64,000 nucleotides of DNA from an uncultured Candidatus Saccharibacteria bacterium. Its GTDB lineage: Bacteria > Patescibacteriota > Minisyncoccia > Phycocordibacterales > UBA2100. This document shows, piece after piece, positions 1-64,000 of the stretch; positions within the stretch are counted from its first letter, which is position 1, and every line of letters begins with the position of its first letter. The notes beneath the pieces were generated by a model that was given only the letters and a program-made list of their open reading frames with translations, was not told the origin of the DNA and did no database searches. Location: contig CAYRHX010000005.1 of assembly GCA_964424265.1 (NCBI GenBank), positions 7,951-71,950 of the forward strand, given 5' to 3'. Both the position numbers and the translations under genes were made by a program.

Positions 1-909
1 GATATAAAGGCCGATGATTTCTTCACAGTAACCCGTCAAACACTCGTACCATTCCTAATTTTTATAACGGTTTTGATACTCATTATCTCATCACTGTCCA
101 TCACCCTCATTTATATAAAGAAGCGGCAAGAAGAACAATTGCAAACGGTAAATGAGGAAGTGTATAAACATTCTCTGGAACTTGTGCGCCTTAAGCAAGC
201 ATTGGAGGTCGCGAACGCACAGCAGGAGAATCTTTTGCATTTCATCAGTCACGAGATAAAGGGGTATCTGACGAAAAGCGAAGCGGGGTTCGCGGCAATT
301 GCAGAGGGTGACTATGGAGTAATTTCAGAACAGTTGAAAGGAATGGCTACTTCTGCGCTTCTCGACGTGCGCAAGGGCGTGCGGACTGTTATGCAAATTC
401 TCGACGCCTCTAACATGAAAAAAGGCACCATGGGCTACAAGAAAGAGCCGTTTGATATGAAAAAAATCGTGATCGAAGCAGTAAATCACCTCAAACCGGC
501 CGCTGAAGAAAAAAGCATCTCTATCGACCTTTCCATTGCAGAAGGAGAGTACGCTCTGGTGGGGGATGAAGAAAAAATTAAACAACATGTGCTGCGCAAT
601 CTTGTCGATAACGCCATAAAGTACACGCCAAGGGGCGCCATCGGCGTAGAACTCTCCCGCGAAGGGAAGACTGTTCGTTTTGCGGTCAAAGACAACGGTA
701 TCGGCATTACTCCTGAAGACATGGCGCGTCTTTTTACCGAGGGCGGCCACGGCAAGGATTCGATCAAGGTAAATGTGCATTCCACCGGCTACGGCCTGTT
801 CATAGCAAAACAGGTAGTTGTGGCCCACGGAGGTAAAATATGGGCCGAATCCGAGGGTGCAGGCAAGGGTTCGCGGTTTGTTGTAGAGCTTCCCTCCACG
901 CTTTCATAG
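1..909 (+). CDS. sensor histidine kinase (5' end runs off window; frame open to position 1)
   Basis: H-box HFISHEIKGYLT. HATPase_c N/G boxes LVDNAIKYT, DNGIGI, GYGLFIAKQVV. Confidence 0.8.
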   Translation, partial: DIKADDFFTVTRQTLVPFLIFITVLILIISSLSITLIYIKKRQEEQLQTVNEEVYKHSLELVRLKQALEVANAQQENLLHFISHEIKGYLTKSEAGFAAIAEGDYGVISEQLKGMATSALLDVRKGVRTVMQILDASNMKKGTMGYKKEPFDMKKIVIEAVNHLKPAAEEKSISIDLSIAEGEYALVGDEEKIKQHVLRNLVDNAIKYTPRGAIGVELSREGKTVRFAVKDNGIGITPEDMARLFTEGGHGKDSIKVNVHSTGYGLFIAKQVVVAHGGKIWAESEGAGKGSRFVVELPSTLS

Positions 910-1022
910 CTCCTCAAAAAATTTGACAGCTATCCACCTACGGGTATAGGCTGCTTGGAGAGGGTGATCTTGGACGCTGACGCCTCTGTCAGCCTAAGAA
1001 ACTGAGGCTGCGTGGCTTAGAT

Positions 1023-1748
1023 ATGAAACAGGCATACAATTTTACATGGCAGTCAGCACGCATGGTGCTCGCTGTTTCAATTCTTATTTTTTTCTGTACC
1101 GCAATATTTCTACTTTCTGCGCACTATGCATTTACCGAAGAATGGCAGGTGAGTGATGTTCCTGGGCTTCTGGTTACCGAAGTAGCGCCAGAGGTCCGTC
1201 CCAGCACCCCAAGCGCGAGTGAGAGGAGTGTGAGGCAACGCAGAGACAGAGATGCCTTTTTTGCCGAGCAGATTCAAGGTAAAAGAAATGTAACGATCAT
1301 TTCTGCTTCGGATTCAGATTTTTTGGCTAGCATGAGCGATCCGGCGTCTACCGACCTCATTTCTGACGTGACTTTCTATTTCCACGTTTCGAATCCCACG
1401 AACGACAAACTTTCTCTGCTAACAATACCTACGGGCATACGAGAAGGGACTTTGAATTACATTCGGATTGAGGGTGCTACAGGCTATAAGTGGCGCGATG
1501 GTCAGCTCGTCATAGCGTATGTGTCGCTTCCGCCAGGAGGATCAGCTACTGTAAGCGTCACAGGATTGCCACTTATCTCGGTAGAGCCTGTCACAATCGT
1601 GATTTCTCCTACCGTGCGAAGCGAGGACGGCGTGCTCTTGGCTAAAAATGTGTCTTCCCATCACATTATTGCGGGGAAACGACCTGATATCGTTGCAAAC
1701 TTCCACATGGGTACCGTGAAAGCAGCGAGCCTGCCCGTTTCTCAATAA
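1023..1748 (+). CDS. hypothetical membrane-anchored protein, directly upstream of and probably co-transcribed with the rhs gene
   Basis: N-terminal TM helix. The 7-nt gap to the RHS ORF suggests an operon. Confidence 0.5.
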   Translation: MKQAYNFTWQSARMVLAVSILIFFCTAIFLLSAHYAFTEEWQVSDVPGLLVTEVAPEVRPSTPSASERSVRQRRDRDAFFAEQIQGKRNVTIISASDSDFLASMSDPASTDLISDVTFYFHVSNPTNDKLSLLTIPTGIREGTLNYIRIEGATGYKWRDGQLVIAYVSLPPGGSATVSVTGLPLISVEPVTIVISPTVRSEDGVLLAKNVSSHHIIAGKRPDIVANFHMGTVKAASLPVSQ

Positions 1749-1754
1749 AAGTGT

Positions 1755-4700
1755 ATGTATTCTTCTTTGTTTAATAAACGTTCCGGACGGAGGATCGCGG
1801 CCACGCTCTTGCTCTCTCTCCTCATGCAATCGCTCGCCCCACTGTTGCCCCTCACCAGCGGATCATCGATCGCCTACGCCGACACTCCTTGCGGCGTTAC
1901 CACTTCCTCGGGCCCAGCAATTACAACCCAGTACGGGGGAGTAAAGCTCGATAAGGCGGCAACGTTCCTCGCAAACATGGACGATATCACAGGGGCATAC
2001 TTTGATCAGGGTAGAAATCAGATCGTATTCGTCGGCAAGACGAACACCACACTTCCAGAATTCGATAAGGACGATCTTGCGGTAGCGATCCGCGCAATCA
2101 TCTTCAACAATGCAATCCCAGCAGTAAGCATCGAATTTAAGGATTTGAATAATATTTCTGCATACCCAACGATGAACGTGCTGTATTATGGGGGAATCGA
2201 AGATACTAATTTCGGTAAGGTGCTTCTCGACGCTGATGTTCAGCTCAAAAGATACATGATGGGAGGTGAGAGTGGCAACCCCGTCCAAACCGCCGTTCTA
2301 GGCTACAGGTCGGTCCTTGCGCGCTGGATAGAAAATGGTCCAGACGTCGTTAGAACAACTGGCTCTGCCTCACGATGGTGGATTTCGCCCCTAACTGTCA
2401 CACTGAAGAGAGACACTACGAGCAACGCGTTCGTTTTTGACACAGTAGCAATGCAGGTGCAAAGTGCTCCCCTTATGGCTAACAATGATCCTGCGTGGGA
2501 TAAGGCTGCCCAAGACTTCGCGACACAGATGACGCAATCCTACGACGCGTACGCAGCGGAAATGCCATCTTTCGCGAAGGCGAAGCAACTAGGCAAGATA
2601 ACAAGCGTTATCAAATGGCTAAAGGATAATCAGATTGCCACTGATTTCCAATGGGCGAAAAATTATCAGCCCACATTTGTGCCGACATCAAGAGAGGTAC
2701 CCGTTATGACATCCGGCACAATGCGCTACACAAGCGGAAATTACTCTTGGGATTTCTGGATTGAGGGTGGGGTGGAATACTCTACTCCGAATAATTATAC
2801 GAGTGACACCACTGGGGCGTCGTTGCAAATGAAAGTCGCATCCAGTGCTGCAGCTCCGAGTTCTACCGACGGTGTTTCGTGGACATTCACATCGAATGGC
2901 CAGACATACAACTCTGTGGCGGTTTCAGCGGATCTGTTTCGCTCTGTTGGGGCGTACGCGTATTCAGAAACAGATGCCTCACTTCCGACGACCGCGCAGG
3001 TTCCGTTCAGTCTTACGCGTTCGTACTCCTCCTTTGCGACGGATATAAACAACGGGTTCGGCTTTGGGTGGACCTTCATGCCGGCGACGCTTACCGATGC
3101 TCTTCCGGGGATCGCAACATCTTGTACCGTTCCCGGCGGATACACGGGTTCGTACCCTTACCGACTGGCAGCTACGACACCCGCAGGACGCGAAACATTT
3201 ACTCTAAGCTGCGGTGTTGGATATATTCCCGACGACCCCTTGCTTTTTCATACCAAGATTGTTCCTGATACAGCCGGATATCTGAACGTCGTAATGAAAG
3301 ATCGGACATTCTACGCCTTCTCACGATTCCCGGTCAACAATAATTTTCCTCTCTACAGAATCGGAGATGCGAACGCGATAAGTAAGATCACCTTCTCCTA
3401 TAATGCGAATTACACTCGGGTTAACTCGATGACTGAGGCCTATTCTGGAAAATACATTACGCTTACCTACAATGCGCTCGATCAAGTTTCATCTGTTGTT
3501 ACGCCGAGCGGTACTCTTCAATATGGCTACGACGCAAATGGAGATCTCGTCTCTGCCACTGACGCCCGCGGCAATACAACTACCTATCAATACAATGCGG
3601 GCCATCTTCTCAAGTCGGTTACGGATCGCGCAGGCACGAGAATGATTGATAATACGTACGACTCGAGTGGCAGGGTTGTCCTCCAAACCGATGCACGTAA
3701 TGTCCCACGAACTATTACCTACAACAATACCGATCGCTCCGTATTATGGAGTGATCCCAATGGGCGCTCCGAACGTACTGCGTATGACTCGAAGGCCCGG
3801 CCACTGCAGGTGATAAACGCTCATGACGCAACTACCACGTTTGCGTACGATACGACGAGCAATGCGCCGACGAGCATCGCGGATGCACGCGGCAATGTGT
3901 CAAGCTTCGCGTTTGATGCGAAAGGTAACCCGTTGAGCTATACAACTCCAGACGGTGGAAGAACTCTCTTTACTTGGGATAGCTCCAACAACCTTCTGCA
4001 GGCAAGCGATCAGCGCTACATACCGATTACAGGCACGCCGAAAGTTGCGACCTACGCATATGATACAAAGGGCAATCGCACACAGGCGAACGTTGCAGGC
4101 ATATCGACCACCAACTTCACGTACACCACGCAAGGGAAGGTCGCAAGCATTACGGATCCACGTGGGAACATTACGCGATTCACGTACAATTCGAGTGGGC
4201 TTCCGCTAACAATCCAAGACCCGCTTGGCAGAATCACGACGTATACATACGATTCTGCCGGACGTGTTACTCAAATCACTGATCCTTTGGGCGTCGTCAC
4301 TAATATGACGCACGATGCGAATGGTAATCGCTTGTCGGTCAGCACTCCCGCAGGTGCGGCCACCTACACATACGATGCAAACGATCGCCTCCTCAGCACT
4401 ACAGACCCCGCCGGAGCGCTCGTACGGCGGACGTACAGTCCTTCTGGAAACCTTACTTCAGTGGTTGATCCCCTAGGAGCATCGACGGCATATGGTTACG
4501 ATTCGTATGGCAACGTTGTCCAAAGCGTCGATCCGCTCTCTCGCGTCACCACCTTCTCCTATGACTCGATGAACCGCGAAACGTTGTACCGAACGCCAGG
4601 TGGTAAATCGTGGACGACGAGCTACGACGCGGTAGGAAATCCAATCGCGCAAGCAACGCCAACAGGAACGCAAACTGCGGTTTTTGATTCGCTGAGCCGC

Positions 4701-7568
4701 ATCACATCTTCCGTAGCTGGTTCAGCTTCTCTCGCATATACGTACGACTCTGCAGGGCGGCTCACAAGAGTGACGGGGCCCGCTGGTGCGACAAACTATG
4801 CGTACGATATCAAAGACCGCCTGACTCAGACTACGGATACGTACGGAAATATCATTTCTTACCAATACGACCTCGCAGATAACCTCACGAGGATCACGTA
4901 CCCTGATGGTAAAACAGTTCAAAATCAATTTGACGCGGCAGGCCATCTCACGCAACAAAAAGATTGGACCGGAGGAGTTACGCTTTACACCTACACGGCG
5001 AACGGCGCATTGAGCACAAAAACACTTCCAAATGGAATCTCTGAAGCATACTCCTACGATTCCGCGGGCCGCATCGCAAGCATTGTGTATGGAAATCTCT
5101 CGCAGCCGACTCTGTTCCGTCAAATATTTAGTCGCGATGCGCGAGGTTTTGTATCACGTATTGTCGAAGATGGCTCTACGGTCACAGCACACGCCACAAA
5201 CTACCAATTCGATGCTGCGGGTAAACTCTTAAGCGCGATAGATACCGCGAGCGCTACTTCAACGTACGCCTACGACACAGTGGGTAACATTACCTCCAAT
5301 ACTGCGTCGCGTGTCGATTTCGTACCCACCATAGCCACAACGACAGTGACCGTGTTTAAAGACGCCGCCACGACAACGACGATCATAGCCACCGCAGCGA
5401 CGTCGACAACTGTGTATGCCACGACTACACGTACGTTGGTGCGATCTATTGCACCGACGGTTCCGTACCTTTCCCGATATTTGTTCAACGGCACACTCGC
5501 GTCAAGTGCGAAACGTGCGGATTCGCTTGCACCCTCTCAACTACTGACGGAGAGTACTCGGCTCGCGTCTGGCTCAGGGCGATTTGCGGATGCGAATGGC
5601 ACGTATGTTTTTGACGGCAGCAAGACACAGCTCTCTCTTGCCCTTGTTTATGCTCCCAGCGCTGGTAGCACAACGCTCTCGGCCTGGGTCAAAATGGCAC
5701 CTGGAACGTCAGGCACAATCCTCGGTGCTACCAATAGTTCACCCGCCGGATTTATGCGAATGTACGTCCAGCAGGGAATTTTGCACGGGGATCTAAACTG
5801 GACTTCAGGAAGTAATACGTATGCACTTGTTGCCAGCTCTAGCGCAATAAGAATCGACGACAACGCGTGGCACAAAGTCGATGTCGCGTTTGCCAATTTG
5901 TATCCACCAGCCAATGGCGATATCTTCTCAAATGCCATCTACCTGTATGTTGACGGTGCGCTCGTTTTGACAAAAAAGGGCAACACGGTCAACTACAATC
6001 TTCCTAGTTTTAACTACGGCTGGAAGGTTGGCGCGATGACAAACCCCAACAAGCGCGTAGATAAGTACTTCAAAGGTTCTATCGACGAAGTTGCGATCAC
6101 CAACACCGCGCTGACATCCCCTTCACAAATTCAGGGCCGCTTCGCAGCCGAAGCTACGACATCTCCGATATATATCTGGACTCCTGCCGCTACTACATCA
6201 ACGTCCTACGCGACAACAACTCTCGCCCTGACTCCGACCTCGACGAGTACGACTATTACCAGTATCGCGACGAGCACAGCTACAACTACAGTACCAGCAT
6301 CCACGGTCACCGCAACTGCCCAGAGCTACGCCACAACCACCACTACAGTGGCACCGGTAATTACGAACACGCAGACGTTCCTCGCGACAACTACTGCAAC
6401 TACGACGATCGTGACTCTCACAAGCGTGACCGCTGCAACGACCACAAACACATTTACTATCTCTACCAGCGTGTCCACGACAACTCTTGTTGCAACCCCT
6501 CGCTCGCTCTCAACCTCAAACGCATACTCTGCGGATGACGAATTGCTCCTGTCTGTAACGTCAGGAACTGCGCCGACGGCAACTGTTACTCACACATACG
6601 ATGCGGAGGGAAATTTGAAGTCGACCGCTGGTTCATCTTCCAGGGCGTACTCTTGGACATCTCTCGGACAGCTATCCTCGGTCGCCTCGACCGCTTTCAC
6701 CTACGATGCGTCCGGAAACCGAATCGGGAAGAGCGCGGCGACGACAACCCGATACGTCAACGACGTCCTTGCTCCGAATGCCTTAGTCCTCGTTGAAGCT
6801 AACGCCAGCAATGCTGCAAGCCGCATAAACGTCTGGGGAGGACACGGGCTTATTTCCACAGGGGGAACCGCCACGACAAGCAGGTACTATCCGATAACCG
6901 ATTCCCAAGGGTCTGTCCGATTTCTTTCAGATTCGTCCGGCTCAATCATTCGCGCTTATCAATATGATCCGTATGGCGTCTCCTCAACTTATGCCTCGAG
7001 TGCATCTACTAGCCCGTACCAGTACACCGGTGAAAACCTCGACTCAGAAACCGGCCTTGTCTATCTGAGAGCCCGCTACTACGATCCTGCGACGGGCCGC
7101 TTCATCTCCCGCGACCCCGTGCGCGGCGTCCTCGACAACCCACTAACTCAGAATCCGTATATCTACGCCGGCGACAATCCGATGATGTATAGTGATCCGA
7201 GTGGGGAGCAGGCATTTGCTCTGCCAGGAGCTGGTATTGGATCTTTCTTTGGCCCAGTCGGAACAGCCTGCGGATTCGTCATCGGTGGTATTGCGAGCCT
7301 CGTGATTGTAATATGGGCGGGAAACCAAATTGCTACTTTAAACCTCTCCCAGAGTGGAGCGGGACAAGGAACGCCAAAACCAAGTAATCCGCCATCGGGC
7401 ACAGTACCTATCGATCAAGCAGGATTTCCGCGAGGTACAGCAGATCAGATCAAAAAGATAATCGGGGCTCGTCCGAATGACTGGACAGGTATAGCGCCAA
7501 ATGGCGATATTATTACCGGAACACCAAATGGAGAGGTAATTAATCACGGTCCGATAGAGCCATTCTAA
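1755..7568 (+). CDS. RHS/YD-repeat polymorphic toxin with signal peptide, internal LamG (concanavalin-like) domain, Thr-rich linkers, RHS core end and variable C-terminal toxin tip
   Basis: Numerous YD repeats (YxYDxxGxL type, e.g. YQYNAGHLLKSVTDRAGTRMIDNTYDSSGRVV). LamG-like block around nt 5470-6150. RHS core terminus YQYTGENLDSETGLVYLRARYYDPATGRFISRDPV...NPYIYAGDNPMMYSDPSGE at nt ~7017-7205, followed by a ~120-aa unique tail. Confidence 0.85.
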   Translation: MYSSLFNKRSGRRIAATLLLSLLMQSLAPLLPLTSGSSIAYADTPCGVTTSSGPAITTQYGGVKLDKAATFLANMDDITGAYFDQGRNQIVFVGKTNTTLPEFDKDDLAVAIRAIIFNNAIPAVSIEFKDLNNISAYPTMNVLYYGGIEDTNFGKVLLDADVQLKRYMMGGESGNPVQTAVLGYRSVLARWIENGPDVVRTTGSASRWWISPLTVTLKRDTTSNAFVFDTVAMQVQSAPLMANNDPAWDKAAQDFATQMTQSYDAYAAEMPSFAKAKQLGKITSVIKWLKDNQIATDFQWAKNYQPTFVPTSREVPVMTSGTMRYTSGNYSWDFWIEGGVEYSTPNNYTSDTTGASLQMKVASSAAAPSSTDGVSWTFTSNGQTYNSVAVSADLFRSVGAYAYSETDASLPTTAQVPFSLTRSYSSFATDINNGFGFGWTFMPATLTDALPGIATSCTVPGGYTGSYPYRLAATTPAGRETFTLSCGVGYIPDDPLLFHTKIVPDTAGYLNVVMKDRTFYAFSRFPVNNNFPLYRIGDANAISKITFSYNANYTRVNSMTEAYSGKYITLTYNALDQVSSVVTPSGTLQYGYDANGDLVSATDARGNTTTYQYNAGHLLKSVTDRAGTRMIDNTYDSSGRVVLQTDARNVPRTITYNNTDRSVLWSDPNGRSERTAYDSKARPLQVINAHDATTTFAYDTTSNAPTSIADARGNVSSFAFDAKGNPLSYTTPDGGRTLFTWDSSNNLLQASDQRYIPITGTPKVATYAYDTKGNRTQANVAGISTTNFTYTTQGKVASITDPRGNITRFTYNSSGLPLTIQDPLGRITTYTYDSAGRVTQITDPLGVVTNMTHDANGNRLSVSTPAGAATYTYDANDRLLSTTDPAGALVRRTYSPSGNLTSVVDPLGASTAYGYDSYGNVVQSVDPLSRVTTFSYDSMNRETLYRTPGGKSWTTSYDAVGNPIAQATPTGTQTAVFDSLSRITSSVAGSASLAYTYDSAGRLTRVTGPAGATNYAYDIKDRLTQTTDTYGNIISYQYDLADNLTRITYPDGKTVQNQFDAAGHLTQQKDWTGGVTLYTYTANGALSTKTLPNGISEAYSYDSAGRIASIVYGNLSQPTLFRQIFSRDARGFVSRIVEDGSTVTAHATNYQFDAAGKLLSAIDTASATSTYAYDTVGNITSNTASRVDFVPTIATTTVTVFKDAATTTTIIATAATSTTVYATTTRTLVRSIAPTVPYLSRYLFNGTLASSAKRADSLAPSQLLTESTRLASGSGRFADANGTYVFDGSKTQLSLALVYAPSAGSTTLSAWVKMAPGTSGTILGATNSSPAGFMRMYVQQGILHGDLNWTSGSNTYALVASSSAIRIDDNAWHKVDVAFANLYPPANGDIFSNAIYLYVDGALVLTKKGNTVNYNLPSFNYGWKVGAMTNPNKRVDKYFKGSIDEVAITNTALTSPSQIQGRFAAEATTSPIYIWTPAATTSTSYATTTLALTPTSTSTTITSIATSTATTTVPASTVTATAQSYATTTTTVAPVITNTQTFLATTTATTTIVTLTSVTAATTTNTFTISTSVSTTTLVATPRSLSTSNAYSADDELLLSVTSGTAPTATVTHTYDAEGNLKSTAGSSSRAYSWTSLGQLSSVASTAFTYDASGNRIGKSAATTTRYVNDVLAPNALVLVEANASNAASRINVWGGHGLISTGGTATTSRYYPITDSQGSVRFLSDSSGSIIRAYQYDPYGVSSTYASSASTSPYQYTGENLDSETGLVYLRARYYDPATGRFISRDPVRGVLDNPLTQNPYIYAGDNPMMYSDPSGEQAFALPGAGIGSFFGPVGTACGFVIGGIASLVIVIWAGNQIATLNLSQSGAGQGTPKPSNPPSGTVPIDQAGFPRGTADQIKKIIGARPNDWTGIAPNGDIITGTPNGEVINHGPIEPF
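7008..7203. repeat. direct repeat copy 1 (RHS core 3' end); ~85% identical to 8205..8399, last ~65 nt near-identical
   Basis: The nucleotide string ctaactcagaatccgtatatctacgccggcgacaatccgatgatgtatag occurs in both copies. Confidence 0.75.
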
Positions 7569-7571
7569 AAT

Positions 7572-8015
7572 ATGCATCCATACGAATTCAACATCTCATT
7601 CAGGTTAACTCATCCTACAGAAGATTTGACACAGATTTACCAGAAGTTAAGTCTCGTGTCTGACTTTTTACCCCGACGAATTTGGAAAGCTGGAGATGAG
7701 CGCAAATCTCAACAAGGCAAGCGACTGGGGGGATACTATGAAAAGTCCTATTGCTATTTTGATCTTAATACCGGCTTGCAGAAAAGCACTTCACAATCAC
7801 TGACATCCGTCATAGAGAACATACTGACAAGGCTCACTCCTTTTAAGGATGTACTTGAAAAATTCTGTGGAAACGCTGGCCAGCTTGAATTCTTTATAGG
7901 TTTGTATGTTGTCGAAAACGCCGGGGAAACTCTACCTGTGACTTTACTCAAAAAACTCTCAGATTTTCAAATCGGTTTAGCGCTCGATATATATCCCCCT
8001 GGAAAGAACGAATAA
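7572..8015 (+). CDS. putative immunity protein for RHS C-terminal toxin 1
   Basis: Small AT-rich ORF immediately 3' of the toxin tip, in the canonical rhs toxin-immunity arrangement. No recognisable domain. Confidence 0.4.
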   Translation: MHPYEFNISFRLTHPTEDLTQIYQKLSLVSDFLPRRIWKAGDERKSQQGKRLGGYYEKSYCYFDLNTGLQKSTSQSLTSVIENILTRLTPFKDVLEKFCGNAGQLEFFIGLYVVENAGETLPVTLLKKLSDFQIGLALDIYPPGKNE

Positions 8016-8056
8016 ACGAGGGGGCGGAGATAGGTACAATTAAACCATGAAAGACC

Positions 8057-8815
8057 TTGGATAACATGAAGCGCCGTGCGGTTCTCACACTCCTTATAGC
8101 ATCAATCGCATTCTCGCCACTCACTGCGCTAGCCACAGGCGTAGCTGTGACACCCTTTGGCTGTGGCTATCTGGCCGCAATGGCTGCGCCATCGAGCACC
8201 TCAACCACTCCGTACCTCTACACCGGTGAAAATCTCGACTCTGAAACAGGTCTCGAATACCTCCGCGCTCGCTATTACGATCCGACAACTGGTCGCTTTA
8301 TCTCCCGCGACCCTGTCCGCGGCACCCTCGACAACCCACTAACTCAGAATCCGTATATCTACGCCGGCGACAATCCGATGATGTATAGCGATCCGAGCGG
8401 GAAGGTCTTCTTCGCCCCGCTTCTGATAATTGGCGGATTAGCACTTGCCACATTCCTGACAAATCCCATAATCGAATCGCCCTGTGCTGTAATGAATCCT
8501 ACTCCCGAAGATTTCGCTAAGGCTCAGGCATTGGAAACAGGATTCTTTGTCGCGGGATTTGTAGCACCTGGAGGTGCGCTGTCGAAAGGATTCAACCTTG
8601 TAATAAAACATCCACACGCGATACAACACTTGGTTGAGGGTATTACTTCAGAAATGTTAGATGCAGCTATCAGACGTGACGTCGCCGAAAAAGGAGCGAC
8701 ACTATTGGGTCAGACATTGCAGCGGGAAGTTAAAGTTGCGGGCGAGACTTTCATCTACCGTATACACACATGGGCAGAAGGACAAGTTAACGTGGGTACC
8801 TACTTCCTAAAGTAA
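8057..8815 (+). CDS. orphan RHS core-end + alternative C-terminal toxin cassette with its own start and signal-peptide-like N-terminus
   Basis: YLYTGENLDSETGLEYLRARYYDPTTGRFISRDPVRGTLDNPLTQNPYIYAGDNPMMYSDPSG, followed by a different ~140-aa tail. N-terminus MKRRAVLTLLIASIAFSPLTALA. Confidence 0.65.
   Translation: MDNMKRRAVLTLLIASIAFSPLTALATGVAVTPFGCGYLAAMAAPSSTSTTPYLYTGENLDSETGLEYLRARYYDPTTGRFISRDPVRGTLDNPLTQNPYIYAGDNPMMYSDPSGKVFFAPLLIIGGLALATFLTNPIIESPCAVMNPTPEDFAKAQALETGFFVAGFVAPGGALSKGFNLVIKHPHAIQHLVEGITSEMLDAAIRRDVAEKGATLLGQTLQREVKVAGETFIYRIHTWAEGQVNVGTYFLK
8205..8399. repeat. direct repeat copy 2 (orphan cassette), homologous to 7008..7203
   Basis: Nucleotide-level identity with the RHS core 3' end. 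Confidence 0.75.
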
Positions 8816-8820
8816 GCATT

Positions 8821-9183
8821 ATGAATCAGGATTTATACCGACCGCTAAAGATCGAGGAAAAAAGGATTCTGAATAGACTACTCAGTGCAAACTTTCCAGG
8901 TCGTGATAAAATACTCCAGCAAATCTCCAACTGCGAGGTCAAAGAATGGTCGGATGGATCACGTAGCCTTGAATTCCGCACAAGCTCAGAAGCAGCAGCT
9001 AACGTAATTGACAGGATACCTGTTGAAGGTAGATTCGGTCCAAACGGTGTTATTCAGATATTGCTCCATGTGCTAGAAAAGAAAATAAAATATCTGGAAT
9101 TTGTTACATTTCACCTAGATAACATAAAAAAGTTACCTAGTCCGGATGAGGTTTCCGTAATAGTAAAAGAGAAATTACAATGA
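8821..9183 (+). CDS. putative immunity protein for orphan toxin cassette
   Basis: Small AT-rich ORF 6 nt after the orphan cassette. Confidence 0.4.
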   Translation: MNQDLYRPLKIEEKRILNRLLSANFPGRDKILQQISNCEVKEWSDGSRSLEFRTSSEAAANVIDRIPVEGRFGPNGVIQILLHVLEKKIKYLEFVTFHLDNIKKLPSPDEVSVIVKEKLQ

Positions 9184-9778
9184 AATCGTTTTTTGGAACT
9201 CTGGGCTTGTTACTAAAGAAATTCGACGAGGAACATCTCCTAGCGGCGATACCTATTTTCTCTCGAATTGTCGCTGAGTTGGTAGAGGATATAAGTGGAA
9301 TAAGGTGTCAGGGAAATAAGGTATCCGGAACCTTTTTCACACTACAGAACGTTCTATAATCTAGTAACAGGTTCGGTCATTAAGTAATGCTATGAGCAAA
9401 GAAATGGAATTGGATTTCTCAGATGTTAAAACCCCTCAGGATGTGGAGTACGAGTTTCTATTCCTAATCAGAAACTTCCTGTAGAAGACAACCTCCGTTT
9501 GATTTTTGATAAGTGGTTTTCCCCGATCCAGTCATCAGATAATACGCTTATACCTAAACTTGCGTTAGCCATCACAGGCAAGCTGGGGAAAAAAATCTCG
9601 GATGAAGTGCCGTCATCTTATTCTGAGGGACGAGGAAGGAGCACTCCCTGCTTTCTGATCCGTTCACTGATCTCTCACGTTGGGGGTAATGGTGTCAGGT
9701 ACCATTAAGATCTGATACGGGGGAGTAGACAATCTTGGGGGAAATTGTGTTGACTAAGTATATACATCTGTATATACT

Positions 9779-10036
9779 TTGCATATGAAAATAACTGCTA
9801 TCCAAAAATGGGGGAACAGCTATGCGGTGCGTATCCCAAAGACCACCGTGCGCAAACTTAATTTGAAGGCGGGTCATACCGTAGAAATTCGAGAGATGGA
9901 TCACGGCCGAGCATTTTCTATTACTCCGGTGCCGACTGATACAGACTCATTCGATGAGTTGGTTGAGAGAATTACGAAAGAAAATACTCACGGACCAACA
10001 GATTGGGGCAAAGCGATGGGGAAAGAAGTATGGTAG
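9779..10036 (+). CDS. mazE: MazE/PemI-type antitoxin (AbrB/SpoVT fold)
   Basis: KWGNSYAVRIPK motif. Overlaps the downstream toxin start (ATGGTAG). Confidence 0.75.
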   Translation: MHMKITAIQKWGNSYAVRIPKTTVRKLNLKAGHTVEIREMDHGRAFSITPVPTDTDSFDELVERITKENTHGPTDWGKAMGKEVW

Positions 10037-10374
10037 CGAAGGGTCGGTATATTCCTCGTCGCGGGCACGTGGTGTGGGTCGATTTTGATCCTGTTCGCGG
10101 ACACGAGCAAAGGGGGAAACGCCCGGCAATGATTGTCTCGTCTGAAAAATATAACGCGAAATCGGGCCTTGCTCTCGCATGCCCTATCACATCCCGCGCA
10201 AAGGGATATCCATTTGAAGTATCACTTACTACCAAGGCGATGACAGGCGTAATACTGGTGGATCAAATTCGTTCGATTGACTGGTCACAACGGCGAGCGA
10301 AAAAGATGGGATCTGCCTCCGAAAAAACAATCGCGGATGTTCAAAATCTCCTGAAAAAACTGATTACCGACTGA
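10030..10374 (+). CDS. mazF: MazF/PemK mRNA interferase toxin
   Basis: Alignable along its full length to E. coli MazF: RYIPRRGHVVWVDFDPVRGHEQRGKRPAMIVS...GYPFEV...ILVDQIRSIDW. Confidence 0.8.
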   Translation: MVAKGRYIPRRGHVVWVDFDPVRGHEQRGKRPAMIVSSEKYNAKSGLALACPITSRAKGYPFEVSLTTKAMTGVILVDQIRSIDWSQRRAKKMGSASEKTIADVQNLLKKLITD

Positions 10375-10493
10375 TCGCGCGCAGAGATACATCCCCAATT
10401 TGTCTGCATAAAATTTGAGCATCGTCAGCCTGATTATGATGAGCATTGAGCGGCGCCTGGCTGCTATGTATTTAGGCCGTTTTCTTTGGTATT

Positions 10494-11438
10494 ATGCAGG
10501 TCATGCAACGACTTTTTACGGGTCTTCAGCCTTCGGGATCACTCCACATCGGCAACTACTTCGGCGCACTCAAGCAGACTGTTGAGTTACTCAAGGATGC
10601 CGATGGTCTCGTGATGATCGCGGATTATCATGCACTTACCACGCTCAAGGATGTACCGGGACTCCGAAAAAATATTGGCGATGTGGTGCGCGATTATGTG
10701 GCTGTCGGCGTTGACCCACAAAAGGCAATAATTTTCCAACAATCCTCAAATCCGGCGCATACAGAGCTTGCGTGGATTTTTGATTGCCTCGTCACTGTCC
10801 CGTTCCTCATGCAAGCACATGCCTACAAAGATAAAGTAGCGAAAGGGTTGGAGGCCAACGCGGGGCTCTTCACCTACCCAATGCTCATGGCGGCCGACAT
10901 TTTGCTCTACGACACCGATATTGTGCCTGTGGGGGCAGATCAGCGGCAGCACGTCGAGTACGCGAGGGAAGCGGCTACCAAGTTTAACAACGCATTCGGC
11001 GAGACGTTTAAGCAGCCGCAGGAAAAGATTCTTGATACTGTCGCCGTGGTCCCCGGTACTGACGGTAAAAAAATGAGCAAGAGCTATGGCAACACTATTC
11101 CACTCTTCGGGACAAGAGAGGAGATACAGAAAGCGGTGATGAGCATTGTCACCGATTCGAATGCCGAGAGCCCTGAGAATGTGTACAACATCCATTCTCT
11201 TTTCAAGAGTAGGCAGGAACTGTCTATTTTGTATTCGGAAAACAAAGGTAAATACAAAGCTCTTAAAGACGCGCTGGTAGAAGATGTCGAGGCTTTGATC
11301 GGTCCCATGCGCGCACGACGAGAGAGCCTCTCCGATGCTGATGTGAAAGAGATACTGAGAGATGGGGGAGAGCGAGCTCGCGCTCAGGCAGATAAAAAAA
11401 TGATCGACGTACGCAAGGCGGTAGGTGTAACATTGTAG
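10494..11438 (+). CDS. trpS: tryptophanyl-tRNA synthetase
   Basis: GLQPSGSLHIGNY (HIGH region) and KMSKS. Size ~314 aa. Confidence 0.9.
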   Translation: MQVMQRLFTGLQPSGSLHIGNYFGALKQTVELLKDADGLVMIADYHALTTLKDVPGLRKNIGDVVRDYVAVGVDPQKAIIFQQSSNPAHTELAWIFDCLVTVPFLMQAHAYKDKVAKGLEANAGLFTYPMLMAADILLYDTDIVPVGADQRQHVEYAREAATKFNNAFGETFKQPQEKILDTVAVVPGTDGKKMSKSYGNTIPLFGTREEIQKAVMSIVTDSNAESPENVYNIHSLFKSRQELSILYSENKGKYKALKDALVEDVEALIGPMRARRESLSDADVKEILRDGGERARAQADKKMIDVRKAVGVTL

Positions 11439-11461
11439 CGATTCACGAAATTGTTAATTGT

Positions 11462-12862
11462 ATGGAAAGAACACTTATCAAAGATTTACAAAACGCTGTC
11501 AACACGACGGTACTCATCAAAGGATGGGTCTCAGTACGCCGCGATCAGGGCAAGATGGTCTTCTTCGACTTCCGCGACATGACGGGCACGGTGCAGGGCG
11601 TGGTGCTTCCGGGCAGCGCAGCGATTGAAACTGCAAAAAATACCAGCAGAGAAAGCGTCGTGCATGTGACAGCCGAAGTGAAAGCACGACCAGAAAAGAA
11701 TAGGCAGCACGGGAAACTCAACGGCGACATTGAGGTGGTTGTGAACGAGCTCATGGTCGAAAGCCCTTCTGCAGTGCTACCTTTTGAAATAAACGAAGAT
11801 ACTTCAGGTATCGGCGAAGAGAATCGCCTCAAGTATCGATACCTCGATCTCCGGAGCGAGAGAATGCAGCGTAACATTCGTTTGAGAAGCGAATTTGTGC
11901 AGCGATGCCGCGAGTTTCTATTTGCGCAACATTTTACAGAGATCGAAACGCCATTGCTTACGGAGTCGACTCCCGAGGGCTCGCGTGATTTCGTGGTGCC
12001 CTCGCGTATTCACCCAGGCAAATTTTATGCCCTCCCGCAGTCTCCCCAGCAATACAAGCAACTCCTCATGGTGGGTGGTTTCGAGCGTTATTTTCAAATT
12101 GCGCGTGCTGTGCGCGACGAAGATCTGCGCGCCGACCGCGGATTCGAGCACACGCAAGTCGATATAGAAATGTCATTTGTGGATCAAGAAAGCGTGATGC
12201 AGACAGTTGAAGCGATGATCACCACTTCGGTGGAAGCTATGGGATTTACGGTGAAGCAGAAACCATTTCCACGTGTCACCTATGCAGAATCTATGGAGAA
12301 ATACGGCGCAGACAAATTTGATTTGCGAACTGAAGAGGAGAAGAAAGAGGGGATCCTTGCATTTGCGTGGGTGTATAAATTTCCTTTTTTCGAGAAAACA
12401 CCAGAAGGAAAATGGACATTCACGCACAACCCATTCTCAATGCCTATCGCTGAACACATCGATGATTTACTCACCCAAAAAAATATCGAGGGCATCCTCA
12501 CGACCCAGTACGACCTTGTGTGCAATGGCTTCGAATCGGGAGGGGGGAGCATTCGAGCGCACCGGCCAGAAGTACTCAGGGCTACATACCGAGCAATGGG
12601 ATATTCGGATGAAGAAACGCAGGAGCGCATTGGTCACATGTTAGAAGCGTTTAAATATGGCACGCCGCCTCATGGAGGCATCGCGATCGGCGTTGAACGC
12701 ATCATTATGAACCTCACCGGGGAATCGTACTTGCGTGAGGTGCAGGCATTTCCGATGACTCGTGGCGGGCAGACTGCGGTCATGAATGCGCCAAAGCCTC
12801 TTACTAAAGAGCAGCTCGAAGAGCTGCATCTACAAATCAAACCAACACATAAACATGAGTGA
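11462..12862 (+). CDS. aspS: aspartyl-tRNA synthetase (class II, short form without GAD insertion)
   Basis: LPQSPQQYKQLLMVGGFERYFQIARAVRDEDLRADRGFEHTQVDIEMSF. C-terminal GGGSIR motif 3. Confidence 0.9.
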   Translation: MERTLIKDLQNAVNTTVLIKGWVSVRRDQGKMVFFDFRDMTGTVQGVVLPGSAAIETAKNTSRESVVHVTAEVKARPEKNRQHGKLNGDIEVVVNELMVESPSAVLPFEINEDTSGIGEENRLKYRYLDLRSERMQRNIRLRSEFVQRCREFLFAQHFTEIETPLLTESTPEGSRDFVVPSRIHPGKFYALPQSPQQYKQLLMVGGFERYFQIARAVRDEDLRADRGFEHTQVDIEMSFVDQESVMQTVEAMITTSVEAMGFTVKQKPFPRVTYAESMEKYGADKFDLRTEEEKKEGILAFAWVYKFPFFEKTPEGKWTFTHNPFSMPIAEHIDDLLTQKNIEGILTTQYDLVCNGFESGGGSIRAHRPEVLRATYRAMGYSDEETQERIGHMLEAFKYGTPPHGGIAIGVERIIMNLTGESYLREVQAFPMTRGGQTAVMNAPKPLTKEQLEELHLQIKPTHKHE

Positions 12863-13580
12863 GCGTTTCCAAATCGCAACCCCCGCATACGCGGGACCAC
12901 TCGAAACCCTCCTTAACATGATCGAGGAGCGCAAGATGTCTGTCTCCGACATTTCGCTTGCTGAGGTCACTGACGCATACCTTGTCTATGTTGAGAAATT
13001 ACCTGAACTTCCGCTCGGAGAGACCGCCCAATTTATCTTGGTGGCCTCGACCTTGCTTCTTATTAAATCTCGCGCACTTCTGCCAACGCTCGAACTTTCT
13101 GAAAGTGAGCGCGAAAGTGTCGAGGAGCTGGAGCGCCGTCTCGCTCGGTACGCCGTATACCGAAAAGCAGCAAAAGGTCTCCGTGTCACGTGGGGAAAAT
13201 CTCCTCTCCTTTTACCTCATCGTGCGCCGCTCCGAGTCCCTGTGTTTAGTCCGGGAGCCTCCACAGTGGGCATCATCGTGGAGGCCGCACAACGCCTTAT
13301 ACACATTTTGCCAAAGCCCGAAACTCTGGCCGAAGCCGTCGTTGCGCCCGTTCTCGCCCTTGAAGAGGTGATCGTCCAGCTGAAAGATCGTCTTTCCAGC
13401 GCTTTCCGCGCGCGATTCAGCGAGCTTACTAAATCTCGTCCGAGGCACGATGTTATTGTGTACTTTCTTGCAATGCTTGAGCTTGTAAGGTCGGGTTCGG
13501 CGAGCGTTACGCAGGATAAACTCTTCGAAGAAATTACCATCGAAATCGAAAATGTAAGCGCGCCACGTTATGGAATCTAA
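12855..13580 (+). CDS. scpA: segregation and condensation protein A
   Basis: MSERFQIATPAYAGPLETLLNMIEERKMSVSDISLAEVTDAYLVYV. Start overlaps the aspS stop (ATGAGTGA). Confidence 0.8.
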   Translation: MSERFQIATPAYAGPLETLLNMIEERKMSVSDISLAEVTDAYLVYVEKLPELPLGETAQFILVASTLLLIKSRALLPTLELSESERESVEELERRLARYAVYRKAAKGLRVTWGKSPLLLPHRAPLRVPVFSPGASTVGIIVEAAQRLIHILPKPETLAEAVVAPVLALEEVIVQLKDRLSSAFRARFSELTKSRPRHDVIVYFLAMLELVRSGSASVTQDKLFEEITIEIENVSAPRYGI

Positions 13581-14184
13581 TATACCTAGCAACCTTCCGT
13601 CTCTCATTAATGCCTTTCTTTTCAGTGAGGGTGGTTCTCTGACGTTGCGCAAACTTTCGCATCTAACCGGAGTAAACGAACCGCACATTAAGGGATCGCT
13701 GGAGATCTTGAAGACACAGCTCGCAGGTACCGGCCTTACTATCGTTCAGACGGATACTGAAGCGAGCCTGGTGATTGATCAAACAGTCTCGCCCGCAATT
13801 CAGGCTGCGCTCCAGCGCGAATTTAGTGCCGACATTGGAGACGCAGGCCTTGAAGTGCTCGCGATTGTTCTATACCGCGGCGCTTCGACTCGCGCCCAAA
13901 TCGATTACATTCGGGGCGTTAATACCAGCTCAACGATACGCGGCTTACTCGCGCGAGGGCTTCTTGAGCGTACTGGTAATCCTGATGATGGCAGAGAATT
14001 CCTCTATCGACCGACCGTCGAACTTCTAACCCACCTCGGCATACGAAGTGTGTCGGAATTACCCGATCGTGACAACGTAGTTCGAGAACTCAACGCTTTT
14101 GAGGCGGCCTCCTCGGTAGCAAATGCCCAAGAGGGATTAGGCAACCCCGATCCCGAATCGACGCAAAAATATGGAGACCGATAA
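13570..14184 (+). CDS. scpB: segregation and condensation protein B
   Basis: LEVLAIVLYRGASTRAQIDYIRGVNTSSTIRGLLARGLLER winged-helix pattern. Follows scpA. Confidence 0.8.
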   Translation: MESNIPSNLPSLINAFLFSEGGSLTLRKLSHLTGVNEPHIKGSLEILKTQLAGTGLTIVQTDTEASLVIDQTVSPAIQAALQREFSADIGDAGLEVLAIVLYRGASTRAQIDYIRGVNTSSTIRGLLARGLLERTGNPDDGREFLYRPTVELLTHLGIRSVSELPDRDNVVRELNAFEAASSVANAQEGLGNPDPESTQKYGDR

Positions 14185-15163
14185 TAAAATCGAGGGAGGA
14201 ATCGGTGTCGCGGTTACTGAAATACCTGCGAGCACGCGCCAACAGACATATGTTGGCATCTCCGCCCTCGTCCTTATATTTTTTGCGAGCGCAGGTTTGA
14301 CGATGGCATACCTTGGAGAGGATCCTCAACAGCAGAGCGGTCAGTTGGCCGCTGCCATTGTGGCGGACCCTATACCTGATATTTCTTTAATCGCGGAAAG
14401 CGCATATGTGTTGGATCTTACATCGGGTCGCGTGTTGTATTCCAAAAACGAGAACGCACAGCTGCCGCTCGCGTCGCTCACAAAAGTCGCCTTGGTTCTC
14501 GCTACCGCCGACGTATTGCCCGACGAATCGCTCCTCATCCCTGTGCATCACACGCCTGATGGAGCGCCGATCAGATTGCCTTCCGGCTGGCGCTTCAAAA
14601 TACGAGATATTATCGACTTCACGCTTGTCGCTTCATCAAATGAGGGTGCCGAGATCCTATCTAATGCCGCCCGCTCTCACATAATCGAGCGATTCCCTGA
14701 AGCAAATCCTGAGGACCCTGTATTGTGGCGAATGAATAATATTGCGCAAAATCTAGGACTAACCAACACCTTCTTTCTAAATGCGAGCGGACTGGACCTA
14801 AGTGATACACAAGCTGGCGCATACGGATCTGCGCAAGACATTGCAAAACTCTTCGCTTATGCGGCGTCGACCTCAGCCTCAACCTTTGAACACACGACCA
14901 GGAGTCTACTCACCATTCGCGCTGCAACCGGGCAAACAGTTAACGCTGAAAATACGGATGAGGCTCTCCCATCAATCCCCGGTCTCATCCTCGGCAAAAC
15001 TGGTTACACTGACCTTGCAGGGGGTAATTTGGCGGTCGTTTTTGAGGTCGGCCCTTCTCGTCCTGTTGCCGCGGTTGTGCTCCTGTCCACCGAAGCGGGT
15101 CGGTTTGAAGATATGAGAAAATTAATCATAGCCTCGCAAGAGGCAATCGCCGCTAACCATTAA
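14171..15163 (+). CDS. D-alanyl-D-alanine carboxypeptidase (PBP5/6-like, peptidase S11)
   Basis: SxxK (ASLTKV), SxN (SSNEG) and KTG (GKTGYT) motifs. Signal/TM N-terminus. Confidence 0.75.
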   Translation: METDNKIEGGIGVAVTEIPASTRQQTYVGISALVLIFFASAGLTMAYLGEDPQQQSGQLAAAIVADPIPDISLIAESAYVLDLTSGRVLYSKNENAQLPLASLTKVALVLATADVLPDESLLIPVHHTPDGAPIRLPSGWRFKIRDIIDFTLVASSNEGAEILSNAARSHIIERFPEANPEDPVLWRMNNIAQNLGLTNTFFLNASGLDLSDTQAGAYGSAQDIAKLFAYAASTSASTFEHTTRSLLTIRAATGQTVNAENTDEALPSIPGLILGKTGYTDLAGGNLAVVFEVGPSRPVAAVVLLSTEAGRFEDMRKLIIASQEAIAANH

Positions 15164-15181
15164 TCCACATTTGCCACTCGT

Positions 15182-16246
15182 ATGCTTTCGCCAATCATCA
15201 TAATCCTAGCTCCCGCCGCTTGCGCGTTTGCGATAGGGATGCTGGGAGCCCCGATCTTGGCTCACTATCTCTACAAATACCGAGCTTGGAAAAAAACACC
15301 TGGTAAACAAACCCTCGACGGAAACATCGCTCATGAATTTAATCGACTCCACCTCCACAATGAGGTTCGCGCTCCTCGCATGGGAGGCATAGTGGTGTGG
15401 GGGAGTGCCCTCATCACGATTATGGGGGTGTGGTTTGCCGCTACTATTTTCCCGAATTCGATTACGACACAGTTGAACTATTTGAGCCGCGGTCAGACGT
15501 GGGTCCCACTCGCAACACTTTTGGTCGGTGCCCTTGTAGGGCTCATCGATGATCTTTTGACCATCCAAAAGTCGTCCGAGGGACTTCGCTTGCGCTATCG
15601 GCTCCTTACCGTGGTGGTACTGTCTGCATGTATTGGCTGGTGGTTTTGGGCTAAGTTGGATGTAGCGAGTTTGAGTGTCCCGTTTTCTGCGCCTCTTGAG
15701 ATCGGATGGTTGATCATCCCGTTTTTCATTGTTGTTTCGCTCGGCCTGTACGCTTCTGGGGTGATTGATGGCATTGATGGACTCTCTGGGGGAGTATTTG
15801 CATCAATCTTTGCTTCATACACTGTAATCGCATACGCCCAAAATCAAATAGACTTGGCCGCCTTTACGGCCTCTATCGCCGGAGGTCTGCTCGCGTTTCT
15901 CTGGTATAACGTGCCTCCTGCGCGGTTTTACATGAGCGACACAGGCACGATGGCACTTACCTTGGTGATCGGGGTTGTCGCGCTCATGACGGACAATCTG
16001 GGAGAGGGGATCGGGATGTCCGTCTTGCCGATTATCGGCATCCTCCTAGTCGTGACGACGCTTTCGGATGTCGTGCAAGTCTTGTCGAAGCTGTTTTTTG
16101 GCAAAAAGATTTTGCGAATCGCTCCTCTGCACCATCATTTTGAAGCAATCGGTTGGCCAAGTACAAAAGTGACAATGCGCTATTGGATCCTTTCCATAAT
16201 CTTTTCTTTTCTCGGCGTAATAGTGGCGCTTTCGGCGTTGTCCTGA
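15182..16246 (+). CDS. mraY: phospho-N-acetylmuramoyl-pentapeptide transferase
   Basis: Polytopic protein with DDLLTIQK and MraY-like loops. Position in the dcw cluster. Confidence 0.85.
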   Translation: MLSPIIIILAPAACAFAIGMLGAPILAHYLYKYRAWKKTPGKQTLDGNIAHEFNRLHLHNEVRAPRMGGIVVWGSALITIMGVWFAATIFPNSITTQLNYLSRGQTWVPLATLLVGALVGLIDDLLTIQKSSEGLRLRYRLLTVVVLSACIGWWFWAKLDVASLSVPFSAPLEIGWLIIPFFIVVSLGLYASGVIDGIDGLSGGVFASIFASYTVIAYAQNQIDLAAFTASIAGGLLAFLWYNVPPARFYMSDTGTMALTLVIGVVALMTDNLGEGIGMSVLPIIGILLVVTTLSDVVQVLSKLFFGKKILRIAPLHHHFEAIGWPSTKVTMRYWILSIIFSFLGVIVALSALS

Positions 16247-16260
16247 TCTATTGATATTTT

Positions 16261-17388
16261 TTGAATGATACTATGATGTCCATGCGCCACGGACGAGTTG
16301 ATAAGCCACTCCTCCTTCTTCTTTTCATCCTCATACTCGGAGGAGCTGCGATATTCGCGTCGGCTGCTTTTGGTTTACTCGCACGAGGACAGGAAGGGAT
16401 GACCTCGGTGGCGTTCAACCATCTCGTTCTCGGCGTGGGTCTTGGCCTGATTGCGCTTATAGTCTCGGCACACGTTCACTATCGAAACTGGAGGAAATTC
16501 GCGCCCTATCTCTACGGATGCGCACTTCTCGGCACTGCGCTCGTATTTGTCCCGGGATTGGGTTTTACCCACGGCGGAGGTACCCGGTGGATTGACATCG
16601 GTGGATTATCATTACAGCCGTCTGAAGCATTAAAAATTACATCGATTATTTTTGCTGCAGCATACTTCTCTGCAGTACGGGGGCGGGCGGAGTCGCTTCA
16701 ATGGGGCCTCGGGGGCTTCTTTGCGATCATAGCTCTTCCCGCAGCGCTCCTCTTTTTCCAACCCGACATAGGAACGCTGATCATCATAATCATCCCTGTG
16801 TTCGTCATATACGTCGTCGCAGGAGCCCAGTGGCGACACATTGGTGTCGTCATGGCCATAGCCCTTATATGCTTTGCAGCTCTAATATACGTAAAACCGC
16901 ACGCACGGGATCGTGTCATGACCTTTATTGACCCCGCCCGGAATCAGCTCGCTTCCGGATATCAAATTCGTCAATCGCTTATTGCCATTGGATCGGGGCA
17001 ATTTATGGGCCGTGGTTTCGGTCAGGGCATACAGAAATTCACCTACCTACCAGAGCCAATGGGAGACTCGATATTTGCTGTTGCTGCAGAGGAATTTGGT
17101 TTTGTGGGCGCGGTCACAATAGTGCTTCTATTCCTCGCTTTCGGCCTGCGGGCGTATGGTATCGCGGTACACACCAGTGACCTCTTCGGAGGGCTATTGG
17201 TCATCGGAATTTCTACCTATCTTGTCGGTGAGGCCTTTATAAACATTGCCGCAATGCTTGGATTGGCCCCCCTCACCGGAGTGCCTCTCACATTTGTAAG
17301 TCAGGGCGGTAGCGCCATGCTCACATCTCTTGCAAGCGCCGGAATATTGCTCAACATCTCAAGAATCAAGCGCTCTTCGGTCGTTTGA
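16261..17388 (+). CDS. ftsW: SEDS-family lipid II flippase/PG polymerase FtsW
   Basis: SEDS topology. Located between mraY and murG. Confidence 0.8.
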   Translation: MNDTMMSMRHGRVDKPLLLLLFILILGGAAIFASAAFGLLARGQEGMTSVAFNHLVLGVGLGLIALIVSAHVHYRNWRKFAPYLYGCALLGTALVFVPGLGFTHGGGTRWIDIGGLSLQPSEALKITSIIFAAAYFSAVRGRAESLQWGLGGFFAIIALPAALLFFQPDIGTLIIIIIPVFVIYVVAGAQWRHIGVVMAIALICFAALIYVKPHARDRVMTFIDPARNQLASGYQIRQSLIAIGSGQFMGRGFGQGIQKFTYLPEPMGDSIFAVAAEEFGFVGAVTIVLLFLAFGLRAYGIAVHTSDLFGGLLVIGISTYLVGEAFINIAAMLGLAPLTGVPLTFVSQGGSAMLTSLASAGILLNISRIKRSSVV

Positions 17389-17418
17389 GATTGCCACTTT
17401 GGGCGTTAGAATACACCC

Positions 17419-18561
17419 ATGCGTATTGCACTTATCGGCGGGGGATCCGGTGGTCATTTTTTTCCACTCATAGCCGTAGCCGAGGCCGTCGAAGACATCT
17501 GCAAAGAGAAAACACTCTTGGAGCCAGAACTCATCTACATCGGTCCGCCACCCTTTGACCCACAAGCTCTCCTTGAGCATGACATTATCTATGTGCCGAG
17601 CAGCGCCGGGAAAATGCGGAGGTACTTCAGCCTGATGAACATTTTGAGTTTTTTCTTAAGTGCAGTCGGTATCGTTCGTTCAACACTTACACTTTTTCGA
17701 TTGTATCCGGATGTGGTCTTCTCGACAGGTGGATTTGCGGCCTTCCCAACACTCTGGGGGGCGCGTATTTTGCAGATTCCCGTGGTGATTTACGATGCTG
17801 ACTCATCCCCTGGTAGAGTTTCATTATGGTCTGCCAAATTTGCTCGTTGGATTGCTGTTGCACATCCAGACGCTGCACAGAAAATTCCCGCAAAGCTACA
17901 TTACAAAATGGCCCACGTCGGTCATCCAATCCGCAAGGAAGTTGCCGAACCCTCAAAAGGAGCTGGCCATGAATTTTTGCATTTGGATGCCTCTGTTCAA
18001 ACGGTGTTTATTATGGGTGGCTCACAAGGCGCCAGAGCAATAAATGAGGTCGTGCTCGAAGCGCTGCCACAGCTGGTCGAACAATACAATGTTATTCATC
18101 AGACCGGCTCCGCGCACATAGATGAGACTACCGACATTTCTTCTGTGGCGCTGAGAGATTCCGCCTTCTCCCATCGCTACAGGCCGTTTGGATTGCTCAA
18201 TGTCCTCGCCTTACGAATGGCCGCAGGCATTTCGACGCTCGTGGTCGCACGCGCCGGATCGGGTACGATCTTTGAGGTGGCGAGTTGGGGACTGCCGGCC
18301 ATATTGATCCCTATTCCCAAAGACGTCTCTCATGATCAGACGGAAAACGCCTTTTCGTACGCGCGGTCGGGCGCCGCCGTCGTCATTGAGCAGCAAAATC
18401 TGACTCCCCACGTTCTCGTATCCGAAATCCAGCGCATCATGAACGATGCTGGCTTGCAGGATCGTATGAGCTCTGCGGCTCGTACCTTTGCCAGACCCGA
18501 TGCCGCGCGAAAAATCGCAACCATACTTCTCGATATCGCTGTCGAACACGAGCCCGTATGA
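17419..18561 (+). CDS. murG: UDP-GlcNAc:undecaprenyl-PP-MurNAc-pentapeptide GlcNAc transferase
   Basis: MRIALIGGGSGGHFFP N-terminal G-loop. GT28 C-terminal domain. Confidence 0.85.
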   Translation: MRIALIGGGSGGHFFPLIAVAEAVEDICKEKTLLEPELIYIGPPPFDPQALLEHDIIYVPSSAGKMRRYFSLMNILSFFLSAVGIVRSTLTLFRLYPDVVFSTGGFAAFPTLWGARILQIPVVIYDADSSPGRVSLWSAKFARWIAVAHPDAAQKIPAKLHYKMAHVGHPIRKEVAEPSKGAGHEFLHLDASVQTVFIMGGSQGARAINEVVLEALPQLVEQYNVIHQTGSAHIDETTDISSVALRDSAFSHRYRPFGLLNVLALRMAAGISTLVVARAGSGTIFEVASWGLPAILIPIPKDVSHDQTENAFSYARSGAAVVIEQQNLTPHVLVSEIQRIMNDAGLQDRMSSAARTFARPDAARKIATILLDIAVEHEPV

Positions 18562-19904
18562 ACGTGAAGGTACGATTTCCGCCGAGCCCTACGGGGTTTT
18601 GCCACGTCGGCACTGCGCGCATGGCGATACTTAATTATCTTTTTGCCCGAAAGCATGGCGGTATAGTCATATTCCGCAGCGAAGATACCGACAAAGAACG
18701 AAGTAGACCGGAGTTTGAGACCGACATTATCGAGAGTCTTTCATGGCTTGGATTATCATGGGATGCGTTTTACCGTCAATCTGAAAGGACTACCCTGTAC
18801 ACCACGGTCCTCGAGAAACTCATAGCAGAGGGCAAGGCGTATGTATCCGACGAGGAGAGTAAGAAAGACCCTGGTGTTCGCGTGTCTCCGGTACGCCTAA
18901 AAAATCCCGGCAGCGTCGTTACCTTCACCGATTTGATACGGGGAGAAATTTCATTTGACACCACCGAGCTCAAGGATTTCGTCATTGCGCGTTCCATCAC
19001 CGACCCCCTCTACCACCTTGCGGTCGTTCTCGACGACTCCGACATGGGCATAACGCACATCATCCGCGGGGAGGATCATATTTCAAACACTCCGCGACAA
19101 ATATTGATACAAGAGGCGCTCGGCATACCACGGCCTCTGTACGCTCACTATCCGCTTCATCTGTCTGCCGACAGAGCCAAACTTTCGAAGCGCACGGGCG
19201 ACGTATCCGTGCGGTCGTATCGAGAAAAGGGGTTCTTATCTGGAGCCCTGCTCAACTACCTTGCAGTCCTTGGGTGGACCCCACCTTCCGGCAAAGAAAT
19301 TCTTTCACTCAACGAGATGATATCCGAATTTGAAATTGCCAATATCCATAAAAGTGGCGCTGTTTTCGATATTGATAAGTTGCGGTGGTTTAATCGGGAG
19401 TACCTGCTCATGCTTTCATCGGATGAATTCGACCATGAAGCGCTTATGATTTTAAAAAAGGCAGCGGAAGAAAGAAAGCTGCCCTGGAATCATGAAGTCG
19501 CAAAGAGGCTGGCGCTTCTTATTAAGGAAAGGATACACGTGTGGGATGATGTACGAACCCAGGTGAGAGATGGAGAATTCGATTTCTTCTTCGCAGACCC
19601 ATCGCCCGATGTGGGTCTCATTCCCCAAAAAGGCGTGTCTACCGAAGAGACATTACGTCACCTCGTGAAAACGTCTGAAATTATAGGATCCATGCCCGAT
19701 GCGGCCTTTACTGCAGAGGATACAGTGAAAGACCAGGTTTTTGCATACGCGACGATCCAGGGCAGGGCTGCCGTATTGTGGCCACTTCGCTACAGCCTAA
19801 CGGGCCTTCTGCGCTCCCCAGACCCATTTGCCGTGATGCACGCCATCGGTAAAGATGCGACGCTCCGACGGCTAGAAACTGCGCGTTCCTTGCTTTCAGT
19901 ATGA
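18558..19904 (+). CDS. gltX: glutamyl-tRNA synthetase
   Basis: RFPPSPTGFCHVG (HIGH region) and KLSKR. HIIRGEDHISNTPRQ. Confidence 0.9.
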   Translation: MNVKVRFPPSPTGFCHVGTARMAILNYLFARKHGGIVIFRSEDTDKERSRPEFETDIIESLSWLGLSWDAFYRQSERTTLYTTVLEKLIAEGKAYVSDEESKKDPGVRVSPVRLKNPGSVVTFTDLIRGEISFDTTELKDFVIARSITDPLYHLAVVLDDSDMGITHIIRGEDHISNTPRQILIQEALGIPRPLYAHYPLHLSADRAKLSKRTGDVSVRSYREKGFLSGALLNYLAVLGWTPPSGKEILSLNEMISEFEIANIHKSGAVFDIDKLRWFNREYLLMLSSDEFDHEALMILKKAAEERKLPWNHEVAKRLALLIKERIHVWDDVRTQVRDGEFDFFFADPSPDVGLIPQKGVSTEETLRHLVKTSEIIGSMPDAAFTAEDTVKDQVFAYATIQGRAAVLWPLRYSLTGLLRSPDPFAVMHAIGKDATLRRLETARSLLSV

Positions 19905-21202
19905 CACCGCGTACTTTTATCTGCGCCACGGTTCTATCGGCGCTCTCTCTCATATTGCCCATGTATGGGTACGCCCAAAACACACCTCAATCCGAAAGTC
20001 GTCTCGACGGACTTCAATCACAAATCGACGAACATAAGGCCAAGATCGAAGCTCTGGACAAGGAAATCGCCGAATTTCAGACACAACTTGATGCCGTGGC
20101 GAGCAAAAAGAAAACCCTCCAAAACACACTCTCTCAACTTGATTTGCAGATTAAGAAGGCCACCGCATCGATTAATTCCACGAAAAACAAAATCAGCGCG
20201 ACCCAGCTCGAAATCGCTCAACTCGAGAAAGGTATTGCGGGCAAGCAGGTATCTATTGAGACAGGATCGGCTGGGTTGCAAGAATCGCTGCGAAGTCTCA
20301 ACGAAGCTGAGTCATACCCACTTTCGATACGCATACTTTCCTCAGAGGACATTTCAGATGCCTGGACAGACGCCGACATGATACAGAGTCTCCAGGTAGC
20401 GATACGCGATCAGATCACCAAGCTCTCTTCCGAGAAACGATCACTTTCAAACACAAAAAAGGAGACTGAATCCAAACGCGAGCAGCTGCTGAAGCAGAAA
20501 AATACTTTGCTCGCCCAGCAAGGCTCCTTGACGGCCCAGAAGAAAGCGCAGAGCGAGCTGCTCGCACAGACGAAGTCTCAGGAATCGACGTACCAGGCGA
20601 TCCTTGCACAGAAACAGGCCGCTAAGTCGACCTTTGAAGCGGCCCTTACTGATTTGAAATCGCAATTTCAAAAAATCGTAGATCCATCAGAGATTCTCAC
20701 TGCGGGAAAGGGGATACTGCGCTGGCCCGTCGACAACGTACGCATCACCCAACAATTTGGCAATACGGCGTTTGCTGCGGCTGGTGCATACAACGGAAAG
20801 GGGCACAACGGAATCGACTTTGCGGCCCCTATCGGTACACCGATCAAATCTGCGCTTTCTGGCATAGTCTTAGCTACTGGAAATACGGACAGCATCAAAG
20901 GATGCTATTCCTTCGGAAAGTGGGTGATGGTAAAACATGCAAACGGACTCAACACCATGTACTCGCATCTCTCGCAAATTGATGTGTCGACAGGCCAATC
21001 GGTTAGTACGGGACAAATCCTTGGATACAGTGGAGAGACGGGATACGCTACGGGTCCTCATCTACACTTTGGCGTATATGTGAGCTCCGCGACGCAAATC
21101 GTGAAGCTTGGCACCGCCACAAATTCTAAGACACCGTGTGCGCAAGCAACCATACCCATCACTCCGCTTTCGGGGTATTTAGACCCGATGAATTATTTAT
21201 AG
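19901..21202 (+). CDS. M23 (LytM) peptidase with N-terminal coiled coil (EnvC-like)
   Basis: Signal peptide and long Q/E/K-rich coiled coil. GHNGIDF ... TGYATGPHLHFGVY. Confidence 0.8.
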   Translation: MTPRTFICATVLSALSLILPMYGYAQNTPQSESRLDGLQSQIDEHKAKIEALDKEIAEFQTQLDAVASKKKTLQNTLSQLDLQIKKATASINSTKNKISATQLEIAQLEKGIAGKQVSIETGSAGLQESLRSLNEAESYPLSIRILSSEDISDAWTDADMIQSLQVAIRDQITKLSSEKRSLSNTKKETESKREQLLKQKNTLLAQQGSLTAQKKAQSELLAQTKSQESTYQAILAQKQAAKSTFEAALTDLKSQFQKIVDPSEILTAGKGILRWPVDNVRITQQFGNTAFAAAGAYNGKGHNGIDFAAPIGTPIKSALSGIVLATGNTDSIKGCYSFGKWVMVKHANGLNTMYSHLSQIDVSTGQSVSTGQILGYSGETGYATGPHLHFGVYVSSATQIVKLGTATNSKTPCAQATIPITPLSGYLDPMNYL

Positions 21203-21849
21203 AGTTTGCCACCACGGGTCCACTCAGTGGTTTTCATCGCGCGTATTTCGACTGGCGTACCGCGGCGTAAAAGTCTTAGATTTTTTTGGGGAGCGATAGG
21301 GAAGTGACGAGTGGAATCGAGGGCGTCGACGAGCAATACGAGATCTTTTTCCTCTGTGATCCATGTGTGAGGAGCAAAGCGAGACACATCAAATGGCCTT
21401 GAATACGCGCGAAGTGATTTGTTACCGTTCCACTCCAAGTATTCGTGGAAATACGACATGGCGAGCTCACGCGGCGACTCATACACCGGATCGCGATATC
21501 GAAGGATCGCATGATTCGTTTTGCTCACCGCGCCCCAAAGTCCTGATTGCTTGAATAGGGCCACGACGTGATCTTCATCCTCAGGAACTGTCCGAAAATC
21601 CATCAGAAGCGGGGATTGCCCGTGATAGGCAAACGCGGCCGCTGCAAATAACGCTCCCTCGAAGCAATGAGCGCGTCTTTCCTCAATAACTCGTCTCGGC
21701 GACATGTATGTCTCACCGGAAAGCTCAAAATTGATAGGAAGCTTATCCAGGTAGTCTTGAATCTTTTGCGGAGTCTTCAATCGCGAAAAAAGAATCCGCT
21801 CTGCCGGCCCAAGGATCTTCCTAACCGAACTCTGGTATGAACCATGCAT
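21193..21849 (-). CDS. hypothetical protein, possibly transglutaminase-like cysteine protease fold
   Basis: Candidate Cys/His/Asp triad: RRAHCFEGALF, DEDHVVALF, RYRDP. Weak. Confidence 0.35.
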   Translation of the reverse strand: MHGSYQSSVRKILGPAERILFSRLKTPQKIQDYLDKLPINFELSGETYMSPRRVIEERRAHCFEGALFAAAAFAYHGQSPLLMDFRTVPEDEDHVVALFKQSGLWGAVSKTNHAILRYRDPVYESPRELAMSYFHEYLEWNGNKSLRAYSRPFDVSRFAPHTWITEEKDLVLLVDALDSTRHFPIAPQKNLRLLRRGTPVEIRAMKTTEWTRGGKLYK

Positions 21850-21885
21850 ACGATATCTATTGTAGCCCGGCTTTGCTCCCGACTC

Positions 21886-21905
21886 CCCCGAAATTCGGGC
21901 TTTTT
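21886..21905 (+). terminator. rho-independent terminator-like hairpin + T-run with no upstream plus-strand CDS
   Basis: Hairpin cccgaa-at-ttcggg followed by ctttttg. Confidence 0.3.
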
Positions 21906-22344
21906 GAGACAGGGGATGAGGAGTACGTAATTAAGCCGCGTCTCGGAAAAAAGCACCGGCATCGAGATCGGGGGACAAGAATTTTGGATTTGGGCACCGG
22001 AGGGGAAACAGGATATCAATCACTGCGCACCAGAGGCTCCTGAGGCATTTTAGAGGCCTTTGCGGCCTCGCGGCCCTAGTGGCCGCCGCCCTTGTTTGTA
22101 CCTATCTACACGTCGCAAAAGATATATTGTGCGACGTGCGTAATCTCGTCCTCCCTATGTATTAGACCACACCCCTGTCAATATCACTCACGGCTTCTTT
22201 TTGCCAGCGTCGACAAAAAAATACTTGGCGGCCGACGCATGTAGAATTTGTAGAAGACAACACTGTAAAATTAAAAATATATTTCAAGAGACGAAGGCAC
22301 CCTCCCCCGCGATGTATCACTCCCCCACTAAATCCTGAAATTTA

Positions 22345-22941
22345 CTAAGCGATTTTCCAAGGAATTTCGAATTCTGAAAATTCTGGCAGAAGTTTTTTTC
22401 CATAGAGAAGACGCGATACGACTTCCGCATGGGACAAAGCACCGGTAAGCGCGTTGTGCGGTTGCGGCTCTTCTGGTATTCCACAGTAATTGAGTACGGC
22501 ATCGAGATCGAGTGCACTGCGCCGTTGTCGTACCGGCGGCTGTAAGCCCCGATTGATCATGTGCATATAGCACAACGTGTGCGTATCGATAGTACGATAT
22601 GCGAAAGGCCAATCGGTGTGCCCGGCTCGCTCCGCTGCAGTCTTGAGAAAATCGCGATCGAAGGACACGTTTTGACCTGCCAGAGTCCTCTCCTCAAGAT
22701 TTTCACTCCAATGTAAAAATGAGTGTACGAGATCAGACTCGGATTGCTTTTTTGAATCTAGTATTTGTGCCTTAGTAAACCCATTGACCGCAAGGGCCTC
22801 GTCCATAATGTGCGCGCCGTCCCATACACGACACTCCTCATAATAGCGGTTTTGAGGATTCGCAAAATCTAGCGCCCCAACGCTTACAATAGAATGCCTC
22901 TTCGCCTCTGTACCCGAGGCTTCCACATCAACGATTAACAT
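22345..22941 (-). CDS. DEDDh 3'-5' exonuclease (DnaQ/epsilon-like)
   Basis: Exo I motif LIVDVEASG. Exo III motif HNALTGALSHAEV. Start taken at the internal ATG 22941 to avoid overlapping the upstream gene. Confidence 0.7.
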   Translation of the reverse strand: MLIVDVEASGTEAKRHSIVSVGALDFANPQNRYYEECRVWDGAHIMDEALAVNGFTKAQILDSKKQSESDLVHSFLHWSENLEERTLAGQNVSFDRDFLKTAAERAGHTDWPFAYRTIDTHTLCYMHMINRGLQPPVRQRRSALDLDAVLNYCGIPEEPQPHNALTGALSHAEVVSRLLYGKKLLPEFSEFEIPWKIA

Positions 22942-22978
22942 ACAGACAAGTATAGCGTACACAGGACAAACCACTAAA

Positions 22979-23341
22979 TTATTCCAACCCTTTACAGTTC
23001 TTCGCAGGCACATATCCGGCTGCGCGGGCCTCTTTTTCGCTCGAAAACCAGCGAACATTTTGAGCAGTGATCTTGGCCGCCCCAGCACACCAAGGATAAT
23101 GGTACGTGCTCCCGGACCTCGACCCTACCAACAACCCGCCGAGCAGCATTGGACGCGGCTCCTCCTGTGTGGGCGCTTGAGATACTGAAATTATCGGCCG
23201 TGCCGCTTCAGCGGCAGAGAGCCGGCCAAGACCAAAGGACCCCAAACATGCGACAACGACTATCGTCAGAGTGCCCCATTCTGAGAGCCCATCATCGAGA
23301 AGACCCTTGATTTTCCCCCGCCATTCGTGTATATTCTGCAT
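22979..23341 (-). CDS. small membrane-anchored protein with C-terminal Cys/His motif (Ada-like Zn-binding pattern)
   Basis: N-terminal TM. C-terminal YHYPWCAGAAKI...RWFSSEKEARAAGYVPAKNC. Confidence 0.4.
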   Translation of the reverse strand: MQNIHEWRGKIKGLLDDGLSEWGTLTIVVVACLGSFGLGRLSAAEAARPIISVSQAPTQEEPRPMLLGGLLVGSRSGSTYHYPWCAGAAKITAQNVRWFSSEKEARAAGYVPAKNCKGLE

Positions 23342-23369
23342 GTTAGTTAATCATACATTGTAAGCGAAT

Positions 23370-23642
23370 ATGGCACATACAAAAGCAGGCGGAACAGCGC
23401 GCAACCTCAACGATTCAAATCCGAAGTATCTCGGTGTTAAGCGGTCTGATGGCCAAAAAGTGGCCATTGGAGAGATTATTGTCCGACAGCGCGGCACCGC
23501 CATTATGTCGGGCAAAAACATCGGCGTTGGCGTCGATCACACCCTTTTTGCTCGCGTTGGTGGTACGGTCAAATTCCGTTCTGCTCGCAAGACCAACTTC
23601 GACGGCCGTTCGGTCACTCGCCGGGTAGTGGACGTGATCTAA
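23370..23642 (+). CDS. rpmA: 50S ribosomal protein L27
   Basis: [12 protein letters not shown]...[22 protein letters not shown]. Confidence 0.9.
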
Positions 23643-23657
23643 TCCCCCTCTCCAGAC

Positions 23658-24104
23658 TTACGCTTTCGCGATAACTGCGAAAGTGATATTTGCTTTTGCC
23701 TTACCTGCGATAAGTGTGATCGCATGCTCCCCTACTTCTTTGATTGGCTTCGCGAGCGCAACGATATCCTCAGCGATTCGTACACCTTTCTGCTCAGTAA
23801 TGGCGCGCGCCACATCTGCTGCTGTAATTGATTTGAAAAGCCCTCCTTTTTCTGTCGCACGAGCCACGATTTCTATTCGAGAACCTTCGAGGCTTCTAAC
23901 GGTACTCAAGAGCGCGACCTGCTCTTTCTCGCGCGCCTCCCTCTCTTTTTTCTGTGCCGCCTCGTATGTGGCAACTTTGTCCGGTGTCGCTTGAATCGCA
24001 AGTCCTCGCGCGATTAAGAAATTGAGCGCGTACCCATCGGCTACCTCTTTGACTGTCCCGTGCTGACCTACCTTTGCCACATCTTTGATGAGAATGACTT
24101 TCAT
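23658..24104 (-). CDS. rplI: 50S ribosomal protein L9
   Basis: [31 protein letters not shown]. Confidence 0.9.
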
Positions 24105-24112
24105 ACGTGTTT

Positions 24113-25387
24113 CTACTTTTCGGATTTGAGGAGGCTTACGGCCTTCTCCAGGGCAACGTCTGTGCCTGCTTTTGCCTGTCCTTCCGTGGCCTCCACCTTC
24201 ACGTCCGGCACTATACCATCACGAGGGATCTGTACGCCATCTGGAGTAAGCCAGCGAGCGACGGTTATTTTGAGGGACGTATCAGGGGTGATTTCGACAA
24301 GCTCCTGCACCGAACCCTTCCCAAACGTATTGGTGCCAACGAGCCGTGCGATACCGTGAGTCCGCAGCGCCCCCGCCAATATTTCTGAAGCCGAGGCAGA
24401 TCCGTGATCGACGAGAATTATCATTTTGAGATTTTCGTTGAAAATATCGTATCCGAGAGAACGATGAGCGACATTACGCGAGTGCCCCGCGTAATCCTCT
24501 GAAACCACGATCTTACCACTGGGTAGAAACCAGCTGGCCATATCAACCGCCGCCTCTAGATACCCGCCTGGATTGCCTCTCAGATCGAGGATGAGCTTGT
24601 GGCTGCGAGATTCGACGAATTCGCGCAACGCGGATCGGAATAGATCGGGAGAGTTGGACGTAAACGTGGCTAGCTGTATTACAAAAATCCCATCTGGTCG
24701 ATTGGTAGTTATTATAACCGGGACATCGATGACATCGCGGATAACTTTTATTTCTTTAGGAGTGTCCCACCCGGCCCGAGCAATGAGAAATGCCACTTCC
24801 GTTCCTTTAGGGCCACGAATTTTGCGGACTGCGGTGCTTACATCCATCCCTGAAGTAACGACCCCGTCGATCTTTAATATCCGATCTTTCGCCTTTAGAC
24901 CCGCCCTTTCGGCTGGCGTCCCCTTCAAGGGAGACACAATCGTGAGAATCTGGTCGCGCACCGCCACTTCCATACCCACTCCCTCAAAACTTCCACTCAT
25001 ATCAGATGCGAATTCTTCATTCTCAACGGGAGGAAGGAAAAAGGTATACGGATCGTTGAGAGACGCAGAGAGACCGCTGATCATGCCCCAAACGCGCTCT
25101 TGATTAAGATCCTCGGTAGTCGTCGCCACGATTGAAGACGTTGCGACTGAGGCAGGTACAAATTTCTCATCGATAACACTCCAGGCTTTCCACACAGGTG
25201 TAAAATCGACCCCGACCGGTTGCCCTGTTTGAACGAGAGCCCGAGCCTGCGCCACATACCCGCTATTTCCTATCCAATATCCACCAGCAAACGCGCCAAT
25301 GACCGTGAGTGTGCCGAACAAAGCGGCAGCGCGAAGCGTGATTGTGGTGCGGGGCTCAAAAGGGAGCATTGCGAGATTATCGCACAT
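24113..25387 (-). CDS. ctpA: carboxyl-terminal processing protease (S41, PDZ-containing)
   Basis: [11 protein letters not shown] and TFGKGSVQ motifs. PDZ segment. Confidence 0.85.
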
Positions 25388-25420
25388 TCGTTCGACCTCT
25401 CAAACTTCACCACGTACGAC

Positions 25421-26350
25421 ATGCGGTATAATCACACGATGCGTTCTCGATACGAACACAACGGGCTTGTATGGGTGGATCTTGAGTCGCCGAGTAGAGA
25501 CGAAATACGTGAGGTTATAGAAGCATTCCACGTGGCACCCCTCGTCGCAGAGGAGCTTCTCATCCCATCCACGAAACCCCGCGTGGAATTTTCCGAAAAC
25601 TACGCATATCTCGTCCTTCACTTCCCTGCCCTACGGCACAGCCATACCAACAAGGAGCAGGAGATCGATTTCATCGTCGGAAAGAAGTTTCTCGTCACAA
25701 CTCGCTATGACACGATAGACCCGCTTCATAAGTTCTCAAAGATATTTGAGGTCAATAGCGTGCTGCAAAAAAGTAATTTTGGCGATCATGCGGGATACAT
25801 GTTTTTTTATATGCTCAAGAACCTTTACCAATCCGTCGAACACGAGCTCGAATTCATTCTCCGCGATCTCGCATCCATTGAGGAGCACATTTTCTCCGGT
25901 CTTGAAGTACCCATGGTCGAAGATATTTCTCGGAGCGCGCGAGATCTCTTGAATTTGCGTCAACGTATCGAGCCGCATAGAGAAATTTTGCGCGACTTTG
26001 AGTCGGGTGCTGTCAAATTGTTTGGTCCAGAATTTGCCCCCTTTCTTCGTTCTGTTTCAGACCATTACTATCGAGTCCACAACCACATCATGCGGGCCAC
26101 GGAATCCCTTCACGAACTGAGAGAAACAAATAACTCTCTTCTCACGACGAAACAAAATGAAACGATGCGCATCCTTACGCTCATGGCCCTCGTGACGTTC
26201 CCCCTCTCTCTGCTCGTTGCTATTTTGTCCAGTGACACCCTGCACAATCCCATTGTCGGCACGCGATACGACTTTTGGATCATTGTCGGCCTTACAGTCT
26301 TGGCTGGTGCGGCCATGTTGGCTTATTTCAAGTATAAAAAGTGGCTTTGA
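25421..26350 (+). CDS. CorA-family divalent cation transporter-like protein lacking the GMN signature
   Basis: CorA-like soluble domain followed by two C-terminal TM helices. AILSSDTL occupies the position of YGMNF. Confidence 0.55.
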   Translation: MRYNHTMRSRYEHNGLVWVDLESPSRDEIREVIEAFHVAPLVAEELLIPSTKPRVEFSENYAYLVLHFPALRHSHTNKEQEIDFIVGKKFLVTTRYDTIDPLHKFSKIFEVNSVLQKSNFGDHAGYMFFYMLKNLYQSVEHELEFILRDLASIEEHIFSGLEVPMVEDISRSARDLLNLRQRIEPHREILRDFESGAVKLFGPEFAPFLRSVSDHYYRVHNHIMRATESLHELRETNNSLLTTKQNETMRILTLMALVTFPLSLLVAILSSDTLHNPIVGTRYDFWIIVGLTVLAGAAMLAYFKYKKWL

Positions 26351-27876
26351 TGCGTATGAAGGATTGGCTCCACCTTTTTTCCTCTCTGTACGCTTCCGCA
26401 CGAAAGCGCGTTGTAACCCCTAAAAAAAAAGACGTTCCCGCCGGGTGCGGTATCTCCTTTTTCAACACGCTATCACGATCCGTAGAACAATTCACCTCTT
26501 TGCAACCAGGAGTCGCCAAAATGTACAACTGTGGTCCGACGGTCTATGGTCGGCAACACATCGGTAACCTCTCGATGTTTGTGTTTACGGACATACTTCG
26601 GAAAACGCTCGAATACAATGGATACAAAGTGAAGCAGGTAATCAACTTCACCGATTTCGGCCACCTTTCCTCTGACGGAGACGAAGGAGAAGACAAGATG
26701 ACCAAAGGTTTGAAACGGGAAGGTCTCGCGCTCAGCTTGGAAAATATGCGAGCGCTCGGTGAGAAATACGCGGATATATTTCTTGAAGATGTTCGCAGCC
26801 TTAATGTTCCGGTCGACACGATCACCTTCCCACGAGCCAGCGATTTCATTCCTGCTCAAATCGCGATGATCCATACACTTCAGGAAAAGGGTTACACCTA
26901 TAGCGCCTCAGGCAACGTTTACTTCGACACTTCGCGTTTTTCCGATTATGGAAAGCTCGGCGGGATCAATCTCGAAGGCCTCAAGTCTGGTGCGCGCGTA
27001 AAAATCAGCGAGGACAAAAAGAATCCCACCGACTTTCTTCTCTGGAAATCAAGTAAGAGACTTGGCTGGGACAGCCCATGGGGTAAGGGTTTCCCAGGCT
27101 GGCATATTGAGTGCTCTGCTATGATACGAGCCACTCTTGGGGCGCAGATCGACATCCACACGGGCGGCATAGAGCACATTCCAATTCACCACAACAATGA
27201 AATAGCCCAATCAGAATCTGCGACAGGCAAACGCCCGCTCTCGCGCTTTTGGATGCACCGCGCGCACATACAGCTTGAGGGTTCTAAAATCGCGAAATCC
27301 GCTGGCAACGTCATATACATGTCGGACATCATTGAGCGTGGTTTTCACCCTCTCGCCCTGCGATACCTATTTTTGAGTTCTCATTATCGTACCGCGTCCA
27401 ACTTTACGTGGGAGGCGCTAGGCGCCGCACAGACCGCGTTTGCAAAGCTTGTCGCACTACGACTCGCATCCGCCCACGTCTCCCCCACCGCCAATACTGA
27501 GTGGAAAAGAAAGTTCACCGTGAAAATCGACAACGATCTCGACACTCCTGGAGCGCTTTCAATACTCTGGGAGATGGCACATGACGCATCGTTGTCCGAG
27601 GACGAGAGACTCTCTACGCTTCTTGATTTTGATTCCGTACTCGGCCTTAACCTTGCTGAGCCAAACGACACAGCTCGGAAACTTGCCGAAGGGTTTATGC
27701 GGAAAGAGATACAAGCCGCCGATGTGCCGGAGCACGTAGCTGCGCTTATCAAGGAGCGCGAGGCTGCCCGAAGTGCTACGGACTGGAAGCGTGCAGACGA
27801 GCTGCGCGACACTCTCGCGGGCGAAGGTTACTCTCTCGAAGACTCCTCAGACGGTCTCAAAATTCTCAAAATGTAG
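26350..27876 (+). CDS. cysS: cysteinyl-tRNA synthetase
   Basis: MYNCGPTVYGRQHIGNL (HIGH region). GWHIECSAM. KIAKSAGN (KMSKS-like motif). Start uncertain: 26341 GTG, 26350 ATG or 26356 ATG. Confidence 0.9.
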   Translation: MRMKDWLHLFSSLYASARKRVVTPKKKDVPAGCGISFFNTLSRSVEQFTSLQPGVAKMYNCGPTVYGRQHIGNLSMFVFTDILRKTLEYNGYKVKQVINFTDFGHLSSDGDEGEDKMTKGLKREGLALSLENMRALGEKYADIFLEDVRSLNVPVDTITFPRASDFIPAQIAMIHTLQEKGYTYSASGNVYFDTSRFSDYGKLGGINLEGLKSGARVKISEDKKNPTDFLLWKSSKRLGWDSPWGKGFPGWHIECSAMIRATLGAQIDIHTGGIEHIPIHHNNEIAQSESATGKRPLSRFWMHRAHIQLEGSKIAKSAGNVIYMSDIIERGFHPLALRYLFLSSHYRTASNFTWEALGAAQTAFAKLVALRLASAHVSPTANTEWKRKFTVKIDNDLDTPGALSILWEMAHDASLSEDERLSTLLDFDSVLGLNLAEPNDTARKLAEGFMRKEIQAADVPEHVAALIKEREAARSATDWKRADELRDTLAGEGYSLEDSSDGLKILKM

Positions 27877-27928
27877 ATTTGCCTGTGCTGTCTGTAGCGT
27901 GCGAGCACCCTGCCAACAACACCCATAC

Positions 27929-30900
27929 TTAATCCTGAACGACGAAGTTGACCAATCTCCCGGGCACGACAATCGTCCGCAAGACATTTTTCCCATCCAG
28001 TCGCGCTTTTACTATCTTGCGCGCGGCATCTTCAAGAACAGTCCTATCGGCTCCAATATCCACCTCCACGGTACCGCGTGTTTTACCGTTGATTTGTACG
28101 GCAATGGTAAGGATTTCACTCTTGAGAAGAGTCTCGTCGTACCGCGGCCACTTTTCGAGGTGGATAGATTTTTTGTGATCCACCCTCCAGAGTTCTTCTG
28201 CCATGTGCGGCGCAAATGGCGCAATAAGCCGCAAGAAGATCCCCCACTGCAACCTCCCTATCTTCCCCTCTTTCTCGATGGCATTGAGGAAAATCATTAA
28301 TTGGCTGATGCCGGTATTAAATTTGAGCGCGCCTATGTCTTCGCCAACTTTTTTTATCGTTTTATGCAGTAAGCCGTTGAGCCCAGGAATGTCGTTCTTC
28401 TCGACTGCTGATCGCATTCGCCATACTCGCTCAATGAACCGTCGAACGCCGACGACGCCATCTGGATTCCAGGGATAATTCGAAACCTCATTGTAAGGGC
28501 CGATAAAGGCAAGGTACATGCGCACGGTGTCGGATCCGAGCAATGCGACGACTTCATCTGGATCTATCACATTACCGCGCGATTTGCTCATCTTCTGACC
28601 ATCAGGACCCATAATGAGGGAGCGGTTCATGCGTCGGGTATACGGCTCTTTATCTTTGACAAGGCCTAGGTCATACATCGCCTTCTGCCAAAAGCGACTG
28701 TACAAAACGTGCATTGTCGTATGTTCTGCTCCTCCAGAGTACAAATCGATCGGCATCCATTTTGCGAGCTTCTTAGGATCCGCAAATTGCTTTTTATTAT
28801 TCGGATCCGTATAGCGTTGAAAATACCAAGAAGAATCGACGAAAGTATCAAATGTGTCAGTCTCCCGCTCGGCGCCCCCCTTACACTGCGGACACCTCAC
28901 CTTGACCCACTTCGTCACCTTAGCAAGTGGTGACTTGCCACTCCCTTCGGGCAAATAATCTTTCACCTCGGGGAGTTTGACCGGTAGCTTACGATCCTCG
29001 ACGGCAACGGGCCCGCATGTGGGACAGTGGATGATCGGGATCGGCACACCCCAATATCGCTGACGAGAAACGATCCAATCGCGGAGCTTGTATGTTGTCT
29101 TTTTGCGACCGAATTTTTCTACGATTTTGAGCGCCGCCGCTTCACTCGCTAACCCTGAGAACTCTCCTGAATCGACGAGAATACCCTCCTTGGCATAACA
29201 CGCGTTGCCGATGACTCGACACCACGCAATTCGCATGTCCTCTCGGTTGATGAAATTATCCATCTCATCCTTGGATAGCCATGAGACTTCGTGCTCCGCT
29301 TTTTCCTCAGGTGATATCTCATTTTGCAAACCGTTCTCGAGCTTGAAAAGGAGAGGTGTGTAATACACGGATGTATTTCTTTTCCGCACGTCGCTGAAGT
29401 ATTTGCTGTGGATGGCGCCACCGAGTTGTCTGACAAAAACCGCATTTGAATAACCCGTTTCCTCGGCAATCTCTCGCTTGGCTGCAGACACGGGATCCTC
29501 TCCGTCGTGGATACCACCCGAGACGAACCCCCGTACATCAGTGGGTTTGTAGAGGACGGCCTGATATTTCTCCTCCGACCAATGTTTGACAACGGCGAGG
29601 ATGGACCGTCGAGCAAAGAACTCCTCGTCCGCATGAACCGCATCAAGCCCTCTCGTCTGCACCACAAGAGGTTCGATTACCTCGTTAATCGGCAGGTTGA
29701 ACTTCGTCGCAAACGCGTGATCGCGCTCATCATGGGCAGGCACCGCCATAATCGCACCCGTCCCGTAGTGTCCGAGCACATAATCAGCGACCCACACGGG
29801 GATCTTCTTCCCACTTGCAGGATTGATTGCTTTCACACCATTTAACTCAACACCGGACTTTTCTTTCTGATCGGCTTGCCGCTCGAGATCTGTTTTCCGC
29901 TTCGCTTTTTCAACATACTCCTTGATCTCATCTTTATTTTTCAATATGTTGTGCTTTCCGTCTACCGCACGAATGACCCATGGGTGCTCCGGAGCAAGAA
30001 CGAGGTACGTCGCGCCAAAGAGTGTATCAGCGCGAGTCGTAAATACTCGAACCGTCGGTCGCAGCCACATAAGAACATCGGGCTCGGTGTCACCCGTGAA
30101 ATGGGGTTTATTCGATGTGCTAGTTATGCTTTGTGTACCGAGAAGCTTCGCAAGTGCCTCTGTCTGAGCATCGGAAATAGCGTGATCGCGCGGGTCGTGG
30201 AGAACGGTCACTGAGCGAACGTTTTTTCGGATCGCTTCCCCGTCAAATTTCCATGTCCATTTTTTTTCAAAACTCCTCTTTTTATCTTTAAAATTTGTAT
30301 CGACGAAGCCACCCACAGTCACGAGGCGCGCAAGCGGCTTTGTGAGTCGCTCCGCGACTTTGAGGGCAAGCACTGCCCCAAGGCTGTGTCCCACAAGAAC
30401 AGTTCGTTCGTCGTATTTTGTCGTGCGAAGAGCAAACTCCACTTGCTCTGCTTCTGATGGATTGCCCGAATTGGGTAGCCGAGGCACGAGTACTTCATGA
30501 CCCATGGCTTCGAGTTCTTTTTTTACCCATTGCCACCGAGGTAGATCGGGAGAGCCTTCAAAACCATGGAAAATTACAAATTTGTACTTCTCGCCAGTTT
30601 CAATCAGGAAATCTATCTCCGCGCCCTCCGAGCGGCCGATCCAATTTCGCTGTGACTCCTTGATTTGCTCGGGCCAGTTTAGATCTTTGAGATCATCGAT
30701 CAAACGATCCGCGTAATCGGTGATTTTGATATTCCACTGGAGCATCTTCTTTTGCACCACATCGCTATCACAACGCTCACACTTCCCCGCAACGACCTGC
30801 TCATTAGCAAGCACTGTCTTATCTTTCGGACACCAATTTACGGCTGTGTTTTTGCGATACGCCAATCCTGCTTTGAAAAATTGCAAAAAAAGCCACTGAG

Positions 30901-31306
30901 TCCACTTGTAGTACGCTGGATCACAGGTAACGACCTCTCGCGACCAGTCGAAGGATGTGCCCATCGAACGTATCTGATTTTTCATGTACTCGATATTTTT
31001 GAGAGTCCATGTACGTGGATTGATCTTGTTTTTGATCGCGGCATTTTCTGCAGGAAGACCGAAAGCGTCAAAGCCTATCGGATACAATACATTCTTACCC
31101 TGCATTCGCATCGCTCGCGCCAATATATCGGGTACCGCAAATGCGTACCAATGGCCCACATGGAGATTCCCCGAGGGATATGGAAATTCGACCAGAAGGT
31201 ACGAGTTGTCCCTGCCTTTTACTGAGTCGGGAGTTTTGTAGATTTTGTCTTTTTCCCACTGCTTTTGCCACTTTTTCTCAACCTTTGTATGATCGTAATT
31301 CGACAT
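27929..31306 (-). CDS. leuS: leucyl-tRNA synthetase with two inserted domains (alpha/beta serine hydrolase ~nt 30061-30604; Nudix ~nt 29191-29674)
   Basis: HVGH, NWIGRSEGAEIDF, TTRADT, AVPAHDERD, Zn cluster CPTC...CPQC, KMSKS, and a conserved C-terminal domain. Extra segments carry GHSLG and GGIHDGEDPVSAAKREIAEETGY. Confidence 0.9.
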   Translation of the reverse strand: MSNYDHTKVEKKWQKQWEKDKIYKTPDSVKGRDNSYLLVEFPYPSGNLHVGHWYAFAVPDILARAMRMQGKNVLYPIGFDAFGLPAENAAIKNKINPRTWTLKNIEYMKNQIRSMGTSFDWSREVVTCDPAYYKWTQWLFLQFFKAGLAYRKNTAVNWCPKDKTVLANEQVVAGKCERCDSDVVQKKMLQWNIKITDYADRLIDDLKDLNWPEQIKESQRNWIGRSEGAEIDFLIETGEKYKFVIFHGFEGSPDLPRWQWVKKELEAMGHEVLVPRLPNSGNPSEAEQVEFALRTTKYDERTVLVGHSLGAVLALKVAERLTKPLARLVTVGGFVDTNFKDKKRSFEKKWTWKFDGEAIRKNVRSVTVLHDPRDHAISDAQTEALAKLLGTQSITSTSNKPHFTGDTEPDVLMWLRPTVRVFTTRADTLFGATYLVLAPEHPWVIRAVDGKHNILKNKDEIKEYVEKAKRKTDLERQADQKEKSGVELNGVKAINPASGKKIPVWVADYVLGHYGTGAIMAVPAHDERDHAFATKFNLPINEVIEPLVVQTRGLDAVHADEEFFARRSILAVVKHWSEEKYQAVLYKPTDVRGFVSGGIHDGEDPVSAAKREIAEETGYSNAVFVRQLGGAIHSKYFSDVRKRNTSVYYTPLLFKLENGLQNEISPEEKAEHEVSWLSKDEMDNFINREDMRIAWCRVIGNACYAKEGILVDSGEFSGLASEAAALKIVEKFGRKKTTYKLRDWIVSRQRYWGVPIPIIHCPTCGPVAVEDRKLPVKLPEVKDYLPEGSGKSPLAKVTKWVKVRCPQCKGGAERETDTFDTFVDSSWYFQRYTDPNNKKQFADPKKLAKWMPIDLYSGGAEHTTMHVLYSRFWQKAMYDLGLVKDKEPYTRRMNRSLIMGPDGQKMSKSRGNVIDPDEVVALLGSDTVRMYLAFIGPYNEVSNYPWNPDGVVGVRRFIERVWRMRSAVEKNDIPGLNGLLHKTIKKVGEDIGALKFNTGISQLMIFLNAIEKEGKIGRLQWGIFLRLIAPFAPHMAEELWRVDHKKSIHLEKWPRYDETLLKSEILTIAVQINGKTRGTVEVDIGADRTVLEDAARKIVKARLDGKNVLRTIVVPGRLVNFVVQD

Positions 31307-31382
31307 AGAAAGAGCCTACCATATACTCGCACAACCAAAAACCTCTTCTATCTCGAGTCCGAAGAGAAGACACACCTGTCTA

Positions 31383-31533
31383 GAGCATGTTTGAAAACGC
31401 TTAACTGGAGTGAGAGACGGTATTCCCGAGGAATCCCCGCAGCACGAGGAGTGCGAGGATGGAGGATTTTCCAGCAGGAAAATCCGGTTTCCGAGGGAAT
31501 ACCGTCTCGAAGCGAAGGTTTCCAAATATGCTC
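31383..31533. repeat. 151-bp TIR element copy A (MITE-like / structured RNA), TA-flanked in a CTAG context
   Basis: gagcatgtttgaaaacgc...ggtttccaaatatgctc with internal inverted repeats. Three copies in the window. Confidence 0.75.
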
Positions 31534-32516
31534 TAGATACTTTTTGTTTTCGAGTACGGCGGATACCGCTCAGGATCTATAGTACGCAAGAAGCACACCT
31601 CGCCACTACCGTGACTCCACGTGGAGTCTTCCAGCCCAACACCCTTTTCTCCCGTACCCATAGGACCTGCGGGTACAGGTCCTTGTATCGCGCGAACCAT
31701 CTCCCCGGTATTCAACTGGCCATCGGCATTAAATACTGCACAGAGCTTAAACGTCGTACTTGTTACTTTCTCGTATCGATACGCATCGCCTGATTGCGGA
31801 TCTCGCGGCATCACAAACCCGCTCAATGGATCGTTGAGATCGGCAAGTGTTATGGGCAGCTTTTCCTTCTGTTGCCAATAATTCACAATCTGGTACTGAA
31901 TGCTGACTAGATCGTTGATCCTTTGTTCGTCGAGGCGATGGAGACGCGCCTGCGCTGGAGTCCCCACGATAAAGAACCCCGCGACGACGGTGAAGATAAC
32001 GAGCGCAAGAGTGCCCCCCGCTACGTATTGATTGCGCACGGGAAACTTCTGCCAATAGTTCCAAATGTCAGCGAGGAAGTGCATGAGTCCGGTCCCCGCG
32101 ACGAAGAGCACGACCAATGACTTGAGCAAGAAGCTCGCGGTGATCTCCCATCCATTGAGAAATGTGTACAGCACATAGATAAGATCCCCGACAATCATTG
32201 CGCCCGCGAGAAATACGGTGAGGTAGAGCGCCCACCTGCGCACCCACGTATCAAGTCGTGACGAATCCTTTGCAATATCGCGACGGATAAGAAACATGAG
32301 AGCCAGAAAGGCGGGTGTAAGCACAATGAGCGAGGCCATCTCCCAGCTGATACCGCTCTGATATGGATCTGATGAGTAGTATTGAAGCGGGTCGGGCATT
32401 GCATAGTCGACGTAATCCCATACGAGCGCAATGTAATTGACCACACCTACATACAGTGCTATGACAGCACCGGCCCAGAGAAAGAAATCCTTTGGAGTGA
32501 CTTTTGATTGATTCAT
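31533..32516 (-). CDS. polytopic membrane protein of unknown function
   Basis: Multiple TM helices. Stop codon TAG is formed at the right end of repeat copy A. Confidence 0.5.
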   Translation of the reverse strand: MNQSKVTPKDFFLWAGAVIALYVGVVNYIALVWDYVDYAMPDPLQYYSSDPYQSGISWEMASLIVLTPAFLALMFLIRRDIAKDSSRLDTWVRRWALYLTVFLAGAMIVGDLIYVLYTFLNGWEITASFLLKSLVVLFVAGTGLMHFLADIWNYWQKFPVRNQYVAGGTLALVIFTVVAGFFIVGTPAQARLHRLDEQRINDLVSIQYQIVNYWQQKEKLPITLADLNDPLSGFVMPRDPQSGDAYRYEKVTSTTFKLCAVFNADGQLNTGEMVRAIQGPVPAGPMGTGEKGVGLEDSTWSHGSGEVCFLRTIDPERYPPYSKTKSI

Positions 32517-32560
32517 GCAGAAAGTATGCCACTTGGACGAATTATCGCAAGATCTTAATC

Positions 32561-33661
32561 TTAACTGTGCAAGAACTCCATCACATCGCCATCCGCCACC
32601 ACGTATTCCTTCCCCTCCGTGCGCAGAACGCCCTTATCCCGCGCCTTAGACCATGATCCGGCCTCCAAGAGCACATCCCATCGCACTACCTCTGCGCGGA
32701 TGAATTTGTCACGAAAATCGGAGTGAATTGCGGCACCTGCTTCAGGGGCCGTCGACCCTCTCTTAATAGTCCATGCCCGCGTCTCTTTCTCGCCCGTTGT
32801 AAGAAATGAAATTAGATCGAGAAGCGTGTATCCGGCTTTGATGAGCGCGTCGAGCCCGTCGTCCGCGACTCCCAATTCCCGTCTGAAATCCGCACGCTCG
32901 TCGTCGTGCACGTCTGCAAGTTCGTTTTCCACACCAGCATCTACCATCACATACCCGGCATTTTCAGAATCCAGAAATTCCCGGAGTTCCCGCCACCGCT
33001 CACCCTTTTCAGCATCCACATTCACCGTCCCGCTTTTTCGATTGAGCACGTAGAGAATGGGCTTCATCGTGAGAAGCTGCATCGCTTTTGCGATCATCAT
33101 TTCTTTTTCGTCGAGAACGACGGTGCGCGCTGCCTTCCCCGCTCGCAGGATGGGAACGATCTTGCGAAGCACATCTCTTTCGACAATGAGCTCTTTGTCT
33201 CCGCTTTTAGAATCGCGCTCTACCCGATCAAGCCGCTTCTCGGCACTTTGCATATCTGCAAGCACGAGCTCCATATTGATGATCTCGATATCTTGCCGAG
33301 GATCCACCTGCCCTGCCACATGATGCACGTCGTCGTCGTCAAACATTCGCACCACCTGTGCGATCGCATCTACCTCGCGAATGTGCGTGAGGAATTGATT
33401 ACCGAGCCCTTCTCCTTGCGACGCACCTTTCACCAAGCCCGCGATGTCGACAAACTCCACGATCGCCGGGACGATTTTCTGCGTATTCGACATTTTGGCC
33501 AACGCCCGCAAGCGCGGATCCGGTACCGGCACAACTCCGACCGATGGATCAATGGTACAAAAGGGGTAATTCTCCGCCGGCACCCCCTTGCGCGTCAGCG
33601 CGTTAAAAAGCGTGGATTTCCCGACGTTTGGCAGCCCAACGATTCCAATCGAAAGCGACAT
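32561..33661 (-). CDS. ychF: ribosome-binding ATPase YchF (Obg-family GTPase)
   Basis: [20 protein letters not shown]-terminal TGS domain. Confidence 0.9.
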
Positions 33662-33667
33662 ACTGAA

Positions 33668-34600
33668 TTATTCTCGTTCCAATATCCGATAACCCTCCAA
33701 AATAGCATCGCACACGAAATCTTCCAGCAAGCTCGGATCGTCTTTCATCTGCGCCTTGTTCAGGTACGTGGTATACAATCGTCGCTTCTCCTGCAGAACA
33801 ACTACGGGCGCAAAATTCTCACGGAGCGCCATTGCATGCATGAGCAATCTCCCGATGCGACCATTGCCGTCACCAAAGGGATGGATCTTCTCGAATCTCC
33901 AGTGAATATGTGCGACGTGAGCGACGACATCCTTGTCCGATTGCTTGATGTCATGAACGAGTTCTTCCATGAGCTCCGGCACTTTCTCATAGTTGGCCGT
34001 TGGTACATGTGCACCCATAATACGAACGCTGTGATTTCGATAGATGCCCGCGTCCGAGCGGATGGCATTCATGAGAATGCTGTGCAATTTCAAGATCAAC
34101 TCTTCATCGATCGGTTTTTTGCTATTAAGATGCTCAAACAGATATTGGAGGGCTGCTTGATGATTTTTTGCTTCCAACTGTTCTACAAGGCTCTTGTTAG
34201 GCAGTGCTACGTTCTCAAAAAGAATGGCGGCCGTGTCACCCTCTGAAAGCGTACTGCCCTCGATTCGATTGGAGTTATACGTCAGCGACAAGTAAAACTG
34301 ATCGCGGATGTCGGGATTATCCAAAATCTCCTTAAGAACAGCTTTATGCTTTCTGCCGGTTGCAGCGACGAGCTGCTTTTTGGTCTCAAGCACGGTCTCT
34401 GGAATTTGCTTCTCGCCCGAATAGTCTTTGTACAACGTCTCGATCTTCTCCTGCATTTTAGGGCGCGGAGTGGCCTTGTCATTAATCCAGCGGTTCAATG
34501 CGGCAAACGTCACACCCAAACGCGCGGCTAATTCCGCTTGCGTGAGGCCCGACAGTTTCTGCAGACTCTCCAATTGCTCCTGTATGGTCATGCGCCCCAC
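33668..34600 (-). CDS. Fic/Doc family protein with N-terminal XRE-type HTH
   Basis: HTH LSGLTQAELAARLGVTFAALNRW. Fic motif HPFGDGNGRIGR. N-terminal inhibitory-type motif SNRIEG. Confidence 0.8.
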   Translation of the reverse strand: MGRMTIQEQLESLQKLSGLTQAELAARLGVTFAALNRWINDKATPRPKMQEKIETLYKDYSGEKQIPETVLETKKQLVAATGRKHKAVLKEILDNPDIRDQFYLSLTYNSNRIEGSTLSEGDTAAILFENVALPNKSLVEQLEAKNHQAALQYLFEHLNSKKPIDEELILKLHSILMNAIRSDAGIYRNHSVRIMGAHVPTANYEKVPELMEELVHDIKQSDKDVVAHVAHIHWRFEKIHPFGDGNGRIGRLLMHAMALRENFAPVVVLQEKRRLYTTYLNKAQMKDDPSLLEDFVCDAILEGYRILERE

Positions 34601-34728
34601 TTTACCAAACTATATATAGTTTGTCAAAAGGACACAATTTTATGTAGTTGCGTTTCCCCGGATGACCCTTGACTGAGGCACCGAAATGTGCTTGTATCTT
34701 TGCTCGGGCTCGACCGAGCCCTTGAACA

Positions 34729-35508
34729 TTGAAAGGATCCGGAAAAATGTTGATCACCGAACTCGCAACTTCGTCGAGGCGCTTCCTCGACGATTTCATG
34801 GCAGCCAATCCGCTGCCGAATGGCGACGAGGGTCTCGCCATTTTCTCCTCCTTCGGGGGGAGATATCAATGGATCGAGGGGGCGCGAGTCCCCTCCAACA
34901 GAGGCGGAGTCTTCCGCGAGGAGGCCCCGGATGGCCTGTATCGGGCCGGCGCCTGCGGGAAGATCGTGGCCCCGCAGGGCCTGCTCGTCGTCTCGGACGA
35001 GCGGAAGAAGTATTTCAAACCCCTCCCCTCAGGATACGCAAAGTACTCGGAGGGGCGAAATCTCATCGAAACCTGGCTCCGGGAGCTGGGGGAGGAGGCT
35101 TTCGTATTTGAACTAAAACCCAAGCACGAACACCGGAGGCGACTCGTCCCTCCAGTGTACACCAGCTCATTGAGCTGGTCTCTCACGTGCGAGGGGCTGG
35201 CAATGAGGGTTGGAGGAATTCGCCTGGAGGGCCAGTTCACTTCGTTGGGGATTGCTTTCAACGAGGTCGAGCGGTGCGTGGAGTACCACGCCCGCTGGGA
35301 TCTCTCGGAACTCGCCCTCGCCGACTCGCTCTCGGTCTTCTACGACGAAGATGAGTGGTACGCTGGCGGCCGGCCGGGGATTCCGGTCGTCGCGCTCGAC
35401 CATTCAGGCAACGTCGCCGGCTGGTTCGCCGGCCAGCAGGGATTCGTCCCTGCGAAGGGGTGGAATCTCCACCCCGCCGTCCGGAAATTCCTCGATCTAC
35501 CGGCCTGA
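34729..35508 (+). CDS. hypothetical protein in a high-GC (~60%+) segment, likely horizontally acquired
   Basis: Abrupt GC rise with Arg/Gly/Ala-rich codon usage. Overlapping multi-frame ORFs typical of high GC. Confidence 0.5.
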   Translation: MKGSGKMLITELATSSRRFLDDFMAANPLPNGDEGLAIFSSFGGRYQWIEGARVPSNRGGVFREEAPDGLYRAGACGKIVAPQGLLVVSDERKKYFKPLPSGYAKYSEGRNLIETWLRELGEEAFVFELKPKHEHRRRLVPPVYTSSLSWSLTCEGLAMRVGGIRLEGQFTSLGIAFNEVERCVEYHARWDLSELALADSLSVFYDEDEWYAGGRPGIPVVALDHSGNVAGWFAGQQGFVPAKGWNLHPAVRKFLDLPA

Positions 35509-35601
35509 GCCGGAGCGATCGAAGAGACCTTCTAAGCGCCGCAAATTTTCGAAAGGAGTTTGCGGCGTGACTATTTTATATTCCCTCGCCAAAGGAGTTT
35601 A

Positions 35602-35752
35602 GAGAATGCTTGAAAAAGCTTAACCGGTGCGAGAGGCGGTGTTCGCGAGTAATCCCCGCAGCACGAGGAGTGCGAGGATTGAGGATTTTCCAGCAGGAAA
35701 ATCCGGGTTCCGAGGGGATACCGTCTCGAAGCGAAGGTTTGGAAACATGCTC
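35602..35752. repeat. 151-bp TIR element copy B (left end degenerate)
   Basis: gagaatgcttgaaaaagc...ggtttggaaacatgctc. Confidence 0.7.
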
Positions 35753-36345
35753 TAGATTCCCAACCTTCCAAGCTCGGACACTTCCTGGAGCCAGCGAGTT
35801 TTGCGATGTTCCGGAATGTTTTCAGACGGGCCAAACCACGTAGAGCGCACGGAGAATCCGGCAAACCATAGTATCCCCCATTTGAGCTGCGCATTTACGT
35901 TACCCGGCAAAAATCGTACGAGCCATGGTACCGTGCCGCTTGTGAAAATCGTCCGCGCGGTTTTCCCGCGAAATAGCCGGTGCCAAAATATGGTCCGGTC
36001 CCCGTGTTTCGTTTTGATATATCGAAAAGCGGAGCCGGGCAACCATGCGCGATCAAAAAGCCCTTTCAAAAGCGCGGGCATCCCCACCCACCACACCGGA
36101 TACACGATCACAAAATGGTCGGCAGCTGTGATGAGTTGTTGGAATCGGACGAGGTCGGGCTCCAGCGCTTGCATCGCCCGATATCCCTTGTGAAGTATAG
36201 GATCAAACTGCATTTCTCCGATATTCATCCTGTCGACAGAGTGACCTGCCGCTTGTGCAGCGGCACAGTAAGCATCCGCAATCTCTCCACAAAATCCAGA
36301 TTTATCAGGGTGCCCCAAAAGCACCAGTATCTTTTTTGCGCCCAT
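35752..36345 (-). CDS. flavodoxin-like fold NAD(P)H-dependent oxidoreductase (NQO/MdaB-like)
   Basis: KILVLLGHPDKSGFCGEIADAY ... FVIVYPVWWVGMPALLKG. Stop TAG formed at repeat copy B. Confidence 0.6.
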   Translation of the reverse strand: MGAKKILVLLGHPDKSGFCGEIADAYCAAAQAAGHSVDRMNIGEMQFDPILHKGYRAMQALEPDLVRFQQLITAADHFVIVYPVWWVGMPALLKGLFDRAWLPGSAFRYIKTKHGDRTIFWHRLFRGKTARTIFTSGTVPWLVRFLPGNVNAQLKWGILWFAGFSVRSTWFGPSENIPEHRKTRWLQEVSELGRLGI

Positions 36346-36349
36346 GGCA

Positions 36350-36895
36350 TTATGGGGTTATATCGCGATGATAGGCAGTCTCACGCTCTAGCTTATCGGC
36401 GCGCGCTTTTTCTTCAGGCGAATCGAATTCGTCAATAGTTTCGCGTTTGCCGATCTGATGGAGCATAAAAGAGCGAACTGTTTTCAAGCTAAAGTAAAAT
36501 GCGAAGAGGAAGACGATAGCGATCGTCAATCTCAAGATAAACGTAATGGGGCCCGAAACGTCATATTCAGAAATACCCCACGTCCCATACGTAAGGACTC
36601 CCACCCCGGAGATAATACTGCTTCCAGCAGATACCCACATGTCGCGAGGATTGGTGAGCGCAGCAAGCGCCACCATAATCAGTGAACCCAAGACGATGAA
36701 TGGGAATTCAACGCGAAGATTATTGCCGTATATCGGAGCCGCTACCAAAATGAGTGCGGCAGCGGCAATCAATAGTTGTCGAGAGTAATCTCCGTAGTAA
36801 TGAGGGACGTTGGTAAATCGGATCATTCCCGGCACATTCCAAAGAGAGTCGACGCGTCCGCCGCCGCCATCACCGCCGCCGCCATCACCAGACAT
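36350..36895 (-). CDS. Gly-rich membrane protein, unknown function
   Basis: SGDGGGGDGGGG followed by TM helices. Start moved to the internal ATG to remove overlap with the upstream gene. Confidence 0.35.
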   Translation of the reverse strand: MSGDGGGGDGGGGRVDSLWNVPGMIRFTNVPHYYGDYSRQLLIAAAALILVAAPIYGNNLRVEFPFIVLGSLIMVALAALTNPRDMWVSAGSSIISGVGVLTYGTWGISEYDVSGPITFILRLTIAIVFLFAFYFSLKTVRSFMLHQIGKRETIDEFDSPEEKARADKLERETAYHRDITP

Positions 36896-36912
36896 GTGAC
36901 TATGATGACATG

Positions 36913-37242
36913 CTACCGAATTCCTGCAAGAGCCAAAAGTGCCTTTGAGTCGTCGGTATCCTTGACCGCGTTGGGGTGCGTAAAGCCACATTTTTCGCAC
37001 CGATGGATAATGCGATAGTGCGGCGTCGTACCTTCAAGCCGCTCAGGTCTCATCATTCCGCCGCAGAGCGCCGCTCTATCCCCCGGACTTACATCGACAT
37101 GCCTGCTCCAGAGGCATTTTGGGCAGTGATTGGTGTATCCATCCCCCGACACGTGCGCGCCACAGTGCCCGCAGTCGAAATCCTCGATGGTTCGTTTGAA
37201 GCCCATGGGGCAGAGAATACTCTCAAGCCCTGCTCGCTGCAA
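36913..37242 (-). CDS. RNHCP-domain-like Cys-rich zinc-finger protein
   Basis: CGHCGAHVSGDGYTNHCPKC ... CEKCGF. Confidence 0.5.
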   Translation of the reverse strand: MQRAGLESILCPMGFKRTIEDFDCGHCGAHVSGDGYTNHCPKCLWSRHVDVSPGDRAALCGGMMRPERLEGTTPHYRIIHRCEKCGFTHPNAVKDTDDSKALLALAGIR

Positions 37243-38388
37243 TTAGCGGATCGTCACGTCAATACTCGCAGTCGTGTTCTCACCCCCCATTGAGACACAG
37301 CGCAAAACGAGCGTGGTAACTCCTGCAACGGAAGTCATATCCGCCGATAGGGTTTTGCTTCCCTCATTACTGGTCGAAAAAGCTAGACCATTACGGGTCA
37401 CGACACATGAATCAGGTTTCATTCCGACTGAGGACCACGCGATGAGAGCAATACCACCCCTTGAGATGGAATCCGCCTGCGACAGTATCACGCCAGCGGA
37501 ATGAGACACTGCTTGAGATCCACTTTCTGATACCGTAGACCCTGCGATCGGACTAGCTCGAATCGGACTAACAATAGGCGGCGTAGTTGTAGAACCTGTA
37601 ATCGGATTGACGGATGGCGATGTCCACTGATTGAGCACTGGTTGATAATTTTGACCAGCTCCAGAATTGTAATCAGTCACATACGTTCGCGATGGGTCGT
37701 ATCCCGAAGGAACGAAACCTGGCGGATAAAATTCGTTGAGACCAACATCTGCGTCACTTCTCGCATACGAAATGCCCAGCGCATCACTGTAATTGCCAGG
37801 GACATTGATCACGCCCGGCACGGCAATCTTCCGCGCCATGAGATTGAGGACGTCCGCCAGTGATCTCGAACCGAAAATCGTGGGGTTGTATTGCGCCTCC
37901 TTGGGAAATATTGAAGTGGCGTTAGCAGAGGGATTTTGTATGTACGCGGTCAAGAATTTGTGTGATCCAGCCTGTCCTAGAAAATGACCCATATAAAGCC
38001 CGAGCGATAAGTCTATTTTCGCTTGTTGTATAAGCGACCCATTTCTATCACGCGTTAGCGCGAGAGAATAGGCAGTCACTTTGGCCGACGTCACGGGATC
38101 TTTCCGACTTTCTAGCATAAGTGGTTGCTTGTACATTGCAGCCGTGATCCAAACCCAAGAATTTGGCAGCCACTGAAACATGCCGCACGCGTTGATCGAG
38201 TTGCAAACAGTGGGATTCCCCCCGCTCTCTGCCTGGGCAATTTTCGCCAAAATGTTGACAGGGAGTCGGTATTGCAACTCGATTTCAGAAAACACTTGCG
38301 TCAATGACGTTGAAGCGTGTGCAGTGATCGGAATAATGGTGGCGACCGATAAGAGTGCCAAAGTAATGACCTTTCGCGCGTGCAACAT
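37243..38388 (-). CDS. secreted SLT-domain (lytic transglycosylase-like) protein with shared C-terminal domain
   Basis: Signal peptide. AQAESGGNP...CGMFQW. C-terminal ~70 aa homologous to the C-terminus of the next gene. Confidence 0.6.
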   Translation of the reverse strand: MLHARKVITLALLSVATIIPITAHASTSLTQVFSEIELQYRLPVNILAKIAQAESGGNPTVCNSINACGMFQWLPNSWVWITAAMYKQPLMLESRKDPVTSAKVTAYSLALTRDRNGSLIQQAKIDLSLGLYMGHFLGQAGSHKFLTAYIQNPSANATSIFPKEAQYNPTIFGSRSLADVLNLMARKIAVPGVINVPGNYSDALGISYARSDADVGLNEFYPPGFVPSGYDPSRTYVTDYNSGAGQNYQPVLNQWTSPSVNPITGSTTTPPIVSPIRASPIAGSTVSESGSQAVSHSAGVILSQADSISRGGIALIAWSSVGMKPDSCVVTRNGLAFSTSNEGSKTLSADMTSVAGVTTLVLRCVSMGGENTTASIDVTIR

Positions 38389-38456
38389 TCGAATAGTATA
38401 CGCTACGCGCAGACAATCTCGCGTGATGTACCGTGGAAAGCGAGCGACGCGGGAGA

Positions 38457-39665
38457 CTATCGCACGGTTAGTATGACGTCTTTTGCTTGGTTAATTCCGG
38501 AATAATTAGAACAATTCAGAGTAATGCTGATTGTGCCTGACTCGTCGGTTATCGGACTGGAAAGAATCTTGCTTCCCTGAGTGTCATCTGCAAACGCCTC
38601 ACCATTCTGAGTGACGACACACGAATCTGGTTTCATCCCCACCGAAGACCACGAGATGAGCGTCGATCCTCCAGGCGAAATTGTGGTTGGCTGAATGATG
38701 ATGACCGACGCAGACGGTATAGCGAACGTCGATGTTGCATAGATCGGGCGAGGGTTCACGGTCGTGGGCTGGGAAGGTGGAATACTCGGCAGCTGTGGTT
38801 GCGTTGAGCTGAAAACAGGATTTTGTTGTAGCGGCATAGTCATCATCGTTTGGGTCATCATCCCCAGTTGATACATGAGCGGATTAAGTAGCAAATTTTC
38901 GGGCTGTTGTTGCCAACTAGCCAATGAATACGGATATGGTGAGCCCTGGGTTGGCCGAATGACTGCATTGGGATCGAAACTTCCCGGAGCACAGGCACGC
39001 GTGACGCCAGCGCAGCCCGGGCCCCGCGCTTCTTGATTATCGGCTCCTGCAAGGATCATGTGGACCTCGTCCTTAAACCCTCCACCCTCACCGGTAAACG
39101 GAAAGCACACGCCAAATTGCGGATTCCGCCTCGCATAATCGATCATGGTTGATTGTTTGAGAGTCTGCACGTCGAGAGCGAGACCTCTTTGGTGATTACC
39201 GTTTGGATTGGCGACATTCATGAGAGCCCCGCAATTCGGGTTATCAATACACAGTTGCGCCTCAAATGCAGGACTACGATATGCCGATGTGATGATGACG
39301 GGGCCGTGGTTGGCTTGAAACGACCTGAGGAACGTCGCCGAACACGTGGCAAATTGCGTATTGAGCATCTCGATGTTGTCGTCAGTCTTTGCACTGCCCG
39401 ATCTCGGGAGAGACTTCAAAAATTGCTTTGCCTCCCCCGAAGCCTTGCCTACATACTGACTCGTGGGCTCCCACCACATTCCTACGACCGGATCTGGTAT
39501 CCCAGCCGCTTCCATGAACGGAAGATCTTCCGCGGTTGCAGCACGAACGCCGGGAGGCAACGTATATTGCTGCGCGCCTGCGAAGAAAGGGAGCGTGGTG
39601 AATAGCAAACTCACTCCGAAAACTATGGCGGTAAGAGAAGTACGAGGGGTCTGCGCAAAACGCAT
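38457..39665 (-). CDS. secreted peptidase M15 / D,D-carboxypeptidase-like (LAS fold) with shared C-terminal domain
   Basis: ITSAYRSP...NHQRGLALDV. C-terminal WSSVGMKPDSCVVT domain. Confidence 0.6.
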   Translation of the reverse strand: MRFAQTPRTSLTAIVFGVSLLFTTLPFFAGAQQYTLPPGVRAATAEDLPFMEAAGIPDPVVGMWWEPTSQYVGKASGEAKQFLKSLPRSGSAKTDDNIEMLNTQFATCSATFLRSFQANHGPVIITSAYRSPAFEAQLCIDNPNCGALMNVANPNGNHQRGLALDVQTLKQSTMIDYARRNPQFGVCFPFTGEGGGFKDEVHMILAGADNQEARGPGCAGVTRACAPGSFDPNAVIRPTQGSPYPYSLASWQQQPENLLLNPLMYQLGMMTQTMMTMPLQQNPVFSSTQPQLPSIPPSQPTTVNPRPIYATSTFAIPSASVIIIQPTTISPGGSTLISWSSVGMKPDSCVVTQNGEAFADDTQGSKILSSPITDESGTISITLNCSNYSGINQAKDVILTVR

Positions 39666-39753
39666 GTACTGATTATACAGCCTCCACTACTCTGATTGAG
39701 ATTTTCTGTGGATTCGAGCTCGATAATTCCGAGGAGAAAAATTATTCGATACG

Positions 39754-42700
39754 CTACCTCCCCAACTGCGCCCCCCACGATTTGAGAAGCGCTTCGAGTG
39801 CAGCGAGAGCGGCTGCAAGGTTTGAGATTGAGGTTGTGGAGGAGATGGTGGCGGAAGGTGTGGTGAAGCTTGAAGCTTGATACGTGCCTTGATAATCACT
39901 GATATCAAGTCCTGTTTTTATCTTGAGGAAGTTGGCGAGGTTGGTGTAATTGGTGGAAGATTTGCTGTAGGCGTATACATAGCCGGTGCCCTGATCGTAA
40001 GAGTACGTTTCAAGAGGTGTGGTGCCGTGCCCGGTGACTGTCTGACTGTGATAGCCCGTCGCGAAGATACGTTGTATCGCTCTTCCACTTGGATTGACGA
40101 TCACCCAATCGACAGAGCTAAAGGCAGAGAGGGAGAGGATGAGAGGTTGTGTCCCCGGTGCGATATTGACCGTGATACTGCTTCGACCGTTTACAACTGT
40201 GGAACCAGAGTAGACGCCGACGGCGACGAGTCTCGTCGATGTCGAACTCGAGGAAGCTGCATTAGCTCCAGCGGAGCCGGTGGCAGCACCGGTCGGAGGA
40301 ACTATGCTGAACAATCCACTCTCTGCAGATGCGAGAATCGTCGGGCTCTGGCAACGTGAGAAAGTATAGCCGAGACAAGCATCTTGCGGTGTAAAGATGC
40401 GTGCGCGGATTTTGTAGGACGTCCCGCTCATCATCTGGTCGCACGCCATGAGTCCGTCTGAGAAATTCCCGTTGCACGTACCACTTGTAGCTACCGAGCT
40501 CGTGCCGATTGCGGCAGTCACAGTTCGCGAATTCGCAACACCCCCATCGGCTCCAACGAGCTGGATGTACATACTCGCGGTGCTTGGCATATTCGTGACG
40601 GACCACATAACGGGGATTGGATTACCCTGAGTAAACGTCCGGCCGCTTATTGGCGAAGTGAGCGAAATACTCGGCGCGCTGGTAGCGTTTCCTACAGTAA
40701 TGCTGGTCATAGCTACCCAGTCAGTGATGGGTGCATCCGTTGGACCTGGGTGCCAGGACTCTGCCTTGATCGTATAGCTGCCTGGCGTGGCATACGTATG
40801 GGAAGTAACTTCATTGGTACAACTTTGACCCACGCGTGCCTGCACATTACTCGGGGACGATACACCATCTCCCCAGTCAATCGTAAGACCATTGCCGCTC
40901 GACCCGTACCACCCGTACGAATATTTGCATTTTTGCATCTTGTCTTGAACACTCGTGGGAGCCTGAAGAGTCACCGTCAGAGGTGCTTGCCCTGATGCCG
41001 GAGTCGCAGAAAGCGACGAAGTTGAAGTACCCGTAACAGTGATCTTCGTGGTGGCTAGGAGAGGCTGTGGGTTAGCTAAAGCTACCTGACCTAATGATCT
41101 TTGGCTTATGGGAGTCTCCAAGACCGTTGTCGGTTGCATACCTACTCCTGGCATACCTACTCCTTGGGAGAGCTGTGCAGTGTAGGTACCGGGCGTGCTA
41201 TAGACATGAGACAAATCTGATCCCTCTGAGAAGATTGTGGGCGGAAACAGAAATCCAGATTGTCCGTCACCAAAGTAAACAATGAATGCAGAACTTGAGC
41301 CTTTAGCACCGAAGCGGACTTCCAGTGGTGCCTCTCCAGATGTCGGCGTTGCGGTAAAGGAACCAGCGACGAACGGCTCAGCTCTTCGAGTAACGCTGTA
41401 GATGAGCGGATTACTCGTCACGATTTGGTTGCCGTGTTTGTAGACAGTCACCGTGGCAGTCCAGGTACCTACATCATTTGCCCCTGTGTGGTCGTCTGCG
41501 CTCAGCTCGTAGTATCCGGTGTTCGCATTAAACTGCATGACATCGACGTCGTTGATTGACCCCGAAGCAGAGACTTGGTTGATGCGTACCTCCGCCCCCT
41601 CTTCGGGTGTAAAAGGGCTCCCAGGATTATCGAGAACCTTCACTTGAAAGAAAACAGTTCCCCCTACGAAGAACGAGGTGTCTTTCTGAAAACATTCCCA
41701 TGGTTTTACCAACCAGAAAGGTACGCTACAATGCCCGATCCTGCTAGCCCAAAGAGTGGCGGTGATGGCTTGGGGAGGATTGACAGGAAAGTTACAGAGG
41801 CCAAAGAGTTGCAACCATGGCGAACAGCCCTCTGGCGTTTGCGGCTTCGGCGTCTTGCTGTAGAGCTCTACGACTTGTGCATCCGACATGGCAGCAGCGT
41901 AATACACGATACTGGCCAAATAACCCTTGAAATGGTTGATGCCATTTGGGTAAACGCCCGGCATGTCGTACATACGGCCGATCGATGGGGTTGCGTTGTG
42001 GTGGCCGATATTATTTGACGGGATATTTACCGTTTGTACCTTGCTGCCATCAAGGAAGACCGTCGATGAGTTGCCAGTATTGGACCACGCCACGTGATGC
42101 CATGATCCCGAGATGCTCGTCTGCAGTGGTATGGGGTATCCGATATCACAGTCACTTCCGCCTGCAAGCTGTGCACCGTTCTTGTCATTACGCACAATAA
42201 TAGATCGATCGCTCACGCCAATCCACATGTCATTGCCTCCAGCCCCATCAGCATCTGAGAAGATCGTGCCACAGCTTGTGCCCGTGTAGAACACCCATGC
42301 TCCGATCGTGAAGGCTGTCGAGTCTGGGATCCTCCCAGTAGACACGTAGGTGTCGGTGCCATTGAATTCCTTCGGACCTTGCCAGGAGAAGATGGGGACC
42401 TTAGTAGGGTCGGGACTCACAGACTGACACTGACCAAGTGCTGCACTGATTAGATCACAGGGCGGTGTTGGAGGGACCGGCGGCACAGGCGGCATTCCAC
42501 CGCAGATTTGAACAATCTTGGCTCTCGTGAGGGATCCGACGATGCCGAAAGAAGGAAGGCCATTTTCTGTCTGAAACCTTTTCACGTATTGCTCCGTGCG
42601 TGCCCCGAAGTATCCACCCACCAAAGTTTCTTCACCGAGGTTGAAATGATTGGCGAGGAAGACCTGCAGGCCGCTCACCTGCCCTCCTGTGCTGGCGTCA

Positions 42701-42954
42701 CGTGATCCTCGTTTGAGCGTATACGTAAGATCGGGACAGGATGATGGCTGACTGGCCTGTTGAGGATAGTCATCAGAAGGGGTGTCATTGGAGTGTCCGG
42801 TGGGCGAGGTTCCTTGAGACAACGCCTGAAGCTGAGCCATCAATGCTTGGATCTGCGCTTCCAACGCCTGGATAGTCGTCAACTGTTGAGCGGACGCGAG
42901 GAACGGTGAGACCAGAAGTATGCCGGTGATTGCGAGAGCTGCTTTTTTGTGCAT
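39754..42954 (-). CDS. large secreted protein with PG-binding, LamG and PKD-like domains
   Basis: Signal peptide with coiled coil. PG_binding_1-like (VSGLQVFLANHFNLGEE...GYFGARTEQYVKRFQTENGL). LamG-like block. PKD-like EAPLEVRF...GDGQSG. Confidence 0.6.
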   Translation of the reverse strand: MHKKAALAITGILLVSPFLASAQQLTTIQALEAQIQALMAQLQALSQGTSPTGHSNDTPSDDYPQQASQPSSCPDLTYTLKRGSRDASTGGQVSGLQVFLANHFNLGEETLVGGYFGARTEQYVKRFQTENGLPSFGIVGSLTRAKIVQICGGMPPVPPVPPTPPCDLISAALGQCQSVSPDPTKVPIFSWQGPKEFNGTDTYVSTGRIPDSTAFTIGAWVFYTGTSCGTIFSDADGAGGNDMWIGVSDRSIIVRNDKNGAQLAGGSDCDIGYPIPLQTSISGSWHHVAWSNTGNSSTVFLDGSKVQTVNIPSNNIGHHNATPSIGRMYDMPGVYPNGINHFKGYLASIVYYAAAMSDAQVVELYSKTPKPQTPEGCSPWLQLFGLCNFPVNPPQAITATLWASRIGHCSVPFWLVKPWECFQKDTSFFVGGTVFFQVKVLDNPGSPFTPEEGAEVRINQVSASGSINDVDVMQFNANTGYYELSADDHTGANDVGTWTATVTVYKHGNQIVTSNPLIYSVTRRAEPFVAGSFTATPTSGEAPLEVRFGAKGSSSAFIVYFGDGQSGFLFPPTIFSEGSDLSHVYSTPGTYTAQLSQGVGMPGVGMQPTTVLETPISQRSLGQVALANPQPLLATTKITVTGTSTSSLSATPASGQAPLTVTLQAPTSVQDKMQKCKYSYGWYGSSGNGLTIDWGDGVSSPSNVQARVGQSCTNEVTSHTYATPGSYTIKAESWHPGPTDAPITDWVAMTSITVGNATSAPSISLTSPISGRTFTQGNPIPVMWSVTNMPSTASMYIQLVGADGGVANSRTVTAAIGTSSVATSGTCNGNFSDGLMACDQMMSGTSYKIRARIFTPQDACLGYTFSRCQSPTILASAESGLFSIVPPTGAATGSAGANAASSSSTSTRLVAVGVYSGSTVVNGRSSITVNIAPGTQPLILSLSAFSSVDWVIVNPSGRAIQRIFATGYHSQTVTGHGTTPLETYSYDQGTGYVYAYSKSSTNYTNLANFLKIKTGLDISDYQGTYQASSFTTPSATISSTTSISNLAAALAALEALLKSWGAQLGR

Positions 42955-43030
42955 GAGTGAATGCTACTTTGATAAGTGCATACATTGTGACATGCACAAG
43001 GCATCCCGCAATGACATGGGGGGGGGACAA

Positions 43031-43285
43031 CTAGAGGAGCACCGTTACACGATTTCCGGAGCATTCTAGAACGCCGGATTCGATATCAAATTCCCTCAAC
43101 TCTCCCATGGCGTCGATCACTCTCACACTCCCCTTCTTGAGGGTGGTAACAATCGGTTCATGATGAGGAAGGATAGTGAATTCGCCGCTAGCCCCAGGAA
43201 GATTCACAGATTTTGCAGGGCCATCGAATCGAGTGTCACCAACACTCGCGATCGTGAGGAGGAGTGTGGCAGACTCTGCTTGCAT
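43031..43285 (-). CDS. atpC: ATP synthase F1 epsilon subunit (N-terminal beta-sandwich only, 84 aa)
   Basis: Position after atpD. LLTIASVGDTRFDGPAKSVNLPGASGEFTILPHHEP. Confidence 0.7.
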   Translation of the reverse strand: MQAESATLLLTIASVGDTRFDGPAKSVNLPGASGEFTILPHHEPIVTTLKKGSVRVIDAMGELREFDIESGVLECSGNRVTVLL

Positions 43286-43286
43286 A

Positions 43287-44986
<1,700 letters not shown>

Positions 44987-45004
44987 AAGCCGATAGTATC
45001 ACAA

Positions 45005-45925
45005 TTATTTCATCGCCTCTATTCCGCTCGTAATTTCAGAAACTTCCCGGGTGATCGCGGCCTGACGGACTTTGTTGAAGGTGCGCGTAAGATCGCCTGC
45101 CATTTCTTTTGCTTTATCTGTGGCGCTCTTCATCGCGACCATACGCGCTGAATGCTCCGAGGCTTTCGATTCGAGAACTGGGTGAAATATCGCGATGTTG
45201 AGAAGTTTGGGTAACAGCTCAGTCAATACGGTGTCAGCGTCTGGCTCGATCGTATACGCTGCAGGAGGACTTGTTTTGTTTTTTTCTGGCTGAGGAGCGT
45301 ACTTGCCGCGCGCAGGCCGAATACCCGCGACGATCGCCCCCATTACCTCCGGCGTGATGGGGACAATCTGTCGTACTGTCGGCGCTTGCTCAAACGTTGA
45401 AATGAAATTTGTGTAACCGACGACACATCCTCCGATCGACTGCTGAGCATGCAACTCTACAACTTTATTCGTGACGCTCCGAATATCGGATTCCGAAACA
45501 CCGTCAGTCATATTTTCTAGTTTTACCAAAACCTCGTATCCTCGAGACGCAAAATAATCCCCGCCCCGACGACCAATGGCAATTATTACCACCATATCTT
45601 TTGCGAGGTGCAGCCGCGCTATTTCCTGCTCCACGCCGCGTATAACGCCGCTATTGAGTGAACCTGCAAGACCCTTGTCGCTTGTAATCACGATGCAACA
45701 CGTCTTCCCTGCCTGCTCACGCATCAGCGGATGCCTCGCAATATCAGAAGTGCCGGCGAGTCGTTCAAGCATCGAGAGCGCCGACGCGGCGTAGGCACGC
45801 CCGGAAAGCGCTCGCTCCTGTCCTTTGCGCATTTTGACGGCCGAGACGGCCTCCATCGCGTGGGTCACCGTCCCCGTTTTTTTATACGAGAGAATTTTGA
45901 GCTTGATGTTCTTCAAGCTGGCCAT
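45005..45925 (-). CDS. atpG: ATP synthase F1 gamma subunit
   Basis: MASLKNIKLKI...ITREVSEI terminal helices. Confidence 0.9.
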   Translation of the reverse strand: MASLKNIKLKILSYKKTGTVTHAMEAVSAVKMRKGQERALSGRAYAASALSMLERLAGTSDIARHPLMREQAGKTCCIVITSDKGLAGSLNSGVIRGVEQEIARLHLAKDMVVIIAIGRRGGDYFASRGYEVLVKLENMTDGVSESDIRSVTNKVVELHAQQSIGGCVVGYTNFISTFEQAPTVRQIVPITPEVMGAIVAGIRPARGKYAPQPEKNKTSPPAAYTIEPDADTVLTELLPKLLNIAIFHPVLESKASEHSARMVAMKSATDKAKEMAGDLTRTFNKVRQAAITREVSEITSGIEAMK

Positions 45926-45928
45926 AAT

Positions 45929-47500
45929 TTATTTCGCGGCGGTGAAAAACTCAGTATGCGCAAGCCGGAAATCTTCGAACGCCGCATTCAGATCCTTCTT
46001 GAGTTCATCTGAAAGGACGCCAGATTTCTTAATCTCGGCAAGTGTCTTCGTGCGCTGATTGCCCAAAAATTCCACGAGCATCGCTTCGACGGAAGTTACT
46101 TTCGTGACCGGCACATCGAGGAAAAATTTGTTGCCGGCTGCGTAGAGAATCGCGACCTGCATCTCCACTGGAATCGGCGCTCCATTTTTCTGCTTTAAGA
46201 CCTCCACCATTCGTTGTCCCGAAGAGATACGATCGGCGGTTACCTTATCGAGGTCCTGCGCAAACTGCATGAAGGCTTCAAGCTCTCGAAATTGTGCAAG
46301 CTCGAGCTTGAGGCCGCCCGCGACAGACTTCATGGCTTTCGTCTGTGCGCTCGAGCCGACGCGAGAAACTGAAATACCCACATCGATCGCTGGTCGCACA
46401 CCCTTGTTGAATAGCTCGGCGATGAGGAAGATTTGTCCGTCGGTGATGGAGATCACGTTGGTGGGTATATAAGCAGAGACGTCGCCTTCTTGAGTCTCAA
46501 TGATCGGGAGCGCCGTAATCGATCCACCTCCCTTTGCTTCGCTCAGGCGCGCAGCGCGCTCGAGAAGTCGAGAGTGTAGATAGAAGATGTCGCCTGGATA
46601 CGCCTCGCGACCCGGAGGACGACGCAGAAGCAAAGAGAGCTCGCGATATGCGACCGCCTGCTTCGAGAGGTCGTCGTAGACGATGAGCACATCGCGCCCC
46701 GCGTCCATAAAGTACTCTCCGATGGCAACACCTGAAAACGGCGCGATAAACTGAAGCGCCGCCGGAGCTGATGCGGGAGCATCTACCACGATCGTGTATT
46801 CAAGCGCTCCTTCGCGACGAAGCTGTTCTACAATACGCGCCGTCTTCGATTGCTTTTGTCCGATAGCAACATAAATACAAATCGGCCGCTTCTCTTTCGG
46901 TTCGTTTCGCTGGTTGATGATGGTGTCGATGGCGACGGTAGTTTTCCCGATCGATCGATCGCCGATGATGAGCTCGCGCTGACCACGACCGATCGGGATC
47001 ATCGAGTCGATCGCCTTAATACCCGTCTGAAGCGGCACAGAAACCGATTTGCGATCAATGACCCCGCTCGCTTGCCGCTCGACGGGCATCATGGTCGCTT
47101 TCTTGAAGGGCCCCTTGCCATCGATCGGCTCGCCGAGCGCATTCACCACGCGACCGAGCAGTTCTTCGCCCGATGGAACCGAGAGAATCTTGCCCGTCGA
47201 CTTGACAGTCATGCCCTCAGAAACACGCGAAGTGTCTCCCAAAATTGTGGCACGCACCCCATCTTCTTCAAGATTCAAAATGAGCCCGTATAGCTCTCCC
47301 GCGCCCTCCATGGCATCGGACAACTTCTTCCCTTTTCCTTCTTCAAAAAGCACTATTTCGCTCATCACAGCCTTCGAGAGTCCATCAATCGCAACCACGC
47401 CATCCCCTACCGCAGTGACACGTCCCGTGTGCTCACTCTCGCGCGTTGGCGCGAAGTGCTCGATCTCCTTGATTATTTTTTCGACGATTGAATTATTCAT
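45929..47500 (-). CDS. atpA: ATP synthase F1 alpha subunit
   Basis: [10 protein letters not shown]-loop. Full-length homology. Confidence 0.95.
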
Positions 47501-47503
47501 AGG

Positions 47504-47893
47504 TTATGACTGTGTGGCACGATTATACAGTGAAAGTAAGTATTTCTTAAAACTCGCGTCTACGAGATGCTCCCTTCCCTCGATTCTCCAACCCCCGATA
47601 AGCGACTCATCGATCTGCGTCACCACATCTTTGGCGCTGAGCTTCATGTTTGAAAGTGCGGCGCTCGACTCTTTTTCTGCAGCGCGCTGATCTGCTGCAC
47701 GAGCTATGGTGAGGACGACCTCGCTCTTACTTCGCTCGCGATGCGCGATCCTCTCAAACGCCCGGCCTATCTTGGGGAGAAGCGTCTCACGACCAGTCCG
47801 CACGAGCAATCTCCGCACGGCTTCAACCGCCTCCTTCGAGCTCATGCCTTTTACAATCATTTTCATGAGAGCTTGTGCGTATGCTGTTTCCAT
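47504..47893 (-). CDS. atpH: ATP synthase delta (OSCP) subunit, short form
   Basis: C-terminal IDESLIGGWRIEGREHLVDASFKKYL. Operon position. Confidence 0.65.
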   Translation of the reverse strand: METAYAQALMKMIVKGMSSKEAVEAVRRLLVRTGRETLLPKIGRAFERIAHRERSKSEVVLTIARAADQRAAEKESSAALSNMKLSAKDVVTQIDESLIGGWRIEGREHLVDASFKKYLLSLYNRATQS

Positions 47894-47920
47894 AATGTGT
47901 GTGTAGTGAGCGTAGTCAGA

Positions 47921-48370
47921 CTATGCGGATTTTTCGCGAAGAATCTTTTCGGCGGCGAGCATCGCGGCACGCGCAATTTCGCGCTCACTCTCCTTGAGTG
48001 CCGCTCGCTTTGCCTCTTCACCTCGCTCCATTGCATCTTTGAGCGCAGCTGCCGCTCGAGACTCCGCGATCTTCACAATCTCGGCGCCTCGCTCATCGGC
48101 GCGTGTGCGCGCAGCGGCGATCATACCTTCGGCCTCCCGCGCCGCACTCCCTTTGATGCCATCGCTCTCCTCTTTCGCATCGGCAAGCTTCCGCTCTGCT
48201 GCCTCCGCCGTTTTTACTCCCTCTGCGATTTTATTCTGTCTCTCGTCAATGATCTTGAGGATCGGCTTGTAGAGCAGATAGGTAAGGACGCTAAGCAGCA
48301 ATCCAAAATTCACTACCTGCACCAAGAGTAGCTTCCAATTAACGCCGAACACTGCGAAGAGATCACTCAT
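47921..48370 (-). CDS. atpF: ATP synthase Fo subunit b
   Basis: Single N-terminal TM followed by a long charged helix with A/E/K-rich stretches. Confidence 0.7.
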   Translation of the reverse strand: MSDLFAVFGVNWKLLLVQVVNFGLLLSVLTYLLYKPILKIIDERQNKIAEGVKTAEAAERKLADAKEESDGIKGSAAREAEGMIAAARTRADERGAEIVKIAESRAAAALKDAMERGEEAKRAALKESEREIARAAMLAAEKILREKSA

Positions 48371-48391
48371 ATCGCGTTCGATCAGACGACC

Positions 48392-48634
<243 letters not shown>

Positions 48635-48746
48635 TTACTTTAATAATTAATAACATTTATTGCGGCATTCTAGCATGCTATTGGGAGCTTTCAATGCACA
48701 CGAACAGGGCTCATGAACCTATGTTAGAATCTGATTGTAACTCTTT

Positions 48747-49886
48747 ATGGTTGAAGATCTCAAGGATACCTCAAAGAAAGGCACCGAATCACCTGAAATC
48801 CATCTCGATCATTCGCCCGATGATAAGCCGAGCATTCCTGCTCACGAACCTGCGCTCGATCCGCATCCCACCAGAGACAGAGCTATCGAGGATGAAGTCG
48901 CCATCGAAGAGGCTCTGAGTGCCCTTCCCACAGGCGCACGAACATCCAATGTGATCCCAGCCCCAAGTAAGGAGCCCAAGGATCTACGGACCATAGAAGT
49001 AAAGACGCGAGAACAATACCGAGAGGTGATCGCGGCGTTGAAAGAGATCTTTACCGACCCATCAGACCTAGAATCCGAGAGAGGATTCGCCGAGCTTTAT
49101 TTCACGCCAGAGCTCGCGCGCTATTTTCAGATCGTGGGAGAAGTGGACGGCAAGCAACAAACCATTGGGGTGCAGATGATCCGTATCAATCCAAAGGTAC
49201 CCGATGCGATGTATACACCGTACGGCGGTCTCAAATCAGACTACCGAGGCCTCAATGCGTATCCGCAAGCGGCGATTCTGAATGCCGAACTCATGCGACA
49301 AAATGGTGTGAAAGTTGGGTTTAATGATGTTGAAGATCCGGGTCGGATTGTCGCTGCGAATGCATATCCTGATGAAACTCCCGAGGAGATTACATCGCGC
49401 TGCGAAAGGCGGATTAACTTCTTCCGCCGCTCTATGGGCATGTATTTTGTGAATGACCCTGATATACCATATTGCCGACCCGCTTCCGATGATCCAGAAA
49501 AGATCCAGGCGTACGATCTCTTGGGCTTTAGGCCGCTCGATGCAGAAGACGATATGTGGAAAAACACCTTCAATGAAGACAAGACTTCGATATCACTTGA
49601 TGCATATGAAAAGTTCTACCTGGATATGATGCAGCTCGAATATGGTGACAAGAAAGGCGTGCCTTCCAAGGAGGAATTACGATCAACGTATCCGGCGATA
49701 AACGAGTTCTTCGGTTACGTAGATAGAGCTCGCGCGAATAATAAACAATGGGTCTCTCTCCACGCAGAACAGGTTCGCAAAAAGACTTCCCCAAATCTGG
49801 CTGACCAGGTAAGGTTCGACGACCCCAGTCTCAGAGATGAACGGATGGCCAAAGGGAAAATCACAGGTTCTCCTAAGGTCCAATAA
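48747..49886 (+). CDS. hypothetical protein (379 aa)
   Basis: ORF only. Acidic N-terminus, no recognised motif. Confidence 0.35.
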   Translation: MVEDLKDTSKKGTESPEIHLDHSPDDKPSIPAHEPALDPHPTRDRAIEDEVAIEEALSALPTGARTSNVIPAPSKEPKDLRTIEVKTREQYREVIAALKEIFTDPSDLESERGFAELYFTPELARYFQIVGEVDGKQQTIGVQMIRINPKVPDAMYTPYGGLKSDYRGLNAYPQAAILNAELMRQNGVKVGFNDVEDPGRIVAANAYPDETPEEITSRCERRINFFRRSMGMYFVNDPDIPYCRPASDDPEKIQAYDLLGFRPLDAEDDMWKNTFNEDKTSISLDAYEKFYLDMMQLEYGDKKGVPSKEELRSTYPAINEFFGYVDRARANNKQWVSLHAEQVRKKTSPNLADQVRFDDPSLRDERMAKGKITGSPKVQ

Positions 49887-49905
49887 ACCTACGAGAGAAA
49901 ACTCC

Positions 49906-51357
49906 TTACTGAAACCGAAAATTCTTAAATTGCCACGGGTCGGCTTTATCTAAATCTTCGGCAAACCCCTCCTGACGGCCCTTAAGAGGAGTCCAGTCGC
50001 TATACTCCCCCACGAGTGTGCCAAGATACGGGTCCACCACGTCCATCACGCGTTCAAAGTCCATTTCATCCGCCTCGACAACACCCTCTTTTTGATTCTC
50101 AATAATCCACACCATGGCACCCAATACACCCGCAGTTACCTGAAGACCTGTTGCGTTTTGATACGGAGCGAGCTTTCGCGCCTCTTGAATCGTAAGCTGC
50201 GAACCATACCAATACGCCCCCTTCTTGTGTCCCATCAAAAGCACGCCCAGCTCGTCCATACCGTCTTCAATCTCCTCAAGCAATATGCGCTGCTGCGACT
50301 GCAGCTCAGAATTGTTACCGAAACACTCTTCGAGAGAAAGGATGGAGGCATCGCACGAGCGATACGCGTAATGTACCGTTGGACGAAAATTTGCTTTCTT
50401 ACCTTTGCGGAGCGTGTAGTAATCTGCGATGGAGACAGATTCGTTGTGGGTCACGGCTCTCCCCAAGAAATGTCCGTGCCGAGGCGTCCACGTACGCACG
50501 AGAGTGCGGCCACCCGGCCGGTTCAAGTATATGGCTGCGCCGCATCCGTATGGATGCCGCCCTGCATCCGGCGGAATATGCTTCTCGTGCGTGCCCCAGC
50601 CGATCTCGCAAGGCTGGCATACGCCCTCGGAGTGAAAACCGTCGACGGACCACGTGTTTTCAAAGCGCCCGATCACTTTCGGCGTATGCGCGACCTGAGA
50701 ATCATATTCTGCAATATGCACGACGCGAACTCCGAGATTGCGCATAAGCCTTCCCCACTCGATTCGATTCTTCGGTTTCGAGATTTTATACTTCGTGTCT
50801 TTTGCAATCTGAAGCAGAGCGCGCTTCACAAAGTGCGAGACTATACCCGGATTAGCACCATGCCCTACAACAGCAGTCGAACTTTTCTTTTTCTCATCCT
50901 TGAGGACAAGAGCGGTTTCTCGAAGGCCATAATTTGATCGCTCCGTGATTGAGAGATTCGGATCGGTGTAACCACCGGGCCACGGCTCAATGCAGGTGTC
51001 GAGATAGAGAATGTCTCGTTTGCGACAATATTCAATGAGCGCGACCGACGAGACGTTGACCGACAAGTTGAGAAGAAAATCCCCTTTCGAAAGATGCCGC
51101 GAAAGTACCGTTTCGTAATTCTCGCGCACCAACGGCTCGATATAAAAAGGAATACCCTCCTGTATCGCTACATCGCGTCCACGATCATCGGCAGCGATGA
51201 TCGTGATGCGATCTTTAGAAATCCCTATGTGGCGCAGTATCAAAGGAAGCACACCAATGCCGATGGATCCGCACCCGAGCATAAGCAGCCGCCCCGGGAA
51301 ATTAACATGTACTTTGTATGCCGATTTTCTTTCTTTCGATGATTTCTTTTTCTTCAT
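49906..51357 (-). CDS. hss: homospermidine synthase (saccharopine dehydrogenase-like fold)
   Basis: Rossmann loop LLMLGCGSIGIG. Blocks STAVVGHGANPGIVSHFVKRAL, ENTWSVDGFHSEG, VTHNESVSIADY, QNATGLQVTAGVLGAMVW, DPWQFKNF are characteristic of bacterial HSS. Confidence 0.8.
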   Translation of the reverse strand: MKKKKSSKERKSAYKVHVNFPGRLLMLGCGSIGIGVLPLILRHIGISKDRITIIAADDRGRDVAIQEGIPFYIEPLVRENYETVLSRHLSKGDFLLNLSVNVSSVALIEYCRKRDILYLDTCIEPWPGGYTDPNLSITERSNYGLRETALVLKDEKKKSSTAVVGHGANPGIVSHFVKRALLQIAKDTKYKISKPKNRIEWGRLMRNLGVRVVHIAEYDSQVAHTPKVIGRFENTWSVDGFHSEGVCQPCEIGWGTHEKHIPPDAGRHPYGCGAAIYLNRPGGRTLVRTWTPRHGHFLGRAVTHNESVSIADYYTLRKGKKANFRPTVHYAYRSCDASILSLEECFGNNSELQSQQRILLEEIEDGMDELGVLLMGHKKGAYWYGSQLTIQEARKLAPYQNATGLQVTAGVLGAMVWIIENQKEGVVEADEMDFERVMDVVDPYLGTLVGEYSDWTPLKGRQEGFAEDLDKADPWQFKNFRFQ

Positions 51358-51419
51358 GATCTCGTTTTATTTATCGTGCTAGTCATCTCACGCATTACTA
51401 TCTTCAACCACACCTCAGT

Positions 51420-52643
51420 CTACTTTACTCTAATAATGACACTTCTGGGTGTCACAGAGAGTAACACAATAGCAGCTAGAAAACCCGCGAGCCCAAGTAA
51501 GCTAAACGCGTTGGTCATCCCGACGGTATCTGCAAGAACGCCTGCGATAAAGGGCCCGAAAACATATGCAATATTCATGGCAAAATCCTCGAGACCCTCA
51601 GTCTCTGCCTCGACGGACGGGACATCTGCTATGTAGCCGGCGTACCATGAATTTATACTTGGCAGCGCAATGCTCGTAAAAAGAGAGGCGAAGAGCACGA
51701 CGAATATCCGAAGAAACGGATCCGCCACAAGCGCGAAACACGATAGTATGAGGGAGCCTATAAGGAGCGCGGCAAACGCTGTTCGCTTTTTTCCAAACCA
51801 TTTTGTTATTGGCCCGACGAACCAACCGACCACAAGTACGGGAAATACAAAGGCGGCAAGCAGGAATCCCCCAAATCGAGCTGACAGGCCGACAGTCTCT
51901 GCATACAGAGGTGCGAATGTCCAAAAGAATGCATCGATAGTCCAAAGGTAGAAGGTGGTAAAAAGCATTGGCATCATGTGCCACCCGATCTTCTCCCAGA
52001 GTCGCAGTTCGATGAGAAAATGCTTTCGACGCGAAGGGATGTGCTCCGTAAGGGAATCTCGCTTGCGGTAGAGCGTGAATAGCATAAGGAGGAAGACGAA
52101 TCCCGTAGTGAGAAATAGCCAATACAACCCGAAGGCTCGCCAATCTATGATTTCAACTATGACAAACCCAACAATGAGTGGCGCGAGCAGCTGCCCCAAT
52201 GCACGAAAAATCTGAGCAATTCCAAATGCCGATGATTGTTCAGCTTTTTTTGAGTAACGTCCGATAAAATCAAACGTGCCGAAGCCGTACAGATCGAAAT
52301 ATATGCCCCATACAGCCATCGCAAGAAGAAAAAGTGGGAGCGTACTCGCAGACCACAAAAGCGCTGGATATACGGCACAGAGAGCAAACATCACCAGAAA
52401 TACGCGTCGAAAGTCAGTATTCTTGAATATCTTGCAAATGAGAAAATCAAACAAGGCCCCTGTAATCGATGATGAACCAAGAATGAAACCTATCATGGTG
52501 TTCGAGAATCCATGCTGCTGCATAAGTAGCGGCGCTATGTACTGGCCCACGCTATCCGCCATCGTCCAAAAGAGAACGACACACCCAAATACAAAAATCG
52601 TGGAGCGTTGTCCTACAAACATGTCTCTCACGTGTCGAGGCAT
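51420..52643 (-). CDS. MFS transporter
   Basis: 12 predicted TM helices with MFS-like loops. Confidence 0.75.
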   Translation of the reverse strand: MPRHVRDMFVGQRSTIFVFGCVVLFWTMADSVGQYIAPLLMQQHGFSNTMIGFILGSSSITGALFDFLICKIFKNTDFRRVFLVMFALCAVYPALLWSASTLPLFLLAMAVWGIYFDLYGFGTFDFIGRYSKKAEQSSAFGIAQIFRALGQLLAPLIVGFVIVEIIDWRAFGLYWLFLTTGFVFLLMLFTLYRKRDSLTEHIPSRRKHFLIELRLWEKIGWHMMPMLFTTFYLWTIDAFFWTFAPLYAETVGLSARFGGFLLAAFVFPVLVVGWFVGPITKWFGKKRTAFAALLIGSLILSCFALVADPFLRIFVVLFASLFTSIALPSINSWYAGYIADVPSVEAETEGLEDFAMNIAYVFGPFIAGVLADTVGMTNAFSLLGLAGFLAAIVLLSVTPRSVIIRVK

Positions 52644-52650
52644 GAAAGAT

Positions 52651-53847
52651 TTAGATAATGTAGAGGTGCTTGTAATGCTCGGTCTTCCGGCTCTTTAACA
52701 TCGGATTGAACGAGGCGAGCTTCAAATGCCCACTGCCGTCTTTGTGAAAAACAAATTCCTGAACGCGCATGTTATCAAACATGAAGTGTCGATAGCACGT
52801 ATCGAAAAGATCCTCGGGAAAATACGCCCCTGGTTTGAGTTCGTCGGAAATCAAGACGTTGAGTGCCGCAAATACACCAACGACAACCTGTGTGTAGGTG
52901 GCGTTAGTGCCAATAATGGCAATGCTCGGCACTGTATTAAAATAATACACGCGCTTGTCTTTGTACTCGAGTATCACGCCGATACTATCTGAGCCATCGA
53001 GTATTTCACTCGTGTTGTTCCCCAGCTCAAGGCTGTCTTTGGTCACATCTCCTTTCTGCTCATACATCTTTACGAGCATGTCCATGGTCTTCGGATGGAC
53101 CGCGTAGATAAATTGCGAAGGAATATCGTATTTGTTGCCGATACTCGCACATTCTTCGTGCATTGTGATCATGCCATCAGGATACGTATCGAACTTCATA
53201 ATCGGTTCGAGAATGCCACGCATGTTTTTCCGGTGCTCTAAGGAGTTTGGTGTCAAGACTGTCATCTTCTCCCGCCCTCTCCCAAGAATCACACCTGTGG
53301 TATCGCGTACGCATTCTGTAAGGAATTCGTGCACCGACCACGTCATCATTGGGTGCCATTGGGTGGCAACTTTCGAAGTGTCATATTCAAAATGGATCAG
53401 TTCTTTTGGAATGCCGAATTTCTCGATACCGTAGCGGACCCACATATTAACTACGCCAGGATTCATGCCGGAACATATAATGTGAGGAGCTCTATCAAAT
53501 GAATCTTTCTTTTCGAAAATCCCTATCGTTCCCTCTTCGATAGTTTCCTTGTCATCATTGAGGCCTGTGTTTACGTATGAGACCCCCGCTTCATTCGTCG
53601 CTTCCAGAAATGGCAAACTGTCCATGTCGGATATATCCAAAACAATGCTGATCGCATGCTCCTCGAGTATTCGGTGGTATTCGGCCTTTCTTTCGGGAAG
53701 CTTGAGCTCCACCTGCAAAAATATGTACTTCAGTCGTTCGTGATCGATGTATATATCATCCAAAACCTTCCTGTTCCTATCAAGAAGTACCAGATCGCCG
53801 AACAGATCGCGAACCGCCGTCATGTGGTGAAGTAGTGCGTTCGCCAC
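52651..53847 (-). CDS. HSS-like paralog lacking the N-terminal glycine-rich NAD loop
   Basis: ICSGMNPGVVNMWVRYG, MMTWSVHEFLTE and ATYTQVVVGVFAALNVLI align to HSS blocks. No GxGxxG. Confidence 0.55.
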   Translation of the reverse strand: MANALLHHMTAVRDLFGDLVLLDRNRKVLDDIYIDHERLKYIFLQVELKLPERKAEYHRILEEHAISIVLDISDMDSLPFLEATNEAGVSYVNTGLNDDKETIEEGTIGIFEKKDSFDRAPHIICSGMNPGVVNMWVRYGIEKFGIPKELIHFEYDTSKVATQWHPMMTWSVHEFLTECVRDTTGVILGRGREKMTVLTPNSLEHRKNMRGILEPIMKFDTYPDGMITMHEECASIGNKYDIPSQFIYAVHPKTMDMLVKMYEQKGDVTKDSLELGNNTSEILDGSDSIGVILEYKDKRVYYFNTVPSIAIIGTNATYTQVVVGVFAALNVLISDELKPGAYFPEDLFDTCYRHFMFDNMRVQEFVFHKDGSGHLKLASFNPMLKSRKTEHYKHLYII

Positions 53848-53955
53848 CCCCCCCCGAAGCCCCCACGACTAAAAGGTTTGGTTTCGCGTGCATAGATACG
53901 CGAAATTATCGCCCCATCAAGAGGTTCTGTCAAAACACAAGTGAGGGTGAGAGAT

Positions 53956-54999
53956 TTATTTCCTAAACAACGAACCGAGAGGATGTTTTTGACGTAGCAC
54001 AGTGCTCGCGAAATATGACGCGATTGCGATCGAGGCGATCTGCGTACCTGCTCCGCCCACAACACCCTTTTCTAGAGAGACATAGGGAAGTGGCTTCTTG
54101 GACACAGAATACGCAGCGCTCCACGCGCGATGTATCCGAATATTGGTTGCCAAGGTGCGCAGTGCGTACCGGCGAATGTTCCTCAGGTGAGGCGAGTGCA
54201 ACTGTGCCTCTGCGCCTTTTGAAGGCTTGTGCACATCGCCATAACCAATAAGAAGACGCCTGTCCGATGTTATCTTCCCATAATGGTAAGACTGCCTCTC
54301 GTCGTCAAAAAACATGGATTTTCCAGCACGTCGCAATCCGCGTATTTTTTTTATCGAAAGCGGGCGCGTCACGCAGATTGTCGTTATGTAATTTGTAAGA
54401 CTTCTGTGTTTCAGTGACGTCCCGAGCGCATACGTAACATGCCCGAAACGGATCGTTCCTTGCGGGGTTATCGCTACACCATCCTTTACGCGTAGTATCG
54501 GAGTGTTTTCATAAATCATCACACCTCTCCCGCGGAGATACTGCGCCATCCCCTGGATGAATTTAAGTGGATTTACAGAAATACTCTTTTCGAGATATTC
54601 GCCCTTCGAGAGTTCATTCCTAAAAAAAGTAAGGCTATGATTTTTATACTCACAGACAAGTTTGCCATCTTTAATCAAGCGGCGCACCTCGCGCTGCGCC
54701 TGCTTAAGGGCGCGCGCATAATTAGATGCAGCGCGATGTCCATGTATTTTCGCCAGTATATCGATAGGCGCTGTCTCGAGTTGAGCTGTCAGCATTCCCG
54801 CTGATTGTCCGGTGGATCCAGATCCAATGAAGCCCCGTTCGACTATCGTGATATTTCGTATTCTCTTTTTCATGAGGAAATGAGCGACGAAGAGGCCCGT
54901 TACCCCTCCTCCGATTATCAGATAGCGAGTTTTGTGATCTCCGATAAGACCCTTGCCCGGCTTATATCCAGTGTTTTTCCAGAATGTTTGTTTTTTCAT
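53956..54999 (-). CDS. FAD-dependent oxidoreductase (DAO family)
   Basis: YLIIGGGVTGLFVAHFL dinucleotide-binding motif. DAO-like length. Confidence 0.7.
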   Translation of the reverse strand: MKKQTFWKNTGYKPGKGLIGDHKTRYLIIGGGVTGLFVAHFLMKKRIRNITIVERGFIGSGSTGQSAGMLTAQLETAPIDILAKIHGHRAASNYARALKQAQREVRRLIKDGKLVCEYKNHSLTFFRNELSKGEYLEKSISVNPLKFIQGMAQYLRGRGVMIYENTPILRVKDGVAITPQGTIRFGHVTYALGTSLKHRSLTNYITTICVTRPLSIKKIRGLRRAGKSMFFDDERQSYHYGKITSDRRLLIGYGDVHKPSKGAEAQLHSPHLRNIRRYALRTLATNIRIHRAWSAAYSVSKKPLPYVSLEKGVVGGAGTQIASIAIASYFASTVLRQKHPLGSLFRK

Positions 55000-55127
55000 G
55001 AAAATTCCTAGTTGGCCATTATGACATGAAATTGCCATTAACGCAAACAGCCGCACTTTTCCTTTACCTTATAATTCCACGGTCGTAGTATTATAAGGTT
55101 AGTCTATAAATATGTGGAACGAGAGCT

Positions 55128-55943
55128 TTAGTGTGCTGGGGTGACTGCCAGTTTGATGAAGAAAAGCGTAAGGAGGGCGAAGATGGCAGCTTGGAGAAAG
55201 CCGATGAAAAGCTCAAACATCATGAGGGGCACGGGCCCAAAATATGGCACGAAGTGCGTAGCCACGAGAATCAGCACTTCACCCGCGAGAATGTTGCCGA
55301 AGAGACGGAATGAAAGTGAGACGAGGCGCGCGAGCTCTCCAATGAGTTCCACGATTCCCACCGCGAAATCAATGGGCGAATGGAAGTTGATGAATTTGCC
55401 AGCATATTTGATAGCGCCGAGTGTGGCAACACCCGTCACCTCGATCACGATAAAGGAAATGATCGCGAGCGCGAGCGTTACGTTGAGATCGGTATTCACG
55501 CTACGAAGAAGCGGTAAAAATTCGTGCTCTCCAAAGAAACCCAGGCTACCGATACCTGGTGTAAATTCAAGAAAGTTTGCGGTAAAAATGAAGAGGAAGA
55601 TTGTCGTCAAAAAAGGGAAGAATTTGCGGGCCATATCGCGACTCCCTAAAGTCTCTGCTACATAATCATACACATAGCCAAAAACCCACTCGAGGACCGT
55701 TTGAAATCGGCTCGGTATCATTTTGATTCGCGATCCGACGACAAGCGCGATCACAATCAAAATCGCCATTACTATCCAGCTCGTGAGGAGTGTATTGGTG
55801 ATGGGAAGCCCCAAGAAACTCCCCAATTGCTCCGGAGCGAGCGCGACGTGGATTCCCCCGGAAGCCGCTTCTCCCGCGTGTTCTGTAAGCACTGCAGCGG
55901 CTGTCGTCGCAACTTCCGTCATAAAGTAACGACATACTAGCAC
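55128..55943 (-). CDS. atpB: ATP synthase Fo subunit a
   Basis: SLSFRLFGNILAGE with essential Arg. 5-6 TM helices. Confidence 0.85.
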   Translation of the reverse strand: MLVCRYFMTEVATTAAAVLTEHAGEAASGGIHVALAPEQLGSFLGLPITNTLLTSWIVMAILIVIALVVGSRIKMIPSRFQTVLEWVFGYVYDYVAETLGSRDMARKFFPFLTTIFLFIFTANFLEFTPGIGSLGFFGEHEFLPLLRSVNTDLNVTLALAIISFIVIEVTGVATLGAIKYAGKFINFHSPIDFAVGIVELIGELARLVSLSFRLFGNILAGEVLILVATHFVPYFGPVPLMMFELFIGFLQAAIFALLTLFFIKLAVTPAH

Positions 55944-55962
55944 GTCTCTTTATGAGTTGAAA

Positions 55963-56844
55963 CTAGCGCGCGCTCACAAAACGCGATATGCACTCAGCAA
56001 CCCGCGCCTCTTCACCCATGAAACCATGCTCCACCTGCGGAATAATTTCCACTCTGTCCGATTTTTTGAGATATGAAATGAACCACTTAGCAATGTCGCG
56101 AGCTGGGCGATCGGCATATTCATCATGCTCGGCCAACAAGACAAGTAGAGGTGTTTTAACAGATTGTAGTGTACGAGGGACGGATTGTGGGTTCCAGTAG
56201 GTAAATATTTCTTCTGGACCCTTTCCGGCGTACAAACTCAGAAATCGCTGCGCATCCAGTGTTTCGTGCCATATACCGTCGGGCAAAAATGTGTGTTTCT
56301 TCCCTCGGCTCACGAGGGCGCGCGCGGCTCGCGCCGCGCGCGCAACCCTTCGCGTTCCGCGCAATTTCACCTCGGCGGAATAGTCGCTAATAGGCGCCAA
56401 TAACACTACCCCCTTCACTCCCCGACCCTTTTTTGAGGCCCAATAAACAGATTTCTGACAGCCCGTAGAATGACCAACAAGAAAAATCTCTTTTACTCCC
56501 TGTCTTTTTGCAAAGCGAATGGCACCTTCTATATCATCGATACAATCGGTAAATACTTCATGAGCTGCCCCTCCTTTTAGCATGCGCTTTGGGGATCGGC
56601 TCTGGTGTGAGATGCGCGCTACCTGATCGTGCCCGCGATTGTTGAATGTGAGCACGGCCGTGTGACTATCCACGAGCATTTCCATGATGCGCAACTTGCT
56701 AAACATCGAGCTCCCAAGCCCATGCACCCACACGATCACTCGTTTGGGCCGCTCAGCCCCCAGCCAGAGACCGTTAAGCACTACCCTTTTCGGCGACACG
56801 ACTTCGATCACCCTGCACGGACGTGACTCAATATTTGGTTGCAT
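55963..56844 (-). CDS. alpha/beta hydrolase
   Basis: VWVHGLGSS ... LVGHSTGCQ nucleophile elbow. Confidence 0.7.
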   Translation of the reverse strand: MQPNIESRPCRVIEVVSPKRVVLNGLWLGAERPKRVIVWVHGLGSSMFSKLRIMEMLVDSHTAVLTFNNRGHDQVARISHQSRSPKRMLKGGAAHEVFTDCIDDIEGAIRFAKRQGVKEIFLVGHSTGCQKSVYWASKKGRGVKGVVLLAPISDYSAEVKLRGTRRVARAARAARALVSRGKKHTFLPDGIWHETLDAQRFLSLYAGKGPEEIFTYWNPQSVPRTLQSVKTPLLVLLAEHDEYADRPARDIAKWFISYLKKSDRVEIIPQVEHGFMGEEARVAECISRFVSAR

Positions 56845-56877
56845 ACTATCGACTATACCCTAGTCACTATCACCTAT

Positions 56878-58134
56878 TTATGTCCCCTCCTGCCAACTCG
56901 CGAGATACTTTTCCTGAGCATCGGTGAGGACGTCGACGCTCTGTCCCATTGATGCGAGCTTGAGAGAGGCGATGTGCTTCTCGGTTTCCTCTTGCACGTC
57001 GTACACACCCGGAGCAAGCGGCGTCTTTTGTGTGGCCATCCATGCAGACCCAATCGCTTGTGTCGCAAAGCTCATATCCATGACGCTCGCAGGGTGACCC
57101 TCAGCGGCTGCGAGGTTGACCAACCTTCCTTCTGCCAACACATAAATCCTATTGGCTCCGACTCTGTATTCTTGTACAAAATTCCGCACATCTTTCGGAG
57201 CACCTTGAGCGATCCTCTTCAGATCATCCAAGTTTATCTCCACATCGAAATGCCCGGCGTTGCAGACGATCGCCCCATCTTTCATCACTTTGAAATGTTT
57301 TTCTGTAATGACGTTGATGTTGCCTGTCACGGTGCAAAAGAGATCACCCTCCTTCGCCGCCTCGATCATCGGCATCGCACGGAACCCTTCCATGGCGGCT
57401 TCGAGCGCTTTCACGGGATCGATCTCTGTCACGATGACGTTTGCGCCCATCCCGCGAGCACGCATGGCGAGCCCTTTGCCACACCATCCAAACCCTGCGA
57501 CGACGACCGTCTTTCCGGCTATCAAAATATCGGTCGCACGAATAATGCCGTCGAGGGTGGATTGGCCCGTGCCATACCGATTGTCGAACATGTTTTTCGT
57601 CTTTGCGTCGTTCACAGCGACGATAGGCATCTTCAAAGCGCCCGCCTTGTGCATGGCGCGAAGTCGTATGACTCCCGTGGTCGTCTCTTCCGTCCCGCCG
57701 AGGATATTTTTAAGAAGCTCGGGGTGACCTTGATGAATGGTCGTCACGAGGTCGGCTCCATCATCCATCGTGAGCTGGGGGTTTTGAGCGATGAGCGCCT
57801 CGATGTGCTTGAAAAAAGTCTCCTTGCTCTCCCCCTTTATCGCAAACGTCGGGATGCCATAATCTTGGACCAAGCTTGCGGCTACGTCATCCTGCGTCGA
57901 AAGCGGATTCGACGCCGCAAGAAATACACGTGCACCGCCCGCCTTCAGCGTGATGACGAGGTTGGCAGTTTCTGCGGTCACATGGAGTACCGCTGCCAAA
58001 GTCTTGCCTTTGAATGGTTGATCTTTTTCAAATTGTGCGCGAACACTCCGAAGGACGGGCATGTCTCGCTCCGCCCAATCGACGCGCCGCTTTCCCTCCA
58101 GTGCTAATGCAATGTCCTTAATGTCATATTCCAT
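56878..58134 (-). CDS. ahcY: adenosylhomocysteinase
   Basis: Full-length SAHH homology with NAD-binding [12 protein letters not shown]. Confidence 0.9.
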
Positions 58135-58155
58135 CCGGCACAGTATACAACTCTA

Positions 58156-58306
58156 GAGCATGTTTGAAAACGCTTAACCGGTCTGAGAGATGGTATTTCC
58201 GAGGAATCCCCGCAGTACGATGAGTGCGAGGATTGAGGATTTTTCAGCTGGAAAATCCGGTTTCCGAGGGAATACCGTCTCGAAGCAGAGGTTTCTAAAC
58301 ATGCTC
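58156..58306. repeat. 151-bp TIR element copy C
   Basis: gagcatgtttgaaaacgc...ggtttctaaacatgctc flanked by c-ta...ta-g. Confidence 0.75.
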
Positions 58307-59244
58307 TAGAGCGTCAATGTCTCTCCGTAAGCGGTCTGATAACGTTGGCCCAACTCAGGGATTGTGAACGTGTGATTCTGCGTCCCGTAGTGTTCAACGG
58401 CGTATGCAGCGACGGCGCTCGCCAGTTGCGTAGCTCCCCGCATCGCATATCCGCGCAAGGTCCCCGCGATGAACCCCGCACGATATGCATCTCCCGCGCC
58501 AGTCGGATCAACGACTTGCGCAACAGTGACCGCCTTCACGATCTCTTCCCCCCCCCTTGTCACGATTCGCGAACCCTTCTCTCCCAATGTCACGATGAGC
58601 GCAGCGGCTTTCCCGACGATCGTCGCCTCATCCCATCCCGTCTTTGCAAGGATAAGACTCAGTTCATAATCATTCACAAACAATCCTTTGCAGCCTGTCA
58701 TTCCATCGCGTAGTTGATCAGCGGAAAGTGCGGGGATTTGCTGGCCCGGATCGTAGAAATATTCGATTCCCTGCTCCCGATAGTATTCGGGCAAACGCGC
58801 CATGTCTTCTACACAGCCTGCACCTATGATCGCGCAGCGCGCTTCCTCAGTCGGAGGTAGCGGGATGTAGGGTGTCCCTCCCGAAGCCATTGAAAATGCT
58901 GAGATCTGGTTGTTCGCCCGATCAGTCATGATGAAAGCGGACGATGTGGATCCTTGCGTATCGATCTTGATTGAGATCGGATCGATCTTGAGTGAACGCA
59001 GATGGCCAGCGTATCGCTCAAAATCAGAGCCCGCTGTCGCAATGATGTGTGGCGATTCCCGCAGTAACGCGAGATTGTATCCGATATTCCCAGCCGTCCC
59101 GCCAAAATTTTCGGTGAATCCCTGCACGGCAAAACTCACGTTTATATTGTGAAGCTTGTCTGCGACAAAATGCTCTTTGAAAAGCCCAGGGAAATCCATG
59201 ATGCGATCGTACGCTATGGATCCTGAGACAAGTATGCGAGACAT
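58306..59244 (-). CDS. PfkB-family carbohydrate/nucleoside kinase (adenosine kinase-like)
   Basis: GGTAGNIGYNLALL and DPTGAGDAYRAGF motifs. Adjacent to ahcY. Stop TAG formed at repeat copy C. Confidence 0.8.
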   Translation of the reverse strand: MSRILVSGSIAYDRIMDFPGLFKEHFVADKLHNINVSFAVQGFTENFGGTAGNIGYNLALLRESPHIIATAGSDFERYAGHLRSLKIDPISIKIDTQGSTSSAFIMTDRANNQISAFSMASGGTPYIPLPPTEEARCAIIGAGCVEDMARLPEYYREQGIEYFYDPGQQIPALSADQLRDGMTGCKGLFVNDYELSLILAKTGWDEATIVGKAAALIVTLGEKGSRIVTRGGEEIVKAVTVAQVVDPTGAGDAYRAGFIAGTLRGYAMRGATQLASAVAAYAVEHYGTQNHTFTIPELGQRYQTAYGETLTL

Positions 59245-59287
59245 CGAGAGATTATACGCCGTGAACCCCTATGACACCAACATTCGA

Positions 59288-59887
59288 TTACTGCTGCGCT
59301 TGTATACTGCCCCTCTCTTTCGAAAATATTATTTCACCGAGATCTTCAATGCCTCTTCCTGTCTCGACAGAGGTAATCACTATTGCGCTACCACCTGATC
59401 TCTCCGTAATTGCGGCGACTTGTCGTGAAATTTCTGCCTGCGACAGTTTATCTACTTTGTTGATCACAATTACGTATGCATGCCCTCGTTCCGTTAGAAC
59501 AGCAATCATCTGCTCATCGAATTTCGTTAGTCCCGCCTTTGCTTCAAGTATGAGGACGACCTTTTGCGGCAGCGCCTCACCCGAGGTGAAATACCAAATG
59601 ATCAGCTTGCGCAACTTTTCTCGATCTTTTTGCGTGGTCGCAGCGTATCCGTATCCAGGCAAATCGACAAAATACTTTGATTTGTTTATCAGAAAAAAGT
59701 TGATCTCGGTGGTTTTGCCGGGTTTGATCCCTACGCGTGCCAGATCTTTTTTCCCAGTCAGAGAATTCAAAATGCTCGACTTCCCGACGTTGGAACGGCC
59801 GATGAAAGCGATTTGCGGAATCCCATCGCTGAGGATAGGATCGCTCCCGCGAATCCCTTTTACAAACTCTGCTGACGCGATCTTCAT
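59288..59887 (-). CDS. engB: ribosome biogenesis GTP-binding protein EngB/YsxC
   Basis: IAFIGRSNVGKSSILNSL. Start at 59887 overlaps the trhO stop. Confidence 0.85.
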   Translation of the reverse strand: MKIASAEFVKGIRGSDPILSDGIPQIAFIGRSNVGKSSILNSLTGKKDLARVGIKPGKTTEINFFLINKSKYFVDLPGYGYAATTQKDREKLRKLIIWYFTSGEALPQKVVLILEAKAGLTKFDEQMIAVLTERGHAYVIVINKVDKLSQAEISRQVAAITERSGGSAIVITSVETGRGIEDLGEIIFSKERGSIQAQQ

Positions 59888-60786
59888 ACGAGTGCCATTG
59901 CGCACTCTTCGCTGCAATACACATTGCCCTCAGGATCGCGACACGAATCACACGCGATGAAATGAAGATGGCAGGTTTTCTCCGCGCAATCCGCATATCG
60001 CTCAGACGACGCGCCACAGAGTCGACACTTCCCTATTACTTCTCGTTCTCCACCAAAATCCATAGTCACACGCTGATCGAAGGTGTACAGCGTGCCTAGA
60101 AAATCTTTGCCCGGATATTTTTCCATATACGTATGGATGCCGCCGTCGAGCTGACGAACATTCTTGAATCCTTTGTGTTGGAGATACGCCGCCATCTTCT
60201 CGCACCGAATGCCACCGGTACACACGGTAACGACTTGTTTCTCCTTAAGTGGCGCAAGCTTCTCGAGCGCGAGTGGCAGATGGCGCGACGCAGAGATCCC
60301 TGGCTCGATCGCGTTTTTGAAGTGTCCGGAAGCGAATTCATAATTATTTCGCATATCTATTATGACAAAATCTTTCTGTTCCTCGTACCAGGCTCGTAAT
60401 TCTTCTGGAGAAATGCGTGGCGCAGTACGCACACGCGGATCGGCCTCCTCTTCGCTAAATCCAGTACCCACTATCTCATTACGCACCTTTACAGAAAGCG
60501 ACGGGAAACTTCTTCCTGTCCCCTTGCTTCGCTTCACCTGCACATCCGCGAATCGTTCATCAACAAAAAATCGCGTGACGAATTCTTCCGTATTCTCTGT
60601 CGCCCCTTCCAAGGTCGCATTGATACCCTCCTCAGCCACGATAGCGCGACCGGTCAGTGATAACTCAGCCGCCAACATTCGCACCCGCGCCGCCAATTCA
60701 TCGGGTCGCTCCACATCAACGTATTTATAGAAGAGGAGCACTTGATAGGAAAACGCTTGTGGATTTTCGGTGCCGATCTCTTTCAT
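59884..60786 (-). CDS. trhO: rhodanese-domain tRNA U34 hydroxylase TrhO (YceA/UPF0176)
   Basis: LLFYKYVDV N-terminus. Rhodanese CTGGIRCEK. C-terminal Cys cluster. Confidence 0.75.
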   Translation of the reverse strand: MKEIGTENPQAFSYQVLLFYKYVDVERPDELAARVRMLAAELSLTGRAIVAEEGINATLEGATENTEEFVTRFFVDERFADVQVKRSKGTGRSFPSLSVKVRNEIVGTGFSEEEADPRVRTAPRISPEELRAWYEEQKDFVIIDMRNNYEFASGHFKNAIEPGISASRHLPLALEKLAPLKEKQVVTVCTGGIRCEKMAAYLQHKGFKNVRQLDGGIHTYMEKYPGKDFLGTLYTFDQRVTMDFGGEREVIGKCRLCGASSERYADCAEKTCHLHFIACDSCRDPEGNVYCSEECAMALV

Positions 60787-60896
60787 AGCGACACTATAGC
60801 AAGGCGACAGCTCCAACGCATTGACATAGTCCAATTGCTTGGCATAGTAATCGGAGGCGCACATCCCGTGCGCACATAATTTGAGGGAGGCTTCAA

Positions 60897-61271
60897 GTGT
60901 TCAAACCAGTGACTGAGGCCGAACTCCAAGTCGGCCTTAAGTACGCGCGTGAAAAATTCTCGGAGGAGCTTCGGCCATACTGGCTCGAGCGCTTCACGAA
61001 CGAGTCAGGAACCCTGCGGCTTACGCGCAAGGCCGCTGGGGAAAGACTGAACCTACCGGACGCTCTCCGATTGACCATGAGGTCAACCGGTGTGCCGGAA
61101 AAGAATGGCGTCCAGCAGCGGCGTTTCAACGCCTATGTTTCGGCCGCCATGAAGATCTTCTCCTTCCGAAAGGAGGAGATCAGGCGGAAAAAAATGGCCG
61201 CACAGGCCACTCCGCCACAAAAGCCCGCCTGGCTGACGGACCAACATGGGCAGTATCTCCTGCTGCCCTGA
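60897..61271 (+). CDS. hypothetical small basic protein
   Basis: ORF only. Confidence 0.3.
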   Translation: MFKPVTEAELQVGLKYAREKFSEELRPYWLERFTNESGTLRLTRKAAGERLNLPDALRLTMRSTGVPEKNGVQQRRFNAYVSAAMKIFSFRKEEIRRKKMAAQATPPQKPAWLTDQHGQYLLLP

Positions 61272-61358
61272 GACCGTTACAGATGCCCGCTCTCATGATT
61301 GAAGCGGGCATCGAGATTTTGTGCGCGGAGGCTACGGCGATCTCCTGGGCAGATGGTT

Positions 61359-61781
61359 CTATTTTTTGGCCAACGTTTCCACTACCTGAATCAAACGCTC
61401 AAGCTTCGCGTTCATCGCCTCAAGTTGCTTCACCACAACGAAGTCGCTACTTTTATTTGTTTCTGGCTCGGCATGTGCGTATGTGCGCGGGGTATATTCT
61501 CGTTTCGGATATCGATCTCCGGCCCGTCCAGCACCAGTGTCCCCAGTCTTTACAAAACATTTTCGACAAAATATCGGCTTGCCACTCACTGGCTTGAAAG
61601 GCACTTCGCACGAATCACCACAATTGGTGCATGTAGCTTGATGATGAGTCATTGGGCCGCTCGATCTGTTTTCCCACGGCTTCTTCCCAAAGCTCGGCTT
61701 GCCACCGCGCGCGCCAAAGGCCGGCTTGCCGCCCAATGCCGCAAATCGCTTCCCGCCCTCACGTTTAACGTATGCTGTCAT
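61359..61781 (-). CDS. CxxC-x17-CxxC zinc-ribbon protein, Gly/Lys-rich N-terminus
   Basis: CTNCGDSCEVPFKPVSGKPIFCRKC. Confidence 0.5.
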   Translation of the reverse strand: MTAYVKREGGKRFAALGGKPAFGARGGKPSFGKKPWENRSSGPMTHHQATCTNCGDSCEVPFKPVSGKPIFCRKCFVKTGDTGAGRAGDRYPKREYTPRTYAHAEPETNKSSDFVVVKQLEAMNAKLERLIQVVETLAKK

Positions 61782-61880
61782 AGAGACGTGGAGTCTGCAC
61801 TAGTATTGACAAAATAGCAAGGAAGTGGCGTTTTTTGAATTACACTTTGCACTTGGATACTCTTTCCATAAGGCCTTTGC

Positions 61881-62363
61881 GTGTTATTGTATTACGTAAT
61901 GAAAAGCCTGGATGGCGGCCTAGAATCAGGAGTACCGCTCAAGAACGGCCTTGAGGAGGGCAAAATTAAGCCATTGCCCGTTAGCGACGAACAGCAGGCG
62001 AGAATGGAAAAAGCCAGCAGTGCAATCCAACTCCGACTCTTGGCACCTTTAAATCGCTTCACCTCAGATCCTACTCGGTACCAAGGTAAGCTGCTCTCGG
62101 TTTTCGGTCCATCTGGTGCGGACGATTTTAACCACATAGTAGATACATTAGTAGTTGAGCTCGCAATCCGCCTTCCCAAAACCGTCGCTGAATTACAGAA
62201 TTTCACCGCTGCGCTGCAGGAAGAAAGGACGCCCCTGGACAATCTAACCCTAGAGCAACTACGAAACGAGGTTACGCTTTCGTCGAAAGATGAGTGGCAA
62301 GAAAACCCCTTGCACTATCTCGCGCTTGCAACGTCGATAATCGAGAAATGCGAAGTGGACTGA
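61881..62363 (+). CDS. hypothetical protein
   Basis: ORF only. Confidence 0.3.
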   Translation: MLLYYVMKSLDGGLESGVPLKNGLEEGKIKPLPVSDEQQARMEKASSAIQLRLLAPLNRFTSDPTRYQGKLLSVFGPSGADDFNHIVDTLVVELAIRLPKTVAELQNFTAALQEERTPLDNLTLEQLRNEVTLSSKDEWQENPLHYLALATSIIEKCEVD

Positions 62364-62402
62364 GCAGACACTCGCTCCTACCGAGGACAAAGTGTTTCCT
62401 TT

Positions 62403-62474
62403 TTTGAATTTGACTCCACGGGGAATCGAACCCCGCTTCCCGCCTTGAGAAGGCGGTGTCCTAGCCGATAGACG
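62403..62474 (-). tRNA. tRNA-Glu (anticodon CTC)
   Basis: Reverse complement GGCTCCATCGTCTATCGGCTAGGACACCGCCTTCTCAAGGCGGGAAGCGGGGTTCGATTCCCCGTGGAGTCA folds as a cloverleaf. T-loop GGTTCGATTCC. Anticodon loop TTCTCAA. Confidence 0.8.
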
Positions 62475-62593
62475 ATGGAGCCTCGAGTGAGATTGTATTG
62501 CAAAACAGCCAAAAACGGAAGTGTTCTTCGTTATCATCACACCTCACATCAATCCGATTGATCTGAGGTGTGCTCGAATCGATTCTCAAAAGA

Positions 62594-62631
62594 TAGCGGC
62601 ATTCGGCCAATGCCGAATGCCGCTATCTATC
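62594..62631 (-). terminator. perfect 17-bp stem / 4-nt loop hairpin at 3' end of PBP gene (terminator or protein-binding palindrome)
   Basis: agatagcggcattcggc-caat-gccgaatgccgctatct. Confidence 0.4.
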
Positions 62632-64000
62632 TGGCGGAAGATTGTAGTAATTGATGAGATACTTCGACAGGTCAGAAAACGGATGCGCTAAGGTGGCGGA
62701 GGCGAATTCGGCGCCTTTCGGCTCGACCGCAAAGAGGAATATTATGAATTTGGGATCGTACGCGGGGAAATAGCCGAAGAAAGAGTGTAGGAAGCGATCT
62801 TCGTAGTATCCGCCGCCGCCAGGAATCCCGATTTGCGCAGTGCCCGTCTTCGCTGCTATTGAGTAGTGTTCGTTTTTTAGAATGCCTTTCAGAAGCGCAT
62901 CGTCGTACACGGTCACAAGCATTCGAGTGACGGTGTCGGTCGAAGTGGCGGCAAACACCCGCACACCCTCTTTAATGTCAATCGTGCGAACAACGCCACT
63001 TTCATATTTCATCGCCCGCACTATATGTGGGTTTGGCATCACACCGCCATTTGCGAGCGATGCGAGGGCGCGAATCATGCTGATGGGTGTGACGGCGATG
63101 CCTTGCCCAAATGATGCGCTCGCGTAATCCACATCGTAGCCATTTTGTATCGCCTGCACGCGCCCCTTCGCCTCGTTGGGAAGATCGATGTCGGTGCGCG
63201 CGCCCAGCTGCATTCCTTCCACGTATCGGCCAAACACTTCATGCCCCATTTTGTCCACGACGAAAGATACGCCGGTATTGAGCGATTGGTTGAGCACTTC
63301 CTGCATTGGCACCACCCCGCGCGCTTTGCCGTCGTAATTGCAGATTTTCTTTCCGCTTTTCTGAATGCAGCCAGTGTCTTGGTACGTCGTCTTCGGCGTC
63401 ACTACCCCCATGTCGATGCCAGCCGCCATGGTAAGAGGCTTCATGATAGATCCCATTTCGTAAATACTTTCCACAAGTGGATTAGAAAATATCCCCACAT
63501 CGTCGACCGTGTTGTAGGTGTTGGGATCGTAGGTAGGCCGCACTGCCATTGCAATGATGTCGCCCGTGTGAGGATCCATAACGATGCCACCCGCCATATT
63601 CGGAAGATTGGCTTGCATCACTCCTTGAAGCGTCTTTTCGAGCTGTGCTTGTACGTGCGGCTCAATCGATGTGATGATAGAGCCGTGATGTGCGGAAGGA
63701 TCGACAGAGACCGCAGCACCGATGTTAGTGAAGATTTCAGCAAAGGGATTGACATAAAGACCTGTCTTCGTTTTTACCAGTGAATCCTGCCAACTTTTCT
63801 CCAACCCGTATACACCCACACGCGTTTGCCCCTTAAATCCGACGAAGCCCATCACGTGTGCGGCGAGAGTATCCCCAGGATAAAATCGCCACTGGTCAGA
63901 AACGAGAAGAACTCCGGGCATCTTGAGCACGCGTATTTGCGAGGCTGCAGAATCAGAAACACGAAACGCCATTTCTTCGTACGGATCGTCCTTTTTTTCC
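62623..64000 (-). CDS. penicillin-binding protein transpeptidase (PBP2/FtsI-like), N-terminus beyond window
   Basis: SxxK GSIMKP, SxN SLNTG, KTG AAKTGTA. Frame open to the window edge. Confidence 0.8.
   Translation of the reverse strand, partial: EKKDDPYEEMAFRVSDSAASQIRVLKMPGVLLVSDQWRFYPGDTLAAHVMGFVGFKGQTRVGVYGLEKSWQDSLVKTKTGLYVNPFAEIFTNIGAAVSVDPSAHHGSIITSIEPHVQAQLEKTLQGVMQANLPNMAGGIVMDPHTGDIIAMAVRPTYDPNTYNTVDDVGIFSNPLVESIYEMGSIMKPLTMAAGIDMGVVTPKTTYQDTGCIQKSGKKICNYDGKARGVVPMQEVLNQSLNTGVSFVVDKMGHEVFGRYVEGMQLGARTDIDLPNEAKGRVQAIQNGYDVDYASASFGQGIAVTPISMIRALASLANGGVMPNPHIVRAMKYESGVVRTIDIKEGVRVFAATSTDTVTRMLVTVYDDALLKGILKNEHYSIAAKTGTAQIGIPGGGGYYEDRFLHSFFGYFPAYDPKFIIFLFAVEPKGAEFASATLAHPFSDLSKYLINYYNLPPDR

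Follow-up and report, generated by a model that had tools for sequence, protein, structure and literature searches.

A probable Sec-exported RHS polymorphic-toxin locus of known layout, with unnamed toxin tips and a leader-bearing spare tip

Two described groups of systems provide the closest comparisons for the locus presented here. In Enterobacteria (E. coli, Salmonella and Dickeya), a main rhs gene is accompanied by orphan rhs-CT/rhsI modules (reviewed in PMC4436062). In monoderm bacteria, WapA-type RHS toxins are Sec-dependent, and include the tRNase WapA of Bacillus subtilis (PMC5566331) and WapA of Streptococcus suis (PMC12704120). The Ntox33 toxin domain, recognized by [DN]xHxxK and DxxxD motifs or an H-K-D triad (PMC3482391, PMC9424270), is partnered in Salmonella Rhs proteins by DUF4279 (PMC3482391, PMC9424270, PMC13304343), which is a published immunity family, FdL-Imm5 (PMC9424270, PMC13304343).

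Judged from its sequence, the locus is of a known layout, both of its toxin tips appear to belong to unnamed families, and its spare tip is predicted to carry an export signal of its own. We are confident that the region, part of the 64,000-nucleotide stretch of DNA analyzed here (the window), is a Sec-exported RHS polymorphic-toxin locus composed of a main toxin/immunity module and a second, leader-bearing tip/immunity module, and we infer a role in contact-dependent competition.

The main RHS gene and its surroundings

The initial annotation placed four open reading frames at 1755-7568, 7572-8015, 8057-8815 and 8821-9183, and read them as a main rhs gene, an immunity gene, an orphan tip and a second immunity gene. 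All four frames were confirmed, and domain matches together with a direct repeat bear out the layout. The four genes are separated by gaps of 3, 50 and 5 nt, an operon-like spacing, and counts of promoter and terminator signals at the locus were no higher than chance. The features of the main gene and the sequence upstream of it are:

1023..1748, + strand: conserved upstream ORF, 241 aa, with an N-terminal membrane anchor or signal, ending 6 nt 5′ of the RHS start
1755..7568, + strand: main RHS/YD-repeat toxin gene, 1937 aa, with RHS_repeat, DUF6531, TEN_YD-shell, YD_repeat_2x and Rhs_assc_core matches
1755..1880, + strand: signal-peptide-like N-terminus, aa 1-42 (...SSIAYA/DTPC), judged by eye from the translation
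1881..3200, + strand: lineage-specific N-terminal domain, ~440 aa, holding the Cys pair C457/C486
5709..6101, + strand: inserted Laminin-G/ConA-like domain, C-terminal to the YD repeats and ahead of the RHS core, with Thr-rich linkers on both sides
6963..7205, + strand: RHS-associated core (aspartyl-autoprotease plug), TIGR03696, ending ...SDPSG, with a predicted cut before E1818
6996..7208, + strand: direct repeat copy 1, codon-aligned with the main ORF, a candidate recombination tract

The main protein was expected to be a YD-repeat protein of 1937 aa with a core ending in DPSGE and a tail of about 120 aa, and profile searches agree. Pfam RHS_repeat (PF05593) matches it over 14 stretches (E=1.6e-89), alongside DUF6531, and the NCBIfam profile YD_repeat_2x (TIGR01643) matches with E=1.8e-68. 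Residues 1737-1817 correspond to Rhs_assc_core (TIGR03696, E=4.2e-21), terminating in ...YSDPSG/E, and a 120-aa tail lies C-terminal to this core. The RHS-associated core has been assigned the role of an aspartyl-autoprotease plug (PMC8636562), and the core of the main protein would cut itself after ...DPSG. Ahead of this core, the exported protein would consist of a signal peptide, the lineage-specific N-domain and a YD-repeat shell with a lectin-like insert.

The first cysteine of the main protein, C46, is found directly beyond the signal-peptide-like segment, and an N-terminus of this type followed by a Cys is common to 11 related RHS proteins. The ~440-aa N-terminal domain matches no Pfam family except DUF6531 (aa 399-441). 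It is 48-52% identical to the RHS N-termini of locus L011 and of P0015, a 2846-aa RHS protein from locus L022, and a search with this domain found 3 genome loci and 17 metagenome loci. RHS proteins sharing this N-terminal domain carry unrelated C-terminal tails (the window, L011, L017, L022, L024, L027, L030, L031, L034 and L035). The match of aa 1319-1449 to Laminin_G_2 (E=7.5e-4) is under the gathering score. Relatives have different inserts in the place of this domain, for example Ig_Rha78A_N. No cell-wall-binding repeats were found in the main protein by Pfam search. The closest full-length relative is carried by GCA_016699245.1, a complete 1.05-Mb Patescibacteria genome.

The upstream ORF, which has no Pfam match, is possibly an accessory protein; its homologues (19-38% identity) sit directly 5′ of the RHS gene in L011, L017, L022 and L023. 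Housekeeping genes and a MazEF pair are the neighbors of the locus in the window, with no dedicated secretion system nearby. The window also encodes a DUF5671 protein and short aminoacyl-tRNA synthetases; with the Patescibacteria genome of the full-length relative, these make a Patescibacterium (CPR) the most likely host. On the 3′ side, an AT-rich region (9184-9778, with a 59-aa ORF) gave no Pfam match and no tblastx similarity to related loci, and is left out of the RHS system.

The orphan tip gene and tip exchange

Downstream of the first immunity gene, the features of the second module as far as the end of its core are:

8021..8065, + strand: conserved element 5′ of the first orphan (GAGGGGxCxGG ... 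ATCATGAAA), common to L011 orphan 1 and the L024 orphan
8047-8064, + strand: mini-ORF of 5 codons (MKDLG, then stop) inside the conserved element
8066..8815, + strand: orphan RHS-tip gene, 249 aa, with a signal-peptide-like leader and Cys, an RHS core fragment, a pre-toxin segment and a toxin
8066..8164, + strand: orphan leader, MKRRAVLTLLIASIAFSPLTALA followed after the predicted cut by TGVAVTPFGC (Cys = C33), in frame with the core; signal peptide judged by eye
8192..8404, + strand: direct repeat copy 2, codon-aligned with the orphan ORF; it forms the core fragment of the orphan, whose last residues are DPSGK

The orphan ORF is open from 8057, and its start is most likely ATG 8066, the choice of the gene caller. 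The earlier description of this ORF as the end of an RHS core fused to a different tail agrees with the TIGR03696 match (E=8.5e-21), the repeat shared with the main gene and a 137-aa tail that is unrelated to tail 1. Like a classical orphan, the gene combines a core fragment with a distinct CT and its own immunity gene, and shares a homology tract with the main core; it is not simply 5′-truncated, however, and has its own ATG and signal-peptide-like leader. In the second module, 50 nt on from the first, a signal peptide and Cys leader would run in frame into the last ~70 aa of the core.

The repeat (6996-7208 and 8192-8404) is 213 nt long and 84% identical, and covers the ~70 last core residues. 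Its 3′ edge is the DPSG-E/K codon, and a run of 64 identical nt within it stops 14 nt short of that edge. At the DNA level, the whole cassette of core, toxin and immunity gene shares 74% identity with L011 orphan 1 and its immunity gene. Tips appear to move, because the tail-2/Imm2 cassette is found at the main position in P0015/L022 and at the orphan position in the window and L011; the cassette exchange proposed in the initial annotation is in keeping with this distribution. Homologous recombination over the codon-aligned repeat would fuse tail 2 onto the main gene, and such a tip switch would remove 1196 nt comprising tail 1, Imm1 and the leader. No tip-switched variant of the window's own locus was seen.

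Leaders homologous to that of the window orphan precede L011 orphans 3 and 4 and the L024 orphan, while L011 orphan 1 and L027 orphan 2 have other leaders of the signal peptide and Cys type. This type of leader is thus present in 6 of the 12 related orphans (the window and 5 others). The remaining six are leaderless and begin within the core, some with decayed remnants upstream; no out-of-frame leader remnants were seen 5′ of the leaderless orphans.

Two accounts of the orphan can be weighed against these leaders. The better-surviving one, to which we give slightly less than an even chance, is that the orphan is a silent spare part, serving as recombination substrate and carrier of extra immunity with no translation or export of its own, and that its leader is left over from an internally deleted full-length RHS gene. 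The homology tract to the main core, the leaderless half of the related orphans with their decayed remnants, and the lack of a detected promoter are consistent with a silent gene, and the leaders resemble the N-termini of main genes, as an internal deletion predicts. Set against this, all six leaders are intact, in frame and end at the conserved Cys, after which they meet the core at differing points. A conserved upstream element with start codons also precedes the first orphans in three genomes, and the invariant residues of the orphan toxin are intact.

The second account, which we regard as doubtful, is that the orphan is expressed independently as a Sec-exported mini RHS-tip toxin in which leader-Cys and autoprotease plug precede the cargo, and that it works either shell-less or alongside the main RHS protein. 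Its ATG, signal-peptide-like leader and complete reading frame would suit this function, as would the nearly whole Rhs_assc_core (profile positions 10-75 of 76), the retention of both conserved cysteines, and the same architecture in L011, L024 and L027. We know of no precedent for an independently exported toxin of this kind, however, and found none in the literature searched. The route of an unencapsulated toxin to its target is not evident, the L024 copy is truncated, and the better ribosome-binding-like motif in the window belongs to the upstream start that opens the 5-codon mini-ORF, not to the orphan start.

RHS proteins of this lineage contain few cysteines. They retain a Cys directly beyond the signal peptide, and every toxin tail has a single Cys; the window orphan keeps both. 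It could be proposed that a C46-C1839 disulfide holds the toxin of the main protein, and that signal-peptide “orphans” that keep this Cys pair and the plug are working, independently exported mini-toxins, a combined model that we find hard to favor. If true, it would describe a shell-less form of RHS-tip delivery and a redox-controlled release step. The signal peptide and Cys leaders on half of the orphans, together with the kept Cys pair, have a bearing on how a cleaved toxin might be retained or released.

With their ~1-Mb genomes, Patescibacteria live attached to other bacteria. If the locus belongs to an episymbiotic Patescibacterium, its target could in principle be the bacterial host cell, which would be killed or made to release resources, and not competing kin. 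The presumed Patescibacteria lineage, the large surface-type domains on the RHS proteins (LamG-like, Ig-like and uncharacterized N-terminal) and the ~1% of a ~1-Mb genome devoted to the locus would be compatible with a host target. Polymorphic tips with cognate immunity and orphan immunity arrays nevertheless signal conflict between relatives (PMC4436062, PMC3482391), and a host-directed weapon seems unlikely.

Toxin tails and immunity genes

Each tail consists of a pre-toxin segment and a toxin domain, followed by a small gene:

7209..7367, + strand: tail 1 pre-toxin segment, a Gly-rich hydrophobic stretch with the sole tail cysteine C1839 (+22 from the cut), then a linker
7368..7565, + strand: tail 1 toxin module, ~65 aa, beta-alpha-beta-beta-beta, of a rare family, possibly Ntox33-like
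7572..8015, + strand: immunity gene 1, 147 aa, DUF4279/FdL-Imm5, no signal peptide
8405..8572, + strand: tail 2 pre-toxin segment, two hydrophobic stretches flanking the sole tail cysteine (ESPC, C140, +28 from the cut)
8573..8812, + strand: toxin domain of tail 2, ~80 aa, modeled with a fold of the RelE/BECR type
8821..9183, + strand: immunity gene 2, 120 aa, no signal peptide, with weak DUF6984 similarity

The initial annotation named no family for either tail, and this stands for both in Pfam. The first small ORF, however, does belong to a family: ORF 7572-8015 matches DUF4279 (PF14106) with E=2.3e-7 and 31.6 bits, above the gathering cut-off of 25. DUF4279-type ORFs follow tail-1 homologues at five independent loci (the window, L003, L004, L005/6 and L008/9), and the proposal that ORF 7572-8015 acts as the cognate immunity gene of tail 1 is supported. 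The producer would be guarded by this cytoplasmic protein, encoded 3 nt downstream of the main gene.

Tail 1 itself is harder to place. A Pfam search at E<=10 with the window tail and all 10 family members named no family, comparison with PDB sequence profiles gave no match, and the model has no fold neighbor. Assignment to Ntox33 was tried directly and lacks statistical support: no member of this set matched PF15533 at that threshold, hhalign against one, then three Ntox33 sequences returned probabilities of 0.5-1.7%, and Smith-Waterman scores against shuffles reached a z of at most 3.2. An HxxK motif is present in 7 of the 10 family members and HxxxK in one more, and an invariant Lys and a subsequent invariant Asp are found in all 10, with no DxxxD motif in the family. 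An RHS protein of the same lineage, in L017, has a bona fide Ntox33 tip with DUF4279, and the pairing is also present in L020 and L021. Tail 1 may therefore be Ntox33-like by motif and partner, even though the homology tests failed. In the window copy (TADQIKK), Asp replaces the motif His that most homologues have, and this copy could be attenuated. The 120-aa cargo of the main protein would thus comprise a hydrophobic single-Cys pre-toxin segment and a ~65-aa alpha+beta module, maybe of Ntox33 type.

It is very unlikely that tail 1 is instead a bacteriocin-like membrane pore former acting through its Gly-rich hydrophobic segment. The segment weakly resembles microcin V (MccV) and the class II bacteriocins in Pfam, with E=0.43 and 9.7, and tail-1 homologues have glycine-zipper-like segments. 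Neither Pfam match reaches significance, however, and conservation within the family lies in the C-terminal module of ~55-65 aa, not in the hydrophobic segment. The DUF4279 immunity protein is soluble and lacks a membrane segment. Hydrophobic stretches of the same single-Cys kind are also found ahead of unrelated toxin domains, Ntox33 and the RelE-like domain among them, so that the segment has the look of a pre-toxin or entry element common to different toxins.

Tail 2 has no match by sequence in Pfam, NCBIfam or PDB sequences. Its predicted structure resembles the RelE/BECR toxin fold in fold comparison, a toxin and not a structural domain, in line with the reading of this tail as a toxin in the initial annotation. 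Because the modeled fold is of RelE/BECR type, tail 2 is probably an RNase. Within the family, H184 and Y231 are invariant and H188 is near-invariant (numbering from ATG 8066), and the conserved H184, H188, D205 and Y231 are candidate catalytic residues. The cargo of the second module would then be a pre-toxin segment and a RelE/BECR-fold domain, with its own immunity gene next to it.

ORF 8821-9183 reaches 16.9 bits (E=0.0065) against DUF6984 (PF22480), under the gathering cut-off of 24.6. Weak DUF6984 matches are seen in 2 of 3 members of the immunity-2 family. Imm2 homologues follow tail-2 homologues in L011-14, L015, L022/23 and L034 (twice). The ERZ27296333 contig has the same Imm2 homologue as L015. 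Imm2 homologues that are 70, 69 and 39% identical to the window protein lie directly 3′ of tail-2-type toxins that are 72, 71 and 47% identical, so that across these sequences the divergence of Imm2 tracks that of its toxin. A role for ORF 8821-9183 as the cognate immunity gene of tail 2 is likewise supported. Both small ORFs are conserved beside homologous tips, the first at five loci and the second at five or more, where a lack of such conservation had been anticipated as a possible objection to the annotation.

The AT-richness noted for the cassette region was borne out for the immunity genes, with a GC content of 0.41 and 0.39 compared to 0.52 for the RHS body. It did not extend to the rest of the cassette: the toxin domains (0.47-0.475) are slightly below the body, and the orphan leader (0.58) and orphan core (0.55) are above it.

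Comparison with known systems

The locus, with its exchangeable tips and its ~1% share of the genome, provides a handle on how Patescibacteria may fight competitors or hosts. It adds a toxin family of RelE/BECR-like type, apparently without annotation so far, together with the matching immunity family, and a very rare, possibly Ntox33-like module paired with DUF4279.

Compared to Ntox33/DUF4279 pairs, tail 1 has a similar alpha+beta module of ~65 aa at its C-terminus, in a family where most members show HxxK and all a subsequent conserved Asp; it has no structural neighbors, and is followed directly by a DUF4279 gene. It differs in having no Pfam Ntox33 match and no DxxxD, and, in the window copy, Asp for the motif His. 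Tail 2 resembles the BECR-fold RNases (RelE, HigB, YafQ and ParE, and the CdiA-CT tRNases EC3006 and Kp342; PMC9086364) in its predicted strand, helices and three-stranded antiparallel sheet, in conserved residues (His/His/Tyr(-Arg)/Thr) like those that these RNases use, and in its position at the C-terminus of a polymorphic toxin. Unlike them, it has no sequence relationship to any solved structure or Pfam family. The HxxxH motif with which the domain starts is a candidate part of its active site.

As in WapA, the main protein has a putative N-terminal signal peptide (judged by eye) and an RHS/YD shell, a C-terminal toxin predicted to be of nuclease type, an adjacent immunity gene and no dedicated secretion machine nearby. 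It differs from WapA in the absence of detected cell-wall-binding repeats, in an unrelated, lineage-specific N-terminal domain, in other toxin and immunity families, and in the presence of an orphan array.

The enterobacterial rhs loci have, like the window locus, a YD-repeat shell and an RHS core terminating in DPxG. Their C-terminal toxins likewise vary, each with its immunity gene next on the 3′ side, and farther downstream lie orphan modules in which the core end is duplicated and which can recombine with the main gene. The window locus is distinguished from them by a predicted Sec-type signal peptide for export, outside any PAAR/VgrG/T6SS context, by extra domains inserted before the core in its lineage, by a hydrophobic single-Cys pre-toxin segment after the predicted cleavage site in its tails, and by an orphan with its own start codon and a putative in-frame signal peptide and Cys leader.

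The RHS locus and its surroundings

The locus carries two unannotated toxin families, one at the tip of an RHS protein and one on an orphan module downstream of it, and the analysis supports the interpretation offered in the initial annotation, that of an RHS polymorphic toxin locus to which an orphan module belongs; by type it would be Sec-dependent. All four ORFs proposed there are present in the window and lie close together, 3, 50 and 5 nt apart.

Features of the locus in the window
1023-1748: conserved upstream ORF, 241 aa, membrane-anchored, directly before the RHS gene
1755-7568: main RHS gene, 1937 aa, with RHS repeats, DUF6531 and RHS core; ends in toxin tail 1
1890-1892 and 7269-7271: Cys codons of the main gene (C46 and C1839)
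7572-8015: first immunity gene (Imm1)
8021-8065: conserved element before the first orphan
8057-8815: orphan tip gene, start most likely ATG 8066, as in the public gene call; ends in toxin tail 2
8162-8164 and 8483-8485: Cys codons of the orphan (C33 and C140)
8821-9183: second immunity gene (Imm2)

The main gene had been described as encoding a YD-repeat protein with an RHS core ending in DPSG|E, and it yields 14 matches to the RHS-repeat family PF05593 (E=1.6e-89), a Pfam match to DUF6531, and the RHS-associated core TIGR03696 at aa 1737-1817 (E=4.2e-21), which ends in ...YSDPSG|E. Judged by eye, its N-terminus (MYSSLFNKRSGRRIAATLLLSLLMQSLAPLLPLTSGSSIAYA|DTPC) has the appearance of a Sec signal peptide. 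A weak Laminin-G-like match lies at aa 1319-1449, with Thr-rich linkers on either side; together with these low-complexity linkers, the LamG/ConA-like insert between the YD repeats and the RHS core spans 5300-6450 (aa ~1190-1560), and in relatives the same place is taken by Ig_Rha78A_N/FN3-like repeats or a triplicated unknown domain instead. The RHS N-terminal domain, used as a query, retrieved 20 related loci.

The ORF at 1023-1748 matched no known family, and homologues with 19-38% identity lie immediately before every related RHS gene examined (L011 989-1846; L017 9394-10008; L022 5468-5995; L023 416-1111; L numbers denote related loci from other genomes or metagenomes). Its product may have an accessory or partner role. 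The neighbours of the locus are a histidine kinase at one end and, at the other, a MazEF pair, trpS and a short aspS. MazE (9779-10036, E=1.3e-12) and MazF-PemK (10003-10374, E=2.3e-30) form a type II toxin-antitoxin pair directly after the RHS cassettes. The intervening 9180-9778 is AT-rich (GC 0.41-0.43) and holds a 59-aa ORF overlapping the Imm2 stop codon (ATGA); neither Pfam nor comparison with the related loci gave a match here, and the stretch may be what is left of a cassette that has decayed.

The gene for P0015, the closest full-length relative, lies in GCA_016699245.1, whose complete sequence of 1,054,716 bp is listed with those of Patescibacteria, and among the other genes of the window are those for a DUF5671 protein and for compact aminoacyl-tRNA synthetases; we infer a Patescibacteria (CPR) origin. 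The aspartyl-tRNA synthetase (11462-12862) has just 466 aa; its match to the bacterial model of 590 aa falls into two stretches, an indication that part of the model's middle is missing. A 1125-aa leucyl-tRNA-synthetase-like ORF at 27929-31306 has extra hydrolase and NUDIX Pfam matches, and a second large surface-type protein of 1066 aa (39754-42954, minus strand) matches PG_binding_1 (weakly), Laminin_G_3 and, faintly, PKD.

Cassette pairing and movement

The second ORF was said to restart in the RHS core and continue into a different tail, and it does so: the orphan covers positions 10-75 of the 76 in TIGR03696 (E=8.5e-21), and the tail 2 that follows is unrelated to tail 1. At the DNA level, a 213-nt direct repeat of 84% identity (6996-7208 and 8192-8404) includes 64 nt of perfect identity, ending 14 nt short of the 3′ edge, the DPSG-E/K codon. 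Both copies are codon-aligned, so that a crossover would yield an in-frame RHS-tail 2 chimera with 1196 nt deleted, and tip switching would proceed by recombination at this repeat. The switching event itself was not observed in the window locus; its substrate is present, and the tail-2/Imm2 cassette occurs in both positions across genomes, as the tip of the full-length 2846-aa P0015 and as an orphan in the window and L011. Comparison across genomes thus documents that the cassette moves between the two positions, in line with the cassette exchange first proposed. The core-toxin-immunity stretch of the window (~8190-9184) and the L011 cassette share 74% DNA identity. The claim that the cassettes are AT-rich is correct in part: it stands for the two immunity genes (GC 0.41 for Imm1 and 0.39 for Imm2; RHS body, 0.52), the toxin domains are only slightly low in GC (about 0.47), and the orphan leader (0.58) and the orphan core fragment (0.55) lie above the body.

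Both small ORFs, put forward as immunity candidates, recur beside homologous tips in other loci. A search of 5.8 billion proteins turned up only nine homologues of tail 1, and in every case with usable context (L003, L004, L005/L006, L008/L009) an ORF homologous to Imm1 lies directly downstream. Imm1 belongs to DUF4279, with a score above the Pfam cut-off; this family has been described, under the name FdL-Imm5, as one that provides immunity in polymorphic toxin systems (PMC9424270), and an Rhs-Ntox33 effector of Salmonella has been suggested to have it as its immunity partner (PMC13304343). In L003, a tail-1-type orphan (1880-2724) has a frameshift between RHS core fragment and toxin part and adjoins serine recombinase genes, with its DUF4279 gene still intact.

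Three homologues of Imm2 were found, each directly behind a tail-2-type toxin. A second contig, ERZ27296333, also has P0013, preceded there by a gene of 1693 aa or more, and L034 holds two further pairs of tail-2-type toxin and Imm2-type gene.

Imm2 homologues (identity to ORF 8821-9183) and the toxins before them
P0012: 70% identity; behind orphan 1 of L011; toxin 72% identical to tail 2
P0013: 69% identity; behind the L015 toxin, 71% identical to tail 2 over a 119-aa fragment
L022 ORF 14553-14903: 39% identity; behind the P0015 tip; toxin 47% identical to tail 2

Arrays of 3-4 orphan tip/immunity modules occur in relatives (L011 8703-13034, which terminates at an IS element; L027 12039-16110; L034 14429-17988), with immunity families that include DUF7674 and DUF2283; Imm26 is present in L017, a locus without an orphan array.

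Orphan leaders and conserved cysteines

The window orphan starts with MKRRAVLTLLIASIAFSPLTALA|TGVAVTPFGC, and an in-frame leader resembling a signal peptide is found on 6/12 orphans examined in the lineage, the others being L011 orphans 1, 3 and 4, the L024 orphan and L027 orphan 2. Every leader ends at a Cys and then meets the core at a differing point. Since the leaders resemble main-gene N-termini (L027 orphan 2, ...LIPVFQNSFSPQKVYAETC; main gene, ...FVPAFQTPLSPQKAEAAG), these orphans look like internally deleted full-length genes with the reading frame intact. The other six are classical, beginning inside ...LRARYYDP without a leader, and no out-of-frame leader remnant was found upstream of them. 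An intergenic element, GAGGGGxCxGG...ATCATGAAA, precedes the first orphans in three genomes (also L011 ~9075-9104 and L024 ~17290-17339); in the window and L024 it starts a mini-ORF of five codons whose stop lies just ahead of the orphan ATG, and in L011 its ATG is in frame with the orphan.

Main RHS proteins of the lineage are cysteine-poor, with 4 Cys among the 1937 aa of the window protein and 0.81% Cys in the other window ORFs. Their Cys pattern does not change across the lineage: one Cys lies 2-7 aa past the signal-peptide cleavage site (4-14 aa in orphan leaders), and a pair lies near aa 455 and 485. The tail after the predicted self-cleavage site holds exactly one Cys in 11/11 main proteins, 16-34 aa after the cut in 9/11, and each of the nine complete orphans that were examined has a tail Cys (in L011 orphan 3 there is a second, near-terminal one). 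It is kept although the tails are unrelated toxin families, and leader-bearing orphans retain both the N-terminal and the tail Cys. The latter often sits within an 'NC[DN]xG' motif behind a hydrophobic helix. A disulfide tether of the cleaved cargo is a reasonable hypothesis from this conservation; that leader-bearing orphans and the Cys pair will prove a real variant seems rather unlikely at present.

The two toxins and known systems

The initial annotation could name neither tail, and both remain outside named families. The last ~75 aa of tail 2 have 26 relatives (full HMMER scan of 1.84 billion representatives), in which the domain is always C-terminal, usually after an RHS core, with an invariant His and Tyr and a near-invariant His, Asp and Gly (xKxxHAxxHL ... 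AIxxD ... YRA ... GxINVGTYF). The best Foldseek match of its AlphaFold model (pLDDT 75 overall, 85-90 in the core) is HigB2 (probability 0.99, E=0.014). Neighbours of the HigB2 type are BECR-fold ribonucleases, and on this structural ground tail 2 is probably an RNase whose BECR family has yet to be annotated. CDI examples of this fold cut tRNA (PMC9086364).

Going by its sequence, the protein would be exported via Sec and, from its family membership and by the mechanism described for RHS proteins (PMC8636562), would form a cage and cleave itself at DPSG|E. The cargo, as the sequence shows, comprises a hydrophobic pre-toxin segment and the toxin domain. The toxins would act in the cytoplasm, because the immunity proteins lack signal peptides and the fold is of the RNase type; protection by the neighbouring genes is supported by co-occurrence and co-divergence.

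In the tail 1 family, conservation is confined to a C-terminal module of ~55-65 aa (PxxAPSGTKPIDxxGLxRxxxHxIKxxxGAxxxDWTGIAPNGDvITxxpdGxxINHGP), predicted with confidence (pLDDT 82) to fold as a small beta-alpha-beta-beta-beta unit. Ntox33 has been described as a domain of alpha+beta type carrying [DN]xHxxK and DxxxD motifs and an H-K-D triad, without structural neighbours and of unknown function (PMC3482391, PMC9424270). The RHS protein of L017, a relative within this lineage, has a bona fide Ntox33 tip (E=5e-14) followed by DUF4279 (E=4.5e-19), and Pseudomonas and Deinococcus plasmids also carry Ntox33-DUF4279 pairs. Tail 1 and Ntox33 have in common their size, position and immunity family, and the motif in part: seven of the ten tail 1 family members have HxxK, all ten keep its Lys and a later invariant Asp, and DxxxD is absent; window tail 1 and its closest homologue, P0001, have Asp in place of the motif's His (TADQIKK in the window). 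The likeness may serve as a lead, and Ntox33 membership is not shown because Pfam, hhalign and Smith-Waterman statistics all fail to connect the two. The host lineage is one in which such weapons have barely been studied; one paper refers briefly to an RHS/YD toxin of a Saccharibacterium, next to which lies an immunity gene (PMC6031116), so RHS toxin loci in CPR bacteria are not new in themselves.

What the first reader, a model, noticed from the sequence alone, without database searches (positions are those of the whole stretch)
7008..8399. A ~195-bp direct repeat links the RHS core 3' end to the orphan cassette, a substrate for toxin-tip switching
Nt 7008-7203 and 8205-8399 are ~85% identical overall, with the final ~65 nt (ctaactcagaatccgtatatctacgccggcgacaatccgatgatgtatag…) essentially identical. 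Homologous recombination between them would delete the resident tip and its immunity gene and fuse the orphan tip onto the full-length RHS.
Basis: seen in the sequence. Interest (0 to 1): 0.55.

Follow-up and report, generated by a model that had tools for sequence, protein, structure and literature searches.

The report
RHS toxin gene and spare-tip repeat
The repeat is real: it is the shared end-piece of a large RHS toxin gene and of a small downstream toxin gene in an uncultured Patescibacteria genome. It carries sequence marks of past recombination, as in the well-known Rhs "orphan tip" systems. Unlike those orphans, the downstream gene has its own export signal.

Summary
**Observation: confirmed.** Window 6996-7208 and 8192-8404 are a 213-nt direct repeat at 84% identity, in codon register in both ORFs. 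It contains a 63-nt exact tract (7130-7192 = 8326-8388).

**What the two copies are.**
- Copy A is the RHS-associated core end (…YLRARYYDP…DPSG) of a 1937-aa Sec-type RHS protein.
- Copy B is the same domain in a 249-aa downstream ORF.
- Each ORF is followed by a small putative immunity gene.
- The host is a Kaiserbacteria-like Patescibacterium.

**Evidence on recombination.**
- The 5' 135 nt are saturated at synonymous sites, so protein-level selection alone explains their similarity.
- The 3' 75 nt are nearly identical (2/23 synonymous changes). The identical run is unlikely by chance (permutation P≈3e-5).
- Related loci show mosaic exact tracts of 47-188 nt between main and orphan copies. 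Pairs from different loci have a median longest run of 9 nt.
- So recombination between core ends is well supported over evolutionary time.
- No recombinant configuration was seen here.

**Twist.** The "orphan" is not a start-less fragment. It begins with a conserved signal peptide plus a Cys, which looks like an RHS N-terminus (clearly so in one related lineage, weakly here). It therefore looks like a shell-deleted mini-RHS gene.

**Verdict.** This is a known mechanism (Rhs C-terminal displacement and orphan switching) in a new clade, with one variant feature.

The parts
1023..1748 (+). Upstream partner gene (241 aa, N-terminal hydrophobic segment, no Pfam/NCBIfam hit).
   Evidence: ORF; no family hit. 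Homologues sit directly upstream of the RHS gene in L010 (40% identity) and L011 (50%). A 194-aa hydrophobic-N-terminus gene with no Pfam hit occupies the same position in L092; its homology to acc241 was not tested.
1755..7568 (+). Full-length RHS/YD-repeat toxin gene (1937 aa). It has a signal-peptide-like N-terminus ending ...AYADTPC (Cys46 at 1890-1892), DUF6531, 14 RHS-repeat matches, a LamG-like insert, the RHS-associated core, and a 120-aa C-terminal tip.
   Evidence: Pfam RHS_repeat E = 1.6e-89, DUF6531, Laminin_G_2. TIGR01643 and TIGR03696 at aa 1737-1817. Translation. Only 4 Cys: 46, 457, 486, 1839.
6996..7208 (+). Repeat copy A: the last 70 codons of the RHS core (…PYQYTGENLDSETGLVYLRARYYDPATGRFISRDPVRG…NPMMYSDPSG) plus one codon.
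7130..7192 (+). 63-nt tract exactly identical to 8326-8388. It is the best substrate for homologous exchange, or the footprint of one.
   Evidence: Permutation P = 3e-5 over all sites and 4e-5 over third positions.
7194..7205 (+). DPSG codons. This is the Rhs core/tip boundary (the second DPxG of the DPxG-x18-DPxG autoproteolysis motif).
   Evidence: Motif definition from PMC12704120 and PMC8765631.
7206..7568 (+). Resident C-terminal tip (120 aa): a Gly-rich hydrophobic stretch with Cys1839 (7269-7271), then a small domain of unknown family.
   Evidence: No Pfam, NCBIfam or PDB hit. Only 3 homologues in 5.8 billion proteins; one of them (P0121) follows a degenerate …NPVTYTDPSG core end.
7572..8015 (+). 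Putative immunity gene for the resident tip (147 aa, DUF4279). It starts 3 nt after the RHS stop codon.
   Evidence: Pfam DUF4279, E = 2.3e-7. The role is inferred from its position.
8066..8815 (+). Downstream 'orphan', or mini-RHS ORF (249 aa). It consists of signal-peptide-like leader MKRRAVLTLLIASIAFSPLTALA, Cys33 (8162-8164), a 70-aa core end, DPSG, and a 137-aa tip with Cys140 (8483-8485).
   Evidence: Translation. TIGR03696 model positions 10-75 match aa 43-112, E = 8e-21. The leader is conserved in relatives. Leader pN/pS is about 0.42 between L010 and L011 leaders; the pN/pS values for the window's own leader (0.88-0.95) came from a comparison misaligned by a one-codon indel and are not usable. 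The leader resembles RHS N-termini of its own lineage.
8192..8404 (+). Repeat copy B, including the exact tract 8326-8388 and the DPSG codons 8390-8401.
8402..8815 (+). Alternative ('orphan') tip: a hydrophobic helix, an ESPC motif, and an alpha+beta C-terminal domain of unknown family.
   Evidence: It is 77% identical to the first orphan tip of locus L010. AlphaFold is confident only for aa 190-249. There is no significant Foldseek or PDB sequence hit.
8821..9183 (+). Putative immunity gene for the orphan tip (120 aa).
   Evidence: It is 70% identical to the gene that follows the homologous tip in L010. The DUF6984 match is weak, E = 0.0065, below the curated cut-off.
9785..10374 (+). MazE/PemK toxin-antitoxin pair at the distal edge of the island, just before trpS/tyrS-type tRNA synthetase (10494-11438).
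   Evidence: Gene calls and Pfam hits on the identical contig L001; coordinates were transferred with the 1180-nt offset.

Best explanation
**What it is.** The repeat is the 3' end of the RHS-associated core domain, present twice in a polymorphic-toxin island of a Kaiserbacteria-like Patescibacterium. One copy is in the full-length, Sec-type RHS gene. The other is in a downstream toxin/immunity cassette.

**Why the two copies are alike.**
1. Both reading frames encode the same conserved autoproteolysis/plug motif. This explains the 76% identity of the 5' 135 nt, where synonymous sites are saturated.
2. The last ~75 nt have been homogenised by homologous exchange between the copies, either gene conversion or a past crossover. 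This left a 63-nt exact tract.

**How it is expected to work.** This is the known Rhs 'C-terminal displacement / orphan switching' scheme.
- A RecA-type crossover between the direct repeats deletes 1196 bp and fuses the alternative tip in frame to the shell-forming RHS protein.
- The reverse reaction, a single crossover with a circular cassette, inserts a new tip and pushes the old one downstream.

**Shown versus inferred.**
- Shown: the anatomy, the in-frame register, the heterogeneity of synonymous divergence, and concerted, mosaic evolution of core ends within related arrays.
- Inferred: that exchange still happens in this population, that the tips are toxins, and that the small downstream genes are their immunities.

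**Difference from classical orphans.** The downstream ORF is a complete gene. Its leader looks like an RHS N-terminus (signal peptide plus Cys), joined directly to the core end. It may therefore also be made and exported on its own.
For: **Anatomy.**
- RHS repeats, TIGR03696 core ends in both ORFs, and small genes after each tip.

**Register.**
- Both copies are in frame at offset 1196.

**Heterogeneous divergence.**
- 19/39 synonymous codon changes at 6996-7130, against 2/23 at 7131-7205 (Fisher p = 0.0018).
- The genome-to-genome background is 0.53-0.65.
- The longest identical run is 63 nt, P = 3e-5.

**Concerted, mosaic evolution in relatives.**
- L010: main-o1 179 nt exact, main-o3 110, o1-o3 188, and o2-o3 62 nt across the DPSG boundary.
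- L011: main-o1 188 nt, main-o2 89 nt.
- W compared with L010 or L011 cassettes gives runs of only 8-32 nt.
- Over 75 core ends, runs of 32-188 nt occur within many loci. Pairs from different loci have a median of 9 nt and a 95th percentile of 23 nt.
- Copies cluster by genome at synonymous sites.

**Tips move between main and orphan positions.**
- The main tip and immunity of L011 are paralogous to its second orphan tip and immunity.
- The W orphan tip and imm2 recur as the first orphan in L010 at 77% and 70% identity.

**Island status.**
- The histidine kinase gene and trpS/tyrS-type gene are adjacent in close relatives, and none of 80 related genomes has an RHS core end there.

**Precedent.**
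- Salmonella main/orphan recombination (PMC3967940).
- The circular-intermediate displacement model (PMC2935791).
Against: - No recombinant or circular junction was seen. Every contig that spans the region has the parental order, and the short Logan contigs merely break inside the exact tract, as any repeat longer than k would cause.
- The homology is short and diverged: 63 nt exact within 213 nt at 84%. The experimentally recombining Salmonella pair has 522 bp at 95%.
- The same 75-nt block is also unusually conserved between genomes. W vs L011 shows 6-7 of 21-22 synonymous changes, below the 0.53-0.65 background. Some of the identity could therefore reflect codon-level or nucleotide-level constraint, or cassette exchange between lineages, rather than conversion within the locus.
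- Simple deletion would remove imm1 and should be costly among siblings that still make the resident toxin (inference, as argued in PMC3967940).
- RecA was not looked for in this genome.
Confidence: 0.7

Rival explanations
1. The downstream ORF is an independently expressed, Sec-exported 'mini-RHS' toxin. On this view the repeat exists mainly because two functional genes both need the core-end (autoprotease) domain. Recombination between them is incidental, not the purpose of the arrangement.
For: - The ORF has an ATG and a signal-peptide-like leader followed by a Cys.
- The same leader architecture is found in 11 leader-bearing orphans from several Patescibacteria loci.
- Leader DNA is homologous with many synonymous differences. 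pN/pS is about 0.42 between L010 and L011 leaders, at saturated pS.
- In the L092/L105/L127 lineage the leader is clearly homologous to RHS N-termini (z = 8-15). In the W, L010 and L011 lineages the match is weak (z = 3.2-4.8) but is usually highest to the locus's own main gene.
- Every leader-bearing orphan keeps one N-terminal Cys, and all with a complete tip also keep a Cys 18-33 aa after DPxG, as the full-length proteins do. Of the 18 family representatives whose core end could be located, all have both Cys.
- A crossover in the repeat would discard the leader, so its conservation points to selection on the small protein itself.
- The genome lacks Shine-Dalgarno sequences in general, so their absence here is not evidence against translation.
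Against: - AlphaFold gives low confidence for the leader and core-end part (pLDDT 35-66). That is consistent with a fragment that cannot fold without the shell.
- The length of core retained after the leader varies from 44 to 136 aa among relatives. The W copy is among the shortest (about 70 aa), which is less than the full ~105-aa terminal unit.
- No promoter-like site was found before 8066.
- This reading does not explain the exact tracts and mosaics.
- The two readings are not mutually exclusive.
Confidence: 0.4
2. There is no recombination at all. On this view the whole repeat, including the 63-nt tract, is explained by purifying selection on a very conserved peptide plus codon preference.
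For: - The 5' two thirds of the repeat are fully explained this way (19/39 synonymous changes).
- The 3' block encodes the most conserved residues. It also shows reduced synonymous change between genomes (W vs L011 6/21-7/22).
Against: - An identical run of 63 nt, or 23 consecutive third positions, has P≈3-4e-5 under permutation.
- Within W there are 2/23 changes, against 7-10 of 17-20 for W vs L010 in the same block.
- Related arrays have exact tracts of 47-188 nt at different positions in different pairs, against a saturated background. Selection on the peptide cannot produce that.
Confidence: 0.1
3. The identical tract is a functional nucleotide element kept in front of every tip. An example would be an internal promoter or translation signal that drives tip and immunity expression, like the P2 promoters inside Salmonella rhs.
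For: - Internal promoters lie in the conserved region upstream of both main and orphan tips in Salmonella, and are conserved before about 50 different toxins (PMC7043789).
- The block is partly conserved between W and L011.
Against: - The promoter scan finds no sigma-70-like site in either copy of the tract. The total number of sites equals the shuffle expectation.
- L010 cassettes use many different codons in the same block.
- No Rfam match was found in the region.
Confidence: 0.07
4. The repeat, or the order of the cassettes, is an assembly artefact of a metagenome.
For: The source is a short-read metagenome assembly. Logan contigs break inside the tract.
Against: - The exact tract (63 nt) is shorter than k = 141.
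- The same 12-19 kb arrangement was assembled at 99.97-100% identity from at least two independent ENA samples.
- The flanks of the two copies differ clearly.
Confidence: 0.02

Closest known systems
Enterobacterial Rhs main/orphan loci (Salmonella Typhimurium STM0291/STM0292; the C-terminal displacement model of Jackson et al. 2009; Koskiniemi et al. 2014)
   Same: - A full-length YD-repeat gene ends in a conserved core and DPxG boundary, followed by a variable tip and a small immunity gene.
- It is followed by a 5'-truncated core fragment with a different tip and immunity gene.
- The shared core end is a direct repeat, and crossover in it fuses the orphan tip to the main gene.
- Arrays of displaced tips occur in relatives.
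   Different: - The homology is far shorter and more diverged: 213 nt at 84% with 63 nt exact, against 522 bp at 95%.
- Export appears to be Sec-type; the Pfam scan reported no PAAR or VgrG domain on the RHS protein, and neighbouring genes were not searched for T6SS components.
- The boundary motif is DPSG followed by E or K, not DPxGL.
- The downstream copy has its own ATG, a signal-peptide leader and a conserved Cys.
- The host is a Patescibacterium with a reduced genome.
- Recombination is inferred from sequence here, not demonstrated.
WapA-type Sec-dependent Rhs toxins of Gram-positive bacteria (B. subtilis WapA; S. suis WapA with orphan CT2)
   Same: - An N-terminal signal peptide precedes the RHS repeats, the core, a polymorphic tip and an immunity gene.
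- Orphan modules lie downstream.
- A WapI-family immunity gene follows one leader-bearing orphan in the related locus L092.
   Different: - No cell-wall-binding domain was detected here.
- The family has its own N-terminal domain (…GGVxLDxAATFLA…) and a conserved partner gene upstream.
- The S. suis orphan is reported to lack a signal peptide (PMC12704120), whereas these orphans carry one.
CdiA-CT/CdiI orphan arrays (Poole et al. 2011)
   Same: They are tandem toxin/immunity cassettes downstream of a large delivery gene. Each is preceded by a short stretch homologous to the end of the delivery gene's conserved region, which is thought to allow tip exchange by homologous recombination (listing, PMC3150448).
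   Different: The delivery protein is different (two-partner secretion, VENN boundary motif). No RHS shell or autoprotease is involved.

Membership tests
Rhs/YD-repeat polymorphic toxin (full-length 'main' gene) | Multiple RHS/YD repeats forming the shell region. | tested here: met
   PF05593 in 14 stretches, E = 1.6e-89; TIGR01643 in 9 stretches.
Rhs/YD-repeat polymorphic toxin (full-length 'main' gene) | An RHS repeat-associated core domain ending in the (P)xxxxDPxG(L) boundary, with the DPxG-x18-DPxG aspartyl autoprotease motif. | tested here: met
   TIGR03696 at aa 1737-1817, E = 4e-21. The sequence is …RDPVRGVLDNPLTQNPYIYAGDNPMMYSDPSG|E. The residue after G is E or K, not L. Cleavage itself was not tested.
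Rhs/YD-repeat polymorphic toxin (full-length 'main' gene) | A variable C-terminal toxin domain neutralised by the product of the next gene. | not testable with these tools
   The tips are unrelated after DPSG and each is followed by a small gene. Related cassettes carry Colicin_E5, Tox-REase-7 (PF15649; the name is from memory, the tool gave only the accession) and WapI domains. The two W tips match no known family. Toxicity and immunity need experiments.
Rhs orphan (dissociated tip) module | A 5'-truncated core fragment homologous to the main gene's core end, with a different tip and its own immunity gene, downstream of the main gene. | tested here: met
   The same cassette sits in orphan position in L010.
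Rhs orphan (dissociated tip) module | It lacks its own translation start and export or delivery region, so it is silent unless fused to the main gene. | tested here: not met
   There is an ATG at 8066, a signal-peptide-like leader and a Cys, all conserved in relatives. Purifying selection on the leader (pN/pS about 0.42) was measured between the L010 and L011 leaders only. Expression itself was not tested.
Rhs orphan (dissociated tip) module | Recombination between main and orphan core ends produces a chimeric main gene. | tested here: inconclusive
   The sequence signatures are present. No recombinant contig was found.
T6SS-associated Rhs effector | An N-terminal PAAR, VgrG-interaction or prePAAR region, and linkage to T6SS genes. 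| tested here: not met
   The Pfam scan of the RHS protein reported only RHS_repeat, TEN_YD-shell, DUF6531 and Laminin_G_2, so no PAAR or VgrG domain. The neighbouring genes that were annotated are housekeeping genes and a histidine kinase.
WapA-type Sec-dependent Rhs | An N-terminal Sec signal peptide. | tested here: inconclusive
   A hydrophobicity and charge heuristic is positive for the main and orphan N-termini. No dedicated predictor was available.
WapA-type Sec-dependent Rhs | Cell-wall binding repeats after the signal peptide. | tested here: not met
   The Pfam scan of the RHS protein reported none.

The most novel reading that the evidence does not exclude
In this Patescibacteria RHS family the 'orphans' may not be silent spares. 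They may be shell-deleted mini-RHS genes, with this layout: RHS signal peptide + Cys | core-end autoprotease | tip with a matching Cys. On this reading they would be made and exported by Sec in their own right. A disulfide between the N-terminal Cys and the Cys just after the cleavage site would tether the cleaved toxin in both the full-length and the mini proteins.

The direct repeat then has a second consequence. The 1196-bp circle excised by a crossover would read, once closed, as an intact mini-gene (leader, core end, resident tip) followed by imm1. That would be a self-contained, expressible cassette able to re-insert by a single crossover into another RHS core end.
Probability: 0.3. Interest if true: 0.65.

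Novelty: new variant of a known kind. Interest (0 to 1): 0.42.

Why it matters
- **For the question asked.** The repeat is a genuine example of the Rhs main/orphan homology that is known to allow toxin-tip exchange. Only its last ~63-75 nt carry a recombination signal.
- **Host.** The locus is a ~9.5-kb toxin island in a reduced Patescibacteria genome. The full-text searches tried here found very few papers that mention Patescibacteria or the Candidate Phyla Radiation together with Rhs or polymorphic toxins.
- **Variant features.** The leader-bearing, shell-less orphans and the Cys pair that is invariant or nearly so are features I did not find described. If the mini-genes are expressed, the usual picture of orphan arrays as silent reservoirs would not hold for this clade. 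The Cys pair would also give a testable structural idea about how the cleaved tip is held.

Tried and rejected
- **Exact search for the 62-mer in 185,579 species genomes:** no hit. The source is only in metagenome assemblies.
- **Looking for the recombinant configuration:** I looked up contigs that encode imm1 or imm2. All informative contigs are parental, and the short ones break in the tract. Chimeric proteins cannot be looked up with the exact-match tool.
- **Promoter and terminator scan of 900-10600:** counts equal the shuffle expectation, and there is nothing before 8066 or inside the tract.
- **Identity of the two tips:** none found by Pfam or NCBIfam, PDB sequence search, or AlphaFold plus Foldseek. 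The model has mean pLDDT 62 and the best Foldseek E-value is 0.08, which is not significant.
- **Homologues of the resident tip:** only three short proteins, so its occurrence in main versus orphan positions elsewhere could not be assessed.
- **Syntenic comparison through the trpS/tyrS-type gene in 80 related genomes:** none has an RHS there. This was useful for defining the island but not for seeing alternative tips.
- **DNA-level homology between the orphan leader and the main gene's 5' end:** none. The similarity is seen only at protein level.
- **Co-variation test for the Cys pair:** both Cys are present in nearly every family member, so only one informative co-absence was found (the L117 main gene). 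This is too little for statistics.
- **Rfam on the whole window:** only one tRNA.
- **Rejected: assembly artefact** (k = 141 exceeds 63 nt; several independent samples).
- **Rejected: T6SS-type Rhs** (the Pfam scan of the RHS protein reported no PAAR or VgrG domain).

Full report
**1. The observation**

The repeat is there.
- The repeat finder reports 6996-7208 and 8192-8404: 213 nt, 84% identical, 1196 nt apart.
- BLASTN reports 192 nt at 85.9%.
- The longest exact run is 63 nt, 7130-7192 = 8326-8388.
- A protein-level search finds no third core-end copy in the 64 kb.
- Both copies are in the reading frame of an ORF and in the same codon register.
- Similarity starts abruptly at 6996/8192 and stops one codon after a DPSG motif (7194-7205 / 8390-8401).

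**2. What the genes are**

- ORF 1755-7568 encodes a 1937-aa protein.
  - It has a signal-peptide-like N-terminus, DUF6531, 14 RHS-repeat matches (E = 1.6e-89) and a LamG-like insert.
  - It has an RHS repeat-associated core domain (TIGR03696, aa 1737-1817) ending …NPMMYSDPSG, followed by 120 residues of unknown family.
- Three nucleotides later comes a 147-aa DUF4279 gene (7572-8015).
- ORF 8066-8815 (249 aa) matches TIGR03696 model positions 10-75 at aa 43-112. It then continues into a different 137-aa C-terminal region.
- A 120-aa gene follows at 8821-9183.

This is the layout of an Rhs 'main' gene with a downstream tip/immunity cassette. Toxin and immunity functions are inferred, because neither tip matches a known family. 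Cassettes in related arrays do carry Colicin_E5, PF15649 and WapI domains.

**3. Source and context**

- Identical contigs come from ENA metagenome assemblies and Logan runs, always in the same order.
- The neighbouring trpS/tyrS-type tRNA synthetase is 84-86% identical to those of Ca. Kaiserbacteria, Nomurabacteria and Parcubacteria MAGs. The host is therefore a Patescibacterium.
- In the closest genomes the histidine kinase gene and the trpS/tyrS-type gene are adjacent, and none of 80 relatives has an RHS core end there.
- The segment from the 241-aa partner gene through RHS, both cassettes and a MazE/PemK pair is therefore an inserted island.
- MAG GCA_039741235.1 (L011) has the island at the same site, with a 1975-aa RHS and two orphans. 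GCA_040960315.1 (L010) has a 2283-aa RHS and four orphans. A more distant locus (L092-L094) has a 1750-aa RHS and three orphans.

**4. Selection or recombination?**

- In 6996-7130, 19 of 39 codons that keep the same residue differ synonymously. Nucleotide identity is 76%.
- That is the saturation level seen between W and L011 in housekeeping genes (0.53-0.65). This part of the repeat needs only protein-level selection.
- In 7131-7205, only 2 of 23 such codons differ. Nucleotide identity is 97% (Fisher p = 0.0018).
- Shuffling the 35 differences over the 213 sites gives a run of 63 or more with P = 3e-5. For third positions alone P = 4e-5.

Related arrays make the case stronger. Against a saturated background they contain exact tracts at different places in different pairs.
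- L010: main-o1 179 nt, main-o3 110, o1-o3 188, and o2-o3 62 nt across the DPSG boundary.
- L011: main-o1 188 nt, main-o2 89 nt.
- W compared with L010 or L011 cassettes shares runs of only 8-32 nt.
- Across 75 core ends collected from metagenomes, runs of 32-188 nt occur within many loci. Pairs from different loci have a median of 9 nt and a 95th percentile of 23 nt.
- Copies group by genome at synonymous sites. That is concerted evolution.

Tips also change position. The main tip and immunity of L011 are paralogous to its second orphan pair. The W orphan tip and imm2 recur as the first orphan of L010 at 77% and 70% identity.

One caveat remains. The 75-nt block is also somewhat conserved between W and L011 (6-7 of 21-22 changes). 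Part of the identity may therefore come from constraint, or from cassettes moving between lineages.

**5. Mechanism**

- A crossover in the repeat is in frame. It would delete 1196 bp (resident tip, imm1, head of the downstream ORF) and yield a 1954-aa chimera.
- This reaction was shown experimentally for Salmonella STM0291/STM0292. There the homology is 522 bp at 95%, and a prior duplication preserves immunity (PMC3967940).
- The reverse reaction, insertion of a circular cassette by one crossover, is the 'C-terminal displacement' model (PMC2935791).
- The substrate here is much weaker, and no recombinant was seen. I therefore rate evolutionary exchange as well supported, and switching within the present population as unproven.

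**6. The downstream ORF is not a classical orphan**

- It starts with ATG and MKRRAVLTLLIASIAFSPLTALA, followed by Cys33.
- The ten closest short RHS-core proteins in the database share such a leader, while 110 others, apparently from other lineages (their taxonomy was not determined), do not.
- Eleven leader-bearing orphans were found in the loci fetched here.
- Leader DNA is homologous with many synonymous differences. pN/pS is about 0.42 between L010 and L011 leaders at saturated pS. The comparisons involving the window's own leader were misaligned by a one-codon indel and are not usable.
- In the L092/L105/L127 lineage the leader is plainly an RHS N-terminus. The L105 main protein reads …LLFTSFIPAFQTPFSPQTVEAAENSC and its orphans read …LLFFTSFLPFFQTPLTPQKAYAEENC|IYYVYDG (z = 13-15 against shuffles).
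- In W, L010 and L011 the match is weak (z = 3.2-4.8) but is usually highest to the locus's own main gene.
- These ORFs therefore look like RHS genes that have lost everything between the N-terminal Cys and the core end.
- The S. suis WapA orphan, by contrast, is reported to lack a signal peptide (PMC12704120).
- The genome has no Shine-Dalgarno sequences in general, so their absence before 8066 says nothing.

**7. A Cys pair**

- The full-length proteins have very few Cys. In W these are C46 just after the signal peptide, C457 and C486, and C1839, which lies 22 residues after DPSG.
- All 30 family representatives (50% identity clusters) that have the N-terminal domain at the N-terminus carry the N-terminal Cys.
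- All 18 representatives whose core end could be located also have at least one Cys after DPxG, although the tips are unrelated. It usually lies 7-33 residues after the motif.
- Every leader-bearing orphan keeps one Cys after its leader, and all with a complete tip also keep one 18-33 residues after DPxG. The one truncated copy (L127) has no tip to examine.
- The two leaderless orphans whose Cys were examined have only the tip Cys.
- One main gene (L117) lacks both.
- A disulfide between the N-terminus and the start of the cleaved tip is a reasonable hypothesis, but it is untested.

**8. Verdict**

The repeat is the known kind of homology that lets Rhs tips be exchanged, and it bears a recombination footprint. 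Only its last ~63-75 nt do so, no recombinant was seen, and the 'orphan' is a complete, probably exportable gene.
- It is a new variant of a known kind, of moderate interest.

Noticed in passing
window 1890-1892 and 7269-7271 (main); 8162-8164 and 8483-8485 (orphan); also L010, L011, L092, L105, L127 and P0124-P0153: There is a conserved Cys pair: one Cys just after the signal peptide, and one 7-33 aa after the DPxG cleavage motif. It is present in the full-length RHS proteins of this family (about 4 Cys in 1500-2300 aa) and in every leader-bearing mini-RHS with a complete tip. One main gene (L117) lacks both. It is a candidate disulfide tether for the cleaved tip.
   Followed up: partly
window 8066-8164; L105 9895 and 11522; L092 10001: The orphan leader resembles the N-terminus of a full-length RHS (signal peptide through the Cys) and is fused directly to the core end. 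The homology is clear in the L092/L105/L127 lineage and weak in the W, L010 and L011 lineages. The orphans therefore look like shell-deleted RHS genes.
   Followed up: partly
window 31379-31537, 35598-35756, 58152-58310 (element reads on the - strand): Three copies (89-91% identical) of a 159-nt intergenic element bounded by inverted ends TCTAGAGCATGTTT…AAACATGCTCTAGA. It folds into one long hairpin (-79.9 kcal/mol, z = -10.6). It looks like a MITE or REP-type element and has no Rfam match.
   Followed up: partly
window 27929-31306 (- strand): The leucyl-tRNA synthetase is 1125 aa long. Besides the usual synthetase, editing and anticodon domains, it carries an alpha/beta-hydrolase domain (aa 243-426) and a NUDIX domain (aa 593-682). 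This is an unusual architecture.
   Followed up: no
window-wide gene starts (e.g. 39665, 47500, 59244, 17419, 58134): None of about 30 gene starts inspected has a Shine-Dalgarno sequence. Several have a TATAAT-like box 6-12 nt before the ATG, which suggests leaderless or very short-leader mRNAs.
   Followed up: no
window 1023-10374: The whole RHS locus, with its partner gene and a MazE/PemK pair, is an island of about 9.5 kb between a histidine kinase gene and the trpS/tyrS-type gene. Those two genes are adjacent in the closest Kaiserbacteria-like genomes (L013, L014, L017).
   Followed up: yes
window 1023-1748; L010 1879-2736; L011 2827-3603; L092 1808-2392: In L010 and L011 a homologous upstream partner gene (241-285 aa in W, L010 and L011; hydrophobic N-terminus, no known domain) directly precedes the RHS gene. 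In L092 a 194-aa gene of similar character occupies that position, but its homology was not tested. The function is unknown.
   Followed up: partly
window 7206-7320 and 8402-8460; same position in related cassettes: Most tips of this family examined begin, right after DPSG, with a hydrophobic or Gly-rich helix. Several unrelated tips share a following …ESPC..NPT.EDFA.A… linker. This may be a common membrane-entry or pre-toxin module.
   Followed up: no
L003-L005, L008, L009 vs window 7163, 8355-8381: Short Logan and ENA contigs of the same population start or end inside the 63-nt tract. This is expected at a repeat longer than k. It also means these data sets contain reads that could be used for a junction test.
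   Followed up: partly
window 39754-42954 (- strand): A 1066-aa protein has peptidoglycan-binding, LamG-like and PKD domains. It is a second large surface-type protein in the window.
   Followed up: no

What the first reader, a model, noticed from the sequence alone, without database searches (positions are those of the whole stretch)
31383..31533. Three copies of a 151-bp terminal-inverted-repeat element (MITE-like or structured RNA)
Copies at 31383-31533, 35602-35752 and 58156-58306 are all the same length, in the same orientation, and ~85-90% identical. Each begins gagcatgtttgaaaacgcttaac and ends gtttc(c/t)aaa(c/t)atgctc, a 16-20-bp TIR. Each also contains nested internal inverted repeats (gagacggtattccc / gggaataccgtctc; ggattttcc-agcagg-aaaatcc), so the whole unit can fold into a long branched hairpin. 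No transposase is present in the window. The element is either a non-autonomous MITE or a repeated structured RNA (REP/BIME-like regulatory element or sRNA). Copies A and C sit in short spacers inside minus-strand operons, so they would be co-transcribed.
Basis: seen in the sequence. Interest (0 to 1): 0.75.

Follow-up and report, generated by a model that had tools for sequence, protein, structure and literature searches.

The report
Stop-codon-dwelling MITE of an IS5 transposon
The three 151-bp repeats are real copies of a small non-coding "jumping" DNA element (a MITE) that belongs to a large, undescribed family in ultra-small Parcubacteria (CPR) bacteria, shares its ends with an IS5-type transposon, and almost always sits exactly inside the stop codon of a gene, which it rebuilds.

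Summary
Three same-orientation copies (86-91% identical) of a 151-bp element have 16-bp terminal inverted repeats (TIRs) and a TA duplication.

It is a MITE. Related Kaiserbacteria-like genomes keep the same gene order but have empty sites at all three positions. A metagenome scan with the TIR found at least 40 further elements of 69-187 bp, with the same TIR and unrelated interiors, in Kaiserbacteria, Yanofskybacteria-like and other Paceibacterota contigs. It also found one 906-bp element with the same TIRs and TA/CTAG target. That element encodes an IS5-family DDE transposase (NCBIfam 234 bits; cutoff 110). The likely mobiliser is therefore IS5-type, not IS630. No transposase lies on the 77-kb source contig.

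Two features go beyond an ordinary MITE:
- 36 of 43 copies sit in the TA of a gene's stop codon, against 27% of free non-coding CTAG sites. The GAG termini rebuild a TAG stop.
- The interior is a long branched hairpin kept by compensatory changes (23 of 45 pairs), with an unexplained strand polarity.

Verdict: a new member of a known kind. Interest is moderate.

The parts
31383..31533 (+). MITE copy A (151 bp), between the DUF5671-protein gene and the LeuRS gene
   Evidence: The site is empty in L047, L049 and L050.
31381..31382 (.). TA target-site duplication, left of copy A (context CTAG)
31534..31535 (.). TA target-site duplication, right of copy A. With element base 31533 it forms the TAG stop (31533-31535, minus strand) of the DUF5671 gene 31533-32516.
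31383..31398 (+). Left TIR of copy A, GAGCATGTTTGAAAAC. It is identical over 16/16 nt to both TIRs of the IS5-family element in L165.
31518..31533 (+). Right TIR of copy A, GTTTCCAAATATGCTC. It matches the IS TIR at 14/16 nt.
31414..31427 (+). Left arm of the inner stem of copy A (GAGACGGTATTCCC). It pairs with 31495-31508.
   Evidence: The stem covaries across the family.
31495..31508 (+). Right arm of the inner stem of copy A (GGGAATACCGTCTC).
31464..31485 (+). Apical hairpin GGATTTTCC-AGCA-GGAAAATCC of copy A. The AGCA loop is conserved in the family while the stem sequence is completely different.
35602..35752 (+). MITE copy B (151 bp, the most decayed copy), downstream of the flavodoxin-like gene and in a convergent spacer
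   Evidence: The flavodoxin gene ends at the same residue in L047, L049 and L050.
35600..35601 (.). TA duplication, left of copy B (context TTAG). The inferred pre-insertion stop codon was TAA.
35753..35754 (.). TA duplication, right of copy B. With base 35752 it forms the TAG stop (35752-35754, minus strand) of the flavodoxin-like gene 35752-36345.
58156..58306 (+). MITE copy C (151 bp), between the PfkB-family (adenosine-kinase-like) gene and the S-adenosylhomocysteine hydrolase gene
   Evidence: The site is empty in L016 and L017.
58154..58155 (.). TA duplication, left of copy C (context CTAG)
58307..58308 (.). TA duplication, right of copy C. With base 58306 it forms the TAG stop (58306-58308, minus strand) of the PfkB gene 58306-59244.
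58142..58170 (-). Promoter-like hybrid site: TTTTCA inside the left TIR of copy C, a 17-nt spacer, then TATACT in the flank, ending 7 nt before the AdoHcyase ATG at 58134. This is a consensus match only.
   Evidence: The TATACT motif is also present in the relatives' empty sites.
31337..31371 (-). Native terminator-like hairpin plus T-run downstream of copy A. It is not part of the element and is present in the relatives.
   Evidence: sequence comparison.

Best explanation
The three repeats are copies of a non-autonomous DNA transposon (MITE). Each is 151 bp, non-coding, and bounded by 16-bp terminal inverted repeats GAGCATGTTTGAAAAC. Each inserted into a TA dinucleotide (usually within CTAG), and that TA is duplicated.

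The element belongs to a large MITE superfamily of Parcubacteria/Paceibacteria (CPR bacteria). The superfamily's ends are identical to those of a 906-bp IS5-family insertion sequence encoding a 270-aa DDE transposase. The inferred mechanism is cut-and-paste mobilisation in trans by such a transposase, which recognises the TIRs.

Both termini start with G(AG). Insertion into the TA of a TAA or TAG stop codon therefore recreates a TAG stop in either orientation. The upstream ORF stays intact, and the whole downstream spacer (terminator, promoter, ribosome-binding site) stays attached to the next gene. In these tightly packed genomes that is almost the only harmless landing place, which is why copies accumulate there.

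Once inserted, the element is read through as part of the 3' end or intercistronic part of the mRNA. It can then form a roughly 150-nt branched hairpin (-50 to -85 kcal/mol here).

What is shown: repeats, TIRs, TA duplication, empty sites, family size, the IS5 partner with identical TIRs, stop-codon occupancy and hairpin covariation.

What is inferred: trans-mobilisation by that transposase family, selection rather than targeting as the cause of the stop-codon bias, and any effect of the hairpin on the transcript.
For: Repeats and TIRs are shown.

Empty sites. The PfkB-AdoHcyase spacer in L016 and L017 reads cgctCTAGcc.. and cgctCTAGcg.. followed by gtataCTG. The window reads cgctCTAG[element]agttgtatactg. 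The DUF5671-LeuRS spacer is 68-81 nt in L049 and L050, against 73 nt in the window once the element is removed, with the same terminator and -10 layout. The flavodoxin gene ends at the same residue in three relatives.

Family. A metagenome scan for CTAGAGCATGTTTNNAAAC hit its 120-locus limit. 40 unique inverted TIR pairs lie 69-187 bp apart with unrelated interiors. Flanks show that only TA is duplicated (CTAG, CTAA and CTAC targets). The base before TA is C in 27 of 36 unbiased ends.

Partner. L165 1266-2175 has perfect TIRs and TA within CTAG. Its single ORF matches Pfam DUF4096 (5e-29) and DDE_Tnp_1 (1e-22), and NCBIfam 'IS5 family transposase' at 233.6 bits against a cutoff of 110. The same IS end sits at three contig ends. 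Annotated IS5-family relatives (47-50% aa identity) have similar GAGnnTGTTTnnAAA-type TIRs.

Hosts. Neighbouring proteins are named Ca. Kaiserbacteria and Ca. Paceibacterota, and one clusters with a Ca. Yanofskybacteria protein.

Stop codons. 33 of 40 metagenome copies, plus 3 of 3 here, end at the stop of an ORF of at least 80 codons. In-frame ends score 39/80 against 19/160 in the other frames (p = 2e-9). Only 27% of free non-coding CTAG sites are stop codons (p = 2e-14).

Hairpin. 94.7% of cells are paired. 23 of 45 pairs carry compensatory changes, against 12.6 +/- 1.8 in shuffles (0 of 500 reached the observed value) and 3-7 in slid controls.
Against: No transposase with these TIRs was seen in this organism. 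Only the 77-kb contig could be read, and tblastn found nothing on it. The partner comes from another Paceibacterota contig, and similarity between it and the window element is firm only over the TIRs (16/16 nt). Beyond them there is a weak subterminal resemblance.

All population samples carry copies A and C (and the contigs that reach it, copy B), so no presence/absence polymorphism within the species was seen.

A dsDNA cut-and-paste mechanism explains neither the conserved junction nucleotides and AGCA loop nor the strand polarity of G.T pairs.

The stop-codon excess could reflect active targeting rather than selection. The gene calls behind the baseline are crude.
Confidence: 0.82

Rival explanations
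1. The element is an IS630/Tc1-mariner-derived MITE. An IS630-type DDE transposase would recognise the TIRs and insert at TA within CTAG.
For: The TA duplication and CTAG preference are the hallmark of IS630/Tc1/mariner elements (PMC2170065). RUP, a known bacterial MITE, is tied to IS630-Spn1 (PMC2229807).
Against: The only coding element found between these exact TIRs carries an IS5-family transposase. Annotated IS5-family relatives share the GAGnnTGTTT..AAA terminus. No IS630-type gene was seen next to any of the 120 TIR loci.
Confidence: 0.04
2. The element is primarily a functional structured RNA or single-stranded DNA module, for example a 3'-end stabiliser, processing site, terminator/insulator or protein-binding hairpin. 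It would be kept by selection for its fold, with transposition only the means of spread.
For: Compensatory changes occur in 23 of 45 pairs. Junction nucleotides and the AGCA loop are conserved on top of wholly different stems. One strand folds better in 13 of 13 members. G.T outnumbers A.C at paired positions, 21 positions to 6. 9 of 10 stem transitions among the window copies keep a wobble pair on that strand. The TIR of copy C supplies a -35-like hexamer 17 nt from a pre-existing TATACT.
Against: The better-folding strand is sense to the flanking gene in about 8 cases and antisense in about 12, so host-mRNA function has no consistent orientation. Copies B and C have lost much stability. No Rfam family matches. 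No internal promoter or terminator consensus was found. Arm-to-arm correction of DNA palindromes could mimic covariation. Sites are empty in close relatives, so the host does not need the element there.
Confidence: 0.12
3. The element is a REPIN-like element moved as single-stranded DNA by a RAYT/Y1 (HUH) transposase. The 'TA duplication' would then be the cleavage or target dinucleotide rather than a true duplication.
For: The hairpin has an intrinsic strand polarity. RAYT-like Y1 transposase genes exist in related genomes (L049, L050, L053). The palindromic CTAG ends make the duplication formally ambiguous.
Against: Those RAYT genes are flanked by different repeats (TATAGAGGCGACGCC.. and GTCCCCGTTAG), not by this TIR. 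No Y1 gene recurs next to the TIR loci. A DDE transposon with identical TIRs and the same TA flanks exists.
Confidence: 0.02

Closest known systems
IS5-family insertion sequences of the IS427/IS1031 type, and MITEs derived from IS5-family elements (the MITEAba12/ISAba12 pairing is the published logic for assigning a parent)
   Same: The partner element is about 0.9 kb. It has one DDE transposase (DUF4096 + DDE_Tnp_1; NCBIfam IS5 model), TIRs starting with GAG, and a short duplication inside a CT(N)AG palindrome. As for MITEAba12, the parent is assigned from TIR identity plus the same duplication, and identity is essentially confined to the TIRs (PMC6382973).
   Different: The duplication is 2 bp (TA in CTAG). 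The two annotated relatives examined show 3 bp (TNA in CTNAG). Placement in the IS427 versus IS1031 subgroup rests on my memory of ISfinder definitions and was not tested. The partner was not found in the same genome. MITEAba12 makes 9-bp duplications and has no stop-codon habit.
Correia/NEMIS elements of Neisseria and ERIC/IRU elements of enterobacteria
   Same: They are 100-160 bp, with TIRs, TA at the termini and a TA duplication. They are co-transcribed with neighbouring genes, their transcripts fold into one long stem-loop, and variants differ by internal segments (PMC2229807).
   Different: There is no sequence similarity, and the host phylum is different (CPR/Parcubacteria). Here a transposase-bearing element with the same TIRs was found. 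Here 84% of copies occupy a stop codon. RNase III processing, IHF sites and promoter activity are demonstrated for Correia but untested here.
RUP of Streptococcus pneumoniae (IS630-Spn1-dependent MITE)
   Same: It is a small TIR element inserted at TA, with TIRs matching those of a resident IS.
   Different: The partner family is IS630, not IS5. RUP preferentially hits IS elements rather than stop codons.
REP/BIME/REPIN elements with RAYT transposases
   Same: They are abundant intergenic hairpin-forming repeats, often just after genes. Their hairpins are kept by compensatory change.
   Different: REPINs have no target duplication and are tied to a Y1 transposase flanked by the same repeats. 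That was tested here and not met.

Membership tests
Bacterial MITE (non-autonomous TIR transposon) | Small (<300 bp) with no coding capacity of its own | tested here: met
   The element is 151 bp. A six-frame peptide search of 5.8 billion proteins gave no hit.
Bacterial MITE (non-autonomous TIR transposon) | Terminal inverted repeats | tested here: met
   The 16-bp TIRs match at 13-16 of 16 positions across the six ends.
Bacterial MITE (non-autonomous TIR transposon) | Target-site duplication, shown by comparing filled and empty sites | tested here: met
   TA flanks all three copies. Orthologous empty sites carry a single stop-codon TA in five related genomes.
Bacterial MITE (non-autonomous TIR transposon) | Multiple copies at non-orthologous sites | tested here: met
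   There are 3 copies on the 77-kb contig and at least 40 unique family members in other contigs.
Bacterial MITE (non-autonomous TIR transposon) | TIRs shared with an autonomous element that encodes a transposase | tested here: met
   The 906-bp element in L165 has TIRs identical over 16/16 nt to the left ends of copies A and C. It lies in another Paceibacterota contig.
Bacterial MITE (non-autonomous TIR transposon) | Autonomous partner present in the same genome (current mobility) | not testable with these tools
   Only the 77-kb contig of this organism could be read, and it carries no transposase.
IS5 family (partner element) | DDE transposase matching IS5-family models above the curated cutoff | tested here: met
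   NF033580 scores 233.6 bits against a cutoff of 110. PF13340 and PF01609 score above their gathering thresholds.
IS5 family (partner element) | Short duplication in a CT(N)AG-type target and GAG-type termini, as in related annotated IS5 elements | tested here: met
   L165 has TA within CTAG. The Nostoc and Martelella relatives have TTA and TCA within CTNAG, with GAGGGTGTTTATAAA and GAGCCGGATTTAAAAG ends.
IS630/Tc1-mariner-derived MITE | TA target duplication | tested here: met
   This feature is shared with the IS5 subgroup, so it is not discriminating.
IS630/Tc1-mariner-derived MITE | IS630-type transposase between matching TIRs | tested here: not met
   The only transposase found between these TIRs is IS5-type. 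None of the other TIR loci has a transposase.
REP/REPIN-RAYT system | Y1 (RAYT) gene flanked by the same repeat, and no target duplication | tested here: not met
   RAYT-like genes in L049, L050 and L053 are flanked by other repeats. The element has TA duplications.
Known structured RNA family (Rfam 15) | Covariance-model match | tested here: not met
   There is no hit at gathering score. The best E-value is 0.45, at 15.7 bits against a gathering score of 48.
Correia/ERIC-like RNA-active MITE | Co-transcription with, and effect on, the neighbouring mRNA | not testable with these tools
   No transcript data are available. Only the position (inside a stop codon, upstream of a terminator or of the next gene) and the predicted folds are known.

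The most novel reading that the evidence does not exclude
The family may not be a passive passenger. It could be a stop-codon-homing, structurally constrained mobile module. On this reading its branched hairpin (conserved junction and AGCA loop, one favoured strand) is selected as a single-stranded nucleic acid. That could be a transposition intermediate or cofactor, or a portable 3'-end/insulator RNA that streamlined CPR genomes have come to rely on. The 84% stop-codon occupancy would then reflect active targeting rather than survivorship.
Probability: 0.12. Interest if true: 0.75.

Novelty: new member of a known kind. Interest (0 to 1): 0.48.

Why it matters
CPR/Patescibacteria genomes are about 1 Mb, densely coded, and usually described as poor in mobile DNA. 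A full-text search of the open-access library found no paper describing MITEs in this group. This work defines a MITE superfamily spread across several Parcubacteria lineages and identifies its probable IS5-type driver.

It also shows a simple way for a transposon to persist where there is almost no spare DNA. The element lands in the stop codon and rebuilds it.

Practical consequences:
- These 70-190-bp hairpin repeats break short-read assemblies. Logan contigs end about 30-45 nt inside them.
- They change stop codons (TAA to TAG at copy B).
- They can place a -35-like hexamer in front of downstream genes.

The conserved fold and its strand polarity give a concrete, testable question about what constrains MITE interiors.

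Tried and rejected
- Rfam at gathering and permissive thresholds found nothing at the element.
- A genome-contig scan with the 20-mer left end gave only a chance hit in a Lachnospiraceae MAG.
- The first metagenome scan, with a 22-mer from the core, gave zero hits, so this exact subfamily is absent from that collection.
- A six-frame peptide search for spurious ORFs gave no hits.
- blastn against plasmids found nothing.
- A viral-contig scan with the TIR gave 21 chance hits. An apparent 543-nt 'pair' (L034/L114 and relatives) lies in phage genes.
- Nine gut-metagenome loci with the TIR 17-mer are a chance match upstream of a ZIP transporter.
- ORFs next to single-TIR loci (RNase Y, a protease, a dehydrogenase, a permease and others) are not transposases.
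- I first favoured IS630 because of the TA/CTAG target. I rejected it when L165 showed an IS5 transposase between the same TIRs.
- The integron attC, IS110 bridge-RNA, retron and IS200/IS605 readings do not fit. Only the 153 nt are inserted (not a cassette), the flanks share no extended target motif, and no recombinase or reverse transcriptase is associated.
- The RAYT association was tested and not found.
- Transcription- or replication-linked deamination does not explain the strand asymmetry. It predicts the opposite strand here, and the favoured strand does not follow gene direction.
- Hypothetical proteins in the window gave no transposase signal.

Full report
**1. The observation**

- All three are 151 bp and lie on the same strand.
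- They align without gaps. Identity is 86-91% over the 159-nt unit that includes the palindromic TCTAGA ends.
- A 20-mer from the left end and a 22-mer from the core each occur three times, against 0.01 expected by chance.
- A profile built from the wider family finds no fourth copy in the window.
- None lies in the 13 kb of the source contig beyond the window.
- Copies A and C have the quoted termini. Copy B is more decayed.
- Each copy folds into a long branched hairpin far more stable than shuffled sequence. The z-score is -11.9 for A, but only -4.6 for B and -7.3 for C.

**2. Organism and context**

Flanking proteins and their closest homologues place the contig in Patescibacteria/CPR, near Candidatus Kaiserbacteria. 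The same sequence occurs in ENA assemblies ERZ27247817/20/30 and in Logan assemblies of ERR3094293-6. The Logan contigs repeatedly end about 30-45 nt inside the elements. That is typical of a repeat in the assembly graph. It hints at further copies that could not be retrieved.

All three copies lie immediately after a minus-strand gene:
- Copy A follows the DUF5671-protein gene.
- Copy B follows a flavodoxin-like gene.
- Copy C follows a PfkB-family kinase gene.

In each case the gene's TAG stop codon is made of the flanking TA plus the element's terminal G.

**3. Mobility: empty sites**

Relatives with 72-77% identical PfkB or LeuRS proteins keep the gene order.

Site C:
- The two relatives read ...cgctCTAGcc-gtatatactg and ...cgctCTAGcg-ctgtatac.
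- The window reads ...cgctCTAG[AGCATG...CATGCTCTAG]agttgtatactg.

Site A:
- Two relatives have a stop codon (TAG in L049, TAA in L050), then a terminator-like hairpin with a T-run, then a GAGTATGAT box, in spacers of 81 and 68 nt. L047 also ends the gene at TAA and lacks the element, but its spacer carries a separate insertion at the LeuRS 5' end.
- The window has the same layout in 73 nt once 153 nt are removed.

Site B:
- The flavodoxin gene ends at the same residue in three relatives.
- Removing the element leaves TAA.

All three are therefore insertions into the TA of a stop codon, with TA duplicated. At B the stop changed from TAA to TAG.

**4. The family**

The exact core is absent from the metagenome collection, and the left-end 20-mer is absent from 185,579 species-representative genomes. 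A scan for the TIR alone (CTAGAGCATGTTTNNAAAC) hit the 120-locus limit.
- 40 unique loci carry two inverted TIRs 69-187 bp apart.
- Their interiors fall into several unrelated groups, and all are hairpin-like.
- Their flanks show that only TA is duplicated (targets CTAG, CTAA, CTAC). On ends free of ascertainment bias, the base before TA is C in 27 of 36.
- Neighbouring proteins are named Ca. Kaiserbacteria and Ca. Paceibacterota, and one clusters with a Ca. Yanofskybacteria protein.
- One host contig (481,726 nt) has the same length as the longest contig recorded for a named Kaiserbacteria protein.
- The closest relative of the window element is L100 (154 nt). It comes from a genome whose neighbouring protein is 71% identical to one on the window's contig.

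**5. The partner**

L165 (contig Ga0209542_10060539) positions 1266-2175 is a 906-bp element plus its TA duplications.
- It has perfect TIRs GAGCATGTTTGAAAACCC and sits in a CTAG.
- Its single 270-aa ORF matches Pfam DUF4096 and DDE_Tnp_1. It matches the NCBIfam 'IS5 family transposase' model NF033580 at 233.6 bits, against a cutoff of 110.
- The same IS end (80/80 nt) lies at the ends of three other contigs. One of them carries the first 123 residues of the transposase.
- Its neighbouring gene is named Ca. Paceibacterota.
- The same metagenome yields many of the MITEs, including L100.
- Annotated IS5-family transposases in Nostoc, rhizobia and Streptomyces are 47-50% identical.
- Two of those elements have TIRs GAGGGTGTTTATAAA and GAGCCGGATTTAAAAG, and 3-bp duplications in CTNAG.

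The TIR type and target palindrome are therefore IS5-like. TA duplication is also the rule for IS630/Tc1/mariner (PMC2170065), but no IS630-type gene was found at any TIR locus. Assigning a MITE to a parent by TIR identity and equal duplication is the standard argument (PMC6382973).

**6. Stop-codon occupancy**
- Of 40 unique metagenome copies, 33 have at least one end whose terminal TAG closes an ORF of 80 or more codons.
- In-frame ends score 39/80, against 19/160 in the other two frames (Fisher p = 2e-9).
- With the window copies the total is 36 of 43.
- In 369 kb of the same loci, free non-coding CTAG sites are stop codons in only 25 of 91 cases, or 27% (binomial p = 2e-14).
- CTAG is itself 2.3-fold under-represented in the window.

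I attribute the excess mainly to survivorship. Insertion at the stop codon's TA preserves the ORF, because either end supplies the G of TAG. It also leaves the short spacer's signals next to the downstream gene. Active targeting is not excluded. The baseline rests on crude ORF calls.

**7. Structure**

Thirteen members of the window's subfamily, from at least four divergent groups, align with a common architecture:
- the TIR stem;
- an AACC/GGTT stem;
- a 17-pair inner stem;
- a small side hairpin;
- an apical hairpin with a conserved AGCA loop.

RNAalifold predicts 45 pairs, of which 23 carry compensatory double changes. On those pairs 94.7% of cells are paired. Shuffles give 12.6 +/- 1.8 such pairs (0 of 500 reach 23), and slid controls give 3-7. 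Among the three window copies alone there is no double change.

The fold has a polarity:
- The strand reading TIR-GCTTAACCGG... folds 4.5-13 kcal/mol better in all 13 members.
- G.T outnumbers A.C at paired positions, 37 cells to 16 and 21 positions to 6.
- 9 of 10 stem transitions among the window copies preserve a wobble pair on that strand.
- The favoured strand does not follow the direction of the flanking gene. In the window it is antisense to all three upstream genes.

Long stem-loop transcripts are a known property of bacterial MITEs (PMC2229807). The polarity and the conserved junction are not explained by a dsDNA cut-and-paste mechanism or by host-mRNA function, so I leave them as open observations.

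**8. Likely consequences here (inferred)**
- Copy A is transcribed with the DUF5671 gene, ahead of its native terminator.
- Copy C lies between an adenosine-kinase-like gene and the SAH hydrolase gene.
- Copy C's TIR places TTTTCA 17 nt upstream of a pre-existing TATACT that ends 7 nt before the ATG. This is a consensus match only.
- Copy B lies between convergent genes. It sits at the edge of a roughly 2.1-kb segment (HTH-Fic plus a hypothetical gene) that the relatives lack.

**9. Verdict**

The finding is real, and the MITE reading is right. The partner family is IS5 rather than IS630. The element is a new member of a known kind. It has two features worth following up: the stop-codon niche and the constrained, polar hairpin.

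Noticed in passing
window 27929-31306 (-): The leucyl-tRNA synthetase is 1125 aa, with an alpha/beta-hydrolase domain and a NUDIX domain inserted in it. More than 100 Kaiserbacteria/Parcubacteria homologues share the same architecture, so it is a lineage trait.
   Followed up: partly
window 33668-35508: An HTH-Fic gene and an opposite-strand 253-aa hypothetical gene form a roughly 2.1-kb segment between the flavodoxin and YchF genes. Relatives L047 and L050 lack it. MITE copy B sits at its edge.
   Followed up: partly
L017 ~10946-11010; L016 ~9885-9966: The relatives with an empty site C each carry a different small inverted-repeat insert in the same 30-nt PfkB-AdoHcyase spacer. In L016 the insert (CCCCGTTAGAAGC...GCTTCTAACGGGG, with TGGA duplicated) interrupts the start of the AdoHcyase gene and supplies a new in-frame ATG.
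   Followed up: partly
L049 15652-16323; L050 15732-16403; L053 8983-9654: These are RAYT-like Y1 (HUH) transposase genes. Two are syntenic, between the S41 peptidase and ribosomal protein L9 genes. They are flanked by REP-like repeats unrelated to the MITE's TIR. The L053 repeat GTCCCCGTTAG resembles the L016 insert.
   Followed up: partly
L047 ~7900-8000: An insertion or duplication of about 100 nt lies at the 5' end of the LeuRS gene, giving two successive MKKYDH starts.
   Followed up: no
L067, L072, L077, L099, L101, L147, L166: These loci carry 26-nt palindromes made only of two overlapping TIRs (TAGAGCATGTTTnnAAACATGCTCTA). They are minimal elements or deletion remnants of the family.
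   Followed up: no
window 6996-7208 and 8192-8404: A 213-nt direct repeat (84% identical) lies at and beyond the 3' end of the 1937-aa RHS-repeat gene (1755-7568). It may mark alternative toxin-tip cassettes.
   Followed up: no
window, whole: CTAG occurs 59 times against about 138 expected. TCTAGA occurs outside the elements only 3 times, all in coding sequence.
   Followed up: yes
L002, L004, L005, L007, L015, L020, L023-L025: Logan assemblies of four sequencing runs all break about 30-45 nt inside the elements, at 30-mers not shared among copies A, B and C. This suggests further copies or variants in the community.
   Followed up: partly
window 31381-31535, 35600-35754, 58154-58308: The element plus one TA is 153 nt, which is 3 x 51. 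The duplicated stop-codon TA therefore lies in the same reading frame as the first. The gene frame also meets an internal stop after 48 codons.
   Followed up: no

What the first reader, a model, noticed from the sequence alone, without database searches (positions are those of the whole stretch)
58156..58306. Every copy of the 151-bp element sits in a CTAG context and overlaps or supplies the TAG stop codon of the adjacent gene
In copies A and C the element is flanked as c-TA-[element]-TA-g; copy B has ttTA...TAg. This fits insertion at CTAG with TA duplication, the known target preference of IS630/Tc1-mariner; IS5 also uses CTAG. In all three cases the right-hand junction (…gctc|ta|g) read on the minus strand is the TAG stop of the gene to the right: the membrane protein ending at 31533, the NAD(P)H oxidoreductase ending at 35752, and the PfkB kinase ending at 58306. 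The element's terminal C therefore forms the first base of the stop codon. Either the insertions targeted the CTAG containing each stop codon, or they replaced original 3' ends and created new stops.
Basis: partly seen in the sequence, partly recalled or inferred. Interest (0 to 1): 0.65.

Follow-up and report, generated by a model that had tools for sequence, protein, structure and literature searches.

The report
Stop-codon-docking mini-transposon in CPR bacteria
The 151-bp repeat is a small non-coding transposon of a Kaiserbacteria genome that has landed three times exactly in the "TA" of a gene's stop codon and rebuilds a TAG stop with its own first base, so the proteins are unchanged. This is an ordinary kind of element, seen here in a bacterial group where I found no published description of one.

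Summary
There are three copies (31383-31533, 35602-35752, 58156-58306; 86-91% identical), each flanked by TA. In each, the right-hand C+TA is the minus-strand TAG stop of a real gene.

The element is a MITE-type non-autonomous transposon. It has about 20-bp terminal inverted repeats (GAGCATGTTTnnAAAC), duplicates a TA, and targets Y-TA-R, of which CTAG is the commonest form.

Orthologous loci in related Kaiserbacteria lack the element at all three sites. Their proteins end at the same residue with a native TAG or TAA. So the insertions hit the stop codon's TA, and the element's terminal G regenerates TAG. No 3' end was replaced.

The same inverted repeats, with different hairpin-forming interiors, occur in Kaiserbacteria, Saccharibacteria, Nomurabacteria, Giovannonibacteria and Paceibacterota genomes:
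- 17 of 22 unbiased flanks are TA.
- 17 of 17 outer bases are Y/R.
- 10 to 12 of 23 independent members sit on a stop codon, against 18% expected (p about 0.004).
- Orientation relative to the hit gene is constant within every subfamily.

No autonomous partner was found, so IS630/Tc1-like versus IS5/IS427-like origin is unresolved.

Repeats that supply stop codons are already documented (pneumococcal BOX). I call this a new member of a known kind, of moderate interest.

The parts
58156..58306 (-). Copy C of the 151-bp MITE (GAG...CTC), flanked by the TA duplication at 58154-58155 and 58307-58308. The strand given is that of the gene whose stop it hits.
   Evidence: Predicted RNA fold of the minus strand with flanks: -65.4 kcal/mol, z = -7.4.
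58306..58308 (-). TAG stop of the PfkB kinase gene (58306-59244). TA is the target duplication; G is the complement of the element's last base (58306).
   Evidence: Orthologs end ...YGETLSL* with a native CTC TAG and no element.
58156..58175 (.). Terminal inverted repeat of copy C, gene-distal end (GAGCATGTTTGAAAACGCTT). It pairs with 58287-58306.
   Evidence: helix 1: 23 pairs, 93% of cells paired.
58287..58306 (.). Terminal inverted repeat of copy C, stop-proximal end (...GGTTTCTAAACATGCTC).
31383..31533 (-). Copy A, with TA at 31381-31382 and 31534-31535. The stop of the DUF5671 membrane-protein gene (31533-32516) is at 31533-31535.
   Evidence: Orthologous sites L047 and L049/L050 have ...TTG TAA / ...CTC TAA and no element.
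35602..35752 (-). Copy B, with TA at 35600-35601 and 35753-35754. The stop of the flavodoxin-like NAD(P)H oxidoreductase gene (35752-36345) is at 35752-35754. In gene orientation the distal flank reads TAA.
   Evidence: Orthologous sites L044 and L045 have ...ATG TAG / ...AAA TAG and no element.
58142..58170 (-). Promoter-like site straddling the distal junction of copy C. The -35 TTTTCA lies inside the element's inverted repeat (58165-58170). After 17 nt comes the native -10 TATACT (58142-58147), which ends 8 nt before the AdoHcyase ATG (58134).
   Evidence: consensus match only. The TGTATAC box is conserved in the element-free orthologous spacers.
56878..58134 (-). S-adenosylhomocysteine hydrolase gene, downstream neighbour of copy C.
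27929..31306 (-). Leucyl-tRNA synthetase gene, downstream neighbour of copy A.

Best explanation
The 151-bp element is a miniature inverted-repeat transposable element (MITE): a non-coding, non-autonomous cut-and-paste transposon.

Shown:
- It has about 20-bp terminal inverted repeats, 5'-GAGCATGTTTnnAAAC...GTTTnnAAACATGCTC-3'.
- It inserts into the TA of Y-TA-R sites (CTAG most often) and duplicates the TA.
- TAA and TAG both begin with TA, and the element begins with G on either strand. An insertion into the TA of a stop codon therefore re-creates an in-frame TAG at the same position, and the second TA copy is carried to the far end.
- All three window copies are such insertions. The three proteins keep their ancestral C-termini.

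Inferred:
- In gene-dense CPR genomes, the stop-codon TA is one of the few YTAR sites where an insertion breaks neither a coding sequence nor the short promoter/RBS spacer of the next gene. Such insertions are therefore preferentially retained, perhaps helped by an extended TC-TA-GA target preference.
- The element is co-transcribed with the upstream gene as a long 3' hairpin.
- Its outward-facing end can stand in for a displaced -35 box, as at the AdoHcyase gene.
- It is mobilised in trans by a TA-duplicating DDE transposase, either IS630/Tc1-mariner-like or IS5/IS427-like. That transposase was not found.
For: Dispersed copies. Three copies, 86-91% identical, sit at unrelated loci.

Flanks. 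17 of 22 unbiased flanks are TA against a background of 0.042 (p about 1e-19). 7 of 11 elements have TA on both sides. 17 of 17 outer bases are Y on the left and R on the right (sequences).

Empty sites.
- Copy C: the PfkB-AdoHcyase junction in L029 and L032/L033 reads ...TCGCTC TAG (18-20 nt) ATG. The window minus the element and one TA reads ...ACGCTC TAG AGTTGTATACTGTGCCGG ATG.
- Copy B: L044 and L045 have a native TAG at the same codon.
- Copy A: L047, L049 and L050 have a native TAA at the same codon.
- Ortholog lengths and C-terminal residues match the window proteins.

Family elsewhere. The same inverted repeats with unrelated interiors occur in about 15 CPR loci from genome contigs and 8 independent metagenome loci.

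Stop-codon docking elsewhere. A long ORF ends exactly on the TA|G junction in 10 to 12 of 23 independent members, against an 18% null (p = 0.004). Seven of nine such ORFs have Pfam domains. In L039 two convergent genes that shared one C-TA-A site each receive their own stop.

Hairpin. z = -7.4 for copy C. Subfamilies 1 and 2 share a four-helix architecture with 22 of 54 pairs changed on both sides, 89.7% of cells paired against 33-49% when the partners are slid, and 0 of 500 shuffles reaching the observed value.

Literature.
- IS630 prefers TA within CTAG (Tenzen & Ohtsubo 1991, cited in PMC2170065).
- Bacterial MITEs are under 200 bp, with inverted repeats, TA termini, target duplications and long stem-loop transcripts (PMC2229807).
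- Pneumococcal BOX repeats encode the stop codon of 36 genes without truncating them (PMC3049150).
Against: - No autonomous element or transposase with these inverted repeats was found. There is none in the window at up to 2 mismatches and no match in plasmids. Trans-mobilisation and superfamily are inferred.
- TA, CTAG and TCTAGA are palindromic and merge with the inverted repeat. In any single copy the duplication cannot be separated from the repeat. The TA model rests on the family-wide flanks.
- 5 of 22 flanks are not TA (L035, L040, L041, L042). This fits decay but is unproven.
- The stop-codon enrichment is only about 2.5-fold. It rests on 23 elements and a crude ORF-based gene call.
- The constant orientation and the compensatory changes are not needed by a purely selfish MITE model.
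- No mobility within a population was seen. All four assemblies that contain the copy C locus carry the element.
Confidence: 0.85

Rival explanations
1. The element is a selfish MITE in origin but has been domesticated. In this reading it is retained at gene 3' ends in one orientation because its transcript hairpin or outward promoter does something useful, such as protecting the mRNA 3' end, providing an RNase III processing site between cistrons, or supplying a -35 box for the next gene.
For: - Orientation relative to the gene whose stop is hit is identical within every subfamily: 3 of 3, 3 of 3 and 2 of 2. That is five informative comparisons, p about 0.03.
- The four-helix architecture is kept through 22 double changes between subfamilies.
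- A hybrid -35/-10 site lies at the distal junction of copy C.
- The inverted repeats are conserved across several CPR classes while the interiors differ.
Against: - The sense-strand RNA is not more stable than the antisense. In subfamilies 1 and 2 the antisense strand is more stable by 4-15 kcal/mol, and the sign flips in subfamily 3.
- There is no terminator-like U-run after the hairpin.
- Orthologs do well without the element.
- The orientation sample is small and is confounded with replication direction, since GC skew is uniform across the window.
- Hairpin conservation could instead serve transposition.
Confidence: 0.2
2. The stop-codon association is purely a by-product of an extended sequence preference of the transposase (for example TC-TA-GA, mimicking its own CTC|TA|GAG ends). 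On this reading, selection against harmful insertions plays no part.
For: The base at -2 is T in most left flanks, and several targets read CTC-TA-G. The native copy C site, GCTCTAG, is identical to the element's own end plus TA.
Against: - Outer positions beyond Y/R are variable on the other side (GGCG, AGCC, ATGG, GGTA).
- The null model was already restricted to YTAR sites and still gives 18% against 43-52% observed.
- No copy interrupts a coding sequence, although 767 of 1065 YTAR sites are coding. This shows that a selective filter operates.
Confidence: 0.15
3. The element is not a DDE-type MITE. It is instead a hairpin element moved by a single-strand (Y1/HUH) transposase of the REP/RAYT or IS200/IS605 PATE type, which would explain the orientation bias and the whole-length hairpin.
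For: The element folds as a whole-length hairpin. Orientation is uniform. Solo 22-nt palindromes occur in L009 and L011.
Against: - Such elements make no target duplication and have no true terminal inverted repeats, whereas here 17 of 22 flanks are TA and 7 of 11 elements have TA on both sides.
- The REP-type conserved GTAG head is absent.
- No Y1 transposase was seen near any copy among the neighbouring ORFs I scanned.
Confidence: 0.04
4. The element is a conserved, non-mobile cis-regulatory or terminator structure, or an integron attC-like recombination site, that belongs to the 3' ends of these genes.
For: It is positioned immediately at stop codons. It forms a hairpin with conserved ends and a variable centre, which superficially resembles attC.
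Against: - It is absent from all orthologous sites examined.
- Near-identical copies lie beside unrelated housekeeping genes 4 and 22 kb apart, not in a cassette array.
- The TA is duplicated.
- There is no Rfam match at the gathering threshold or at E below 4.
- No terminator-like site was called.
Confidence: 0.02

Closest known systems
Bacterial TA-flanked MITEs: Correia/NEMIS (Neisseria), ERIC/IRU (enterobacteria), RUP (Streptococcus pneumoniae)
   Same: Size of 100-200 bp, non-coding, terminal inverted repeats, TA at the termini as a target duplication, whole-length stem-loop transcripts, and location in short intergenic spaces co-transcribed with neighbouring genes (PMC2229807). RUP is attributed to IS630-Spn1 because of matching inverted repeats and TA targets.
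   Different: - No sequence similarity to these families.
- The host is Patescibacteria (CPR).
- The termini are GAG/CTC, so TA+G always rebuilds a TAG stop.
- One inverted-repeat sequence is shared by many subfamilies with unrelated interiors across several CPR classes.
- The interior is GC-rich rather than A+T-rich.
- No cognate insertion sequence is known.
IS630 / Tc1-mariner superfamily
   Same: Strict TA duplication. IS630 itself prefers TA inside 5'-CTAG-3' (Tenzen & Ohtsubo 1991, cited in PMC2170065). ISY100 inserts almost only at TA (PMC2170065).
   Different: No IS630-type transposase or full-length insertion sequence with these inverted repeats was found. The target here is the looser YTAR. 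The GAG terminus is, from my own recollection of ISfinder tables, more typical of IS5-family subgroups.
IS5 family, IS427 / ISL2 / IS1031 subgroups (and eukaryotic PIF/Harbinger-Tourist MITEs)
   Same: From my own knowledge of the ISfinder/TnPedia summaries, not checked here: termini GA/GAG, duplications of 2-4 bp, and YTAR/CTAG-type targets. The Tourist inverted repeat (GGnnnTGTTTGG...) resembles GAGCATGTTTGG/GA.
   Different: IS5 proper duplicates all 4 bp of YTAR. That model fails here because the left and right outer bases differ in most copies. No IS5-type transposase was found.
Pneumococcal BOX elements that supply stop codons
   Same: In 36 genes the extreme 3' end overlaps a BOX repeat that encodes the stop codon, with no evidence of truncation relative to orthologs (PMC3049150). 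This is the same outcome as seen here.
   Different: BOX is a modular A-B-C repeat without a TA duplication or a known target. Here the mechanism can be read from the sequence: the TA of the stop is the target and the element's G completes the codon.

Membership tests
Bacterial MITE (non-autonomous inverted-repeat transposon) | Several dispersed, similar, short copies without coding capacity | tested here: met
   Three copies of 151 bp, 86-91% identical, at 31.4, 35.6 and 58.2 kb. Two of the three frames entering the element stop within 12 nt.
Bacterial MITE (non-autonomous inverted-repeat transposon) | Terminal inverted repeats | tested here: met
   GAGCATGTTTnnAAAC / GTTTnnAAACATGCTC. Helix 1 has 23 pairs and 93% of cells paired across 7 elements.
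Bacterial MITE (non-autonomous inverted-repeat transposon) | Target-site duplication | tested here: met
   TA at 17 of 22 unbiased flanks and on both sides in 7 of 11 elements. Background TA frequency 0.042.
Bacterial MITE (non-autonomous inverted-repeat transposon) | Filled versus empty orthologous sites | tested here: met
   Empty sites were found for all three copies in related Kaiserbacteria.
Bacterial MITE (non-autonomous inverted-repeat transposon) | Autonomous partner with the same inverted repeats that encodes the transposase | tested here: inconclusive
   None in the window or the 52 loci held. No plasmid match. No viral-contig match.
IS630/Tc1-mariner-derived element | 2-bp TA duplication, CTAG-type preference | tested here: met
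   Outer bases are C/G in 12 of 17 flanks and Y/R in 17 of 17.
IS630/Tc1-mariner-derived element | Inverted repeats matching a DDE_3/IS630 transposase-bearing insertion sequence | not testable with these tools
   No ISfinder-type library of insertion-sequence ends is available, and no transposase candidate was found.
IS5-family-derived element (IS5 proper) | 4-bp duplication of YTAR | tested here: not met
   The left and right tetranucleotides differ in winB, L037, L039, L043, L012, L020 and L026.
REP/RAYT or IS200/IS605-type palindromic element | No target duplication, no terminal inverted repeats, conserved 5' tetranucleotide guide, Y1 transposase | tested here: not met
   A TA duplication and perfect inverted repeats are present. 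No Y1 transposase was seen among the neighbouring ORFs I scanned.
Integron attC site | Array of cassettes next to an integrase; R''/R' core sites RYYYAAC...GTTRRRY | tested here: not met
   The copies lie beside LeuRS, YchF-region and AdoHcyase housekeeping genes 4-22 kb apart. The right-hand core does not fit GTTRRRY, read directly from the sequence.
Any Rfam RNA family | Covariance-model match at the gathering score | tested here: not met
   No match at gathering. The best E-values on the element were 4.4 and 9.3.

The most novel reading that the evidence does not exclude
Patescibacteria may carry a phylum-wide family of TA-targeting hairpin elements defined by one conserved 16-20-nt terminus. 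On this reading the elements preferentially dock on stop codons in a fixed orientation, regenerate the stop, and have been co-opted as modular 3'-end or intercistronic RNA structures and portable -35 boxes. That would make them a transposon-delivered system of gene-end punctuation in genomes with almost no intergenic DNA.
Probability: 0.15. Interest if true: 0.6.

Novelty: new member of a known kind. Interest (0 to 1): 0.4.

Why it matters
The finding shows at base resolution how a transposon can persist in a streamlined, gene-dense genome without cost. The TA of TAA/TAG is its target, and its own first base completes a new TAG. Proteins are untouched, and even overlapping convergent stops are cleanly separated, as in L039.

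It also adds a widespread MITE family to the Candidate Phyla Radiation. My full-text searches found no description of MITEs in that group.

Practical consequences:
- The repeats break short-read assemblies of CPR genomes. Three Logan contigs end inside copy C.
- They may mislead gene-end and operon annotation.

If the orientation bias and the structural covariation hold up in a full census, the family would be a candidate for domesticated 3'-end RNA structures in CPR bacteria.

Tried and rejected
- Core-pattern scan of genome contigs (AATCCCCGCAGNACGANGAGTGCGAGGAT): 0 hits, so the source species is not a GTDB representative.
- Scan for the terminal-repeat pattern in genome contigs: about 9 of the 24 hits, in non-CPR genomes, are chance. 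I estimate about 17 chance matches for 18 specified bases in 596 Gb.
- Viral contigs, paired-repeat pattern: 0 hits.
- Plasmid BLAST of the terminal 51 nt: no match.
- Rfam at gathering and at E up to 10: nothing meaningful.
- 4-bp CTAG and 6-bp TCTAGA duplication models: rejected, because the outer bases differ between the two sides in most family members.
- Truncation or replacement of 3' ends: rejected on ortholog C-termini.
- Sense-strand RNA stability as a sign of RNA-level function: no consistent advantage.
- Intrinsic-terminator role: no terminator-like site at any copy. The only one called, 35536-35568 on the + strand, is outside copy B and faces the other way.
- Walking the source contig for more copies: 8 kb left of the window contains none. 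The right-edge protein was not on record.
- Search for a transposase among ORFs around copies A and B: only Fic/HTH, an exonuclease and CysRS were found.
- Literature searches for CPR MITEs: nothing relevant. A search for IS427/ISL2 target data returned nothing usable, so the IS5-subgroup comparison rests on my own recollection.

Full report
**What is in the sequence**

The window is from a Candidatus Kaiserbacteria (Patescibacteria/CPR) genome. The best protein relatives are named Kaiserbacteria or Patescibacteria, and GC content is about 51%.

The repeat finder returns one three-copy family at 31379-31537, 35598-35756 and 58152-58310. The copies align end to end and are 86-91% identical. A 26-nt core pattern finds only these three sites even with three mismatches, against none in shuffles.

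Each copy is 151 bp, from GAG to CTC, and each is flanked by TA on both sides:
- Copy A: tgtc-TA-[ ]-TA-gata
- Copy B: agtt-TA-[ ]-TA-gatt
- Copy C: actc-TA-[ ]-TA-gagc

At each right junction, C+TA read on the minus strand is the TAG stop of a real gene:
- a DUF5671 membrane protein, 31533-32516
- a Flavodoxin_2/FMN_red oxidoreductase, 35752-36345
- a PfkB kinase, 58306-59244

One detail needs correcting: the element's terminal C is the complement of the third base of the stop codon, not the first.

**Did the element replace 3' ends or land on the stop?**

For all three genes I compared orthologs and fetched their DNA.

- **PfkB (copy C).** Orthologs are 311-313 aa and end ...YGETLSL*, against ...YGETLTL* in the window. 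The element-free PfkB-AdoHcyase junctions read ...TCGCTC TAG ccgtatatactactcccg ATG (L029) and ...TCGCTC TAG acctgtatactgggatcgaa ATG (L032/L033). The window with the element and one TA removed reads ...ACGCTC TAG AGTTGTATACTGTGCCGG ATG.
- **Oxidoreductase (copy B).** Orthologs are 196-197 aa and end LGRLG[M/K/I]*. They have a native TAG at the same codon in L044 and L045.
- **DUF5671 (copy A).** Orthologs end ...YPPYSK.K.[L/I]*. They have a native TAA at the same codon in L047, L049 and L050.

None of these sites carries the element. These are three independent insertions into the TA of a pre-existing stop codon. The C-termini are ancestral, and the 'replaced the 3' end' alternative is refuted.

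**What kind of element, and what target**

*Family members elsewhere.* The two ends are inverted repeats, GAGCATGTTTnnAAAC...GTTTnnAAACATGCTC.
- A scan of one genome per species with the pattern TCTAGAGCATGTTTNNAAAC gave 24 loci. About 15 are Patescibacteria: Kaiserbacteria, Saccharibacteria, Nomurabacteria, Giovannonibacteria, Paceibacterota and Parcubacteria. I estimate about 17 chance hits for that pattern, which accounts for the non-CPR hits.
- In the CPR loci the same termini enclose 106-197-nt (106-191 nt where TA-flanked) hairpin-forming interiors unrelated in sequence to the window element.
- A metagenome scan with both repeats but no flank specified gave 9 loci, 8 of them independent.

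*Flanks.* In the flank-unbiased set (those 8 plus the 3 window copies):
- 17 of 22 flanks are TA, against a background frequency of 0.042
- 7 of 11 elements have TA on both sides
- all 17 outer bases are Y on the left or R on the right

*Which duplication model fits.* A 4-bp CTAG duplication fails because the left and right tetranucleotides differ in most copies, for example CTAG/CTAA in L037 and L039, and TTAG/CTAG in L043 and copy B. The minimal model that fits everything is this: termini GAG...CTC, target Y-TA-R, TA duplicated. CTAG is the commonest target, not an obligatory one.

*What this matches.* This is the signature of TA-duplicating DDE transposons. IS630 is reported to prefer TA within CTAG (Tenzen & Ohtsubo 1991, cited in PMC2170065). 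TA termini, inverted repeats, target duplication and long stem-loop transcripts define the bacterial MITE class of Correia, ERIC and RUP (PMC2229807).

**Why the stop codon**

TAA and TAG both start with TA, and YTAR contains TAR on both strands. Because the element starts with G on either strand, TA+G regenerates TAG wherever the TA of a stop is hit.

L039 shows this cleanly. Two convergent genes of 421 and 418 codons, both with Pfam domains, shared a single C-TA-A site. After the insertion each has its own TAG.

I then tested whether stop codons are over-used.
- After removing the elements from 20 CPR loci, 54 of 298 YTAR sites that do not interrupt a coding sequence (18%) are stop-codon TAs. 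A further 767 YTAR sites are coding.
- A called gene ends exactly on the junction in 10 of 23 independent family members (binomial p = 0.004).
- Inspection by open-frame length adds L036 and the second gene of L039.
- Seven of nine such ORFs carry Pfam domains.
- The window's three of three has p about 0.006.
- No family member interrupts a gene.

The enrichment is real but moderate, about 2.5-fold. I attribute it mainly to retention: the stop-codon TA is the site farthest from the next gene's signals. A weak extended target preference (TC-TA-GA) may add to it. These two causes are not separated here.

**Structure and orientation**

Copy C folds into a long hairpin (-65.4 kcal/mol, z = -7.4).

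BLAST groups the elements into subfamilies. Subfamily 1 (window A, B, C) and subfamily 2 (L012, L035, L036, L039) align over their full length. They share four helices: the terminal-repeat stem, a second 17-bp stem and two apical hairpins. The pair counts are:
- 22 of 54 pairs changed on both sides
- 89.7% of cells paired, against 33-49% when the partners are slid
- 0 of 500 shuffles reaching the observed value

This is essentially one deep comparison between two lineages, so it shows that the fold is kept but not why.

Within every subfamily, the elements that sit on a stop have the same orientation relative to that gene: 3 of 3, 3 of 3 and 2 of 2. That is five informative comparisons, p about 0.03.

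The sense RNA is not more stable than the antisense, and no terminator-like site follows any copy.

At copy C the promoter scan finds a hybrid site: -35 TTTTCA inside the distal repeat, a 17-nt spacer, and the native -10 TATACT 8 nt before the AdoHcyase ATG. The TGTATAC box is conserved in the empty orthologous spacers. The insertion therefore displaced whatever lay upstream of the -10 box and put the element's own end there. This is a consensus match, not evidence of function.

**What is not known**

- IS630/Tc1-like origin fits the TA duplication and the CTAG preference.
- IS5-family IS427/ISL2-like origin fits the GAG termini, 2-4-bp duplications and YTAR targets. Those traits are from my own recollection of ISfinder summaries and were not verified here.
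- Both remain open. IS5 proper, with its 4-bp duplication, is excluded.

**Comparison with what is known, and verdict**

Mechanistically and structurally this is a bacterial MITE of the Correia/ERIC/RUP kind. Small repeats that encode the stop codon of the upstream gene without truncating it are already documented: 36 genes in S. pneumoniae for BOX elements (PMC3049150). Full-text searches found no paper describing MITEs in CPR/Patescibacteria, and Rfam has no family for the element.

I rate it a new member of a known kind.

Three features go beyond routine:
- the base-level logic of stop regeneration
- the CPR-wide conservation of one terminal-repeat sequence over many unrelated interiors
- the suggestive orientation bias and structural covariation

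Interest: 0.4.

Noticed in passing
L009:7671-7692 and L011:1257-1278 (same Kaiserbacteria MAG, JACQKA01): A 22-nt perfect palindrome, GAGCATGTTTCGAAACATGCTC, flanked by TA. It consists of two 11-nt inverted-repeat halves with no interior. It occurs at two unrelated loci, both exactly on stop codons (a HIT-domain gene and a 236-aa ORF). It could be a minimal mobile unit or a reproducible deletion product of full-length elements.
   Followed up: partly
L030:10940-11023 (identical in L031): In the same PfkB-AdoHcyase spacer of another Kaiserbacteria genome, an unrelated hairpin of about 62 nt (CCCGTGAGAT...ATCTCACGGGG) is inserted at the conserved (G)TATAC box, with TATAC repeated on both sides. 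It looks like a second, different small insertion in the same tiny spacer.
   Followed up: no
window 27929-31306 (-): The leucyl-tRNA synthetase is 1125 aa and carries alpha/beta-hydrolase and NUDIX domains inside the synthetase. The same architecture is present in L047 (1123 aa), and NUDIX alone in L049/L050.
   Followed up: no
window 33668-35600: A Fic/DOC + HTH gene (33668-34600) and ORFs without Pfam hits lie between the flavodoxin-like gene and YchF. In L047 these two genes are 45 nt apart, and in L044 a VWA-domain gene sits there instead. This is a variable islet, and copy B sits at its edge.
   Followed up: partly
window 6996-7208 and 8192-8404: A second direct repeat (213 nt, 84% identical) lies at the C-terminal end of the 1937-aa RHS-repeat protein gene (1755-7568) and inside the next-but-one ORF. 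It resembles an RHS tip and orphan-module arrangement.
   Followed up: no
window 58142-58170 (-): A hybrid promoter-like site. The -35 TTTTCA is supplied by the element's distal inverted repeat and the native -10 TATACT ends 8 nt before the AdoHcyase start. This would imply a leaderless or near-leaderless transcript.
   Followed up: partly
L001, L003, L004 (3' ends): Three independent Logan assemblies of the same organism end 24-28 nt inside copy C. The repeat breaks short-read assemblies, which suggests that more copies exist in the genome than the three seen here.
   Followed up: no
window, whole: CTAG occurs 59 times against about 249 expected from base composition. Five of the 59 are element junctions. 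All YTAR tetranucleotides are depleted.
   Followed up: partly
L018:1646-1836 and L018:4293-4398 (Nomurabacteria CP060229): Two members of the family with different lengths (191 and about 106 nt) lie 2.5 kb apart in a closed CPR chromosome. They share a 51-nt segment in inverted orientation. This genome would be a good substrate for a full census.
   Followed up: no
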